Notes: generated by a model not told the origin, from the letters alone. A DNA stretch of 64,000 nucleotides from Basidiobolus meristosporus CBS 931.73 (GCA_002104905.1 MCFE01000046.1:133581-197580); one strand, 5' to 3'; shown: positions 1 through 64,000, numbered from the stretch's first letter. A program made the numbers and translations.

Positions 1-1398
1 CCAATTGTGCACGTGATGCATATATTACAAGTAGGCGCAATCATCCGTGCCAACCTCATTGTGTCAGATTGTGCCATAGTGTGCGAGATTGTCCTGCATA
101 GTGCAAAATTGTCCAAGAACAATCCTGCCTTCTGGTAGCTATAATATTGTGCCCAATTGTTCTTTACAACTGCAGATTGTGCTGCACGCCCTGGCACAGT
201 ACAATGGAACAAGTCTACTGTGTACCTGATATCTTGATAAAAATTTTTTAAGTAAATCCCAACCAGAATTTTGGTCAGTTTTATCTAGTACTTGAAGATA
301 ATGATCTAAGTGACCAAGTTAGGTCAATATTTAGGTGAGATTACAAGCTCTACAACACTCCCACTCATCCAAATGTCCATACTAACTAGTCCTAGATTTG
401 ACCTAAGATATTGAAACTTGTCTCTACCTAATGGCTTGGTAAGCATGTCTGCAATCAGTTCATCTGTAGGACAGTAGGTTAAGTAAGCCATGTTATTCTC
501 TATAGCTTCATATATCAAATGATGTCTAATATCTGTGTGCTCAGCTCTAGCATGAAAAGTTGGATTTCTACCTACTTGTATACATCCTTTATTATCTTGA
601 AATAAAGTAATATGCATTTTTCGACATCTGCCTAAATCTTTAATAATATTCCTTAGCTACATTGCTTCTTTTGTAGCATCAGAGGCTGCCATGTACTCTG
701 CCTCTGCAGTAGAAAGTGCCATGGATAGTTGCTTTCTTGAATTCCATGAAATTGCTCCTTTGTAGTAAGAAAGGTGCATGCCTTGATGGATCTTCTGTCT
801 TCCAAATTTTGTCCCCAATCAGCATCAGAGTAACCCACAAGATCCTGTTTTAAATCCTTATAAGTGTATCTTAGGTAGGTATTAGTATTTCCTTTTAGGT
901 ATCTAAAGATCTGCTTAACTGCTGCAATATGATCAGATCCATAATTCTGATTATGTTGGCTGACAACTTCCAATGAATATGAGATATCTGAACATGCTAT
1001 AAGCATAAAATGCCTCAAACAGCCAACCATAGACTGATAAGGAGACTTAGAGCTTTCAGATGGCACCTAGCTCTCTTTATTTGGTAGAGTTTTGTCAGTG
1101 TAGTGAAGGTTTGTCTCCATTGGGGTAGCTGCCAGTTTACAGTCTTCTATTTGGTACTTCTTTAGTATATCTTGAATATAATGGGATTGGCTTAGGGTGA
1201 GAGTCTGGGTACCTCCATCTATGGAGAACTTTATCCATGAGTAGTAACTGAGTTCTCCTAGATTGGACATCTTGAACTCCTTACATAGATTGGATTTGGT
1301 CTCTTCTGATGCTTCTAGGTTATTGGCAGCTATAATAATATCATCAACATATAGAGCTAATAGAGCTAGATTTGCTCTATCTGGCTTATACTATATAC

Positions 1399-1745
1399 TT
1401 TTGTAGGAGTCTTGGAGATATTGGAAGTGATGGTGAGGACAAGTAGATTATGTGGCTTTCACTTAATGTTTGTTGAATTTAAAAGTAGTATTTCTACTTT
1501 TACATGGTCTTGGCATACAAACACATAGAATAGGCCAAGGAAGGTCCAAAGAACATGCGTGCAAAGTCTGGAGCTACTTGGACAACTTTGAGAATTTTCA
1601 TATTCTGGGAGCCTGGTATTTTGGTGGAAATATTTCAAGTAAATCCCAACAAGGAATTTAGTCAGTATTCTCTAGTATTTGAAGGTAATGATATAAGTGA
1701 CCAAGTTAGTTGCAACTTTAAGTGGACTTACAAACTTATACAACA
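1399..1745 (-). mobile_element. Solo copia LTR with 5-bp TSD TATAC
   Basis: Same LTR family as 6174-6522; TATAC at 1394-1398 and 1746-1750; removing it restores the RT sequence seen near 7545-7570. Confidence 0.85.
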
Positions 1746-1918
1746 TATACTATAGTCAGCATTACTCCTTTTGAAACTCAAAGATTCCAAATAAGAATCT
1801 ATTTTGCAAATCCAGGCTCTTGGTGATTTTTTAAGTCCATATAGAGACTTTTTAAGCTTGCAGACCAAATGGGGGTCATCTTGATCAACAAACCCATCAG
1901 GCTGGTTCATATACATGT

Positions 1919-2985
1919 TGTGGTAATGTATAAGTCCAAGGGAGAGATACATCCAACACTTCTCAAGTGTTTTGTGTCTGGGATGTTCACTGGGTACAAT
2001 AACCTCTGGCAAAAGCTTGCTAGGAATACTTGGGTTCTGTCTCTAATCTAATGTGATGGGGAATAAAGCCACAAGCTTGTCAAGGGAAAATTATTGAGCT
2101 GCACTCCCCAACTTAGTTGGCGTCTTAACAAAAGTATGTGCTGGGTTCAGCATCTGTTGAGATGACAATGTACTAAAGCTCCCAAAGTCAAAACAACTGT
2201 AAACTCCATCAGCAGGGACTTGATAAGAATGCAGCTGTGGTCAATAGTTACAAAGACAGAAAAGTATCTTTGCCTGTACAAGAATAAACTTGGAAAAGAA
2301 TCAAATATAATAAAAGATACCAACTCTGAGTATTCCTCACAAGTAGTGCCTCCAAGGTCAGTTTGCTGTCAGCGTGATTTCCTGGATGTGTCCTATTGTT
2401 GGGGTTGGAAGTTCAGGTAGCAGCAGGTAGCAGTGATCACACTAATCAACAAGTTGGTATATTGATAAAAGTGATGATTATTATTTGTTGAGGGATAGCC
2501 TCCCTTATATACTTTTCTTACTGGCTAAGTGATTACTAATCATGGTGTTCCAGAAGGTTTCAGATATCAATAGATAACTTAATGACACCAGAATGACCTC
2601 CAAATGTTCTAAGTAGGTGCCAGAAGGTTCTAAGAGGTACAGCACATCCAACTAATCATGAAACAGTACTCTGAACCTGTGCAACATAGGGATACCATAT
2701 ATGGTATGGAAATGGTAGGGATGGTGGCACAGGTTGTTCATATGTCACAGGTGCTGGTGTGTCTACCTGCCTATTATAGAAGCACTTACATTTAGTAATC
2801 TTACATATTGTGAGGGATAACCTATGAAATAGGTAAGCTGGTGTAATAGTCAACTGGCTTATGGGATAGTGCTGATCAGGTAAGACAAGCGGGATAAAAC
2901 TAAAATATGTGTAGTAGAGAAATAGGGAAGTAGAAAAATAGGAATGAGCACATCTGTCAGTGGGTGTCACTGTGACCCCACTGCA
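1919..2985. mobile_element. ~1.07 kb solo LTR (TG...CA) with 4-bp TSD derived from ACGT; second copy at 56301-57372
   Basis: Collinear with 56301-57372 end to end; flanks ATGT/ACAT; excision restores host codons DQDVYMN. Confidence 0.85.
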
Positions 2986-5099
2986 ACATCCTGATCAAGT
3001 TCTCCATTCAAGAATGCAGTTATTGCATCCATTTGATGAATAAAAAACCTATATTTGGCTGCAATAGCCAATATTAATCTGATGGAATTAAACTTGGCTA
3101 CAGGTGCAAAGGTCTCAGTATAGTCAAGTCCTTTTGTTTGTGAGTATCCTTTGGCCACAAGTCTTGCTTTGCATTGTTCAGTGATACTATTGGCCTTGTA
3201 TATAGTCATAAAGACCATCTGCATCCAATTGATTTTTGGTTAACTAGCAATTTGACTATGTTCCAAGTTTGATTTTCCATCAGAGCCTGATATTCCCCAG
3301 TCATTGCAGATTGCCAGAACTCTTTCAGAGTGCTATTAAGGGCTTCTTTTACAACCTGGGGCTCATCAATATGGACTGAATAGGCAAAGGCTAAGTTTGT
3401 ACCCTCTTTGATATAGAAATTTAGGCTATTTCTTGTCTGGTTGGATCAGTGAGCATTTAATACTGGAATGATTACTTCTGGGATATTACTGTGCACTGAC
3501 TCAGGCTGAGTCATGGTTGTCCAGTCCTCTGGAGTGAAGAAATTTTCATTGTTTTGCTAAGATTTAATCCTGACAATTGGTGGACTTGAGATCAAATATT
3601 TGTCATCATTTGATGTCATTTTTTGAAAACATCTTGAATTTTCATCAAACAACATATCTGTGGACCTGATCAGCTTCTTTGCTTTGGTATTTCAGAGTCT
3701 TTATGCTTTACTCTGATTGCAGTAGCCCAAAAATATGCATTTTATACTTTTTGGCTCAATTTTACCTGATTTACTGGCAGTTTCTTGGCATATGTTGTAC
3801 ACCTAAATATTCTTAGATGTTCTGCACTTGGTTAATATTCATCCCATGCTTTAAGTGGAGCAGAATCACAAATTATTTTGCCATAACTCCTTTTCTTAAA
3901 GTATACAGCTGTGGCAACCAAATTCACCCAAAAATTATAGGATAATTTTTGATCATAGATCATAGATCTTGCCACATCAATTATTGATCTGTTTGCACAT
4001 TCTGCTACTCTGTGTTGCTGTGGAGAGTATGGTACAGTAGTCTCTTGCTTTATCCCATGAGTTTTGCACAAGTGGATGAAGAGTTTTGAGGTAAATTTTC
4101 CACCATTGTCAGAGTGTATTTTATTGATTTTTCACCAGTTTCTCACTCCTCAATGGCTTTGAACTCCCTGAGCTTAGTGAGAGCTACTTCCTGTCTCTCC
4201 ATAAGGTAGACCCACATAACTCTTGTATAATCATCAATAAAAGTGACTTAATACTTCATCCTGCCTAAGGATTAATTTTGCTTAAGTCCACACAGATCTG
4301 AGTGAATTAGATCTAATTTTTCTTAGTTATGAACATCCCAGAGATATTGAACAATTGTCTGGCTTGTTTCCCATACGTGCAGGCTTCATGGAGTTCCAAA
4401 TCAGCTGGGGGATCAACTTTTACTCCAGGAATTAGCTAATCTGTGAGCATGTAGTGCAAATAATCAATATTGATGTGTCCAACTCTCCTGTGCAAAAGTA
4501 TTGGTGTTTCTTCATTAAAGTTATTTATATTAGCTTCCAGATATGATAAAATATAAGTCACTTTATAGAGACTCTGATCTCTGATGCCCAAAGCAATATG
4601 CGCACCATTTTGATCAGTGATCCTGCATCCAGAATTGTCAAAGCTGAAATGAGTCCTTCTGCTGTGGCCTTGCTTACAGATAGTAGGTTCTTAGCTATTT
4701 CTGGTACATAAAAGACTTGTTCCATTTGATAGTGCCAAATGGTGCTATAGTGTGCTAGAGAGGCTAAGTGAGCGTATACTTGGCCACAGAGTGTGCAGCA
4801 CAGCTCTGCATCTTCATGCAAAGCAGCCCCTGTGTTTCACTCATTGTGATGGAGAAAATCCATTTCTTGACCTTTTTTTTTAGGTGAATGTTGTAGAGGA
4901 TGTGCAAGTGCACAAAGGGTTGAAGATATGCATCTGGTACTCAATACCCATGGCACTCTGAATCTAGCTCCTGTGGCTTGTAACATGTCACAAAAATGCA
5001 TGGCACTATTTTGGTCCACTGGTACTATCCTTCACTATATTTAAATATCAACCCTAAAGTAAGATCAATACAAAGCACTTATAATGCCGGATAGAATTC

Positions 5100-6129
5100 C
5101 CTTACCAATCTATGGTGGGCAGTCTGATGCATTTTATGCTTGGAACATTTCCAGATATCTCATATTCTGTGGGAGTGGTTGGCCAGCATAATCTGAACTA
5201 TGGATCTGATCATATTGCAGCAGTTGAGTGAATTTTTAGATACCAAAAAGGAGCTGTTAATATCTGCATAAGGTACACCTACAAGGATTCCAAGTCAGAT
5301 CTTGTGGGATACCCTAAAGCAGATTGGGGAAGAATCTTAGAAGACAGATGATCCACCTCAGGATACACTTTTCTTTAATCTAAAAGAGCAATTTCATAAA
5401 ATTCAGGAAAGCAACCAACTTTAGCACATTCTACCACAGAGGCAGAGTATATGGCAGCCTATGAAGCTACAAAGGAAGCAATGGGGCTAAGAAAGCTTTT
5501 TAAGGACTTAGTCTTATGTCAAAAAACACCTATTAAAGTATTTCAAAGTACTTGTGGATGTATACAATTAGGTAGAAATCCAGCTTTTCATGGTGGAAAT
5601 AAGCACATGGATACTAGACATCATATCATATGTAAAGCTATCAAGAGTAACTTAGCCAACTAAGTTAACTGTCCTAAAGATGAAATGATTGCAGAGCTAT
5701 TTACCAAACCATTAGCTAGGGACATCTGAATCTCATAGATCACTTTGAGGATTAGTCAACATAAATATTCAGATGAGTGGGAGTGTTGTAAATATTTTCA
5801 ATAGCACCTAAGTACCACCCAAATGTAGGCACTTAAATCATTATCTACAAATCTTGGAGAACAATGACCAGATTCCATGTCAGGATATACCAAGAGTATT
5901 TTCACAAAAATACCAGGCAACTTGATCATAAAAATCCTCAGAATTGTCCAAACAGCCCCAAGCTTTTCATATGTGCTCTTGGGACCTTCCTAGGCTTGTT
6001 TATGTGTTTGTCATGCCAAGAATATAGTAGAGTATAAATACTACTTTTACACTTAGTATATTATTAAGTGGAAACCACATAATCACTTGTCCTCCAAATC
6101 ACTTCCAATATCTTCAAGACCCTTACAAC
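5100..6129 (+). mobile_element. Copia RT/RNase H remnant with PPT and 3' LTR (5784-6129)
   Basis: STTEAEYMAAYEATKEA-like fragment; GAGTGGGAG PPT followed by TGTTGTA...TACAAC. Confidence 0.85.
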
Positions 6130-6173
6130 CGGAATTTGCTTACAATATTTTCACCAAGATATCAGGTACCTAG

Positions 6174-9100
6174 TGTTGTAAGAGTCTTGGAGATATTGGA
6201 AGTGATTGGGAGGACAAGTAGATTATGTGGTCTTCACTTAATGATTTATTGAATGTTGAAGTAGTATTTATACTTTTACATAGTGTTGGCATAGCAACCA
6301 CATAGCATGGGGTGAGGAAGGTCCCAAGAACATGTGTGCAAAGTTTGGGGCTGCTTGGACAACTTTGAGAATTCTCATGTTCTGGGTACTTGGTATTTTG
6401 ACAAAAATATTCAGAGTAAATCCCAGCAAGAAATTTGGTCAGTATTCTCTAGGATTTGAATGCAATGATCTAAGTGACTAAGTTAAGTGAATATTTAGGT
6501 GGAAATACAAATTTCTACAACACTCCCACTCAGCTTAATGGTCATACCAACTAGTCCTAATTTGACCTAAGATATTCAAACCTGTCTCTAGCTAATGGTT
6601 TGGTAAATATGTCTGCAATCATTTCATCTGAAGGACAGTAAACTAAGCTAACTAAGTTATTCTCAATAGCTTCACATATGAAAGGATGTCTAATATCTAT
6701 GTGCTTAGTTCTGGCATGAAAAGTTGGATTTCTACCTTTTTGTGTACATCCTTGCTTATCTTGAAATAAAGTAATAGGCATTTTTTGACATAGGCCTAAA
6801 TCTGTAAAAAGCTTTCTTAACCACATTGCTTCTTTTGTAGCTTCACAAGCTGCCATATACTCTGCCTCTGTGGTAGAAAGTGCACAGTTGGTTGCTTTCT
6901 TGAGTTCCATGAAATTGCTCCTTGACAGTAAAGAAAGGTGTATCCTGTGGTGGATCTTCTGTTTTCCAAATTTTGTCCCCAATCAGCATCAGAGTATCCT
7001 ACAAGTTCTTGTTCTGAGTCCTTATAAGTGTATCTTAAGCAGATATCAGCAGTTCCTTTTAGATATCTAAAAATCCGCTTAATTGCTGCAATATGATCAG
7101 ATCCATAGTTCTGATTATGCTGGCTGACAACTCCCACTGAATATGAGATATCTGGATGTGTCCCAGGTATTATATTGATCAGACTGCCAAGCATTGACTG
7201 ATAAGGAAAGTCTGGACTTTCTGATGGCACCAAGCTCTCTTGATTTGGTTGTGTTTTGACCAAGTTAAGGTTGGTCTCTATTGGGGTAGCTACTGGTTTA
7301 CAGTCTTCCATTTTGTACTTCTTTAGTATATCTTGAATATACTTGGATTGAATTAGAGTTATAGTCTGGGTACCTCTGTCTATGGAGAACTTAATCCCCA
7401 AGTAGTTATTGAGTTCTCCTAGATTACACATCTTGAACTCCTTAGATAGGCTGGATTTAGTCTCTCTAATGTCTCTAGGTTATTGGTGGCTATAACAAGA
7501 TCATCCACATACAGAGCTAATAGTACTGTACTTGCTCTATCTGGCTTATAGCATATACTATAGTCAGCATTAGTCCATTTGAAACTCAAGGATTCCAAAT
7601 AAGAATTTGTCTTGCAATTCCAGGCTCTTGGTGATTGTTCAAGACCATATAGAGACTTTTTAAGCTTGCAGACCAAATGGGGGTTATCTTGGTCAACAGG
7701 CCCATCAGGCTGGTCCATATGAATGTCCTCATCAGGTTCACTGCTCAAGTATGCAGTTTTTACATCTATTTGATGAACAAAACAACTATACTTGGCTGCA
7801 ATAGCCAACATTAATCTGATGGAATTAAACTTGGCTACAGGTGCAAAGGACTTAGTATAGTTAAGTCCTTTTGTTTGAGAGTATCTTTTGGCCACAAGTC
7901 TTGCTTTGTATTGTCAAATGGTACCATCTGCCTTGTATTTTGTCTTAAATACCCATCTGCATCCAATTGATTTTTGATTGATTGGTAATTTGACTAAGTC
8001 CCATGTTGGATTTTCCATCAGGGCCAGATATTCTCCAGTCATTGCAGATCTCCAAAACCTTGTCTGAGGGCTATCAAGGGCCTCCTTTACAGTCTGGGAC
8101 TCATCAATATGGACTGAATAGGCATAGGCCAAGTTTGCACCCTCATTGATATAGCAATTTGGGCTATTGCTTGTACAACTGGATCTCCCAGCATTTGATA
8201 CTGGAATGATCACTTCTGAGATATTCCTGGGCACTGTTTTGGGCTGAACCACAGTTGTAGAGTCCTCTGGAGTGAAAAAATTTTCATTGTTTTGCTCTGA
8301 TTCAATACTGACAATTGGTGGACTGGAGATCAGATTTTTGTCATCATCTGATGTCATTTTTTGTCAGAATTTTGAATTCTCATCAAACAACACTTCCCTG
8401 GACTTGATTAGCTTCTTTGCTTTGGTATTGTAGAGTCTGAATGCTTTACTTGGATTGCAGTAGTCCAAAAATATGCATTTTATACTTTTTGGCTCAAATT
8501 TTGACTGATATCCGGGCAGTTTCTTGGCATATGCTGTACACCCAAGTACTCTTAGATGTTCTGCACTTGGTCTGTATCCATACCATGCTTCAAATGGAGT
8601 AGAAGCACAAAGTATTCTGTTATTACTCCTGTTTACAAGGTATACAGCTGTGGCAACTGATTCCACCCAAAAATCATAGGATAATTTTTGATCATGGATC
8701 ATAGATCTTGCCATATCAATTATCAATCTGTTTGCACATTCTGCTACTCCAATTTGCTGTGGGGAGTATGGTAGAGTAGTCTCTTGCTTTGTCCCATGAA
8801 TTTTGCAGGAGTGGATGAAGAGTTTTGAGGTATATTTTCCACTACTGTCAGAGTGTATTTTCTTGAATTTTTTAACCAGTTTCTCTCTCCACCATGACCT
8901 TAAACTCCCTGTACTTAGACAGAGCTTCTTCCTCTCTCTCCATGAAGTAAATTCACATGTATCTTGTATAATCACCAATAAAAGTGATTAAAAATGTCAT
9001 CCCACCAAAGGATAAATTTTGCATAGGTCCACATAGATCTGAGTGAATTAGATCTAATTTTTTCTTAGTTTTGATTAACCCAGAGCTCTTGAACAGTTGT

Positions 9101-10838
9101 CTGGCTTGTTTCCCATATATGCAGGCTTCAAGGTGCCTCAAATTAGCTGAGGGATCAATTTTTACTCCGGAAATCAGCTGATCTTTGATCATTTTGCGCA
9201 AATAATTTATTTGATGTGCCCAAATCTCCTGTGCTAAAGCATTGGTGTTTCTTCATTTCAGTTACTTATATTGGCTTCCAGATATGATGGAATATAAGTT
9301 AACTTGTACAGATTCCAATCTATGATACCCAAAACAATATGGGCACCATTTTGATCAATGATGTTGCATCCAGAATTGTCAAAGCTGAATTTGAGTCCTT
9401 CTGCTGTGGCCTTGCTTACAGATAATAGGTTCTTAGCTATTTCTGGTACATAAAGTACTTCTTTAAAGGTCAGTATATGGCTTCCTTCACTACTTCTTAG
9501 GCTTACTTGGATAGTTTCTTCTCCCACTACATCAAGTGCTCTATTGTCACCCATGAAAACCTTCCCAATTGGAATTTCTTGATATTGAGTAAAAAGATCT
9601 TTTTGGTGTGTAAAGTGTTGAGATGCTCCAGAGTCAATATACCATGCCTGAGAATTCTTGTTTGTGATGATATTTAGTGCAGATTTGAATAGTCTATCTT
9701 CAGTTGTTGCAGCATTTCCATATTCAGGCTTTTTCTGCTGACTATCCCTCTTTTTGAAGCATTGGTCTGATGTGTGTCCTTTCCTTTTAGAGTAATTGCA
9801 AAACAAGTTGCTATTGCCTTTAAAAGGCCCTGGGTACCTCCTTTGCTGGTTATTGTTGCTTATTAAAGCATTTTCTTCTTCCTTCTTGTTGGTGCTTGAT
9901 GTTCTTAATTCTTCATCAAAGAGCCTTCCATATACATAATTTAAGGTCAAATCTTCAGTACTGGACTCTAGGGCCAATACAAGGCCATGAAGCTTGTCTG
10001 TCAGGTTATTCAGGATGGTTACTTTCACATCCTCATCAGTAGTTGGTACACCCACAGATTTCATCTCATCTACCAGCAGGGCAATTATGTTAATTATATT
10101 TTTCATTTGTTCTCCTGGAAGCCTCTTGGGAGTAGGGAATTTTTGTCTCAGATACACTTTCTTTACAGCTGAACATGACTGGTAGGTGTCTTCTAATGCC
10201 TTCCAGGCATTCTTTGCTGTTTTTGCTCCTGAGCATTGAATTAGCAATTTGTCTTTAACATTAAGGCAAATGCTGTTAAGGGCACTTTGTTCTTTCTTCT
10301 GGTACTTTAAGGCTTCCTCTCCCATGCTTTTGGGAGGGCATTCTTCTCCCATGACAATATCCCAAATGCCTCTTTCTTTTAGCAGCATCTTCATCTTCAC
10401 CTTTCACACTTGGTAGTTAGATCCATCCAACTTTTCAGCAGAGGGAAAAATTCCAGTAATAGCAATAGGAGACATTGCAGAGTGTGACAGCTTGGGGCTC
10501 ATAACCTGTTGTAAGAGTCTTGGAGATATTGGAAGTGATTGGGAGAACAAGTAGATTATGTGGTTTTCACTAAATGATTTATTGAGTGTAAAAGTAGTAT
10601 TTATACTTTTACATGGTCTTGGCTTAACAAACAAGTAGAATTGGTTAAGGGAGGTCCCATGAACATGTGTGCAAAGTTTGGAACTGTTTGGACAACTTTG
10701 AGAATTTTCATGTTCTGGGTAAATATTCTAAGTAAATCCTAACAAGGAATTTGGTCAGTATTCTCCAGAATTTGAAGGTAATGATCTAAGTGACTAAGTT
10801 AGGTGAATATTTAGGTGGAATTACAAATTTCTACAACA
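6174..10838 (-). mobile_element. Full-length but frameshifted Ty1/copia element with both LTRs (6174-6522, 10507-10838), inserted into an opposite-orientation LTR
   Basis: gag with CCHC-like motif, protease WYIDSGASQH, IN HSDLCGP, RT and RNase H in copia order; PBS GGTTATGAGCCC (copia tRNAiMet-fragment type); TSD CCTAG/CCCAG; flanks rejoin as CAGGTACC(C)AGAACATG. Confidence 0.92.
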
Positions 10839-11839
10839 CCCAGAACATGAAAATTCTCAAAGTTGTCCAAACGGTCCCAAACTTTGCACACATGTTCATG
10901 GGACCTCCCTTAACCAATTCTATTTGTTTGTTAAGCCAAGATCATGTAAAAGTATAAGTACTACTTTTACATTTGATAAAGCAATAAGTTATAACCACAT
11001 GATCAACTTGTTCTTCAGATCACTCCCAATATCTCCAGGACTCATACAACATATTTATGCCTTTGAGGCATACTTTATCACTTTTGCTCATGAGCATTGA
11101 ATTAGCAATTTGCCTTTGACATTTAGGCAAATACAGTCAAAGGCACTTTGTTCTTTCTTGTTGTTCTGTAAGGCTTCTCCTACTGCATCTTTAGGAGGAC
11201 ATTCTTCCCCCATGACAACATCCCCAAGGTCTCTTTGCTGCAGCAGTAACTTCATCCTCACCTTGCACACTTGGTAGTTAGATCCATCCAACTTTTCAGC
11301 AGAGGGGAAAATTCCAGTAATAGCAGTGGCGGACAATGCAGGGAGAGACAGCTTGGAGCTCATAGCCTGTGGTAAGAGTTTTGGGGATATTGGAAGTAAT
11401 TGGGAGAACAAGTGGTTTATGTGGTTTTCACTTAATGATTTATTGAATGTAAAAGAGTTTTTCTACTTTTGCATGGCCATGACAAAACAGGTTGTAAAAG
11501 TTTGTGATTCCACCTAGATATTCACTCAACTTGTTCACTTAGATCATTGTCTACAAATCTTAGTGAATACTGACCAAATTCCTTGCTGGGATCTACATGA
11601 AATATTTTCACCAAAAACATCAGGTACCCAGAACATGGAAAATTCTCAAAGCTGTCCAAACAGCCCCAAGCTTTACACACATGTTCTTGGGACCTCCCTA
11701 AACATATTTTATGCGTTTTTATGCCAAGACCATGAAAAAGTATAAATCCTACTATCACATTCCATAAATCATTAAGTGAAAACCACATAATCTACTTGTG
11801 CTCCCAATCACTTCCAATATCTCCAAGACTCTTACAACA
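10839..11839. mobile_element. Split LTR half (10839-11051), copia gag 5' fragment with partial LTR (minus), and solo LTR 11491-11839 (plus)
   Basis: Same LTR family; the fragment AEKLDGSNYQVCKVRMK matches the gag start at ~10400. Confidence 0.8.
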
Positions 11840-12702
11840 CAATCAGGCACGGAATCAAAAGGAATGAATAGTATATTGCCACGGCAATCATCCTGACCTT
11901 CCCTACCAAGCTTTTGGTGGAAGTGGAACTCCTCAGGTGGGCAAATAAGTGTAGGAGTATGCAGTCTGTACACTGGCTTGACCAGACTAACCAAAGTGGG
12001 AAGCTTCATTGGAATGATCAATATGGGAATGTGGTTGAGCACCGGTAGAACTACCCCTTGGAGTAGCAGAAGTCCGGGAAGTTTTCCAACATCACAACCC
12101 CAATTGGGAGGATTTTACTCTCTCCTCAGCCAGGTGTGAATTCTCTATGGGGATCACCTATGGCTCATCAGGTGCCAAACCGACTGCCCATCACCTTTCT
12201 TGGCCCAGCTAGGGCCCCGGGGGACGAATGCGTAGCAGAGGCCAGGGAGCTTCAAGGAACCCCGCTTTTGCCGCAAACGAATCAGATATGGGCATTTCTG
12301 GAGTGGGGGGGGAAGATTTGGGGATTTATTTATTTATTATTTAGACCGAATAGGGTGAGGTGGTAGGTGCGTATTTGGATATAGATATGTATATGGTTGT
12401 GGTAGTGGTGGTGGTGATAGAAATGGATCGAGTCGACCCGCTTGGCATGTATGGAATCAAACTGTGCATAGGGTTGGGGGATTGACAAGGATGGGTCTGT
12501 ACTCGCCCAATGTTGGCGGCTGTTGCGTCCTGGTGGACCGATTTGGGCGAATGGGAATCTCTAGCCGCTCGCCCAAGCTGAACCCAACGCCAAACCAGAG
12601 CCTGGGCTCGACCTATTCGTGGCATTCCCAGCACCGTAATGTGGGACTCCGGGCGGATGGGACCACCGGTGCGGTGGATCGAATGGGGGGGGTGGATGCT
12701 TG

Positions 12703-13936
12703 TTAGGAGACCGGCCTCGCTTGGTTGGAAGCCCGTTTCGAGGAGGTCCTTCTGGGATATGCGCTACCAACCATCGAGGAGGTGGACCCGTGCGCACTGT
12801 CGGGCAACTTGTGGACCACGCAGGCCAATGGGAACGCACCCTCTCCACCACGGGTGACATTCCGGCCCACCGCCCAGCCATCGTCGAACATCCACAACAC
12901 CAGTATACTGTCGCCCGGCTCGATACATAGCTCGTCCGCCATGGTGGGGGAGTACGGGAACTCGCACACGCACTCGTTGACCGAAGAGACCGCCGAGTTG
13001 ACCCTCAGCGTGCTGGTCGACGGCTTGGCAGCGTCCGGCTTCGGGAGCTCGCGCTGGGCCCGGTCGATCCTTCTCCGCTTGAGGAACAGGGCGATCCCTG
13101 CGATGAGACCGATCCCGCCCAGACAACCGAACACGATCGAGCACACGAGAATGGTGAGATCCCTGGGGCTGGATTCGGCCGGACACACCATCGCATTGCT
13201 GGAGCGGCAGCACGGGTCGGCCGAGAATTTACAGAAGGAGCAGAGGTAGGGGAGCTGAAGGGGGAGCAGGAAACCTGACCCGAGCAGAAGCGACGGTTAA
13301 TAAAGACATGCCATGCGAGGCGAACACGGGAACTTTCTACATACCACACGTTCTCTCCTGCTCCTCGGAGCCGTCGATGCACTGACCCACCGTACCGTTG
13401 AATGGGGTGACGTCGCACCAGGCCAGCAGGTTCGCCATCTTCCTGTCCTCCTCTTCCACCGGCGCTGGACAGGCGGTCTCGTTTCGGATGACCGTCTCCC
13501 AGCCCCGGGTGTACTGCTGGCAGGTCCCTTTACAGAGAGGAGGGATGGGGTTGGCCTGGTTGCATATCGAGGTGCTTTCGTCCATAAGAATACCCCGACA
13601 GGTGAAGCTGGACCGATACGGCGGCTCGTAAGTCCCGTCCCAACCCGAGCCACCTTGGCAGCCGAACCTGTCGTTGATGTCTTTCACGTCCGAGGGCGAG
13701 CCGAAGTAGAAGCTCATGGCTCGGTCGAAGGCGGTGACGTCCGTGGTGGGTATGCCGTTGACGATGGTCTTACTGGAGATGAGGTACTCCCCGAAGCTGG
13801 CCCCGCAGAAGTGGGAGTCCTTCAGGCTGAAGCAATCGGGTTTGGCGGGGGGGAGGGGCAACGGCTCCGGCAGGGAGACGGTCTGGGCGTGGGAAAGGGT
13901 GAACAGGAGGGGGAGGAAGGGGAATAGACTCGGCAT
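12703..13936 (-). CDS. Signal-peptide Cys-rich single-pass membrane protein with C-terminal SH3 domain (one intron)
   Basis: MPSLFPFLPLLFTLSHA signal; Cys-rich ectodomain; GTATGT...CAG intron joins TC|GFLLPLQLPYLC; TM ILVCSIVFGCLGGIGLIAGIALFL-KRRR; SH3 motif FPYSPTMADEL...DDGWAVG...EGAFPLACV. Confidence 0.85.
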
Positions 13937-14473
13937 GCTCTACTGGGGAGTTCGGTGGACAGGATCTGCTTGGTTGGAGGAATGCTTCATTCGACAAGAG
14001 ACCCGTGAAGGCTGGCCAAGGAGGCGATTGCGTTGTGGAGAAGAAATTAAGCTATTTTTCAGAAACATGGACAATACCGGTTTTGGCTCAGTGGAAGTTT
14101 CCCAAACAAATAGATCGCACCCACTTTAATGAAGACCACATGACCTGATTCATCGAAGATTCCATTCAGCCTCGTCAGCAAAGCTTATTTTTGTCAGCCT
14201 AAGGGCAGCCATCCCCATCCCCATCTCCGTCGCCGTCGCCATTGCCATTCCATTGTCGGTGGGTGGGAACTGCGGCCAACCTAGCCCATGCGGCCCACGC
14301 GGCAAATACGGGCATTTAGGGATTGGGAAGCAGGAATTGAGAATTGGGAATTGGGAGTGAAGAAAGCTTTTATTAATCACATGCTTGGAGATGAACGTTG
14401 TTGAGAATGAATTGATGGGGTTATATATCTATATATAATTTCGGGTGATAGACAGGGATGCTAGCAATGGCGC

Positions 14474-15478
14474 TTAGAGGCCATTCACGTTCAAGAGAAG
14501 GTTGGAGCCACCTTGTTGGGAGGGAAGGTAGGTGACGTTGCGAGCGGCGCCCAAGGTTCCGGCGATCTCTCTGGAGGCTTCGATGCGACGCAACTCGATC
14601 AAGCCGGCACCAGCCTTGTTCAAGGCGTTGTTGATGGTCTCGGCGGCTTGGGCTTCACCCTCGGCACGGATGATGGCAGCTTGCTTCTCCTGCTCGGCCT
14701 TCTCCACAACGAACTTGGCTCTCTCGGCCTCCTGTTGGGCAATCTGCTTCTGTTCGACGGCGTGGGTGAACTCGCGTCCGAAGGTCATGTGGGTGATGGA
14801 GACATCTTCGAGCTCGATGTTGAACTCTCTGGCTCTCTTCACCAGTTCCTCACGGATTCTGGAGGAGACCTGTCAAGAAATGGGTGGTGAGCAAACGAGC
14901 GTACGAATCATGGTGGGATGGGTTGGAGGAAAGAAGAGAGGGGAGACGAGGACTTACGATCTCACGCTGAGTAATCAATTCACCAGCATCGAATTGGGCC
15001 ACGACAGCCTTGAGGATTTCGTTACCGATAGAGGGCAACACTCTCTCGTCGTAATCAAGACCCAACGATTGGTAGATCTTGGGGAGGTGTTTGTTGTTGG
15101 GTCTGTGGAGGACACGAAGAGTCAAGCTGACGGTTTGCATGTCCTTGGAACCGGTGGTGGTGGAGATGCTTCTGGGCTTGGTGCGGACATCATAGATAAT
15201 GGCGCGTTGGAGCCAGGGGACGAGGAAATGGGTACCTTCGCCAACCACCTGGGACTTGACACCCTGAATACGATCGAAAATGACGGCTTGGTATCCACCC
15301 TTGACTACAAATGCAGAGGCGAGATTAGACAACCGAACCCGCTACCACGCTGACAACCCAAGGGCTAAAAGAACTTACCGTCATACATGGAGTAGTTGAC
15401 GAAGGTGGCGGCAGTACCAAGACCGATGGCGAGCTTGGAGACTTTGCTGAGTGCAGAGGTAGCAGCAGAGGAGGCCAT
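14474..15478 (-). CDS. PHB1: Prohibitin 1 (multi-exon)
   Basis: [59 protein letters not shown]. Confidence 0.93.
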
Positions 15479-15791
15479 GATTAAACAGGGAGCAGTGGTG
15501 AAAGTGTAGAATAGAGCAGTTGGGAACTGGCGAGGCTATCAAGTAAAAATTTGAATATCCGTAGCCCAAAACCAGGGTGCGGAATAATTTTTGGGGGACC
15601 CTGGACCGGGAGAAAGAAATCGGGTGGATGAATGGCACAAATGATGGAGGTTTATTTCACTGGCGAAAAAATCCGATAGTTTACAAGGGGGATTCAGGTA
15701 ATCTCGATTCGAGGCGATCATCAATGGCCGTCTCTCAGCCAATGGGGGGGGAGGGTGACTCGATTCGGTCGAAGCAACGCTTTGGGATAAA

Positions 15792-16568
15792 CTACTCGGT
15801 CATGTCGTTGGAATTGGTGCTCTCTCTCGATTGAGGGCTCTTGATTTTGATCGTGCGGATCAATTTGATGGAGTTGATGTCGCTGTCCCATTGACGTAGG
15901 GTTTTCACGTTTTTGGCGATGGTCAGGTCAGGAATCACTGCAGAGCGTGTGGTGGAGGGGGATTTAGCAAATATAGTCCCGGGTGGTACATCTGGATGCA
16001 AGCTTACCGAAGCCATTGTTGAATTCCTCGGTCTCCTTCTTCTTGAGGATCATGATCAGATCCTCTCTAGCAGCCTTTGGTCGTGGCTGTCCCGGGCGGT
16101 GCATAGCCTTTAGCTGCTCCAATTCTTCATCATTTCGATTTATATACCTATGAGGGAGGTTTAGTTCGCTCTGTGACAACCAGTTCAGGCAAAACCACTC
16201 ACATCTCAATGAACTCCGCCAATTGCTCTCGGGTAGCAGTCTCTTGCTCCTCGTCCAACACCCAGCGGAACCACAGATATCTCTCAACTATTCTCGTTAG
16301 CCTCCATTCGGCACTCTGTTTCCCAGGAAATGCTCGGGCTTACCAGTAGGATTCGCTTGGTTCAACCAGTCACTCTTGCGTTTGTCGAGTTTATCCTGAC
16401 GCAGATGGATGCGGTTGATCTGCAAGGCTTTGCGCGAGTAAGGGTGAGCCTTATCCTTTCCCTTGACTGTTTTCAGGGTTTTTCTCTTGTTGTTAGGCTA
16501 AAGGACGTAAGATGGCGTGAATATTGGCAACATGCGTCGAGGGGGTGTCTGCTTCGATTACGAACCAT
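15792..16568 (-). CDS. TMA16: Translation machinery-associated protein 16; first exon is ATG only
   Basis: ATG|intron|PNNKRKTLKTVKGKDKAHPYSRKALQ; YINRNDEELEQLKAMHRPG; PDLT...LRQWDSDINSI. Confidence 0.85.
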
Positions 16569-17095
16569 ACTGTCTCGGGGCTCGCTAAGAAATGCTCAGG
16601 GATCTGGCCAAGGGAAGCGCCTTGTCAAGCAAGTGACCGTTTTCTAGGTTTTTTTTCTCGCCGCCCTTCGAGCGGGTTTTTTTCCACTTAATATGGAAGA
16701 ACGATCAACGATTCACGTATCGAATTCATCTGGATTAATCAGTGAACATTCTCGATCAGGAATTGATCCGCATGATTCATTGTCCTTGTTCCCAAGGTTT
16801 TGTTCCCCCTGAAACATGCCTTTGGATGGAACAAGGTGTGCCCCACCGTTGTGTGCCGCAAGGAACAAAGACTGTGCGACAGTGTAAAGAAGCAAGCATG
16901 TTTATTCAAGGGCATGGAAATTACATCTGAACTGACCATCTGGTTATGTACATGTGCCAAAATTGTTACATTAGGCCAGCGGGTGTGGGTCGCTCATTTA
17001 ATTTACTGTTACATCCATGGATGGTGTGGTGATTCTACGAATGATTGAAAATGAAGCTCAACGGTTGCATGGGTTGAATGTTATGCGAAGGTTGC

Positions 17096-18289
17096 CTAGA
17101 CCGAACTTCTGACTCCAAGTGGATTCTTGGAAAAGCTTAGACGGATCCCCCCCTTGATCGAATTGCTAAGATAGTGACCTTGTAGCTCTTGAAGGCTGTG
17201 GGTGGCATATTGGATATCATCAAACTCAACAAAGCACATGGGGCCAGCGTGTGGCTTCATTCGGAAGCAGAGTCGCTTGTAGCCAGGCTGGAGAGTGAAA
17301 AGTTGTCGAAGCTCTTCTTCCATGGTGCTCATAGGGAGGTTTCCGACATACAACGTATTGCACGGGGGGTTCTGATCGCCAGCATTGATCCTGGTTGGTG
17401 GCGTGGTGAGAGAAGGGTTGGAGGTAAAGGAAGGGAGCGATGAAGACAGTCCTGCGTCGCTACCAGATGAGGCGGAGAATGAGAAATGATCACTGGTGGG
17501 AGAGGCGTTCACGCTACCGAACAGCATACTCTGTTGATCAAAGGCAGTGGATATGTTGAATTTTGGGAACGAAAAGGAAGTCCCGACACCATCGAAATTC
17601 GCAGGGGCTGATGCGGATCTCTTGGGATTGTAGCCTACAACCCTTGATGCGGCCGAGGTCAAGGGGCCATTTATCTCGTCTAGGTTCATATCAAACGGAT
17701 CGTCATCGTAAGATGGAGACGAGGAAAGCAGGCTGGATGTTTCGTGCTCCAGACAGAAGTCATGGACTGGCAGCTGGGGGGAAAGAAGGCCAGCAGGAAG
17801 TATAGGGCCCCCGGGAAACAATGCATCAAATACACCGCCACCAAACTTCTTCTTGATGGAGCCGTGGATTCCGTTGGGGGCCAAAGCCTGAGCCAAGCTG
17901 GTGGTTGAGCTGATGAAAGCTCCCTCGGGAGTGCTCATTTTCTTGATAAGAAGATTCTTTTTTGCCATCTCTGCCTTGAGAATGCATCCGCGCTCGTTAT
18001 CCACTTTCTTCCCGCTGAGGATGTCCCGGGCCTGAAGGGCCTCGAGTCTGGAACGGAATTTCGCGAAGCCGATCTATAAGGGGTGGGGGTTAGAGACAGC
18101 AGGAACGAAAATCTCAACAATGCCGCTTACAATTTGCTTGCGAGCCTCAAGCTCGTTTCCCAGAGGGAATTTCAGTGTCGCCCCCTCAAATCCCGGAGAA
18201 AAAATGAACATGTTCTGGAATTCACGGTCCTGTATATCCTCGGGGAAGCCAATCACGAAAATGGTGGTGATTTCTTCGCTTTGATTCAT
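17096..18289 (-). CDS. Whi3/Scw1-like RRM RNA-binding protein
   Basis: [22 protein letters not shown] (RRM1); [13 protein letters not shown]...PMCFVEFDD...[15 protein letters not shown] (RRM2). Confidence 0.88.
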
Positions 18290-19228
18290 GGTTTAATGAG
18301 TAGGTGTGGTTGAGCGGTGTTGAAGTGAAGAAGATGATGAAAGTGTGAGTAGAGATGTCCGATCGTGGCTGGTTTTATAGTGCTGGGCAGAGAGTGGTTT
18401 CACCCAGGGAATCAAATGGGCTTCTGTACAATAAAAATCTATTGAAGTAAAGGATCGATGTATATTAGATTACTCCGCTGAAATGAAACAAACCATTATT
18501 ACGCCTCTGGTCCGAAATCAGGTTCACACCTTCAACACTGCGTGCATACTCTTGGAAGGTTGTATGATGCACCGCTTGTTAAGCCTCTCGTTGGCGTCAA
18601 CAAGCACAATGCAAGTGTTGTGGGGTCACATTGTTTTCTGCTGATCATCGCTTTCCGAGTCCAATCAGCAGCCAGGCTAGGATATTGTCCCTCCCTCATT
18701 TAGTTAGCTTTTCGTTGCCACCTCGCTGCAGAGCCCATGTCTGCCCTACCTTGCGCTTGTGGAGGTGTAGCTCCATTCTCCCATCTTGTGATGTCCTACT
18801 ATGTTGTAGAAAGGGGGCTCTGGATCAGAAACCGGGGAAATTAAGGTGGCTTAGTGTTGCTAGGATACATGCGAGTGTTACCAGAATGTATGCTCTATCC
18901 GATAAGTGCCACCAGGGTGTATGCTCGATGCGATTGCCATATTGTCCACCCTAGTGCCAATGAGGTGTTGGCCAAACAACAAAATTCCTTTCCCAATGCC
19001 CGTAGATACATTGGGAGATGCAAGTGTAGGCTCTCTGGTATCTAGCAGGCTTCTCCCTAACGAGGGGTAAGTTGGTGTAACCACCTAGATTTGAACCTAG
19101 TTTGGTTGACATTCATTGTTTGATCTGAACTAATGATCGATTTCGAGATGAATATGAATATGATACTCGAAGTGGCGTGTTGCATTCATTTCAACCTATT
19201 AAGAAACTAGCACCTCGCAGGTCCTAGA

Positions 19229-20293
19229 ATGACAGTCGATCCCAAAGATACTTCTACAGCATCACTAACCTCTACCGAAACTCTCTCCACACCGGATAAT
19301 ATCCTCCCCATTGGTAACTTGGCCGCATCCATCGCTGATTTCCTTCAGCAATTGGAGGGGATTGCTGAGCATGAAATAGAGAAGATCTCGGAGCGACGCA
19401 AACTTTGGGAAAAGGAAATGGATGTGGTGGAAGGTAATATTACGACTTACTTCACTCCACCAAAGCTCGTCTTATCTGATGGAATTCTTCGAACAGCCAG
19501 CAATACCCAGTTTCGACACGAACTCCGAGAGCTTAAAGACCGAGAAAAACTCTATTCCGAACGTAGGTTCTGGTGGTTGTCCTCAGGGTGTATGTGCCCA
19601 GCCAACTAACAGTACTGTTTGGATAGTGCAAGTCGAGGAGTCAAGAGCCCTCTCTGAACTAAAAACCGACCTCTTAAACTTGAAGAAACGCCAAGAGGAA
19701 GTCAAATTTAACATGGACGAGCTCAGACTTCGAATTGAGCTGAAACGGGATGCCATCGCCCGAAAGAAAGAAGGTACCTCTTGAAAGAGACTTGGGAACA
19801 CACTGGCAGTGCATTTTATTTATACTGGGTATTTAGAAAGAGCTGAAGTGTTAGAGGCTTTGCGACTACAGCGGAAGAGAAACCAGCTGCGATTGAACGC
19901 TTGTGAGGACTCTACATGCATGAGAATCTACGGAGCGCAAGGTACGGAAGCCCATACCACCAAGCAGTTCCCCCGTACTCAAGGAATTGGCCTGTATTGT
20001 TAGAGGATAAAATCACGTTCATCTTTACTGAAATCCGGGAGGACAAGCCGCATCGTGAGCATGCATTTACAGTCGATGTGAGCCAAGAACAGTATCAAGG
20101 TACATGACCTTGGTCTTCTACGAAAGCCGATTCTAGGCTAACCTTCTGCCCAGTGACAGAATGTTTTCCACGTCTGAAAGAGCTTGACCAGATCGTCGAA
20201 TGGGTCAACACAACAGGTGATTTCTATACATTTCTCAAGAAAATGCGGGCATCTTTTGCGAAGAATAGTAGGAAACGCAACCAACTGAAATGA
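19229..20293 (+). CDS. SPC25: Kinetochore Ndc80-complex subunit Spc25 (multi-exon)
   Basis: Coiled coil followed by DKITFIFTEIREDKPHREHAFTVDV and LDQIVEWVNTTGDFYTFLKKMRASF. Confidence 0.75.
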
Positions 20294-20511
20294 AATCCTT
20301 CATCAGAATCTGAAGCATATCTGCTTGCCCCACCAGCACACCTTCACTAGGTCGACAGATTCCAGAGTATGGGATGCGTATATATCTTGATTAAAGACAT
20401 GCGGAAACCTTTGTTTATTAACTCATTATAGAGAATGCAATTTGATCGCTGTTCGGGTTATCAATTTTCACCTAACGAACAAACGAGGGCAATGATGTGG
20501 GTGACGGTTAC

Positions 20512-20919
20512 TTAATGGTGTTCACCATGGGCATGGGTGTCTTGGTGGTGCTCTGGCAAAACAGAAGAAGCGGGTTAGTTAGTGACACAGTGGGGGAACT
20601 TTCAGGCACCAGAAAACTTACTGTAGTGAAGACCAATATGAATGGCACCAACAAGGAGCATAGCATGAATGAAAGGAGTGAAAGAGGCGTTCTCTCCTTC
20701 CCAATATTTGGCACGATAACGAGCAAGCAATCCGCGAGGCTTGGTGGCTTCAGCAGCTCCCTTGGGGATTCTCTTGTAGAAATCGACCAAACCGCTCAAA
20801 TCGCCACTGCTGGACTCAGCCTTGGGGGTGGCGGACTTGACAGCAGCACCAAGATTGGGAGGGATGTAGGATCTAGTAGAGTAGGCTCTACGAGCAACAG
20901 TACCAATGACAGAATTCAT
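20512..20919 (-). CDS. ATP17: Mitochondrial ATP synthase subunit f
   Basis: YIPPNL...VDFYKRIPKG...PRGLLARYRAKYWEGENASFTPFIH; one intron near the His-rich C-terminus. Confidence 0.85.
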
Positions 20920-21265
20920 GTTGAAGTTTGAGCAAATGTCAGAGAAGAGCAAGGTAAAACCTACAAGTATCTGAAGCACTGAGCTTTGTGGAATTCAAAT
21001 GATATTTCCCTTTCTAATCAATATCCTACTCGCACATCTGTGGGGAAGCAATACTATGTTTGGGGGCCATATTTAGATTTGATGGCTCTTTACCTATCAC
21101 ACCAGCTACAGGCGGCCATATACAGCTTTTGGGGTAGATGCAATTGTCATGGAGCCCAACCCTAACCCTAGTTCTAAACACGAATGCGTAATTTCATGCT
21201 TATCTTGATGCGTATTTGCGTGTTTATTAGGATTCTTCATTGATGATGGGCATTTATGGAATTAC

Positions 21266-24200
21266 CTAAGAGGAGGATGGTGGTGGTAGTGGTGATGGCG
21301 GTGGAAGAGACGTTGGGTCGGAAGCAGAGGTTGTAGTGAATGAACACTGGTGACCACAGCCTGTAGGGCATGTGGAGTTCTCTTTAAACCATTCCTGCAT
21401 ATGTAGAAGGTGGCCGCCATGGCTGCAGCCTTGGCACCAAACATAGAGCCCCCGAACGGTTTGATGACTAGTTTGACAGAAGTTAGCTACGAGGCCAAGC
21501 CAGCAGAGGAATGTGGATTCTACCATAAAGAGCAGGGGTTCAAAAGCTTTCTGCACTTGTCGCACACCCAGTAGCCATGCTTGGAGTTGAGTAAAGGCTT
21601 GAAGCAATAATTACAGCTGGTATGTATCGTGGTGGATTCCTGTAAGTGGTTTAGCAAAAAAGTCGAGGCATTAACAGCGTTGATCAGAAAGGACCATACT
21701 TGGCTTTGCTGTCTGACGGACGCAAGCTTGCAGGCCAAGCGAACAGCCGCCGCAGCAGACCACAGCTTGAAGCGGTGCAGTAGATCTGTAAATAGTCCAG
21801 TTAGGGCTTGTTGCGGATTGTTCACGAGGAATGCGCCACCTACCAATATAAGACCAGAACCACTGCTCTTCTAGACTGAATTGATGCTTGATATGCTTGT
21901 CCAATACGAGGAGTAGGGTCACACACATTTGGACATCTCCCTAAGTGGGGTCTAGTTAGTAATAATGTGCTTGGTTCGCAGGACTTGCTACTAGTGATTA
22001 CCTTTTCACCGTAATACTCCATCAAATTGTTGAGGATGGCCTCTTGTCCCCATTCAAGATCAGGCTCTTCCGTAAGCGCAAAGGTGTTCACCACCGTTTC
22101 GGAATTGGTTCTTGTCTCGCTCTTGAAGGGCTTTGTAAGCAAAGAGTCGCTGTCATCGCTCTCACTATCCGAGTCGCTTTCAAGCGTGTCATAAAGGTCC
22201 GAGTTCTAGAAAGAAGTGTTAGCGTAGAGTTGACATACGTGAGATGTGAGCTTGCCTCGATCCACTGCGACTCCTCGGTCAGCTCGCTGTTGGCCATGGT
22301 TGGTAGTATCTGGATTTTGATGTTGGCCTTTTGGTCTGAGTTGATGAAGCGTCAGTCGGTCACTCAATCAAGATGAAGGCCAGGTGAGCTTACCAAGTGG
22401 AGAGGATGCAGGCGAATAGCTTTTCCCCTCGGCGACCGTTTCCTTTGGTTTGGATGCTGTTGCATACAGCATCTGGATGATCTTCCAGGTTTGAGCAGTG
22501 CGGAATTGCTGTGTGAAATGGGCGACCTTTGCGTTGTGCTCGCAAGCTTCCCATAGATTATCAGACGATATCTCGTAGTTCTCCGCCATAAATATGAAGC
22601 TTTCGTAATCGAACGTGGGAAGGTGTATGATTCCGGTGTTCTGGCACTGGGAAGACTGGGAAAGCCAGGGGTTACTAAGGGAGAGGGGATCTGCGGGGCC
22701 GGAACACGACCTACCTGCTCCGTCATCTCGGAGGTTCTTCGGGTAGTCTTCTTTAGAGGAGATGTCCCCAGGACAAGCCGGAAGCTAGATGAACCAATCA
22801 GTACACATCGACGCTACATACCAACAAGACGACCTTACCCATCATCCGCAACGCTCTTGTCTTCTGTGGTAAATGCCACGTCACCGTAAGCGTTCCAGCC
22901 AAGACTAGATGTGCTGAGCAGGTCTAACGGCTGCACCGCATTGCGAACGTCGTGGCGAATGAAGTTCCTGTCCTTGGAGCAGGACCAGAGGACATCCGGC
23001 CCACGCCATAAGAACCCTGAGCAGAAGGTTAGGCCTCACTGGAACCACAATAGCCCATGTAACTCATACCAGTAGCAACGTTCTCGTGGTCATCCAGGAA
23101 GAATTTGGCGATGTAAGGGCGGCGGATATCCTGGACGACGATTCGATTGTCAGTATTGAGCGCGCACGATGCGATATGATACTCGTGACCGGGCCTCCAT
23201 TGCACCCGCGCCACACTGGCGATAGTTTGGATGTACGCTTGAGGCTTGCGCCCATCAGACTTCATGTCCCAAATCTTTTACAAAGCGATCAGTAGTCTGG
23301 AACAGGTGGTGGGCGGACAATGCGTACCTTGATCATTTTGTCTCGTCCCCCGCTCGCCACAAATCTCCCATCCGAATGCCAGTCAACAGACAACGCAATC
23401 CCATAGTGAGCGCTGATCTTTTTCTCGAACACACTCGGGTTCCGTATGTCCCATTTCTAGAGAAGCTTGATCAGCACAGGTCGCGGCGCACTTTCAACCA
23501 TCGACACACACCTGTATGGTTCCGTTCTCGAACGCCGCGATGAACTCCGTGGGGTTCAGCGGGTTGAATTGCACGTCACGCACGCTCTCGGACTTGCCAT
23601 GAAAGGTAAACTTCGAGGCGGCTTTTTCCCTCAGATCCTATGAGATAGATGTCAGCTCCAGCCGTACTCTCTTCCTCCGTTGCTTCTTACCCAGAGCCTC
23701 ATGGTGGAATCCTGCGATGCGCTTATCAAAACGAAGCCGGAACTACTCTCGTATGAAATGCGGTTAACCGCTCTAGAATGCTCCGATATGACCCGCTCTG
23801 AAGCGAAAACACTAGCCGTTAATACCGTGGCAACGTTGGCGGGTAGCCTATGTACCTATTTTCTGGCCAGTCCGGTTCAGGTCCCATAGAAGAATCGCGC
23901 CGTTGGTGGCTGCGGTCGCAATCTTACCCCTTGATACTGAACGGGTGATTGGTTTGCATGTCAGCTAGATGGGGGTATTGGAAGTTTATTTACGTACACC
24001 ATTTGACGTCGTTGATGCTGAAGTTCAGATTCAATTTGCTCCCGGCCCGAAGGTTCAGCACTTCAGTTGCCTCCTGTTCGGTCACGCTTAAAATCTTCAA
24101 CACTGTTTGCCCAGAAGAGATGCGTCAATAAAGCACAACTGTGGTAAAGCCTGTTATGTTTTTAACCTTCACGCCCCGCAATTACCACCTGCTCTTGGTC

Positions 24201-24350
24201 AGGGCAGGCGGAGAGGGCGGTGAGCGCCCCGTTGGAATTGAACGATATCGGGCTTTTCCAGCTTGTGGAGAAATCGGAGGAATAGGTTGTTGGCAGGGGT
24301 TTTGTGTCGGCAAATCGATTGTACAGCTGACTTTGAAAAGGAAGCATCAC
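21266..24350 (-). CDS. RTC1: GATOR2/SEACAT subunit WDR24/Rtc1/Sea2; start approximate
   Basis: WD40 repeat QTIASVARVQWRPGHEYHIASC...DIRRPYI; C-terminal RING VWCQGCSHGGHLLHMQEWF...CPTGCGHQC. Confidence 0.88.
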
Positions 24351-24669
24351 ACCAGTCTACAGTAAAGAAGCATCCACAGGAAGCGTCTACACGCTGACCA
24401 TCCAGATAAATTGGAAATCGCCAAATTGTTCCATCATCTGGGCCATAGGCAACCTTATGGCATTTAATGACCATGGGCTTACCATATCAGTGAATCATGC
24501 TTGGTGGGAATGATTTAACTTGTTTAAATGTATTTAGGGTTCAATGTCTATGTATATACAGCAAACAGCAAACAGCAAACAACCAAAGAGATATCACACA
24601 ACAAATGAGCATCACTCAACAATTGGCCATCACTCCAGATCGTTGTCAGGTTGCGCCCCGTAATTCATG

Positions 24670-25462
24670 TCATACTGCTGAGGCTGCCAGTCGTTGTTTG
24701 CTGCCGCGTGGGGCAGACGGGCTCCATCGGGCAATTTGAACGGCGGGAAGGGGTTGTAGTTGGAATACTCTGGTGCTTGTGCCTGAGTGTCCATCATCTT
24801 TCTGGGCTTTCGGGACATCCATGACTCGGCTTTGAGGATCATTCGGGTTCCCTGTGCCCCCGTAGATGGAGTTAAGCCCACGGCTGCGCTCGAGCATATC
24901 CGCCTCAGTATTTGCCAGCTTCGAGTTAAAGGCCTCGATAGCTTTCGTGAGTAGCCCGTTGAGACGCTGCGCTGAAGAAGTCCTCGGCGTTGGAAACGGA
25001 GACAGATCTGGTGCTGAGGGAACCGGTCTATTTGTCTGTAGTCGAGCCCATCAGTATCCACCTGCATGGACATCTATTCGGGAATGCAAAACTCACCTGC
25101 TGTGGTTTGAGGAAATGATCGGCAACTGTGGCGAGGTACGTCAGATTGGATTGCAGCCGAGATTGATAACTATTCGCAAGTGAAAAAGTGAGTTTAAAAC
25201 TACCCCTTGACGACGCTACTTTCTCTACAAATTACATTGCGAATTCAGGGTCGTTTACCCAGCCTTTGTTCTGGAAATCCACGCAGACGCGGATGAGCTC
25301 CGAATTGATGTCCAACACCTAAGAAAGTGGAGAGAGAACGGTTGGTCAATGTTACGATTGTTACAACGAGCCGCTTGGGAGTATTGCGGGTACCATTTGG
25401 ACATTTCGAGCGCTGAATTCCGGTAGTAGACTCGGCTGATACTCCTGTTGCTCCGGCTCCAT
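24670..25462 (-). CDS. SSXT-domain (SS18/GIF-like) protein, multi-exon; not captured by the ORF track
   Basis: Manual splicing gives NVQM|[28 protein letters not shown]|[17 protein letters not shown], matching the SSXT consensus LDEN..LI....QN.G...YQ..L..NLxYLA..AD; C-terminus uncertain. Confidence 0.75.
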
Positions 25463-25681
25463 GTTGTTGTTAGGCGAGGAACCTTGGCCGCTCGTGTTTA
25501 TTATGAAATCGGAAAGGATCAATCAGCAAGGCAACTGAGATTGGACCCAAAAATCAGCCGTGAAAAATCAGGGGCGAGCTCCGCATCACCATTGGTCAGG
25601 GAGGAATTTTTCTCTACTTTAATAACGGATTTCATGTCAGGAGACCCTTCTCTTTCTCTTTCGAAGTCGTACTGCGAAAAC

Positions 25682-25852
25682 ATGGCTCACGAAAACGTTT
25701 GGAACTCCCGCCCCCGTCAATACGGTAAAGGTTCTCGTCAATGCCGCGTGTGCACCCATCGCGCCGGTCTCATCCGTAAATACGGTTTGAACGTCTGCAG
25801 ACAATGCTTCCGTCAATATGCTTCTGACATTGGTTTCGCCAAGTACCGTTAA
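25682..25852 (+). CDS. RPS29: 40S ribosomal protein S29 (uS14), intronless
   Basis: [24 protein letters not shown]...[16 protein letters not shown]. Confidence 0.97.
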
Positions 25853-26186
25853 ACCACTCAGTAGTCGTTTTGCTCCGACTTCCGATCATAAACCTTTTGT
25901 GTAGCTTTCCTTTAAACTCGCAAAATAAAAACCTTCGGATAATTCGTCGTACCTTTCACATTGCATTCCACTATTATGTGCAAGGAGTGACCATCGTTGG
26001 CAATGGATGTGTAGTGCAACAGGATAGATATCAGCGCGAGCCGAGGAAACACAGACGCAGGTGGATTCGATTAATATTTTTGAGATTTTTATTTCACTGC
26101 ATTTAGAAAGATTGCTAGCCAAATCCAAAGCATCATATACTGGATGATTGGCACTAGCTCCATGTGCACATCGCGAAAGACTAGTA

Positions 26187-26848
26187 CTAACGGTTGCCTG
26201 CGAGGGGAAAAACATGGTTAGCAAGCTATCGATCACACGGGAAACGAACTGCAACATACTCTTGGCAACACGCTCCAACTCGTCCTTCTTCTTGATGGCG
26301 TAGCTGTTGGAGGAGCCCTTGGCAGCGTTGATGAGTTCATCAGCCAAGCACTCGGCGATGGTCTTGACGTTTCTGAAGGCAGACTCACGAGTGCCGGTGG
26401 TCAAGAGGTGAATGGCCTGGTTGACTCTTCTCAAAGGAGAAACATCAACGGCCTGTCTACGGACAGTACCGGAGCTACCGATACGGGTAGAGTCTTCACG
26501 TGGGCCACTGTTGATGATGGCGTCGATGAGGACTTGGATGGGGTTCTGGTCAGTGAGAAGGTTGATAATCTCAAAAGCGTGCTTGACAATGCGGACGGCC
26601 ATGAGCTTTTTGCCGTTGTTGCGACCGTGCATCATGAGGGAGTTGGTCAAACGCTCGACAATAGGGCATTGGGCCTTTCTGAACTTCTTGGTGGCGTATC
26701 TACCGGCGGTGTGAGGCAAGTAGACGGGGGCTCTCACTTGGAGGTAGTCGGTCAAAGAGATGTCCTTGATCTCAAGATCTTCGTAGGACCACTTGTTGAA
26801 GAGCTGAATGCCCTGAGCATCCCCAATGATTTCAGCAGGAAGAGCCAT
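26187..26848 (-). CDS. RPS5: 40S ribosomal protein S5 (uS7)
   Basis: [24 protein letters not shown]; intron before terminal SNR*. Confidence 0.97.
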
Positions 26849-27215
26849 GTTCCGGTATGCCTTCATAAGCAACTTGGTTAGTATGCGCGTAGAGGATGGA
26901 TGTACGGCGACTATGGCTGTTCATGTCAACTGTACCGTTAGCTAAAGGAAGTTAAACCCGACAGGAAAGGAGGATCCGGTCAGATTTCGCGGTGTATTTT
27001 GTTCATTGAGATTCCGATTTTTTTACCCAGCCAATCACTTAGGACTGCATCTCACCATCATCATCATCCTAGGCATTGTTCTTATTTCTCCGAGAGTCGG
27101 TAGACACAAGAGGCTTGTGCAACCACATGGGCTATATTTTACCTTGGGTCGAGTGATGAGTGATGAGTGATTGCACTGGTCTCGATTTCGTTTTTTCCTC
27201 TTCCGTTTTTCTGAC

Positions 27216-28204
27216 ATGCTCTCTTCGGCCAAGTATTCTGTGGTTATCTTAGGCGGTGGTGGTGTGGGGAAATCCGCCATCACCCTGAATTTCGTTCGCA
27301 AGCAGTAAGTCTCCCTTCCGCTGCCCTCTTTCTCCCTCTTCCCCCTCTTTCCCCCCGCGCTAACTTCCATTCGGTCCAGATTTGTAGAAGAGTGAGTTTG
27401 CCTGTTCCATTTAAAGTCACCCCGGCCTGTACTAAGTTGTTGCCATGCGTCGCTTGCCATGCTAGATATGACCCAACCATTGGTATATATTTGTCTTCTA
27501 TTCTATGGTCTTGACTCCCACGCTCAACAATATATTAGAGGACTGCTATTGCAAAGCACTTGTGTTGGATGGTGTGGAATACAACCTCGATATTACTGAT
27601 ACCGCAGGTCAAGAGGAATACCGGTATATTGCCTTTCTCTAAAGTCTCGAGTTTGCCTCGACCATTGACCAAGCAATGTGATGTAGCGGCCTGTTTGGTG
27701 ACAAGTTTATGCGACAAGGAGACGGCTTCATCTGCGTCTACTCCATCACCTCCAAGGACTCCCTTGAGGAGTTGGACGCCATTGTCAACCAAATCTATCG
27801 CGCCAAAGAGGGCGAGCCAGTATGTTTTAGCGACTCCCTGGCTGCCTATTTTCGATGATAACATTTGTCTGTAGTGTCCCATTGTAATCGTAGGGAACAA
27901 ATGCGACCTGGAGCAGTTGCGCGAGGTATCCGTCGAACAGGGCCGTGCGTTCGCCCAGCACTCGAACGCCTCATTTTTGGAAACCAGGTAAACCTCCTCT
28001 CCTCCCTCGGCCCGCGCCACAAATTGCTGATGTTTGTGTATGCCAAGTGCCAAAACCCGGATCAACATCGATGAAGCCTTCGAGCTGATTGTCCAAGAAA
28101 TCCGCCGGCAAACCACAGGGTCATCACCCGTGAAGCCAGCTTCAAAGCCCACCGCCGAAGGTGACCGCAAGGATGAAGGCTCTCACTGCTGCATTGTTCA
28201 ATGA
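27216..28204 (+). CDS. Ras-family small GTPase with two microexons and a CaaX end (CCIVQ)
   Basis: GGGGVGKSA, YDPTIED, DTAGQEEY, NKCD, ETSAK motifs assembled across GT-AG introns. Confidence 0.92.
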
Positions 28205-28548
28205 ACCGCTTTACTATTGTATTGTACAATAACCTACGAACTCATAGTATTTAATAATAATCATGCAAGTTGCTCTATATAACCATGATCGTATGTTGGC
28301 GTGTCTATTAAACCAATCCCAATCCCTTGGGGCGAGTCAGCGCCTATTGACAAGCCATCTCCATCTATCTCTCGCTGCTAGCACCTTCTGAACAAGGCCT
28401 TGGACACCCCTAACTCTTCTGTCCAAGCCAACACCTATTAAACTAAGCATTTCTATGTAACCTGAGTTGGTCTTTATTTGAGTAGCGAGACTGTAGGCAA
28501 ACATGGGATGTAGGGCCCAAGTCGAGTACATCCAGGAATTGAATTCGA

Positions 28549-28888
28549 TTAAGATTCCATCAATTCACGAAGACGACGGACAGTGCTTCTGACGGTGGCA
28601 GCAGCGGTGGTAGAGACAGTCCAGGCACCACCAGCCATCACCTTACGGCAACCACGGCATTCCCAGATACCAACGGATTGACGCTTGACGGCATCCTTGC
28701 CACAGAAAGTGCAGGTGTACTTGGCGTGCTGGGTGATTTCCATCTTCTTCACTTGCTTTCTGAGGGAAGCACCATAACGGGTACCGTACTTACCGACGAC
28801 TCCGACCTTTTTAGTGCGCTTGGCCTGTGGGCGGGAACGTTAGTTGGTGCATGGATGGATGAATTGGGGTTCGATGCTAACTGACCAT
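28549..28888 (-). CDS. RPL43: 60S ribosomal protein L43 (eL43); ATG-only first exon
   Basis: ATG|intron|[23 protein letters not shown]...CTFCGK...GIWEC. Confidence 0.96.
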
Positions 28889-29267
28889 TTGGACTGTAGT
28901 TGATCCTGAAAAGGATGAAAAAGAGAGAATCTTCTCGTCGCAATGCTACTTTTCATAAGCCTCAGAAGAGTGACGCTGATTGGCCCACATCTCGTACGAT
29001 CTAAATTGCCTACCTTTGGCCAGCAAACCGCACCGTGATTAAGTTGGCCGGCACATCGACTGCGGTACGGGGTTCAGTGGTCCCAAAATATAGGCATTGA
29101 TCAAATCAGTTTTTTTCCCATCTGGAGGGCTGGGTTTAAATGTTTATTTACACATACTGTACGGAGCAGACACCGGCTATTTGACTCAGTTTCCGATTCT
29201 TACCTTGGAAAGGTGCATTTTCGCGTCCAACAAGCCTTGGTCGTAAACACCAAAAGCTTTACTTACG

Positions 29268-32200
29268 ATGGGGGTTAGGCATTTCAATGAGCACCTGCAT
29301 AGATGTGTTGTCTGGTATTAACCTGTGCCGAACCTGCTTGTTCTGGGTTTCCTTCCCTCTAGGCCGAAGCACAACTTGGAGTTATCGAGTCGATCGAGCT
29401 GGTGAATTTTATGTGCCACCGCTACTTAAAAGTGAATCTTGGTCCCAAAATCAACTTTATCATTGGTCATAATGGAAGTAGGTGGTTTTCTCCTCGATTG
29501 CCCAGGAATCCTGTTAAACGATCTCCCTGTACCGTTAGGTGGAAAGAGTGCGATCCTTTCGGGTATCACCATTTGTCTCGGTGGAAAGGCCACTGTGACC
29601 AACCGTGCTAGCAATCTCAAAAGCTTGATCCGTGAGGGCTCCTCGTATGTTTTTGGATTCCTTTGTTTGGGTTACGCAAAACCCGGCTAACTCGCAACGT
29701 GTACGGAAGTGTAGGTCAAGTGGTTGTGAAACTTCGTAATCAAGGATCGGAGGCTTACAAGCCCGAAGTTTATGGTGATTGCGTTATGGTGGAGCGTAGG
29801 ATATCGCGAGACGGCAACAATGGTTATAAAATCAAATCTTCTGACGGTAAAACGATTTCCACCAAACGTGAAGAGCTCTCTGCCATTTGCGACCACATGG
29901 GAATCCAGATCGACAATCCCATGAATGTGCTGTCCCAAGACACCGCTAGACAGTTTCTTAACTCCACCTCACCCGAGGAGAAGTATAAGGTGAGTCGAAG
30001 GGGATGATTGCTCTATGTATCAATGAGCTACTCTGACAAACCATTCAGTTCTTTCTCAGAGGAACTCAGCTGACCCAGCTCAGTGAGGACAACGAAATCA
30101 TACGTGAAAGTATTGACACTACCGAGAATATTATACGGAATAAGAAGCAGGTAGATATTCGCACTAAGAGACAGTCACACAGAGGCACCCGCTGACCGAG
30201 ATTTCATATTCTCCCAGGTTCTGCCTGATCTTCTCAAAGAAGCAAAAAACGCCGAAAGTCGGTTCAAAGACATGGAGCAGGCACGTGAGTTGCGTCTAAA
30301 AGTCGAGGCTTTGAAGCGCGAAATCGCGTGGGCGCAGGTGGTAGAGAAGGAGGAATCCCTGCATATCGCCGAAAGCCGACTACAAAAAGGCCAGAAGAAG
30401 CTCCCGGCCATTCAAAACGAATTGGACAAAGAGAGCAATCATTTTGAACGAATTACCGCCCGCATCAGCGAGCTTGAGGAGGAGAAGGAAGAGCAACAAA
30501 TGGCACTGCGGCCACTCGAAAAGCGAAAGCAAGAGCCCATAGAGGCACTCAAAGAGAAACGGCGGCAGCTTCAGGATTTCCAGCACGAAACACAGGAAAT
30601 CAACGGCACCTTCAAGAGCCTAAGGTCCAACCTGGCCGAATTGGAGAAAAAAATCCAGGATGAAACTAGCAAGCTCAACGGGGACAATTCCAACAGACGC
30701 GAAGAAATCCTGAGCAAAATCAAAGCGCTCGAGTCGGAGATAGAAACTGCCAAGCGGGAGATTGAGGAATCGCGCGAGAAGCAAAAGGAATACGACGTAT
30801 CAAGTGCCGAGGCCAAAGAGCGCTACTCCCAAATCAGGGAGTCCATCAAGTCGATCGAGCGGGAGGTCTCCGAGCTCAAGGAGAATATCCAACGCTTGGA
30901 GGATCAAAAAACCAATCGACTGAAGGCGTTCGGGCCAATGATGCCGGAGATCTTGAAGGAGATCGAGCGTGAAGGCCGCTGGAAGTCCAAGCCTGTCGGG
31001 CCGATAGGTGCGTATACGAAGCTGCGGAAAAGCGAATGGGCCGACACCATGGAGTCCCTTGTAGGGAATCTATTGGACTGCTTTATTGTGGAGTATCATC
31101 AAGATCGACAGCTTTTGCAGGGCATTCTGCACAAGTACAAGTGCCCCAGCAAGATTTTCGTCAGCAGAAACGACGACTTCGACTACTCTGCCGGCGAGCC
31201 CGACAAACGCTTCCTCACGGCGCTCCGGGTCTTGGAATTCAGCCATGATTTTGTGAAGAGACAGATGATTGTGCACGCCAACATCGAGCAGACCATCTTG
31301 ATAGAGAGTCGTGCCGAGGCTAATCGTGTCATGGGAAACGGGTTTCCAACGAACGTGAATTCGTGTTTCACCATGGATGGCTTTAAGGTTGGTCATCGAG
31401 GAGGAGGCTATGCCACGCAAGCGATGAATCAATACAGAGGCCCGCCACGGTTTACGCAGGACCTCGACAAACGAATCCAGCAGTACCAGTACAGCGTCCA
31501 GGAGAAGCTGGAGACGCTCAGCACACAGAACGATCGGCTGAAAGAAGTTGATTTTGAGATACGCGAGGCGGATAGAAAGAAGCAAATGCTCAACAACAAA
31601 ATCGGCAACTCGCAGAAAGACATTGCATTCAAGAGTCGCACCATCCGCCAGCTACACGATCAGCTTCAAGAGGATGAGCCGGCCAACATCGTAGCTCTGG
31701 AAGAGGCTAAGCAGGATACCGAGCGCCAAATAGACCTGATCAAGAAGCAGTTCGAGCAGCTTCAACTCCAGAAAACCCAGATCGCTGAGGAGGAGAAAGG
31801 GCTAAGAGACGAGCTGGACGAGATCAAGCGCGAGATCGAGTCAGCGTTGGACAAGCTGGAGCAAATCAAGAACAAGATTGACGACCAGGTCAACGAAAGA
31901 ATCCAGTGCGAGACGAACAAGCAATATTGGATCAACAAGCTGGAAGACGAGCAGGGGAAACTTACCGAGCTGGAGAACGAGGTTGCTCGACGTCAGCTAG
32001 TGGTAGACGAGACCACCGCACAGGCCAGAGAATACTGTCCGGAGCGTGTAGAGGTCACAAAGAACGCCGCTCAACTGGATCGCGAGATCAACCAGATTCA
32101 GCTGCGGTTGAAGGAATCAGAGAAGGGATTCGGCGGCACCATAGAGGAGGTGCTGCGGGACATGAAAAGCAAGGTTGACTCGTACCGCAAAGCCAAGACA

Positions 32201-32779
32201 GAGATAGCCAACATGGAGCGCTTCGTGCGCGACCTGAAGTACGCTCTAGGGCTGCGACTAAAGCGGTGGGATGACTTCCGGAGCTACATCGCTAAACGGG
32301 CCAGGATCAATTTCCATTGGAACCTTGCCCAGCGTGGCTACAGCGGGAAATTGGAGTTCGATCACAAAAGCCGCAAGCTCAATCCACGCGTTCAGGTCGA
32401 CGACCAGGCCGAGAATCTCACCCGAGACAAAGACCCAAAGTCGTTGTCAGGGGGAGAAAAGAGCTTCTCAACCATTTGCTTGCTCTTGTCGTTGTGGGAA
32501 GCTATGGGGTGCCCCATCCGATGGTAGGGTCCAGTCCAGTTGTTCTGCGTGTGCTAGCTAACTAACCTCTTATCCAGCCTAGATGAGTTCGACGTGTTCA
32601 TGGATGCTGTGAATCGTAAAATAAGCATGCGAATGATGATTGAAAGCGCGCGGCAGGCCGATGAGACCCAATACATCCTCATCACCCCTCAGGACATGAG
32701 CAACGTCTCCCCAGGGCCGGATATTCGAGTACATCGACTGAACGACCCCGAGCGCAACCAGCCGACCCTCCACGATTAA
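29268..32779 (+). CDS. SMC6: Structural maintenance of chromosomes protein 6; start approximate
   Basis: NFMCH...NFIIGHNGSGKSA Walker A; long coiled coils and hinge; LSGGEKSFSTICLLLSLW; LDEFDVFMD. Confidence 0.95.
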
Positions 32780-33045
32780 GCAGTGTACATCCGCCTTGCC
32801 CCCATCCCTCACATGCCATCCTAGTGTATAATAAGTTGGTAATGCTTCTTGGTTCTCCCAGCCAATCCGATCTTTGCGCTCCCTGTCTAGCAACCATAAT
32901 ACAACGCTTAGTAGATACATCCACGCCTCCGCACATTCACCTCGTAGTTGGTTTATTTCCCTATTTACTGAATGAATTTCCAAGATCGGACCAGCCGACC
33001 CACAATAGACAACGAATAAAATAGACCGAATCGCAGTTTAGGCAA

Positions 33046-33119
33046 ATATCCCGGACACAATGGGCAACCATTCACCGAATTCATATCCCGGATACAATGG
33101 GCAATCGTTCACCGAATTC
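33046..33119. repeat. 37-bp tandem duplication upstream of the tetraspanin gene
   Basis: ATATCCCGGAYACAATGGGCAAYCRTTCACCGAATTC x2. Confidence 0.85.
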
Positions 33120-33193
33120 TCCGCTGCAGCATTCGGCGGATTCCACCTCGTTTATATTGGCGTGGTGGGGCTTCTCTTCAGACAGCTGCTCGG

Positions 33194-33948
33194 ATGACGA
33201 TAAGCTTCAGCATTAGGATATCCTTCTTCATTCTCACCCTGATCTTCATGGCATCGGGGTTTGTGGCCATCAGCGTGGGCACGTATTTCTGGGTCACCCC
33301 GTACGCTCGGCGGCGAGTGGTGGTCACGCACGACATGTTAATTGGTTTGGGGGATTTCACTGCGTTCTGCTTCATCCATCGGATACTAATCGACAGCATA
33401 GCCGGGCTGACGATTGGTGTACTGGCCATACTATCATCGTTTACCGGATTCCGTGGTTTCACCCATCCCATTCGAAACAAGAAATGGCTGATGCTCTACG
33501 GTTGGCTGGTGGTGGGGATACTGGTGATCGAGCTTGCACTAGGGGCGGTCATTTGGTTCAGATCGCTGGGGATTCGCGATGATTTCTCGGCCAAATGGAG
33601 ATCTTGGGATCCCGCGCTGCGAGGGCTGTTTCAAGAGACGGTACGGTGGTTAACTTGGCGGTTATCTCCGAATGATGGTTAACTTCGTGATTACAGGACG
33701 GCTGCTGCGGATACTACCACAGCAGGGACTTTCCAGCAGACACCCTCTCGTGCAGGAACCCCGACCGTGATTGGCCAGGCTGTGTGGACATGATCTACAT
33801 CTACTCGGACAACTACTTGAGAAACATCTACACCGTGTTGTTCGGGTTCGTGGTGGTGGATCTCTGCGCATTCTTTGGCCTGGTGGTTCTGGTGCAGGCG
33901 AGAAACAACCAGGAGAGATACGTCAAGGCGGACATGCCAAATCACTAG
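33194..33948 (+). CDS. Tetraspanin-family protein
   Basis: Four hydrophobic segments; CCG motif (DGCCGYY) after the intron, with further loop cysteines. Confidence 0.85.
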
Positions 33949-34311
33949 ATACCACGTAGAGTAGCAATGCTTCATATTTATTAGGAGGCGGTGTCGACCA
34001 ATAAAATCATCACACAGTCACTTCCGATGGTGGTTTCACTTGACGATGTCTGTTGTCATCTCACTCAACCACGTCAAAGGCTAGAAAACCAGGCCAGAAA
34101 GCCAGGCCCTTGATACTTGGTATCTGTTGCGCATTGGGTTGCATTCCAAAGGCTGCATTCCCAATCCTGCTAATTCCTTAGCCCACCTACACCGACGTGA
34201 ATCAATTGGATGGAGTGACGTATGGGCGGGCGAAAAGTTTTCTTCTTGGCACGTGTATATAAGCAACCGCCTGGCCACCCAGGACAACCATCGCATTAGC
34301 TAGCAGCTCAA

Positions 34312-34944
34312 ATGAAGGGATTTCATTTTCACGGTCTTCTTGCCTACATCGTATATCTCACATCACTGAGATCCGCAGCGGGATCACCAATCTACGGTTA
34401 CGATGGTGAATCCAAGTTACCATCACAGCAATGCTTGGAGGTGTTCCAGCAAGTCCAGGCCCAGAATCAGGATAACGGCTGCGTGCCCATTGACAAGATT
34501 CTCCCCGTCGCCGCGCAAATCAAACTCGATCCGGCCAACGCCGGCCCAAAAATGACCCAGATCGCCGACATCATCTGTCAGCAGTCACCCGCGTGCACAC
34601 CGCAATTCCTAAACAATTTCAAGTCGAACATAACCGCCCGCTGTGTTGGAGATGATGCAACCAACCCCATGGTAACCGGTTCCGTCAGACTCATCGACAA
34701 CTATACTCCGTCCCGAGAGATGGGATGTCTGAAGGACCCAACCAACGGGGCGTACTGCGCAGTCGAAGCCGCCGAGTGGGTGATCAAGAACCATCCAGAC
34801 CCAAACATGCAACCCACCAAAGAGATGTGCACGCCGTGCACAAAGGGCTGGATAGAGCAGTATGATAAATATTCTCCACAATATCCCGATTTGAAGGACG
34901 ATCCTTACCTTCCTAAACTGAAGGCCGTCTGCCAATCACAGTAA
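34312..34944 (+). CDS. Secreted Cys-rich protein of unknown function (210 aa, intronless)
   Basis: Signal-like N-terminus; about 10 Cys; TATA-like element at ~34256; AATAAA downstream. Confidence 0.75.
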   Translation: MKGFHFHGLLAYIVYLTSLRSAAGSPIYGYDGESKLPSQQCLEVFQQVQAQNQDNGCVPIDKILPVAAQIKLDPANAGPKMTQIADIICQQSPACTPQFLNNFKSNITARCVGDDATNPMVTGSVRLIDNYTPSREMGCLKDPTNGAYCAVEAAEWVIKNHPDPNMQPTKEMCTPCTKGWIEQYDKYSPQYPDLKDDPYLPKLKAVCQSQ

Positions 34945-35010
34945 CCATGAGCTCAGATAAATAAATTTTATGTGATGATCAGAAAATATACATAGATGTC
35001 TCAACGGTTT

Positions 35011-36057
35011 CTACTTAATGAGCGGGAGTAGCACCCCCAGCACTGCTAGCCAGCCAACCTGGCGAGCCGTGCCAGGAGACGGTACGCTCGGTGTCTCCAG
35101 GTGATTCTGGTAGATAGTTGAGTCATTCAAACACTGGCCTATGCTCATCATCGAGTAGCCTGCAGATTTCATGATCTCCATAGCCACCGGGAATTGCTGT
35201 ACTCCCTCCATCCTTAGATCGTGCTCCAAAGAGATCACTCCATGTGCCAGAGTAGGGGCACGAGTGTTGATGAAATCGCGGAATGTCTGCTCCACGTTGG
35301 CAGGGTTGTACTTGCTGCTTGGGTCATTGAGCTTCCAGTCGGAAGTATCCATGTCCCACAACACCACCTTGTATCCCAGGTTGCGGACAATCGTGCGAAC
35401 CCTGTCGTCGATGTCGCCGAAAGGAGGGCGCATGTATTTCGGAATAACGCCAATCGTATTAAAGATGGCCTTCTCCGTCCACTTCATCTCGGCAACGATC
35501 TGCTCGTTTGTCTGGGTAGTGAGCCCTCGATGGCTCCAGGTATGCGAGCAGATCTCGTGTCCTAAGCGAAGCAGGTTAATACCGGTGCAGATCCCCCTCG
35601 AATTTCCATTCTAACCTTCAGCATAGGCCCTCTTCAGGATTTCCGGGCGTTCAACAACCCGACTACCGATAACACAGAACATCGCCTTCAGATTCTGCTG
35701 TTTCAAGTAATCTAGCAGGAAAGTAGTGTTTGTCGATGGGCCATCATCGAAAGTGAGGCCCCACACCTTTGGTTGCGGACAGGCGACGATGTCATCTGGT
35801 CGAACACAATTACCACATGTCCACCAGCAACCGCAATCAGGTCCGCAGGGATTCTGGGTGCATGTTGGGGGCGAGCCAGCCATTGCGTGCGGTCTGATCG
35901 GGACAGTAGGGATGGTCATGTTGGAGGTCAGCGTGGCGAACTCGGGGTTTATTGGCGGTGGTTGATCCCACTGCGGCCAGCCTGGAGTCTGGGCTTGCAC
36001 CAGGGCATTTGACACTACGAGCGATAATAAAACAGCGAAATCTTTCCGGGTGGCCAT
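35011..36057 (-). CDS. Chitin/polysaccharide deacetylase (CE4), secreted, with a hydrophobic GPI-like tail
   Basis: WGLTFDDGPS, HEICSHTWSH, MRPPFG, SLEHD. Confidence 0.93.
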
Positions 36058-36285
36058 GGTACGTGGCTAAGCAAGGAATCTAAAGGAAGGAGCTCCAGAC
36101 AGGTGCTCATTTATACCTCACTGCTGCTTACGCCCTGCATTGGTTAATCGTCGGCTTTGTTGTTCTGATCAACATATTTGCATCACTTGAGGCATAAACC
36201 CAGGTGGTTGTCCAGCAGCCCAAACAAATCTGACATCTCTACCATCGATCGGTCAAGATCTTGATCGGAGGATTTTTTACTGCTC

Positions 36286-37742
36286 ATGCTCGATTCAATG
36301 GAAGGGGGTTTCTACCTGACACAGACCACGATGCAGACTCCTATATTGGATTCATACTTGGCCCAGCATTTCCTACAGTTATGTTCAGACGAAGCAAAAA
36401 TCCGACGTTTGATCTCTAGTAGACAATTCAAGCCTGGTGACATCGTGGTAGCTTCTCCTCCCTTGGCTAGTTTCCCTTTGCCGGAGTACCGAAGTGAGAT
36501 TTGCGATTTCTGCATGAAAGAATCGAAAGATCTATTGAGATGCTTCCGGCTGCCTGGAGGCTCATTACTGCTCCACCACGTGTCAGACAAAAGCATGGAA
36601 AAAATACCACAAATGGTCGTGTAAACTATGGCACGATCAGAAAGATAGTGATTCCATTATGCTCAGACGTGTGGTGTTTGGGATGCACAGGAAGCCAAAT
36701 GTAGTCAAGTATCAGCTCGACAGAGAGTACCTATTCGATGAACGGATCAACCAGGAGGCGTTTGAGACCTTGACGCATCATTCCGCTAGTTGGGATGAGC
36801 AGACCAAGCGCCAGTTTATAGTCACAAGTTCACAAGTTCTTAAGGCGCTCCTGAGTACGGCCTTTCCGATCCCACCGAATATAACGGTGTCTAAACTCGC
36901 GGAATATCTTGGCCGCTTCCAGTGCAACAATTTCACCATCCACGATCGCGAGCTCTTTCCAGTCGGAGAGGGCACGTACCCTATCGGGTCGTTGTTCAAT
37001 CACTCTTGCCACCCGAATTGTATTGTTATGTACGAGAAAGATGTCCAAATCATTCGTAGTATTCGCCCTATAGAAGCCGGTGAGGAGCTGTGTATCGCTT
37101 ATGTTGACAGCTTCGTACCAAGAATACAGAGAAGAGCTCAGCTGCAGGCGAAGTATTATTTCCAATGTGATTGCATGCTCTGCTCAGATCCGGTCCTAGG
37201 TAGACTGGACGCGGAGGATGTCAATGATAGCACTGTTCTAGCCCAGTTGAAGCCAGGGTCGGAAATCTCTCACAGGAGTAGGTTTATCGTATCGACCTTT
37301 TGCACGCAGAACAAGAAGGAGCATGAGAAGCTTCAACGGAGCCTCGTCTCATCTCTAGACGACTCATTTTTCACGTTGACCATGCTTCAAGCATGTAACT
37401 CCAGTCCATAGAGAAGCCTTGAAATCGGCCAACTGGGAGATCGCAGCAGAGACCGGATGGTATATGCTCTCCATGTACTTGCTGCGCTACCCTTGCAATC
37501 ATCCATTGACGGGTCTGCATGCATTCACACTAGCCAAATGTGTGTGGAATTGTCGGAGTGAAAGCATCGGAGATTGCGAACGTCTGCTAACGCTTGCTAA
37601 GTCCATCTTGGCAGTCACTCATGGGCACAATGAGGAAGTCGTCAAGGAGATCTCAATCATGTCAGATATGGTGCAGGATATGGTGCAGGATATGGTGCAG
37701 GATATGGTGCAGAGTGAACAACAGCCATTATCGGAAATTAGC
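36286..37742 (+). CDS. SET-MYND (SMYD-like) lysine methyltransferase, frameshifted in the MYND finger in this sequence
   Basis: CDFC...RC(S)GC..AHYCSTTCQ..AWKKYHKWSC; RFQCNNF, SLFNHSCHPN, GEELCIAY, YYFQCDC; C-terminal HPLTG. Confidence 0.85.
37665..37712 (+). repeat. Coding 12-bp tandem repeat (GATATGGTGCAG)x4 = (DMVQ)4
   Basis: Four exact copies at the SMYD C-terminus. Confidence 0.95.
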
Positions 37743-37827
37743 TGATTGTCGGTGTGCGCCGGATATTTGCCAGGCAACTGTATATATCTCTGAGCCTGTC
37801 GAGGAATACCCCAACAGCATTCCTACC

Positions 37828-38854
37828 ATGATTCCAAGTGTTGCCTTCGTTAGCTTTGCCTTAATAAATATGGTTCCAGCGTATGCGCGCGTAAACGTAG
37901 ACGTATCATTGGCTACCCGCCATAAGGGATATATCCCGTATTTCGCAAAGCAGCGTGATCCGATACTTGGATCAAAAATGCGGAGCGGAGTACGGATCTT
38001 GCGGCGAGGGGTTGTGCTGTAGCGAGTACGGCTACTGCGGGTACACTTCGGATCATTGCGAAGCCGGCTGCCAGTCCCAGTACGGATCCTGCGACGATGG
38101 AACTATGGCCAAATTAATGACTGGCTGCACTGAGCCAGGGACCTTTGCCGTCACCTTTGACGATGGCCCAAGCGTGCTTACCTCCAGGTTGCTCGATTAT
38201 CTGGATTTCCAGGGCGTTAAAGCAACCTTTTTCATGAACGGACTAAATTGGAAAAACGCTGACACCAAAAATCCTATCCTCAGCATCTATCAGTTTGCAG
38301 ATGTGGTCCGGCGCATTTACGCCTCTGGCCACCAAATCTGCTCTCACACCTGGGGTCATGTTGATCTTATTACCGTCAACGAGTATAACGTGACTTACGA
38401 GCTGACCCGGCTGAACAGTGCCTTCGCCAACATCCTGGACAGGGTGCCTACCTGCGTGCGGCCACCATATGGCGATGCCGACACGACTGCCCTGAAGATT
38501 CTGAAGCGTATGGGTTACACGGTTGTTAACTGGAACGTGGATCCAGTGGACTGGAACCCGGCGAATACCATCGACCAAATGTTTGCCGAATATGTTGCGC
38601 AGACAGGAAGGACGGACCCAAAGGAGGGCAAATTCATCGCTCTTAACCATGACGTTTGGAACACCACGGCTGACTTCAGGCCAACAAATTACCCAAAAAC
38701 CATTCCTTTGGCGCAACGAGCTATCGAGTATCTGAAAGGCCGTGGATGGCGTCTTGTCAACCTTGCTGAATGTCTAGGAAGTGCGCCATTCTATCGCAGC
38801 CCAACACCATCGGATGAGAGCTGTGGTCCGACTGGATGCCCTTCAAATGACTAG
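37828..38854 (+). CDS. Hevein/CBM18 chitin-binding domain plus CE4 polysaccharide deacetylase
   Basis: Signal exon MIPSVAFVSFALINMV; CGAEYGSCGEGLCCSEYGYCG; TFDDGP, HTWGH, RPPYG, ALNHD. Confidence 0.92.
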
Positions 38855-39235
38855 AGTTGCTTTTGGTGCAAAATACCCCCGTAATACCGCTAGATGTGCC
38901 CAAGAATTTGTCAAAACAATCCTTCCTCCTTCTATACCTAAAACATGGTGAAATAAACATTCCTTCTTGTATACCTGATAGACATTCCTTCTAGTTTACC
39001 TGATAAACATTCCTCCTAGTTTACTCTTGCCCTACCAAGACTGGGGCGTGGTTGGTCATATCAAGGTTTGATATGTAGGGCCAGGGTTGGATTATTGTGC
39101 CAAGTTGCAACTTTACTCGTACTTCCGGGAATTTACCCCAACTACATCGCCGAGTCATAGGTTATTTTAGTTATTAGATAGTTTTTTTAATGCATAATCA
39201 ATCAGAATTAGATTTCATAGTGAGCCACCGAAAAC

Positions 39236-40108
39236 TCAATGGAAAGAGCTTAGCACGTCGGTCAGACTGACTACGTTTCCCTGAGCTGGCATCATGCGGG
39301 TAGTGAGCAACTCCCAGGCCGCGCTGTTGGCATCGTTTGCTGTTTCCTTGACGACGGTGACCTTGTAGTCCCGGTCCACACCACCACGTAAGGTACCAAA
39401 TACAGAGCCCCTAGAGCAATACAGTGTAGGACATGGTAAGTTCACACACACACTCATGTATGTTCATTCACGAGGTTAGCCACTTACGTAGCAAAGCATC
39501 CGGATATAATGATATGCTCGACACCAAGGGATCTCAGCACAGTATCGAGGTCAGACCCAAAGAAAGCATCGACACGTCTCTTGACAATGACAATGTCCCC
39601 CTTGCGAGGGGACATGCCTCGAACGAACCTAGCCCCGTAGGTGCCCTCTACCAGCTGATTGGCTTGCTTTCTGCGTTGGAAGAGTGCATTGTTGGGATGG
39701 ATGTCAATGTGACCGGGTCGAAACTATGCAACTCGAGGGTCAGCAAATGCTCTCTCTTCCTCCAGTGGATGAATACTCATCACATACCTCCTGCTTCACG
39801 GCAATGACAGGAATGCCTTTCCCGTGGACCTCGCGGAATAGGCGGCGAGAATCGGAGAGGAATTGATGCTTTCTTGGGTCAGTGTTGTTCCATCCGGCTA
39901 CGATGTCCTCCTGGAAATCGAGGAAGAGGAAGCTACAAAACTTACGCGGTCAGTTGGGGCTCGTAAAGGTGCAAGCAGAACTCGAGTCATACGCAGTGTT
40001 GGTCAGCTGAACAGACTGGCTATTTTGTCTCTTCTCAAGTGAAGCCTCACCTCTAGTCAGTGCTAGGGTTGTCAGGGCAAGTAACGCAACAGTCTTGAAG
40101 AATCTCAT
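39236..40108 (-). CDS. Isochorismatase-like (cysteine hydrolase fold) protein with signal peptide and KR propeptide site
   Basis: Manual splicing: MRFFKTVALLALTTLALTRGEASLEKR...TNTA|FLFLDFQEDI...VKRRVDAFFGSDLDTVLRSLGVEHIIISG...SVFGTLRGGVDRDYKVTVV. Confidence 0.8.
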
Positions 40109-41077
40109 TTTGTGACTTGGAAAAGGAGCGAGTGTCTGAGAGTACGGATCAGTCAAACAGGTATAAATAGTGATGGCCAATGATTATCCGAATCTGAGGG
40201 ATGTTACACGCCAGGCAACCACACACCAAAGCAGGTAGGCATTCATAACTTTACCTATCAGTAGTATGCTTCAGGGAACTTGGAGCTATTGAAACTCCAT
40301 TGAGCACGTGTAACATCGGAAAGCGGAGAATGGATAGAAATGAACTGGTGGAGTGACTACTGGAAATTTGTATCAAAGTGCGGAATCAGTTTAGATTTCG
40401 ATGCCTTCATAATAATACCCTGTAAATCTAAGGGTAGAATATTCTATACGATTACCAAGTATAGTAATGATGTGATGAACAGACCCAAGTATGAGATCGG
40501 GTGTTCTACAGAATATTGAGGGAGCATTGTAGCATTGAAGGAGCATTCTAGCGTTTTGTTATCGTTAATGATAACCATTTGTTACACATTTGCGTTGGGA
40601 ATGACCGTGAGCCTCATAGTGAGGAATCTCATTTCGTGACTTGAAAAGGAGTGAGTGTCTGAGAGTACGAATCAGTCAAACAGATGATTATCCGAATCTG
40701 AGGGATGTTACACACCAGGCGACCACATACTAATGGAGGCATGTAATCGAAGCTATCACTAACTGGAGCACGTGTAACACCACAAAGTGTGTAATGGAGA
40801 GGAATGAATTGTGCAATGCAAATACAGGAAATTTGTATCATAATAGCTTGATGCATGATAAGGAGGCGTCAACCTATGTTGAAGATAGTACAAGTAAAAT
40901 TAAGCAATACCCAGTAGCTTGCCGAGTTAATGTATATCACTTCTAGCTGTTTCAAGTTAGCTATTTGAGAACCATGTGCATCATCAATCAATGAAGCCCA
41001 GCACGGTTTGACAAACATTATCACAGTATTGTTGTAAATTTCGTAATTCCGACCATGTATGAGTATTGACACCACTT

Positions 41078-41159
41078 TTACATGCAATAAATCATTAAGT
41101 GAAAGCCACCTAATCTACTTGTTCTCCAAGTCACTTCCAAAATCTCCAAAACTCTTACT
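41078..41159 (+). mobile_element. Fragment of the copia LTR family
   Basis: AATCATTAAGTGAAAGCCACCTAATCTACTTG...CTCTTAC matches the LTR 3' part. Confidence 0.7.
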
Positions 41160-41368
41160 GGGCTGATATCTAATATTAATGCCCGCAGTTCTGATAATGA
41201 TACAGGGGTGTGCAAGTAAAAAGGCTGGAGATACAGTTAAAGATAATCACAAGTAACAACAAAGATAAGTATGTCATTTGAATTTTATTGATTGAGGATT
41301 TCCAGTAATAATGTGGTGATGACCACCTACATTTTCAGCTCATTGAGTTAGGCGCAATTGCCACCACA

Positions 41369-41643
41369 CTAATTGTATTGAACGTTTTGCTCTGTCTCTG
41401 CCACAAGGGTTGTGTATTGTACATCTTGGGTGGGATGCATCAGAACGTATGGATATGAAGCGCTATCGTCTGAGTGTTCCGCTCCCTTTTGCTTTGCATA
41501 TTCTAATGCGTTGGCCCCACCCTCCAGTTCGAGACCGGGCCCTGTTTGATACTTGACATTGAAGCCTTTATTTAGGTTGGGGCAGCAACGGCAACTTGAT
41601 TCGCGGCAAGGCCTAGAATCACTGCTATGGTAGTAGAGCGCAT
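41369..41643 (-). pseudogene. Small secreted-protein gene with a 1-nt frameshift after the signal peptide (or an assembly error)
   Basis: TATA-like element ~50 nt upstream; MRSTTIAVILGLAANQVAVAAP then shifts into NLNKGFNVKYQTG... Confidence 0.5.
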
Positions 41644-41999
41644 GCTGAAGAATAGCTGAGCAATAAGTTAGTTGCATAGGCCGCTATATAATAAGGTTTG
41701 ACCGAGGGCATAAAGTATGGCTGAACATTGGAAATATCGAACCCTTGCAACCCAGAGAACCCTGGCTGCTCACCCGAAGTCTCGCTTGTCTGCATTGGCT
41801 CACTCATCTCCGAATCATCCCCTTCCTCAATTGATGGCTGGTATTCTTGACTAGGGACCGAAGTGTCCTGATAACAGGCATCCAGTTGTTCGACACATGG
41901 CTCATTGGTGTAGGCTACCTGGGAGTCGCCGAGTGGGGTAGCGGAGATTGCTTGCAATGAAGCGATGACAGAAACTAGCAAGAGGAAAGAAAGCTGCAT
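41625..41999 (-). CDS. Small secreted acidic protein of unknown function
   Basis: MQLSFLLLVSVIASLQAISATP signal; Glu/Ser-rich body; true C-terminus uncertain. Confidence 0.55.
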   Translation of the reverse strand: MQLSFLLLVSVIASLQAISATPLGDSQVAYTNEPCVEQLDACYQDTSVPSQEYQPSIEEGDDSEMSEPMQTSETSGEQPGFSGLQGFDISNVQPYFMPSVKPYYIAAYATNLLLSYSSACALLP

Positions 42000-42931
42000 G
42001 ACTGGCTGGTGGAGTCTCATGCAAATTATCCCGATTTATATCACCTTCTCGTACCCACTCAATTAGGCTTTGCGCTCATAGCACTAGCTTTAAGCGAGCT
42101 AGATTGATGGAGAACAGCGTCGTGTTAAGAGCTCAACCACCACAGTAACCTGTTGTTACAAGAAACTAGGGTTGTTGCTGATTACCTACGACTGTCATGG
42201 TGTGTACAGCACAGTACAGGCGAGAATAAATTGATTAGTTGTTTGCCAAGAGTTGGGGATATTGAGTGTATAGTGCTTGGGATAGTTGATGCTATCTTAG
42301 AGTTTCTTATTGCAGTACGCGCGTTTTCAATCAGTTATTTGTCAAGAAACAAGCCAAATGTGATCTTTATTTGTGTTACGCTTTAGCTATGCTACTTCGA
42401 TCGATAGCTTGGATGGCGTAGTGACAAGTTACTACAAATATTTACAGATATATCAGACTCCGAGATTCCCACGGTTGATTTCGACAGAGTGTGTTTTTCC
42501 TTTTTTTAGCAGTGTAGCTTGCCTGAATAAAGGTTTGACCAAAGGAACTGCCATCTCCGGTAAGCTTGATATGCGAGCCTTTTGGTACCTATGCTCCATC
42601 GCTATGCTGAGTGTCTCTTGCGGTAGTCAAATCATTGCCTAGCAGATGATGTACGCCATTGTCAGCCAGCATGTTGTAAAACTTGTTTCCTCAGGTAATG
42701 TTGCAGATTTGGCCTCATTTGTAGCCATTCATGATCTCTCGATCATTTCTCCAAGCTTGGCCTAAGACTCAGCACTTTAGGTGGGAAGCCACTATACTTA
42801 GTAGAAAAGGGCACATGAAGCAGCCGTTAGCATAATGACCCAACACTAAGCCACCACCTGAACAAGGTGATATAAAGCAGCTGGTGTGGGCTTGTCAGTC
42901 TTAAGACTTATTGCACTGCACTTCCTCTGCC

Positions 42932-43150
42932 ATGGTGTTCGATCAAGAAGCCCGTTTGTATTCTGCCGATGTCAGAGAAGAGATTGCCAGAGCCAAGAGA
43001 GTTAACAATGGAAACTACATCTCATTCACAGTCAGAGGGATTCGCTGGAATTGGAGAGGACCTGGAACTGGCGAGCTGTCCTTCAAGCAGATCCTCGAAG
43101 GCAGAAAGGGAACCGCCTACGTGGATAGCCAGACATGGGTAATCTCGTAG
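42932..43150 (+). CDS. 72-aa orphan small protein
   Basis: TATAAA at ~42871, GCCATG start, AATAAA at ~43228; codon-like sequence within AT-rich flanks. Confidence 0.6.
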   Translation: MVFDQEARLYSADVREEIARAKRVNNGNYISFTVRGIRWNWRGPGTGELSFKQILEGRKGTAYVDSQTWVIS

Positions 43151-46100
43151 GGTTTGGTTGGTGCTTGCGTAGCCGGTGGACTCTTGGAGATGTTGCTGTT
43201 AAGGATATCTAGCTGAAGCATTGCGAAATAAATGAGTCCAAATCTTGCATTCCTTTGACCCAGCTATATTATGCTCGTTGCACTGTGAGAATTTAACTCT
43301 CCTAGAAGAGCAAAACACTTTATTAAATATTTGTAGATTACTACTTTGAATGTCCAAGTGTAGCGTGAGAGCAGAGTTTTACATGCTTTTGATCAGATAT
43401 ACGTGTACAACTGCGATGTACAGGCAGTTCTTGGTGTCGGCATCCGTTCCAGTAATCAGTATCGTGTACACACGCTCCATACTTCTGAAGACAATCATTT
43501 CTGTTACGGTCAATATGATATGGCACTCCTGAGGACTTTTTAACATATATCCTAAATAACCTTGAGACGCATTAGCATCTATCAGCAGAACACCACTTTG
43601 AGTCTGTAAAGGCTATTATCGCTGATCTATGCAAGAGCTAAAGAAATCAACGTGTTTCCACTGGTCTCAAGAGGAAAATACAGTATCTTTAATAAATCCT
43701 AACCCTAAGCCTTGAAAACCACTTTTTTGGTGCTTCCTCAAGATATCCTTATGGTTAGTTTCAAAGAGAGTTTTTGCCAGAGTATATAAGCTTTGCTTCA
43801 GCCCTACCTACTACTACTGCAATGTCAGTTAGTACTATATATTTCTTTTGGTTTGGCAACACTTACGGCTTTCAGTATCTCAGGTCCTATCATTTTACAG
43901 ACAAGGATGAATATTTTCTAGGGAGTGAATAGGTCAAATAACCTATGCACAAGATTTAGCAATACACTACTCACAACTTCTATGATTATTTATAGCTAAA
44001 CCTAACCTTGGAGAAAGCATCAATATTTGAATCAGTCTAATGACTATTTCAAGCATTTGTATAATGCCTAGCATACTTTGTGTGGTAAGTCATAGTGTTT
44101 GTTAGGTGGCTTGCTTACTCCTCTTTGATGCAAGCAGTTGTGACATTTAAACTTACCAGGTGTGGGACAAGGATTACTGTTGGAAGCACTAACCTAAGGT
44201 TTACAATTCTGTACAGAATAGAAAATTTCAATGGTGCCTCAGTTATACCTTTTCTGGATAACTGTCACACAGACCTCAACTTCATCTAAGGTGGTGGGAT
44301 AGGGCATAACACTCTTGCATTCTCCACTCTCTGCCTGCATTTACATCTATAGCTTTTGGTGCCAAGTGCATATTGACAATGTGAAAGGGTTTACTATATA
44401 TTATAGGGGATACATAAGCTCTCATCAAGTCAAATTCTGCTTTTACTTCCAAATTGAATGATGGCTCATGTGCATATAGCAACCATCTGCCACATGGATC
44501 TGCATTAATAAACATCCTGAGAATTCTGATTTTAAGTGATTTATTTGCATAAGGGACTAGTTTAAGAATACTTAGATCCAGTTCTATCCACACATTCTTG
44601 GCTGAACAGAGAAGTCATCTGCAGAGCTGTTGTGGTGCTGTGATCCAGGATTATAGGCTGCAAAACTCCACAAAAATGCTCATTGTCACTTTTACAGCAT
44701 TACCAAGGTTTTACCACTAAGGGAACTTTGCAAAAAGATGCAGCTTATCCAAATGACTCCCAAAATCATCAACAGTCACCTCTTATGCTGATAGCCATTG
44801 ATAAGCTGCCTCAAACATCTTGCTATATTAGATCTTAACTTGGGCAATTCTTATATACAGAGTTTGGGGGAAGTAATGGGTTCCATATCTACTGAAGAAC
44901 TCATCCAACTTTTAAGTACAACTCAAATGGCCTTGACAGGTCTTTGTATGGTTGCATATAAGAGCATATAGATTTCTAGGGGAAGTGAAAGTCCTCACAG
45001 GGGTGAAATCTTTATTATTGCACAGTAGGGGGTGACAAGGGTTAAGGTATAGTGCTTATAGCAGAAGTTAGAACTGCAAGAGCCCTCAGAGATGTGGTAA
45101 CCCAGAGAATAACAGAGGCAGGGGTATGGGGATGCAATCATTTAATATACTTCCTTCAATATCAATACTATCATATACCTTATCTATTAAAATCTTGGAT
45201 ATGTTACACATCTATTTAATTGGTTTTTCCAATTTTTCTGACATTAATCACTGCTAGATGAGAGTATTTTAGTAATAGTTAGAGTAGCAACTGATGTGAG
45301 AGATGTAGTCCTCTAGTGAATAACACAATTAGGGTGTATCAGGGGGGCAATCCCTCATGTACTTTCTAATCATTGCTATAATTTCAAAATCTCTCATATG
45401 ACAGCTATAAGATTCTAATAGCTTAGTTACACACCACTCTGCTATAATGCTTGAGGAATTATGTGAATACAGGAGTTGTGGTAAAGGTTGAATAGGGTAA
45501 GAAGACAAGAGGTCTGGAGCATGCAGTCTCCCAGACAAAAAACAATGTGGATGTCTTATGGATGCAATCCCTCAACATATTTCTTTCAAATCAACTTTGT
45601 CTTTGCTTTTGATTATATATCCAGTTAGCAAAACCAGATTTAATGATACCAATTTTTCTAACCCTAAGCATTATTTGGTTTGATACAATTATCAATATAA
45701 TATATCTATGGCTATATATATTATATATAGATCATGGTCTTTACCATTTTGGTGTAATTTTTAGATATAATGGAGTCATTTCCCTGTAATCAATAAGAAC
45801 TAAAATAAAAAATGCTATATAACATTTCAAAGTATACTGAAATAATATGGCTTAGTTGAATAGTATAGATCTTCAATCAATATTGCAATAAAATTCAAGA
45901 TTGACAATTTTAGCACTATTTTCAGAGGTCTCCTCAGATAATCGATCTACATTTATTTGGTTTGAAATATTACGATCAAGAGAAACATTACAAACATAGT
46001 TTCTAATAACATCCTACGGATGACATAATTTATTCGAGGGCGATCAAGAGAAACCTCAGGGAAGAAGATTTACTCGCGCATATTACCGCACCACACCACA

Positions 46101-46632
46101 ATCTAGCATAGAGAGCCAATGCATCCGCTGCTTTTACAATAGGAGTGAATACTCTCATGTGTGTACTAGGAACCAGAGAGGATACATAATCTATTGTGGA
46201 GTGGCCTAGACAGCAGCTATCTCGACCTCGTCATATCCTCACCTGTGTATCGGAGAAGATAACCCTCATGCATAGTATACGCAATATTGTACTCGTGTAT
46301 GCACCTGGTTGGTTGTCTCTTACATCATGGGCGAGGGGTGAGTGAGGGGTGAGCTATACACCGGGATTGTCAAACAGCCAACTCATTATTCTCCTGTTGA
46401 CAATAAAGATAACGGGACAATTTCAAAAGTGTGGGTGATATCAACGCTGAATTGCTGCGTATCATATCGCTCAAGAGATCACACGTAGGCGGTGGCCAAA
46501 GCGACGCTCCAGATGCTACTCATTTAGCTATATATAGCACTCCGCAACCTGGCTTTTCTGACGCAAATCCCTCTCTTTTTGATACGGAATTGATCACAGC
46601 GTCCACACAGACTGATCGACAACCACTCAGCA

Positions 46633-47231
46633 ATGGTATATCAAATCAGAATCGTCCAAGATGAAGAAGGAATTAACCAAATCCAAAGACTTCTTTACAC
46701 GGTCTACATCGAGGAGGGCAAGTGGAAGTTCAACCCTGCCAATCCAGCTGGGATAAGGATTGTGGACGATAGGCTAATTGACAACCGGGATGATATCGCG
46801 ACATACTTTGGTGCATTCAGCAACAAGAAACTAATAGGCTGTTGCCGAATCTGTCCAAGACATGAAGGTTTATTTGAGATCCAGAGTTACACCAGCAAAC
46901 CTTTGAGCCTACTGAATACAAAGAACTTGGTGGAGGGTTCAAGGAGTGCAGTACTGCCTGAGTATAGAGAGCACGGAGTATTCCGTATTATGTTTCGTGA
47001 AGTTCTCCAATACTGTTATCAACGAGATCTTTTGCTATTTACTTGTACTAGTTCAAAGGAACTTCGACGTGTTTTTCAAATTATTGACTTCCAATGGTTG
47101 AGAATTTCTCATTCAAATATGAATCCCACGACCCAGAAGAGTGCCAACTGTTTATGGTCAAGTCCCGACGAGACTTACTCAATAGTATTTCAAAACTTTG
47201 CCCAACAGTTCCATTACATAGCCATCTCTAA
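46633..47231 (+). CDS. Intronless GNAT-fold acyltransferase, LuxI/FeeM (acyl-HSL / N-acyl amino acid synthase)-like; 1-nt frameshift at ~47091
   Basis: YTVYIEEGKW, IDNRDD...LIGCCRI, VEGSRSAVLPEYR; the shifted frame gives FPMVENFSFKYESHDPEECQLF. Confidence 0.65.
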
Positions 47232-47958
47232 GCTTGATAAATAAATCCAACTGATATTTTACCCTATTTTATAATATCCTAATTTTGATCAAAGCCTGAA
47301 TACATTCTATTTTGCATTATCCTAATTGCTGAATAATGCATAGTTACACCGTTTTCTATCTTTTCCTAGCTTTCAATTAATGTATATGCTCAATATATTT
47401 CTAATATTACTCTTCAACTATTCAGCATTCTTATGTATGGTTTTTTATTAATCAAATTATTATAAAGTATATCAGCCATCATTCAAATGGCTATCTATCT
47501 TAAAGCCATCCTAAAGGCTTATATACAATAATTAAATCTCAAATACATTAGACTTGTTCTGTTTTGTTGTACCAGGTAACTCCACTTCATTCTTTTACTT
47601 ACCATGTGCTGATATTTATTATGATATTTGTTCAAACTATGGTATGATGCCTTTTATTCATTTTCAATTCTCCCTCATATGCTGCTAAATACAACTCCCT
47701 GAACAGATATATGTGAATATAAATATACTGTATATCTACTAATATCAGAGCTTTTTCTTCAACTAGCAATTTTTCCATATTTGATGAGAAAACTTAGAGA
47801 TTAGTGTAACCTAGATAACAGATATGACAAATATATCCACATGAAAATACTACACTAGTTCCATTATTCCCAACTGATCTAGTGCTATAGTAAGTCATTT
47901 ATGCCATAAATAATGTAGCAATCTAATGGACCACAAAGACCAGATACCAAGTGTTATG

Positions 47959-49590
47959 TGTGGTAAAAACTTGTAATTCCACCTAAATATTCACTTGACT
48001 TAGTCACTTAGACAATCACCTACAAATCTTTGAGAATACTGACTAAATTCCATGTTGGAATATACTCAGAGTATTTTCACTAAAATATCATGTACCCAGA
48101 ACATGGAAATTATTAAAGTTGTCCAAACAGCCCCACACTTTGTGCACATGTTCATGGGACCTTCCTAAGTCTATTCTATGTGCTTTTCATGCTGGGATCA
48201 TGTAAAAGTATAAATATTACTTTACACTCAATAAATTATTAAGTGAGGACCACACAATCTACTTGTTCTCCCAATCACTTCCAATATCTCCAAGACACTT
48301 ACAGCAGGCTATATTCCCCAAGCTGTCACTCTCTGCAAAGTCTACCACTACTATTAATGGAATTTCTGTCCCTGCTGAAAAGTTGGATGGATCTGACCAC
48401 CATGTGTGGTAGATAACAATGAAAATCCTGTTACTAGAAAGTGGCCTTTGAGACATTGTCATGGGAGAGGAGATCCCTGCTAATGACATGGGAGAGGATT
48501 TATTCAAGTACCAGAAGAAAGTACAACATGCCCTCCACTGCATTTGACTTAATATCAAGGACAAATTGATAATTCAATGCACAAGTGCAAAAACAGCAAA
48601 GACTGCCTGAAAAGCACTAGAAGACACTAGCCAGTCATGTTCAGCTGCTAGGAAAATGTTTCCTAAGAGAAAACTCCTTACTACAAACATGCTCCCAGGA
48701 GATAAAATAAAAAATCTAATTAACAAAATTACCCTACTGGTGGATGTGATGGAATCTGTGGGCATACCAACAACTGATGAGGATATGATAGTTATCATGT
48801 TGAATAGCCTGACAGACAAGTCTCAGGGCTTTGTATCAGCCCTAGAGCTTGTAACTGAAGATTTGACCTTGAATTACATATGTGGAAGGCTCCTGGATGA
48901 AGAATTAAGAAAATCAAGTGCCAATAAGCTAGTAGAAGAAAATGCTTTAATAAGCAATGATAACCAACAAAGGAGGTACTCAAGACCCTTTAAAGACAAC
49001 AGCAACCTGTTTTGCAACTACTGTAAAGGGAAAGAACACACATTAGATGGGTGCTTCAAAAACAGAGACAATCAGCAAACAGAAGCCTCTACATGGAAAT
49101 ACCGTAACAACAGAAGATAAGCTATTTGCATCTACACTACATGTGACTACACACAAAGATTCTCAGATGTGGTACATTGACTTTGGAGCCTCTCAACACT
49201 TGAAACACCAAAAAAAAACATTTACCCAATATCAGGATACTCTAATCAAGAAGGTGTTCATGAGTGACAAAAGAACACTTGATGCAGCAGGAGAAGGGAC
49301 TTTCCAAGCAAACTTAGAAGCAGTGAAGGAAGCCATACACTAAGTGACCTTTAAAAAAGTACAATATGTACCAGAAATAGCCAAGAAACTACTATCTGTA
49401 AACAAGGCCACAGCAGAAGGATTTAGTTTCAGCTTTTGCAACTCTGGATGCAGGATCACTGATCCAAAGGTACCTATATCACTTCAGGTATCAGAGAACA
49501 CAATCTCTACAAGTTGACTTATATTCCTATCATATCTGGATGTCAATTGAAGTAACTTAGATGAAGAAATACCAATGCTTTGGTACAGGA
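47959..49590 (+). mobile_element. Copia 5' LTR (47959-48306) with gag/protease, truncated at GGTTAGG
   Basis: LTR family match; EKLDGS, WYIDFGASQH; ends at LWYRRLG. Confidence 0.88.
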
Positions 49591-49601
49591 GGTTAGGGGG
49601 G

Positions 49602-49710
49602 AGACAGTCACCAACTGGCAAAATCATTATTTCAGCTGAAACAGAGAAGCCAGCGCTACTGTTGTAGCTTTGATACAGAGTGTGTACTACTACTGTTGTA
49701 GCCTTGATAC
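49602..49710 (-). mobile_element. 3'-terminal fragment of LINE family A
   Basis: Near-identical to 59118-59205; fused to GGTTAGGGGG at 49591. Confidence 0.85.
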
Positions 49711-52394
49711 TGTTGTGAGTAGACACAAGGCAGGAGAGTAGAGCTAGGCAAGGCAGGGCCAGGAAAGGACTTAGGTGTGGATCAACAAGGAAAGGCTGGA
49801 TTATTCAAGCAAGCTGTTTATTCAAGCTGAGTTATCAGACTGAGGAATACATAAGGGGGGATAGGACAATATATACTTTTTGGCAATATAGATGCCAAGA
49901 GATATTGGCTAATACTGATGGCATTCTGGGGTGAGGCACAGTAGGTGTTCCAAGATAGAAATATACTTAAGAGCAGACTAGAATAACACATGGGGATATG
50001 TCAGGGGTCAGCTGACCATGTGACCTGGTCATGTGACATGCAAATACCATGTATGGTATTCAGCTACATATATTCCAAAGGGGAGCTTCCATAAAATGTT
50101 GCATTGAATGACATTGACTTGGAGCTTTGCAGAAGTTACTAAAATGTAGTAGTGATCCTAGTTTCTTATAGTCTAATTTGTCACAAGAATGGCTGGTAAC
50201 ATTTTTTCTTCTCCGGAGCCATACTGAATCTTCTTCATTAAGCTGGAGGCAAGGCCGGTGTTTGTTGTCTGCAAACTTCTTGTACCCCTGATGGGCTAAG
50301 GATAGTTCTTTCTTGAGTGTTACTAGGATTTCTATAATTGTTGATGCATGTTCAGCTGCATGGGGACTAATAGGGTTTGTTTGGATCTGAGTATCAAATT
50401 GGGGATGAAAACATTAACTTGCATAGAATGGGGTGAGACCAGTTACACTAAGACATGAGTTGTTGTAGGCAAATTCTACAGATATTAGCAACCGGGTCCA
50501 ATTGTCTTGCTCATAGTTGATATAGCACCAGAGGTATTGGTCAAGGATCTGGTTAATTCTCTCTGTCTGACCATCCTACTGAGGATGAAAAGTGGTTAGG
50601 AGCTTGATTTGCACACCAGATATTGCACAAAGTGTTTTCAGAATTTTGATATGAAATGGGCCCTCTATCAGATACAATGTCTCTTGGAAATACCATGCAG
50701 CCAGAAAATGCTCTTGATTACTAGGTGAGTAGTCTCCTTGGCGTCTACATTCTTGGAGCAGGAAATGAAGTGAGCCATCTTTGTGAGTCCATCAGCCACT
50801 ACCAGGATTGAGTTGAATTGGTAGGATTCTGCAAGGTTGGTTATGAAGTCCATTGAAATGGACTTCCATTGCTGGTCAGGAATTTGCAAGGGTTGAAGAA
50901 GTTAATATGGCTGGTGTATGGCAGATTTTGCACAATTACATGCATCACAGGATAGGAGGTACCCCTTAACATGGTATATCACCTTGGGCCACCAGAAGTC
51001 TCTCTTGGTTGCATTTATGGTTTTGGCGGTACCAAAATGTCCTGCAGCCATTGAATCATGGCACAAATGGATGATATCTAACTGAGTATCAAGGTCTGAG
51101 ACAAACAGTTGGTTCTGGTGATAGATAATGTCATTGACTAGATGTAGGTGCTAGAGGTTTGGGAACTTGAGTGGCAGGTCAGTGGGAGAAATGAGGTATT
51201 TCTTTATCATTGCCACCATGGAGTTGGTGGCTTAGCTGGTCTTGACTTTCTCAAGGAGTAAAGGAGCTATAATAAGGGAGGACTGGGTTGCAAGGAGTTC
51301 AAAATGTCTTTTGTTGAGTACAGGGCTTTTCATTTGCCAACAGGCATCATCCCTTCTTCAAGGGAATACTCTATTGTTCTGGAAAGGGCATCAGGATTTC
51401 CTTGTTTCAAACCTGGTCTATAGGTGATGACAAAGTCAAAGCTAGACAGCAAGAGGAACCATTTGGATTGTCTCTGGTTTAGCACCTTTGAGGTGGTAGA
51501 GTGCTCAGGGTTCTTGTGGTCCCAGAAGATCTTTATATTTTGGGCTGCACTATCAAGGTAGTGTCTCTGTTGTTCAAAGGCAACAAAAAGTGCAAGTAGC
51601 TCCTTGTCATAGATATTATAGTTTACTTCTGCTGCAATAAATTTCAAGAGTAAAGTGCAATAAGGTGTAGTACATTTTTGTTATCACACTGGGAAAGGAT
51701 GGCACCTAGGGCAGAATCAGTGGCAATGGTTTCCATGATGAAAGGTCTCCCAAGGTCAGGGTGGGCAAGCAATGGGGCACTCAAGAAGGACTTCTTGATA
51801 GAATCAAAGGACTCTGACTGCTCCTAATTCCAGGCAAAGGGCAGATTATACTGAGTGAGCTTTGTCAAGGGTGTGACTATCTTGGAGTAGTTGGCAATGA
51901 ATCTATGGTAAAAGTTGGCAAATCCAAGGAAGGATTGCACTTCTTTTCAGAACAGAAAGTTTCCTGGACTGGATGGCCGCTACTTTCTTGGGGTCCATTC
52001 TTGTTCCTTTAGAGCTTATGAGTTAGCCTAGGAACTCAATTTCTTTCAGGTTGAACTCTCATCTTTCCAGTTTTACATAGAGGCCAGCAGCGTCAAACTT
52101 GGTCAAGACTTTCTTCACATGGGAATGATGTTCTTCTTGAGTCTTGGAGTAGATCAGGATATCAACAAGGTAGATACCCATAAATTGGTCTAGGTATTCA
52201 AAGAATATGTCATTCATCAGTTATCAAAAGACAGCTGGAGCATTGGTAAGGCCAAATAGCATAACTCTATACTCCAAGTGACCATACTTGTTCTGAATGC
52301 AGTTTTTCATTCATCTCCAGGCTTGATTCCAACAAGGTCATAAGCTCCACTGAGATCAATTTTGGTAAATATTTTGGCAGAAGAGAGTAGATCC
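49711..52394 (-). mobile_element. Decayed Ty3/gypsy pol (RT, RNase H, IN) with candidate 3' LTR 49711-50038
   Basis: FGLTNAP, NYNIYDKELLA, YRPG...NPDALSR, SMDFITNL...VVADGLTKMAHFI; LTR boundaries low confidence. Confidence 0.85.
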
Positions 52395-53316
52395 TGTTGT
52401 AAAATTTGTAATTCTACCTAAATATTCTGCTAACATAGTCACTTAGAGCATTACCTACAAATCCTAGAAGATACTGACCAAACTCCTTGTTAGGATTTAC
52501 TTAGAATATTTTCACCACAATACCAGGCACCCAGAACATGAAAGTTCTCAAAGTTGTCAAAACAGCCCCAAACTTTGCACACATGCTCCTGGGACCTTCC
52601 TTTGCCTATTTAATGTGTAAAAGTATAAATATTGCTTTTACATTTGATAAATCATTAAGTGACAACCACATAATCTACTTGTCCTCCCAATCACTTCAAT
52701 ATCTCCAAGACTCTTACAACAAGTTATGAGCACCAAGCAGTCACTCTCTGCAATGTCCACTACTGCTATTACTGGAATTTTTCTCTCTTCTGAAAAGTTG
52801 AATGGATCTAACTAACAAATGTGCAAGGTGAAGATGAAGATGCTGTTACAAGAAAGAGGCCTTTGGAATGTAGTCATGGGAGAAGAATGCACTCCTAAAA
52901 ATGTGGGAGAGGAAGCCTTAAAGTACTAGAAGAAAGAACAAAGTGCCTTTAACTGCATTTGCCTTAATGTCAAGGACAAATTGCTAATTCAATGCTCAAG
53001 AGCAAAAATGGCAAAGAATGCCTGGAAGGCATTAGAAGACACCTACCAGTCATGTTCAGCTGCTAAGAAAATGTATCTGAGACAAAAATTCTTTACTACA
53101 AAGATGCAGCCAGGAGAAGAAATGAAAAATCTAATTAGCAGAATTACCCTGCAGGTAGATGAAATGGAATCTGTGAGTGTACCATCTACTGATGAGGATG
53201 TGATAATTACCAACCTGAATAGCCTGACAGACATGTTTAAGGGCCTTGTATCAGCCCTAAAGTCTAGAACTGAGGATTTGGCCTTAAATTACAAATATGG
53301 AAGGCTCCTGAATGAA
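52395..53316 (+). mobile_element. Copia 5' LTR (52395-52721), PBS and gag fragment, truncated at a telomere-like GGGTTAGG
   Basis: AGTTATGAGCACC PBS-like; gag YQSCSAAKKMYLRQKF; ends at YGRLLNE. Confidence 0.88.
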
Positions 53317-53459
53317 GGGTTAGGATAAGGGGGGAGAGAGTCACCAACAGGTGAAATCATTATTTCAGTTGATACAAAGAAGCCAGCACTACTGTTGTAG
53401 CATTGATACAAGAGTGTGTAGCTGAGGGGAACTTGTAGGTAAGTTTACAAGAAGTGATG

Positions 53460-54687
53460 TGTTGTGTTGTATTATGATTAGTTTGGGGCTTGTTCTACAA
53501 TGTAGAGGCTAATCAACAATATACAACAACTTCCAGTATGCTAATACTGCAATAGGTTATTGGGAGTTTGATATACCAATAGAAGATATAACTTTCACTA
53601 ATTTCCTCAATCTTAGGCTCAAAATATACTGTAGGCAGTGTTTATCACTTCTACAGCAGTGTTCTGACCTTGTCTTGACTAATGGGCTTATTTACTTTTA
53701 TAGTAACTTTTCTTTATTTGGAAGTCACTTTCCTTTCTGAGAAAATATTTCCTAATATGGAAATTCTGAACTCCCCTTTAGCCTAAAGGGGTGTGTTGTA
53801 GAAGTCTCTAAAGGGGTCTTTAGACCTAAAGGGGTGTCTAAAGGGGTGTCTTTAGAGTAAAGGGGCTTCTTGTAGTGGTCTCTAAAGTGGACTTTACACT
53901 AAAGGGGTGCCTAAAGGGGCTTCTTTAGAGTAAAGGGGTTTCTTAAAGGGGTCTCTAAAGGGGTCTTTAGACTAAAGGGGTGTCTTTAGAGTAAAGGGGT
54001 TTCTTAGAGGGGACTTTTCCAACAGAAAAGTGGTAGTTTCTTGTAGAACTTAGATTGGATTCTTGTGAGCTTTGCAGTCTCTTTACTGATGTAGTACCAA
54101 TCAAAGTCAGAATACTCAACAGTGCAAGTGATGCAGGGGAAGTCTTATAACCTTTAAACTTGTAATTGTAGTGTGGAGATTCTGGAAAGAGAGGCTCCTT
54201 TATTTTTCAGCTGGGGAAGTCATATATATGAAAATTTTGAAGGATCAAAGTTTTTGGGCGATTGCGCAAGCAATACACATGATACAAAGCTAAAATTTTG
54301 CAGTGGCACAGATCGGACATAGGCGCAGCACCTGTGAAAATTTCACGAGATTTGATTGGCTGGTTCAAAAGTTACACGCGATTAAAGTCACTATAGTAAT
54401 CCTAGCAATAAGGCATAGTATATATAATAGTTGGACTTTTTTGGTCATAACTCCTTAAGTACTGCTTCAAATGAGCTGTAATTTGAAACATGTGTTGGCT
54501 ACTACATGTTCTGTATGACATAATATTCTTGGGTGGATTGCTTGTCATGGTTTGGAGCATTTGCTCATCAAAGTTGGAAATTCATGATTTTTCACTTTTG
54601 TGTTACAATAGCAAAAAGCAAAATAAAGAAATGAGTGCAATATTGGTTTAGAGATATTGTAGTAATGGAATACTTTCCATTACCACA
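53460..54687. mobile_element. 1228-bp solo-LTR-like insertion with 4-bp TSD GATG and an internal repeat array
   Basis: TG...CA termini; GATG at 53456-53459 and 54688-54691; CCAAT, TATA and AATAAA-like signals inside. Confidence 0.75.
53781..54010. repeat. Tandem array of (C)TAAAGGGG / CTTTAG units
   Basis: More than a dozen TAAAGGGG-type units interleaved with the complementary CTTTAG. Confidence 0.85.
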
Positions 54688-56300
54688 GATGATAGTTCTT
54701 CAGTGCTCAAGACACTGTTCAGGGGGAAGGAGGGTTGCAAGAGGTGTAAGAATGATTTGTGAAAAACATTAATGAGGGGAATATGATAAGGATTGATATT
54801 GATCATAAAGGGAGAGTGCTGCCTCAGATATTGCTGCTCAAGGTCTGTCAAGTACTTCAGGTAGGCCAGCTTGAGTTTTTCTGACTGCAGAATATAGTGA
54901 GCAAACTTCTTGACTTCAGGATCTCCAAGTATAGTTCTCCAGCAGGAGCCAGGTGTAGTGTGGTGTGTTCTCTTCCAGGACTTGATCAGTGGGTTACTGC
55001 AGTGGTGAAGTCTGAGATATAATCTGGTTCTAAGGTAGAGTAGTCTGATCTTGTAGGGTAGAAACCCAAAAGCACCAAGAATAGCATGTCTGTAGGGGCA
55101 TTCAGGCAGATGAGGCACCAGGGATGTAATGCACCAGACTGCAAACTTGTCAAGTTTAGTGCAGTCTCTAGAAGTGAGAGAGAGAAGTGGTAAACCAAAT
55201 TCCAGGACAGGGAAGACAAACTGCTTGAGTAGGAGGAGGCAGCTGGGAGCTGAAGCTGTAGGAGGAGTTACAGCCAGTAGCTTGTGGAGTGCTTGTCTTG
55301 CCAGGATAATTCTCTTCTTCAGGTGTGCTCCAGAGACTAGTCCAGTAGGAAGGAAAGGAAAGCAAAGATATGTAGCAGAAGCTTGAGCAGGTAGAGTGCA
55401 GTTGTCTAAGTTGATAGGACAACCCAAAGGTACAGTCTTGGCAATAGAAAGCTGGATATTATTCTTCTCCAGATACTTGTGGATGGACAGGGATTCTTGT
55501 TGCAAGTTGGAGGAGGATATTCTGATGTCATCAGCAAAGAGTGTAACCAAGCAGTCAGCTAAGAGTCCTGGGAAGTCATTCAGGAAGATGGCAAACAGTA
55601 TAGGACCAAGCACAGAGCCTTGAACCACTCCATTAGGAACTGAGAACACTGGTGATTGCCCACTTGGGTGTAGGTGTTATAGTAAGGGCTAGGAAAAGGT
55701 TAGAAGAGCAGGGGGTCTGGGGGACGCAGACCCCTAGAGAATAAAAAAGCAGGGGGTTTGGGGGATGCAATCCCCCATACTGCTTCCATATTCTTTAAAT
55801 TCCTGTTGAATTACTTTTCTCTCATTCTTGGTTCTGGTCCCTTAGGGTTAGAATTCCTCCTCCTAAACCTTATCACCCTAACCATAAATATTTTTACCTT
55901 ACAATAGGCACATTGTCTGCTCATATAGTGGGTATGTCTGGACCAATATTTATCTCCCTATACTGTCCATATGCTCTGTATAATTCTTGATGACTATTTA
56001 ATTAATAAATTGTTACTTTTAATGTATATCTAATAATTAATGGGAATCATCCCAAACTGGCCACAATCCCATATTTTGATAAGCTTTGGGCACCATAAAT
56101 TGTGCAGCCCTAATATGATAAAAAAATTCATGGCCAATACAAATTTTCTGTAGCCTGATTGCTTTTGCCAAATATAAAGTGTATCCCAAAGTTCAATATA
56201 AATTATGGCTATAATAGAAACTTTATTTGACACCATTGCAACTACTGCTTGTGTTCTATGCGCACATGTATCCTGCAGGAATTGTAAAACTTAGCCACGT

Positions 56301-57372
56301 TGTGGTGGTGTATAAGTCCAAGGGAGAGATACGTCCAACACTTCTCAAGTGTTTTGTGTGTGGGGTGTTCACTGGGTGCAATAACCTCTGGCAAAAGCTT
56401 GCTAGGAATACTTGGGTTCTGTCTCTAATCTAATGTGAAGGGGAATAAAGCCACAAGCTTGTCAAGGGAAAACTATTGAGCTACAATCCCCAACTTAGTT
56501 GGCGTCTTAACAAAAGTATGTGCTGGGTTCAGCGTCCTTTGAGATGACAATGTACTAAAGCTTCCAAAGTCAAAACAACTGTAAACTCCACCAGCAGGGA
56601 CTTGATAAGAATGCAGCTTTGGTTTATAGTTACAAAGACAGAAAAGTATCTTTGCCTGTACAAGAACAAACTTGGGAAAGAATCAAATATAATAAAAGAT
56701 ACCTACTCTGAGTATTCCTCACAAGTAGTGCCTCCAAGGTCAGTTGGCTGTCAGCGCGGTTTCCTGGGAGTGTCCTGTGGTCTAGGGTTGGAAGTTCAGG
56801 TAGCAGCAGGTAGCAGTGATCACACTAATCAACAAGTCGGTATATTGATAAAAGGGATGATGATTTATTGTTGAGGGATAGCCTCCCTTATATACTTTTC
56901 TTCACTGGCTAAGTGATTACTAATCATGATGTTCCAGAAGGTTCCGGAGTTCAATAGAAATCTTAATGACATCAGAATGACCTAAGAATGTTCTAAGTAG
57001 GTGCCGGAAGGTTCTAAGAGGCACAGCACATCCAACCAATCAGGAATCAGTATTCTGAAACCTGTGTAACATGGGGATACCATATATGGTATGGAAATGG
57101 TAGGGATGGTGACACGGGTTGATCATGTGTCACAGGTACTGGCGCGGGTACTTGCCTAATATAGAAGCACTTGTAACTAGTAATCTTACATAAAGTGAGG
57201 GGTAACTTATGCAATAAGGTAAGCAGGTGTGATAGTCAACCGGCTTATGGGATAGTACTGATTGGGTAAGACAAATGGGATAAAACTAAAATGAGTGTAG
57301 TAGGGATATAGGGAAGTAGAAAATAAGGGAATGAGCACATCTGTTAGTGGGTGTCACTGTCACCCCACTACA
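56301..57372. mobile_element. Solo LTR, younger copy of 1919-2985, TSD ACGT
   Basis: ACGT at 56297-56300 and 57373-57376; TGTGG...CTACA. Confidence 0.88.
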
Positions 57373-57498
57373 ACGTGGTACAAAAGTGCTTTTATTTTTC
57401 ATCATGATAGTTTTACATGAGTTCCTGTTGCATTTTGAAAGTACACAGTAGCCATACCCCAACAGGTTTTAAGGATGTCCACTAGCTACGTCTACTTG

Positions 57499-58074
57499 TG
57501 TCTAACCAGAGCCATCAATCATCAGCCACGCAATACTGAAATGCTTTTAGGGTTAGGGGAGGAAAGTCACCAAGTGGTGAAATCTTTATTTACTTATGAC
57601 AAGTATCTAAAGAAGCCAAGTTAATCTGAAGTAATTCCTAGAAAGCTAGGTCTGAGAGATATCTTCCTGGTAAGCCAGGACTGAGAGTTGAGAAGCTGAG
57701 TGGTACTATATTTCCTAGTTAGCTAGGTCTGAGAGAGGTTTCCTGGAAAGCCAGGCCTGAGAAGTGAGAATCTGAATATATCTGAGCTAAGTTATACTGG
57801 TTTGCAGTAGCTGAATTGTGGCCGGAATGGCCAGTAGACTGGGGGAACTGAGATGAATTTCTGGGCAATCACTGGCCAAATTTACTAGGCAAATCTGGCC
57901 AATTAGCATTTCAAGGATTTCAGCCAATCAGAGCCTTTACTTTGCCTGATGGTTGATCAAGCCATCTCCCAATGAGCACACATCAATTTATTAATCAAAT
58001 TTTGCTGGATCCAGGATTTGAACCCACCACCATGGGTATGGAAGGGTTAGGGATAACCACAAGGCTAAGTGTTC
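57499..58074 (-). mobile_element. tRNA-derived SINE (~575 bp) with LINE-type 3' tail
   Basis: Minus 5' end GAACACT-TAGCCTTGTGGTTA (A box)...GGGTTCAAATCC (B box); internal ~75-bp direct repeat; tail AAATAAAGATTTCACCACTTGGTGACTTTCCTCCCC fused to TAACCCTAA. Confidence 0.8.
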
Positions 58075-58080
58075 TTAGGG

Positions 58081-59105
58081 GAGGGAAAGTCACCAAGTTG
58101 GTGAAATCTTTATTTGAGTTAAGAACTAATCTAGGTACAAATAAAGAAGCCAATTAAGAGGTCTAGAACCTCTCTAATAAGTAATCTAATTTATGTTTTG
58201 TTTCATCTCTAATGTTTGTTTCAATAAAGTAAAGCTCATCAGGGGTAAACATAAAATTCAGGGGTTTTGGGGGAAGTACCAATTGTAGATGTTTCTGATC
58301 AATATAATCCAAGACTGGAACCCAGCCTGGGATTAGGTGTAGTAGGAAAGGTGTGTGGACTTGTAAGTAGCTCTGCCACATAGATCTTAGATGGTCCTGA
58401 GCCAGTAGTCTTGGTTTTTCAGCTTTTTGAAGTTTTGAAGCAAGCTCTGTTACTACAGCAGAGCCAACTAGGGTGTGCCAGCAAGAAGATTTCAGGGAGG
58501 AGTTAGATTGAAGCCATTGTTTGATGGAGGGGTTATGTGATTTCTGAAGTTTGACTAGGAAGGAAGCACAAAGATAGACCATTTGGATTTGGTATGGGTA
58601 GAAGCCAAAGGCTCCATTAGTTGCATGGATATAGGGAGATACTGGAAGATAAGGTACCAAGGATCTGATACACTGATGGAGAAATTTATCCAGGCGGTGA
58701 AGTTCTCTGGAGGTTAGGGGTATAATGTGGAGACCAAATTCAAGTACCGGCAGTACATACTGCTTCAGAAGTATAGGGATCTTTTGAATTGGAGTGTCTG
58801 GAGTGACTACTACCAGAAGCTTTTTGAGAGCCTGCTGGGCAAGACGGATCCTATTATTCAGGTGGAGCTTTGAGTCAATCCCATGTTGACAAAATGGCAG
58901 ACCTAGATATATTGCAGTTTGTTGTGGCAGAATGCTAGTGTTCTGTATAGTTGTAGTGCATCCAATTGGGACTGTCTTGGAAATTGAGAGTGAGAGGTTG
59001 TTGGCAGCCAAGTACTTCTCAATGATGGCAGTGTCTGCTATGGGATTAGGAGTAGCAATCTTGATATCATCCGCATAGAGAGTTAGTAGTGGATAGGGAG
59101 AGTCT
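58081..59105 (-). mobile_element. 5'-truncated LINE family B (RT C-terminal half, open frame)
   Basis: LTLYADDI...LSISKTVPIG...YLGLPF; homologous to but diverged from family A; same 3' module. Confidence 0.88.
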
Positions 59106-59171
59106 GGGTTAGGGGGGAGACAGTCACCAACAGGTGAAATCTTTATTTCAGTTGAAACAAAGAAGCCAGCG

Positions 59172-61940
59172 CTACTGTTGTAGCTTTGATACAAGAGTGT
59201 GTAGCTGAGGGGAATTTGTAGGTAAGTTAATAAGAAGTGATGATAGTTCTTCAGTGCTCAAGACACTGTTCAGTGGGAAGGGGGGTAGCAAGAGAGGTAA
59301 GAATGACTTGTGAACAACATTAATGAGGGGAATGTGATAAGGATTGATATTCATCATAAAGGGAGTGTGCTGCTGCAGATATTGCTGCCAAAGGTCTGTC
59401 AAGTACTTCAGGTAGGCCAGCTTGGGTTTTTCTGACTGCAGAATATAGTGAGCAAACTTCTTGACTTCAGGATCTCCAAGTATAGTTCTCCAGCAGGAGC
59501 CAGGTGTTGTGTGGTGTGTTCTCTTCCAGGCCTTAATCAGTGGGTTGTTGCAGTTGTGAAGTCTGAGGTATAATCTGGTTCTAAGGTAGAGAAGTCTGAT
59601 CTTATAGGGCATAAACCCAAAAGCACCAAGAATAGCATGTCTGTAGGGGCATTCAGGCAAATGAGGCACCAAGGAGGTAATGCACCATACTGCAAACTTG
59701 TCAAGCTTAGTGCAGTCTCTAGAAGTAAGAGAGAGAAGTGGTAAGCCAAATTCCAGGACAGGGAAGACAAACTGCTTGAGTAGAAGGAGGCAGCTGGGAG
59801 CTGAAGTTGTAGGAGGAGTAACAGCCAGTAGCTTGTGGAGTGCCTGTCTTGCCAGGATAATTCTCTTCTTCAGGTGTGCTCCAGAGTCTAGTCCAGTAGG
59901 AAGGAAAGGAAAGCCAAGATATGTAGCAGAAACCTGAGCAGGTAGAGTGGAGTTCTCCAAGTTGATGGGAGAGCCCAAAGGTACTGTCTTTGCAATGGAA
60001 AGCTGGAGATTATTCTTCTGCAGATACTGGTGGATGGTCTGGGAGTCTTGTTGCACATTGGAGGAGGATATTCTGATGTCATCAGCAAAGAGAGTAACCA
60101 GGCAGTCAGCTGAGAGTCTTGGGAAATCATTCAGGAAGATGGCAAACAGTATAGGACCAAGCACAGAGCCTTGAACCACTCCATTAGGAACTGAGAACAC
60201 AGCTGATTGCTCACTTGGGTGCAGAATTCTTGCTTGTGGATCCAGAAACAGAGACCTGACAAGGAGGGTGAGAGAGGTACTGGAGAAGCATTGCAACTTG
60301 GACCAAAGCAGATTTCTGTCAACTGAATCAAAGGCCTTAGTAATATCAAACAGAACAGAGGGATACTTGCACTGGAGAGAGTGATCTTGGCTAAGTATGA
60401 CTGCATATTCCAAGGAGAGGCCAGGAACAAAGCCAAACTGTGCAGGATGAAACTTGAGGGAGTCAGAGTAGAGCTCCTGAGCAAGCAGAAGCTCAAACAC
60501 CTTTCTGCAGGTGGGCAGCAGAGATATTGGCCTGTAGGAGCTAGGATCCAGGTGCTTTCCTTTACCCTTGTACAGTGGCAGAACATTTGCAAAGGACCAT
60601 TCCTCAGGAGTAGAAAGCTGGGCTGAGCATTGCTGAAACAGTGGAAGCAGAAGTGCAGACATGGCCTTGGTACTAGTCTTCAGAAGCTCATAGGAGATTG
60701 TGTCCACACCTGGAGCAGTAGAGTTGGGAAGCCTCTTGAGCACATTATGGATTCTCCTTTGATCAAGTGCAAGTGGGATGGGCAGAGTCTTGAAGTCAGG
60801 ATGAAAGCCAGGAGTTGAGTACTGCTGTGTAGAGAAGAAGATGTTAGCCAGCTGTTCTGTTGAAGGTAACTTCCTGGAAGAGGGCCTCATTGCCCTGTAG
60901 AGTCTTGATACTGTTCTTGTTATAGAGTTGGAAGATTGCAGAGGCAAGGAACTCATAATATGATCCCAGAGCTGAGTATGCAGAGTGTGGTGAATTGCCT
61001 TGGAGTGGTGTATTGCTGTCAGGAGGAGTTTCTCTGTTTTTGGGTTAGGGAAACTCAGGTAGCTTTGTTGCAGGGCTGAAACAATGGATTCCCATTTTCT
61101 TGAGGTAACAGCAGTAGTCTTGCATGGCAGTGAGAGGGAGGCAGACACCAGAATCAGATGCTTCACAAAGAGCCAGGCATAGTTGAGATCATCTGGCAGA
61201 GAAAGTAGCAAACTGGCAAGCTTCAAGTAGTTCCCAAAGTCTTTCTTCTGATTCTTGGTAGCTTTGTGGGTGAGAACAGTAAGTTTTGGCAGCTTCTTCT
61301 TCACAACTGGTTGCATAGAAAGGGACCAGGCTGGATGGTCAGAGGCTCTCAAGGATCCTAGCTCAGCTCCAGAGAATTGCTTAACTTCATTCACAAAGTA
61401 GAGGGCAGCAGCAGAAGGGCAGATCCAGTCAACACATCTTTTCTCAGATTGAGCACCTAGTGCTAGCAGGTGGCTTCCTCTCAGGAAGTTCAGTAGGAAT
61501 GTAGACCTTGGCTTCATTCTTGCAGTCAGAGTAGTCTTGTTCTCAGGATGGGGAATGTTGAGATCTCCAAGCAAGATAACAGGTGTTGATATAGATTGTT
61601 GGTATTGCTGAACCTTCTGGCATATAACTTGCACTTCTTGAAGGGCAAGACTTGGAGGCAGATAGCAGAGCACCAGACTGATAGTTGGCAACTGGAGAGC
61701 AGCACAGTAAGGGGAGTAAAGAGGAACACAGAGCTGAGGAGTATTGATGGTAGAAGAGATGAAGCAGATAGAGGAGGTATTCTTTGTTCTAGGAGTAGAA
61801 AAGCAATATAGATTAGTCAAAAGTATAGAGGGTAGCTGGACATCAATCAAACACAGGAGGGAAAATCTTGAAAGAAGTCTTTCTAGAGTTGGTCTTGATG
61901 GCTGTATGCTGTTGCAGTTAAGCAACAGAACTTCAGGTAG
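59172..61940 (-). CDS. LINE ORF2: AP endonuclease plus reverse transcriptase; no ATG before the EN core
   Basis: EN LNCN, CYLPP, GDLN, VDWI, SDH; RT APGVD, YRPISLL, QFGF, DITKAFDSV, GVVQGSVLGP, FADD; no RNase H or CCHC seen. Confidence 0.95.
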   Translation of the reverse strand, partial: LPEVLLLNCNSIQPSRPTLERLLSRFSLLCLIDVQLPSILLTNLYCFSTPRTKNTSSICFISSTINTPQLCVPLYSPYCAALQLPTISLVLCYLPPSLALQEVQVICQKVQQYQQSISTPVILLGDLNIPHPENKTTLTARMKPRSTFLLNFLRGSHLLALGAQSEKRCVDWICPSAAALYFVNEVKQFSGAELGSLRASDHPAWSLSMQPVVKKKLPKLTVLTHKATKNQKKDFGNYLKLASLLLSLPDDLNYAWLFVKHLILVSASLSLPCKTTAVTSRKWESIVSALQQSYLSFPNPKTEKLLLTAIHHSKAIHHTLHTQLWDHIMSSLPLQSSNSITRTVSRLYRAMRPSSRKLPSTEQLANIFFSTQQYSTPGFHPDFKTLPIPLALDQRRIHNVLKRLPNSTAPGVDTISYELLKTSTKAMSALLLPLFQQCSAQLSTPEEWSFANVLPLYKGKGKHLDPSSYRPISLLPTCRKVFELLLAQELYSDSLKFHPAQFGFVPGLSLEYAVILSQDHSLQCKYPSVLFDITKAFDSVDRNLLWSKLQCFSSTSLTLLVRSLFLDPQARILHPSEQSAVFSVPNGVVQGSVLGPILFAIFLNDFPRLSADCLVTLFADDIRISSSNVQQDSQTIHQYLQKNNLQLSIAKTVPLGSPINLENSTLPAQVSATYLGFPFLPTGLDSGAHLKKRIILARQALHKLLAVTPPTTSAPSCLLLLKQFVFPVLEFGLPLLSLTSRDCTKLDKFAVWCITSLVPHLPECPYRHAILGAFGFMPYKIRLLYLRTRLYLRLHNCNNPLIKAWKRTHHTTPGSCWRTILGDPEVKKFAHYILQSEKPKLAYLKYLTDLWQQYLQQHTPFMMNINPYHIPLINVVHKSFLPLLLPPFPLNSVLSTEELSSLLINLPTNSPQLHTLVSKLQQ

Positions 61941-63449
61941 TCAGGCAGAGGTTGTAGCTTCTTCAGAGGCAGCATTGATAATGTGACCTGCAGAGTCCCA
62001 GAGCTCTTCAAATGGTGCATCACTTAAGTCAGCAAGGAGGGAAATGGCATGATTCTTGAGGAAGTATGCCACATCATAGGAGGGGGCTTGTCTCTTGATG
62101 GCAGCAAAGAAAGACAGAATGGCAACATGGGCTGGAGGCTTGTTGAACAGTAGAGAGTCAGAGGATTCAGATTCTTCAGGCACTATCTTGAAGTCAGTTT
62201 TCAGCCAGTTAAGGTTCTTCTCCACAAAGGTAACAAATGGGTCAGCAATGTTTTGGTCTAGGATAACCTCCAGAATCTTCCCTTTTCTCCAGGCCAGGTT
62301 GACAATTCTTGAGAGCTGAATATTGCATGCCTTGAGTGCTTTCCTGATGTTGGAAATGGGAGTCCAGGGAACTTGCTTCAAGTACACCACAGTCCAGGTA
62401 GAAGCTGGTGGTAGGTTTGCTGGGGGCTTGTAAGTCCTTCTGTGTTGCAATGGAGCTGCAGTAGTCAGATTGGAGTCCACATTCTCAGTAGAAGGTTTTC
62501 TTGATGTGTCTTGCTGAATAGTACTGGAGCTGGATGTGCTGATAATTCTTGCTAGAACCTTGCCTGCATAAGTCTGAGGTATAGCTGAGGTGACTGTAGA
62601 GGTGGTGGCAGCTGGTGCAGGTGGAGAGGCAGAGACTAAAGCAGGAACTGAGGTCACCTGGGAGAAGGCAGTGGAAGCAGGTTTTCTGGGAGGAACAGAG
62701 TTCACTATCCAGTTGTTCTGTAAAACACTGGAGTAGCTTTTCTGTGGAACAGGATCTTGCTCTTGAACAGGAACAGAAGCAGGAGGCTGGGGCTGAGCAG
62801 TAGTGGTAAGGCAGTGGCACTCCAAGGAAGCTTTTTGCAAGGCATCTCTGGCAGTTTTCAGGGCAGTATTGGCTTCATTCTTGAGCTTCTTGCATTGGGC
62901 ATCCAGTCTCTTGTTTTCAATTGCCAGGGCAGTATTGGCAGCCTCTAAATCAGCAATTCTCTTCTCAATTGCAAGGAATCTCTTAAGAAATGCATCAGTA
63001 GAAGTGCTGGCATCTGGGAGAGCAGTGGCAGGAATAGACTCCATTGAGAGTGGGCTTCTTGGAGGCAAGGAAAGTGGACTGGCAGATTCAGGCACAAAAG
63101 GAGATATCCTGGCAGGAGGAGAAGGAGTATCCAAGGCAGTAACAGAGGCAATTCTTGTTGGTGAAGCAGCAGCAGGGGAGGCAAGCCTGTTCAGAAACTG
63201 GGCAGGAGAGAGTGCTTGAGGAGAGGGAGTCTTCAGCTTGCCAAGCATGTCTTCCATCAGAGTGATACCAATATTCCTGGTGCATTTGCAGAGAAAAGTA
63301 AGCTTCCTGAGTCTGCCAGCTCTTCCATTCCTTCTGATAGTTCCTTTGTTTCCACAGTTGGGGCAAGAAATCTTCTTGACAGACTTGTCAAAGCAATCAA
63401 GAACCTTCCTTTCAGGTGTAGTGGGCTCCTGTTGAGGTTTTGGTGGCAT
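61941..63449 (-). CDS. LINE ORF1 (gag-like): Zn ribbon, S/P linker, coiled coil, RRM-like C-terminal domain
   Basis: First ATG gives MPPKPQQ; CPNCG...FLCKC; heptads RFLAIEKRIADLEAAN; SYSSV/TYAGK motifs. Confidence 0.88.
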   Translation of the reverse strand: MPPKPQQEPTTPERKVLDCFDKSVKKISCPNCGNKGTIRRNGRAGRLRKLTFLCKCTRNIGITLMEDMLGKLKTPSPQALSPAQFLNRLASPAAASPTRIASVTALDTPSPPARISPFVPESASPLSLPPRSPLSMESIPATALPDASTSTDAFLKRFLAIEKRIADLEAANTALAIENKRLDAQCKKLKNEANTALKTARDALQKASLECHCLTTTAQPQPPASVPVQEQDPVPQKSYSSVLQNNWIVNSVPPRKPASTAFSQVTSVPALVSASPPAPAATTSTVTSAIPQTYAGKVLARIISTSSSSTIQQDTSRKPSTENVDSNLTTAAPLQHRRTYKPPANLPPASTWTVVYLKQVPWTPISNIRKALKACNIQLSRIVNLAWRKGKILEVILDQNIADPFVTFVEKNLNWLKTDFKIVPEESESSDSLLFNKPPAHVAILSFFAAIKRQAPSYDVAYFLKNHAISLLADLSDAPFEELWDSAGHIINAASEEATTSA

Positions 63450-63518
63450 ATCCAGAGTTTCAGCTTCAAATTTCAATTTTTGAGATTTTTGGGTGATTTT
63501 TGATGGGCGGGATCAAAA

Positions 63519-63532
63519 TTAGGGTTAGGGTT
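63519..63532 (+). repeat. Short internal telomeric tract TTAGGGTTAGGGTT
   Basis: Direct reading. Confidence 0.9.
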
Positions 63533-63674
63533 GCGCGCTGTGACTGCTTTTTACGATCGCAAGGTCAGAACCTAGGAAAAAATAGAAATAGTTAGTGAAG
63601 GTGATTTAATGGATGGATGGATGGATTCGGAGTCAGATTCAATCAAAAAATCAAATCGTTGACTAATTTAAAGA

Positions 63675-63720
63675 GGGTTAGGGTTAGGGTTAGGGCTAGG
63701 GTTAGGGGTTAGGGTTAGGG
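63675..63720 (+). repeat. Proximal telomeric tract (~7.5 repeats, with CTAGGG and TTAGGGG variants)
   Basis: Direct reading. Confidence 0.95.
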
Positions 63721-63844
63721 GGAGGAAAGTCACCAAGTGGTGAAATCTTTATTTACTTATGACAAGTATCTAAAGAAGCCAAGTTAATCTGAAGTAATTC
63801 CTAGAAAGCTAGGTCTGAGAGATATCTTCCTGGTAAGCCAGGTC
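63721..63844 (-). mobile_element. 5'-truncated SINE 3' end embedded within the telomere
   Basis: Near-identical to ~57499-57679; TTAGGG tracts on both sides. Confidence 0.93.
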
Positions 63845-64000
63845 TTAGGGTTAGGGTTAGGGTTAGGGTTAGGGTTAGGGTTAGGGTTAGGGTTAGGGTT
63901 AGGGTTAGGGTTAGGGTTAGGGTTAGGGTTAGGGTTAGGGTTAGGGTTAGGGTTAGGGTTAGGGTTAGGGTTAGGGTTAGGGTTAGGGTTAGGGTTAGGG
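63845..64000 (+). repeat. Telomere (TTAGGG)26, running to the window end
   Basis: Perfect repeats with the G-rich strand 5'->3' toward the end. Confidence 0.99.

Follow-up and report, generated by a model that had tools for sequence, protein, structure and literature searches.

Telomere-associated retrotransposons are central to ideas on the relationship between telomerase and retroelements. Those known comprise insect LINEs of the R1 and Jockey clades, CRE-clade elements with a restriction-like nuclease, and Penelope-like elements devoid of a nuclease. In TRAS1 the G-strand primes cDNA synthesis, a mode that would yield the polarity of the Basidiobolus elements described here. SART1 needs at least three TTAGG units, and its long poly(A) tail is required for accurate initiation (PMC7265360). 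Drosophila elements attach through poly(A), and telomerase is wholly replaced (PMC5537684 and PMC10088271). PMC12857005 reviews fungal non-LTR elements of telomeres, every one of which has a restriction-like nuclease; in MoTeR, FoTeR and Cnl1 it is C-terminal and restriction-enzyme-like, and these elements cluster with CRE, SLACS and CZAR. Athena and Coprina, Penelope-like elements without an endonuclease, are described as attaching to the G-overhang via 3' reverse-complement telomeric repeats (PMC8557442). A shared 3' stem-loop is described as the hallmark of tail recognition by the stringent-type LINE protein (PMC4176376).

We analysed a 64,000-nucleotide stretch of Basidiobolus meristosporus CBS 931.73, here called the window. 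Over its terminal 14 kb, this chromosome is made up of members of two LINE families and a small SINE-like element, all stacked in one direction, whose 3' ends carry the complement of the telomere repeat without poly(A). From the tip inwards, the features are as follows:

63845..64000, plus strand: terminal telomere tract (TTAGGG)26, reaching the end of contig C768 (length 197580), which is the end of the window
63716..63844, minus strand: 5'-truncated SINE-B 3' fragment of ~129 bp, 98% identical to 57556-57689 and capped directly by the terminal telomere tract
63675..63715, plus strand: internal telomere tract of ~7 units, with variants CTAGGG and TTAGGGG, separating the SINE fragment from the 5' end of LINE-A
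59112..63674, minus strand: full-length LINE-A, 4.56 kb
63453-63674, minus strand: LINE-A 5' UTR, containing CCCTAACCCTAA at 63519-63530
61941-63452, minus strand: LINE-A ORF1, with an in-frame UGA at 61941-61943
59172-61940, minus strand: LINE-A ORF2 (APE and RT), followed by a 3' UTR with the conserved module and C6 at its end
59106..59111, plus strand: junction filler GGGTTA, separating the truncated LINE-C from the LINE-A 3' end
58078..59105, minus strand: 3' 1.03 kb of LINE-C, the second LINE family, cut off inside the RT at the YADD box
57556..58074, minus strand: full-length SINE-B, 519 bp, non-coding
57547..57555, plus strand: junction filler TTAGGGTTA, preceding the SINE-B 3' end
55674..57546, no strand assigned: unclassified subtelomeric repeat block without the 3' module
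53329..55673, minus strand: older LINE-A 3' part, 93-94% identical, in pieces 53329-53459 and 54688-55673
53317-53328: degenerate filler GGGTTAGGATAA, preceding the older LINE-A 3' part
49591..49686, minus strand: remnant of a LINE-A 3' tail, the oldest copy, ~95 bp long with 92.6% identity, filler GGTTA

The elements lie on the minus strand and therefore point, 5' end first, towards the terminal (TTAGGG)26 at 63845-64000. The initial annotation had proposed two LINE families and a SINE, which correspond to LINE-A, LINE-C (45% identity) and the non-coding 57556-58074. The older LINE-A part is interrupted by a 1.2-kb insertion (53460-54687), and the oldest tail fragment adjoins a truncated copia-like gag/pol fragment.

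LINE-A encodes ORF1, an in-frame UGA and ORF2 in this order, ORF2 comprising an APE-fold nuclease and an RT, and its 5' end was confirmed at junctions in L003 and L006, where the identical 5' end recurs. The LINE-C ORF is 45% identical in amino acid sequence to residues 609-901 of LINE-A ORF2, and its 3' module is the same as that of LINE-A except for the loop. The RT domain is of LINE type (Pfam RVT_1, E = 2.6e-25), with human LINE-1 ORF2p as its best PDB sequence match (E = 5e-13); the nearest proteins outside the family in protein and atlas searches are 30-37% identical and almost all unnamed. The N-terminal domain of ORF2 is predicted to adopt an APE fold (AlphaFold2 pLDDT 80.5), for which Foldseek ranked 1wdu, the telomere-specific endonuclease of TRAS1, first in the PDB (E = 8e-10), human APE1 scoring nearly equal (E ~1e-9 for both). 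This domain, which is under purifying selection, retains N, Y, GDxN, D and SDH, and every family member has D126, N128, H131, D171, D201 and H202. Its Pfam match is weak (E = 0.0022, below cutoff) and its sequence profile gave no match in the PDB, the fold being visible only via structure prediction. The ~220 residues of ORF2 that follow the RT gave no Pfam nuclease match. The elements have no LTRs, are frequently truncated at the 5' end and show a 3'-biased copy number. By their RT domain, N-terminal nuclease fold and truncation pattern, they are APE-type LINEs.

Read on the G-strand, the junction is followed by a module of the form AGTCACCAA-N(2-5)-GGTGAAATCTTTATTT, and TTAGGGTTAGGG was found 36 times in the window with at most one mismatch, against 0.31 expected. 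As RNA, the module comprises AAUAAA, a C-run and a conserved CACC/GGUG hairpin. A short telomere-repeat complement, ...CCCCCC-UAACCCUAA, takes the place of poly(A) at its end, and the transcript is predicted from the DNA to have this tail and 3' end. Across seven 3' ends, RNAalifold detected no compensatory changes and recovered just the invariant CACC/GGUG hairpin; one compensated outer pair was seen by eye in L051 (TCACC/GGTGA versus ACACC/GGTGT), and the hairpin structure is plausible. An Rfam scan of 40000-64000 with E up to 1 returned nothing, neither a hammerhead ribozyme nor any other known RNA. Reverse-complement telomeric repeats, ...CCCCCC-TAACCC(TAA), are present at the 3' ends of the window copies and of relatives. 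These relatives, with 43-80% amino acid identity, were found in contigs of seven other public samples; the module is kept, CCCTA(ACCC...) follows it in 7 of the 8 contigs reaching the 3' end, and the contigs L046, L047 and L051 run on into more truncated copies.

SINE-B has only its 3' 30-45 nt in common with the LINEs, its tail being 97% identical to that of LINE-C over 32 nt. Among 425 candidate copies, 71 matches were scored, mostly 96-99% identical. Its head contains an A-box-like TAGCCTTGTGG and a B-box-like GGTTCAAATCC, each agreeing by eye with 10 of 11 consensus positions and lying ~43 nt apart, together with an internal CCCTAACCC; no tRNA was called in this head by ARAGORN or by the Rfam scan. 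The shared tail, the short non-coding sequence and the copy number support the view of SINE-B as a SINE-like, putatively LINE-dependent passenger with a shared 3' module. No paper on a telomere-specific SINE was found in a literature search.

We propose, with a probability of about 0.58, that these elements are telomere-dedicated non-LTR retrotransposons, with two or more autonomous LINE families and a SINE-like, non-coding passenger, and that the terminal 3' end, aided by the tail, primes their cDNA. The LINE protein would be bound to the 3' module, and the tail would pair over 0-9 nt with whatever 3' end the chromosome terminus exposes, either the telomeric G-overhang or an eroded end within the previous element. 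This exposed end would then prime reverse transcription, yielding a cDNA that lengthens the G-strand. Repeated rounds would leave the youngest copies outermost in stacks that run head-to-tail in one direction, with telomerase capping the outermost copy and now and then adding tracts between copies. The nuclease would be dispensable for most of these events; its conservation speaks for a role of nicking in at least some. Such end-priming is supported by the precedent of Athena and Coprina.

The junctions of the window, all on the plus strand, were resolved as:

49591: GGTTA, then G6, then AGACAGTCACC
53317: GGGTTAGGATAA, then G6
57547: TTAGGGTTA, then G4
58075: TTA, then G4
59106: GGGTTA, then G6
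63675-63715: ~7 telomere units, then G5

All six 3' ends described in the initial annotation, sharing one orientation with the 5' end toward the tip and each following TTAGG(G), are present; one had been placed at 57487, one 60-base line away from its actual position at 57547. The junctions are also free of A/T runs, and no target-site duplication could be defined at any of the six, as had been stated. Among 92 junctions, TTA directly precedes the G-run in 77 (84%), against 2.5% expected from base composition. This motif also favours a nuclease-dependent, sequence-specific insertion resembling that of TRAS/SART, in which the APE would nick the G-strand in double-stranded TTAGGG, of the terminal tract or of the fillers, and the CCCUAA tail would anneal for target-primed reverse transcription. 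The APE fold and catalytic residues conserved across the family, the closeness of the predicted fold to 1wdu and the location of some copies inside longer telomere tracts (63675-63715; L020, 39 nt; L018, 25 nt) all speak for this alternative. However, 86 of the 92 junctions (93%) hold only 0-9 telomere-phase bases, numbers above 9 being abruptly rarer, and in 15 there are 0-2 bases directly following arbitrary non-telomeric sequence, whereas random nicks in a tract of at least 150 bp should far oftener leave long proximal tracts. Moreover, the metal-binding Glu position of the APE domain is Asp in all family members, and poly(A) is absent, unlike in TRAS/SART. The age of the copies also counts against insertion anywhere in the array, under which a youngest-outermost gradient is unexpected: in within-locus LINE-A pairs outside the window, the copy nearer the tip was closer to the young reference in 24 of 27 (permutation p = 4e-4). 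The corresponding SINE gradient (14 of 21 pairs, p = 0.13) was not significant. We therefore regard nuclease-dependent insertion as unlikely, though a genuine contender. It should be noted that nuclease-mediated insertion into short telomere-like fillers between copies would yield similar junctions.

Because 93% of the junctions have so few telomere-phase bases after arbitrary truncated sequence, the TTAGGG at the junctions appears to be mostly the element's own CCCUAA tail and not a telomerase tract. On the upstream side lies either an arbitrary truncation point of an element or a precise 5' end in GG/GGG, which provides microhomology. Telomere-phase bases number at least 11 at 6 of the 92 junctions, plus the terminal cap, and the 63675-63715 tract is among the few whose length exceeds what the element tail alone explains. 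The fusion to TTAGG(G) put forward in the initial annotation is seen at the junctions, but the bases would mostly be those of the tail; alternation with telomerase capping is visible at the terminal cap and at these six junctions, a minority. The rival idea that GGTTAGG is part of the element comes close to this reading of the tail, but the target choice is still the chromosome end.

Stacks spread mainly by subtelomeric recombination or break-induced replication, with retrotransposition rare and the fillers as relics, would accommodate the 99-100% identical copies at many ends and the non-module block 55674-57546, which recurs close to the left end of contig C80 and faces the tip the same way there. 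This explanation is very improbable in view of the individuality of the arrays, since the sampled ends vary in element order and in where copies are truncated, each having a pattern of its own, and of the LINE-to-LINE joints, of which the source sample's read-level contigs show dozens of different ones. Many of these joints go back from varied LINE-A positions to 59107-59122, and they hold 1-22 telomere-like letters. Word depth in the source-sample reads rises ~8-fold over LINE-A from the 5' to the 3' end, a profile typical of reverse transcription, and the ORFs are intact with the in-frame UGA arrangement conserved, which again argues against spread by recombination. Copies as short as 16 nt and 120 nt are found in the stacks and fit abortive terminal cDNAs. 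Block duplication was also considered as the main source of the arrays, and was ruled out because order and truncation points are specific to each sampled end.

The genome contains 1515 exact copies of the module, against 0 for a reversed control. The first 100 listed matches, on 29 contigs, were placed relative to contig ends, and all 100 lie within 22.2 kb of the end faced by their 5' end; rare interstitial copies are possible among the rest of the 1515. The 11 contigs exceeding 100 kb, which sum to 2.15 Mb, account for 37 modules, each of them likewise near the faced end (log10 P ~ -19, counting each contig as one event). Many contig ends of the assembly carry these arrays, which, in the window and at the left end of C479, run into genuine telomere tracts at the terminus, and the SINE-like passenger is at chromosome ends in every placed copy. 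The target choice is clearly the chromosome end. Hence the telomere-targeting APE-LINE/SINE system of the initial annotation is retained as a chromosome-end-restricted, head-to-tail arrangement with an apparently dependent SINE-like element and no poly(A). An ordinary dispersed LINE family with a CCCTAA 3' microsatellite, terminal by coincidence or assembly artefact, is scarcely credible given the location and single polarity of the placed modules, the arrays running into terminal telomere tracts and the same stacking in other samples' contigs, even though most fillers are short enough to be encoded by the element and many LINEs end in short repeats without poly(A).

Returning to telomere-dedicated, end-primed elements, the literature search gave no report of chromosome-end copying by nuclease-carrying LINEs in fungi and no paper on such a system in Basidiobolus, in agreement with the initial annotation, which knew of no such family in this kind of fungus. 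The combination of an APE two-ORF LINE without poly(A), a telomere-complementary tail, a SINE-like passenger and TTAGGG caps is unreported in the literature found, and the host is an early-diverging fungus. The system looks active, given more than 1500 copies and near-identical young members, which would allow testing whether a nuclease-bearing LINE uses natural chromosome ends and asking whether the elements aid host end maintenance. It is conceivable, if rather doubtful, that Basidiobolus possesses a second, retrotransposon-based end-maintenance system beside telomerase, in which APE-LINEs and their dedicated SINE rebuild eroded ends by tail-primed reverse transcription, while the CCCTAACCC motifs of the LINE 5' UTR and SINE head, together with the G-rich cDNA strand, recruit telomere proteins or telomerase and make the arrays a functional part of the cap. 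If true, Basidiobolus would offer a fungal counterpart, of independent origin, to the systems of Drosophila and Bombyx, one that stands midway between telomeres kept by telomerase only and those kept by retrotransposons only.

Compared with the described systems, the Basidiobolus elements resemble TRAS/SART (Bombyx/Tribolium, R1 clade, APE-type) as telomere-only LINEs with APE, RT and ORF1 in a host that keeps telomerase-type repeats, and their predicted nuclease fold is closest to that of the TRAS1 endonuclease. By contrast, the insect elements have poly(A) tails and occupy fixed positions within telomeric repeats, whereas in this fungus the tail is telomere-complementary without poly(A), and a fixed position with repeats on both sides was not found, the great majority of junctions (93%) having at most 9 telomere bases. 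With HeT-A, TART and TAHRE of Drosophila they share one-way, head-to-tail terminal stacks with variable 5' truncation, an addition apparently independent of the end sequence, and autonomous and non-autonomous partners; array polarity, terminal position and age gradient match HeT-A/TART-type arrays, and addition to free ends would follow the same course. They differ in arrays capped by (TTAGGG)n, a CCCUAA-like tail, junctions that are telomere-like and not A-rich, and a non-autonomous partner that is SINE-like with Pol III-type boxes, where that of Drosophila is a gag-only LINE. Athena of rotifers and Coprina of fungi and others likewise have 3' reverse-complement telomeric repeats and terminal copies (PMC8557442), but their RT is Penelope/TERT-like, they lack a nuclease and they have hammerhead ribozyme motifs, in contrast to the LINE-type RT, APE domain and lack of an Rfam ribozyme match found here. 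MoTeR, FoTeR and Cnl1 are also fungal non-LTR elements tied to telomere repeats, from which the N-terminal APE domain and two ORFs set the Basidiobolus elements apart. Finally, as in the stringent-type LINE/SINE pairs of zebrafish, the SINE shares only the 3' module, including the hairpin, with its LINE; the zebrafish-type pairs are dispersed in the genome, whereas the Basidiobolus pair is at chromosome ends in the placed copies.

Inward of the terminal telomere tract of contig C768, the window sequence contains six copies of a conserved 3'-end module (a C-run and a hairpin in sense), each following TTAGG(G)-like bases. On the G-strand, which is the plus strand and ends in TTAGGG, the module reads G(4-6)-AG(A/G)(C/A)A-GTCACCAA-loop-GGTGAAATCTTTATTT. 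It is carried by two LINE families, LINE-A and LINE-C, and by a SINE-like element, SINE-B, all on the minus strand, so that their 5' ends face the tip. The features are as follows.

63845-64000, plus: terminal telomere tract, (TTAGGG)26, at the right end of the contig (length 197,580 bp)
49591, 53317, 57547, 58075, 59106 and 63675-63715, plus: junctions
59112-63674, minus: full-length LINE-A, whose 5' end (sense CCCTCTTTAAATTAGTC...) recurs exactly at junctions on two further contigs
58078-59105, minus: LINE-C, of the second family, with its truncation point at the YADD box, 45% protein identity to LINE-A
57556-58074, minus: SINE-B, non-coding, only its last 30-45 nt common with the LINEs
53329-55673, minus: older LINE-A piece, 92-94% identical, split by a 1.2-kb insertion
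49596-49686, minus: older LINE-A piece, 92-94% identical
25886-26872 and 37955-38854: ribosomal protein uS7/S5 and chitin deacetylase with a chitin-binding domain, ordinary genes 25-38 kb from the chromosome end

Five of the six junction coordinates of the initial annotation were right, and the sixth, 57487, is corrected to 57547, a shift of 60 bases or one sequence line; its observation that poly(A) is absent held, as no window junction carries an A/T run. The older LINE-A pieces, further inward, adjoin truncated retroelement fragments, copia-like gag/pol and gypsy-like pol (48656-49590, 50200-52400, 52700-53316 and 9258-10400), which are placed between the oldest LINE tails; two copia-like fragments stop exactly at the start of a LINE tail. 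The insertion in the older LINE-A (53460-54687) includes a tandem array of ~31-42-bp units of the form CTAAAGGGGTGTCTTTAGAG at 53750-54020. The repeat block at 55674-57546 lacks the 3' module. Contig C80 carries a second copy close to its left end, in unchanged orientation relative to the tip and with the final 170 bp repeated in tandem; the block may be a further telomere-associated element, or else a subtelomeric segment that was duplicated. Between 48001 and 64000 the GC skew of the plus strand climbs steadily tipward from 0.12 to 0.27, showing that the elements have a cDNA strand that is G-rich, as is the telomeric G-strand. The chitin deacetylase belongs to a large Basidiobolus family with paralogues in B. 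meristosporus CBS 931.73 and B. ranarum.

Junctions were compiled from the window and 21 other loci (n=92). TTA directly precedes the G-run in 77 of them (84%, against 2.5% by chance). The alternation with telomerase capping inferred in the initial annotation is the minority case: 86 of the 92 junctions have only 0-9 perfect telomere-phase bases and just 6 have 11 or more (maximum 39). The sequence before the junction is non-telomeric, being an arbitrary internal position of an earlier LINE or SINE or its exact 5' end; exact 5' ends have GG or GGG as their last G-strand bases. The 92 junctions are most simply explained if the TTA is mostly copied from the element's own tail. The element RNA would end in ...CCCCCC-UAACCCUAA, and cDNA synthesis would begin at variable points of this tail, which would pair with the DNA end over 0-9 nt. 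Telomerase or repeat slippage would be required for the terminal cap and for the few long tracts. Such tail-assisted priming on a terminal 3' end is the mechanism that we prefer, with a probability of about 0.58.

TRAS-type insertion that depends on the nuclease is less probable but stays a serious rival, given the clear conservation of the APE domain. The N-terminal 240 residues of LINE-A ORF2 have a predicted APE/EEP nuclease fold (pLDDT 80.5), with the TRAS1 endonuclease as top structural match and APE1 a close second; the domain retains N, Y, GDxN, D and SDH, which are (nearly) invariant across the family, and an Asp occupies the metal-binding Glu position. The ORF2 reverse transcriptase is of LINE type (Pfam RVT_1, E = 2.6e-25), with L1 ORF2p as best PDB sequence matches. 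ORF1 (~503 aa) combines an N-terminal Cys-rich motif with a coiled coil and matched no Pfam family. ORF2 is in frame with ORF1, separated by a single UGA-CUA (UGA at 61941-61943, minus strand), and has no nearby start codon, its first Met lying deep within the nuclease domain. The ...SA-UGA-CU(A/C)-L..LLLNC arrangement is kept in three relatives of 43-63% identity, hence in four family members with LINE-A; there too, both ORFs share one frame and the UGA is followed by CUA or CUC (L043:2112-2117, L044:1666-1671, L045:905-910). These features suggest that ORF2 is made by programmed stop-codon readthrough as an ORF1-ORF2 fusion. In SINE-B, A-box-like and B-box-like sequences were seen by eye, neither ARAGORN nor Rfam called a tRNA, and the tail is closest to that of LINE-C (97%). 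Telomere-repeat motifs also occur on the sense strand of the LINE-A 5' UTR (CCCTAACCCTAA, 63519-63530) and of the SINE-B head (CCCTAACCC, 58045-58053), and could bind telomere proteins or act as telomerase seeds.

Recombination as the main spreader of the stacks is a poor fit and improbable. Truncation points were unlike at every end sampled, and stacked copies go down to 16 nt and 120 nt. In read-level contigs of the source sample, LINE-A is joined to LINE-A in many distinct ways, with 1-22 telomere-like letters at the joint, and word depth rises ~8-fold along LINE-A in the 5'-to-3' direction. In 24 of 27 within-locus pairs, the LINE-A copy closer to the tip was the one more like the young reference (permutation p = 4e-4, window excluded), which favours sequential terminal addition over random-site insertion within the array; the corresponding SINE trend was not significant (14/21 pairs, p = 0.13).

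A genome-wide search with the module pattern gave 1515 exact matches, and one with its reversed control none. The strand counts (1398 plus, 117 minus) place arrays overwhelmingly at right-hand contig ends, an imbalance that may come from the way contigs were oriented. The mapping of copies against chromosome ends called for by the initial annotation bore it out for all 100 modules placed: among these listed matches (the first 100 of 1515, on 29 contigs), no module is farther than 22.2 kb from the contig end faced by its 5' end. On the contigs above 100 kb (n=11, 2.15 Mb), 37/37 of the listed modules are near the faced end, at a median distance of 4 kb (log10 P ~ -19, each contig counted as one event), and chance placement of a dispersed family, also a poor fit, is very improbable. 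The left end of contig C479 has the mirror layout, CCCTAA repeats followed by minus-strand modules.

Database relatives form one isolated family (43-80% identity overall; next matches at most 37% in the RT). The module is retained on relative-bearing contigs from seven other public samples, and CCCTA(ACCC...) follows the 3' end in 7 of the 8 contigs that reach it. Three (L046, L047, L051) run on into more truncated copies, and L044 is an exact full-length element between CCC... and ...CCCTAACCCTAACC. The start and end of L047 (Logan ERR14042393) overlap (…TAAATTAACTAAA), indicating that the LINE relative was assembled in tandem, head to tail, with CCCCCTAACCCTT at the join. In a run labelled with the same species, copies are only 80-90% similar.

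Literature searches on Basidiobolus and telomeres, in line with the initial annotation, which knew of no such family in this kind of fungus, and on telomere-specific SINEs found no description. The telomeric retroelements named in a published survey (PMC10088271) are SART/TRAS (R1 clade), HeT-A/TART/TAHRE (Jockey), Zepp and Tx1-1_ACar (L1-like), GilM/GilT and MoTeR (CRE) and Athena (Penelope-like); the fungal MoTeR, FoTeR and Cnl1 are of the CRE clade, with a restriction-like nuclease (PMC12857005). Nuclease-less Penelope-like elements attach to G-overhangs via reverse-complement telomeric repeats (PMC8557442). The Basidiobolus elements have this tail trick in common with the Penelope-like elements, their protein architecture with TRAS/SART-type LINEs and their array form with the Drosophila telomeric elements, but each of these systems has at least one defining feature that they do not show.
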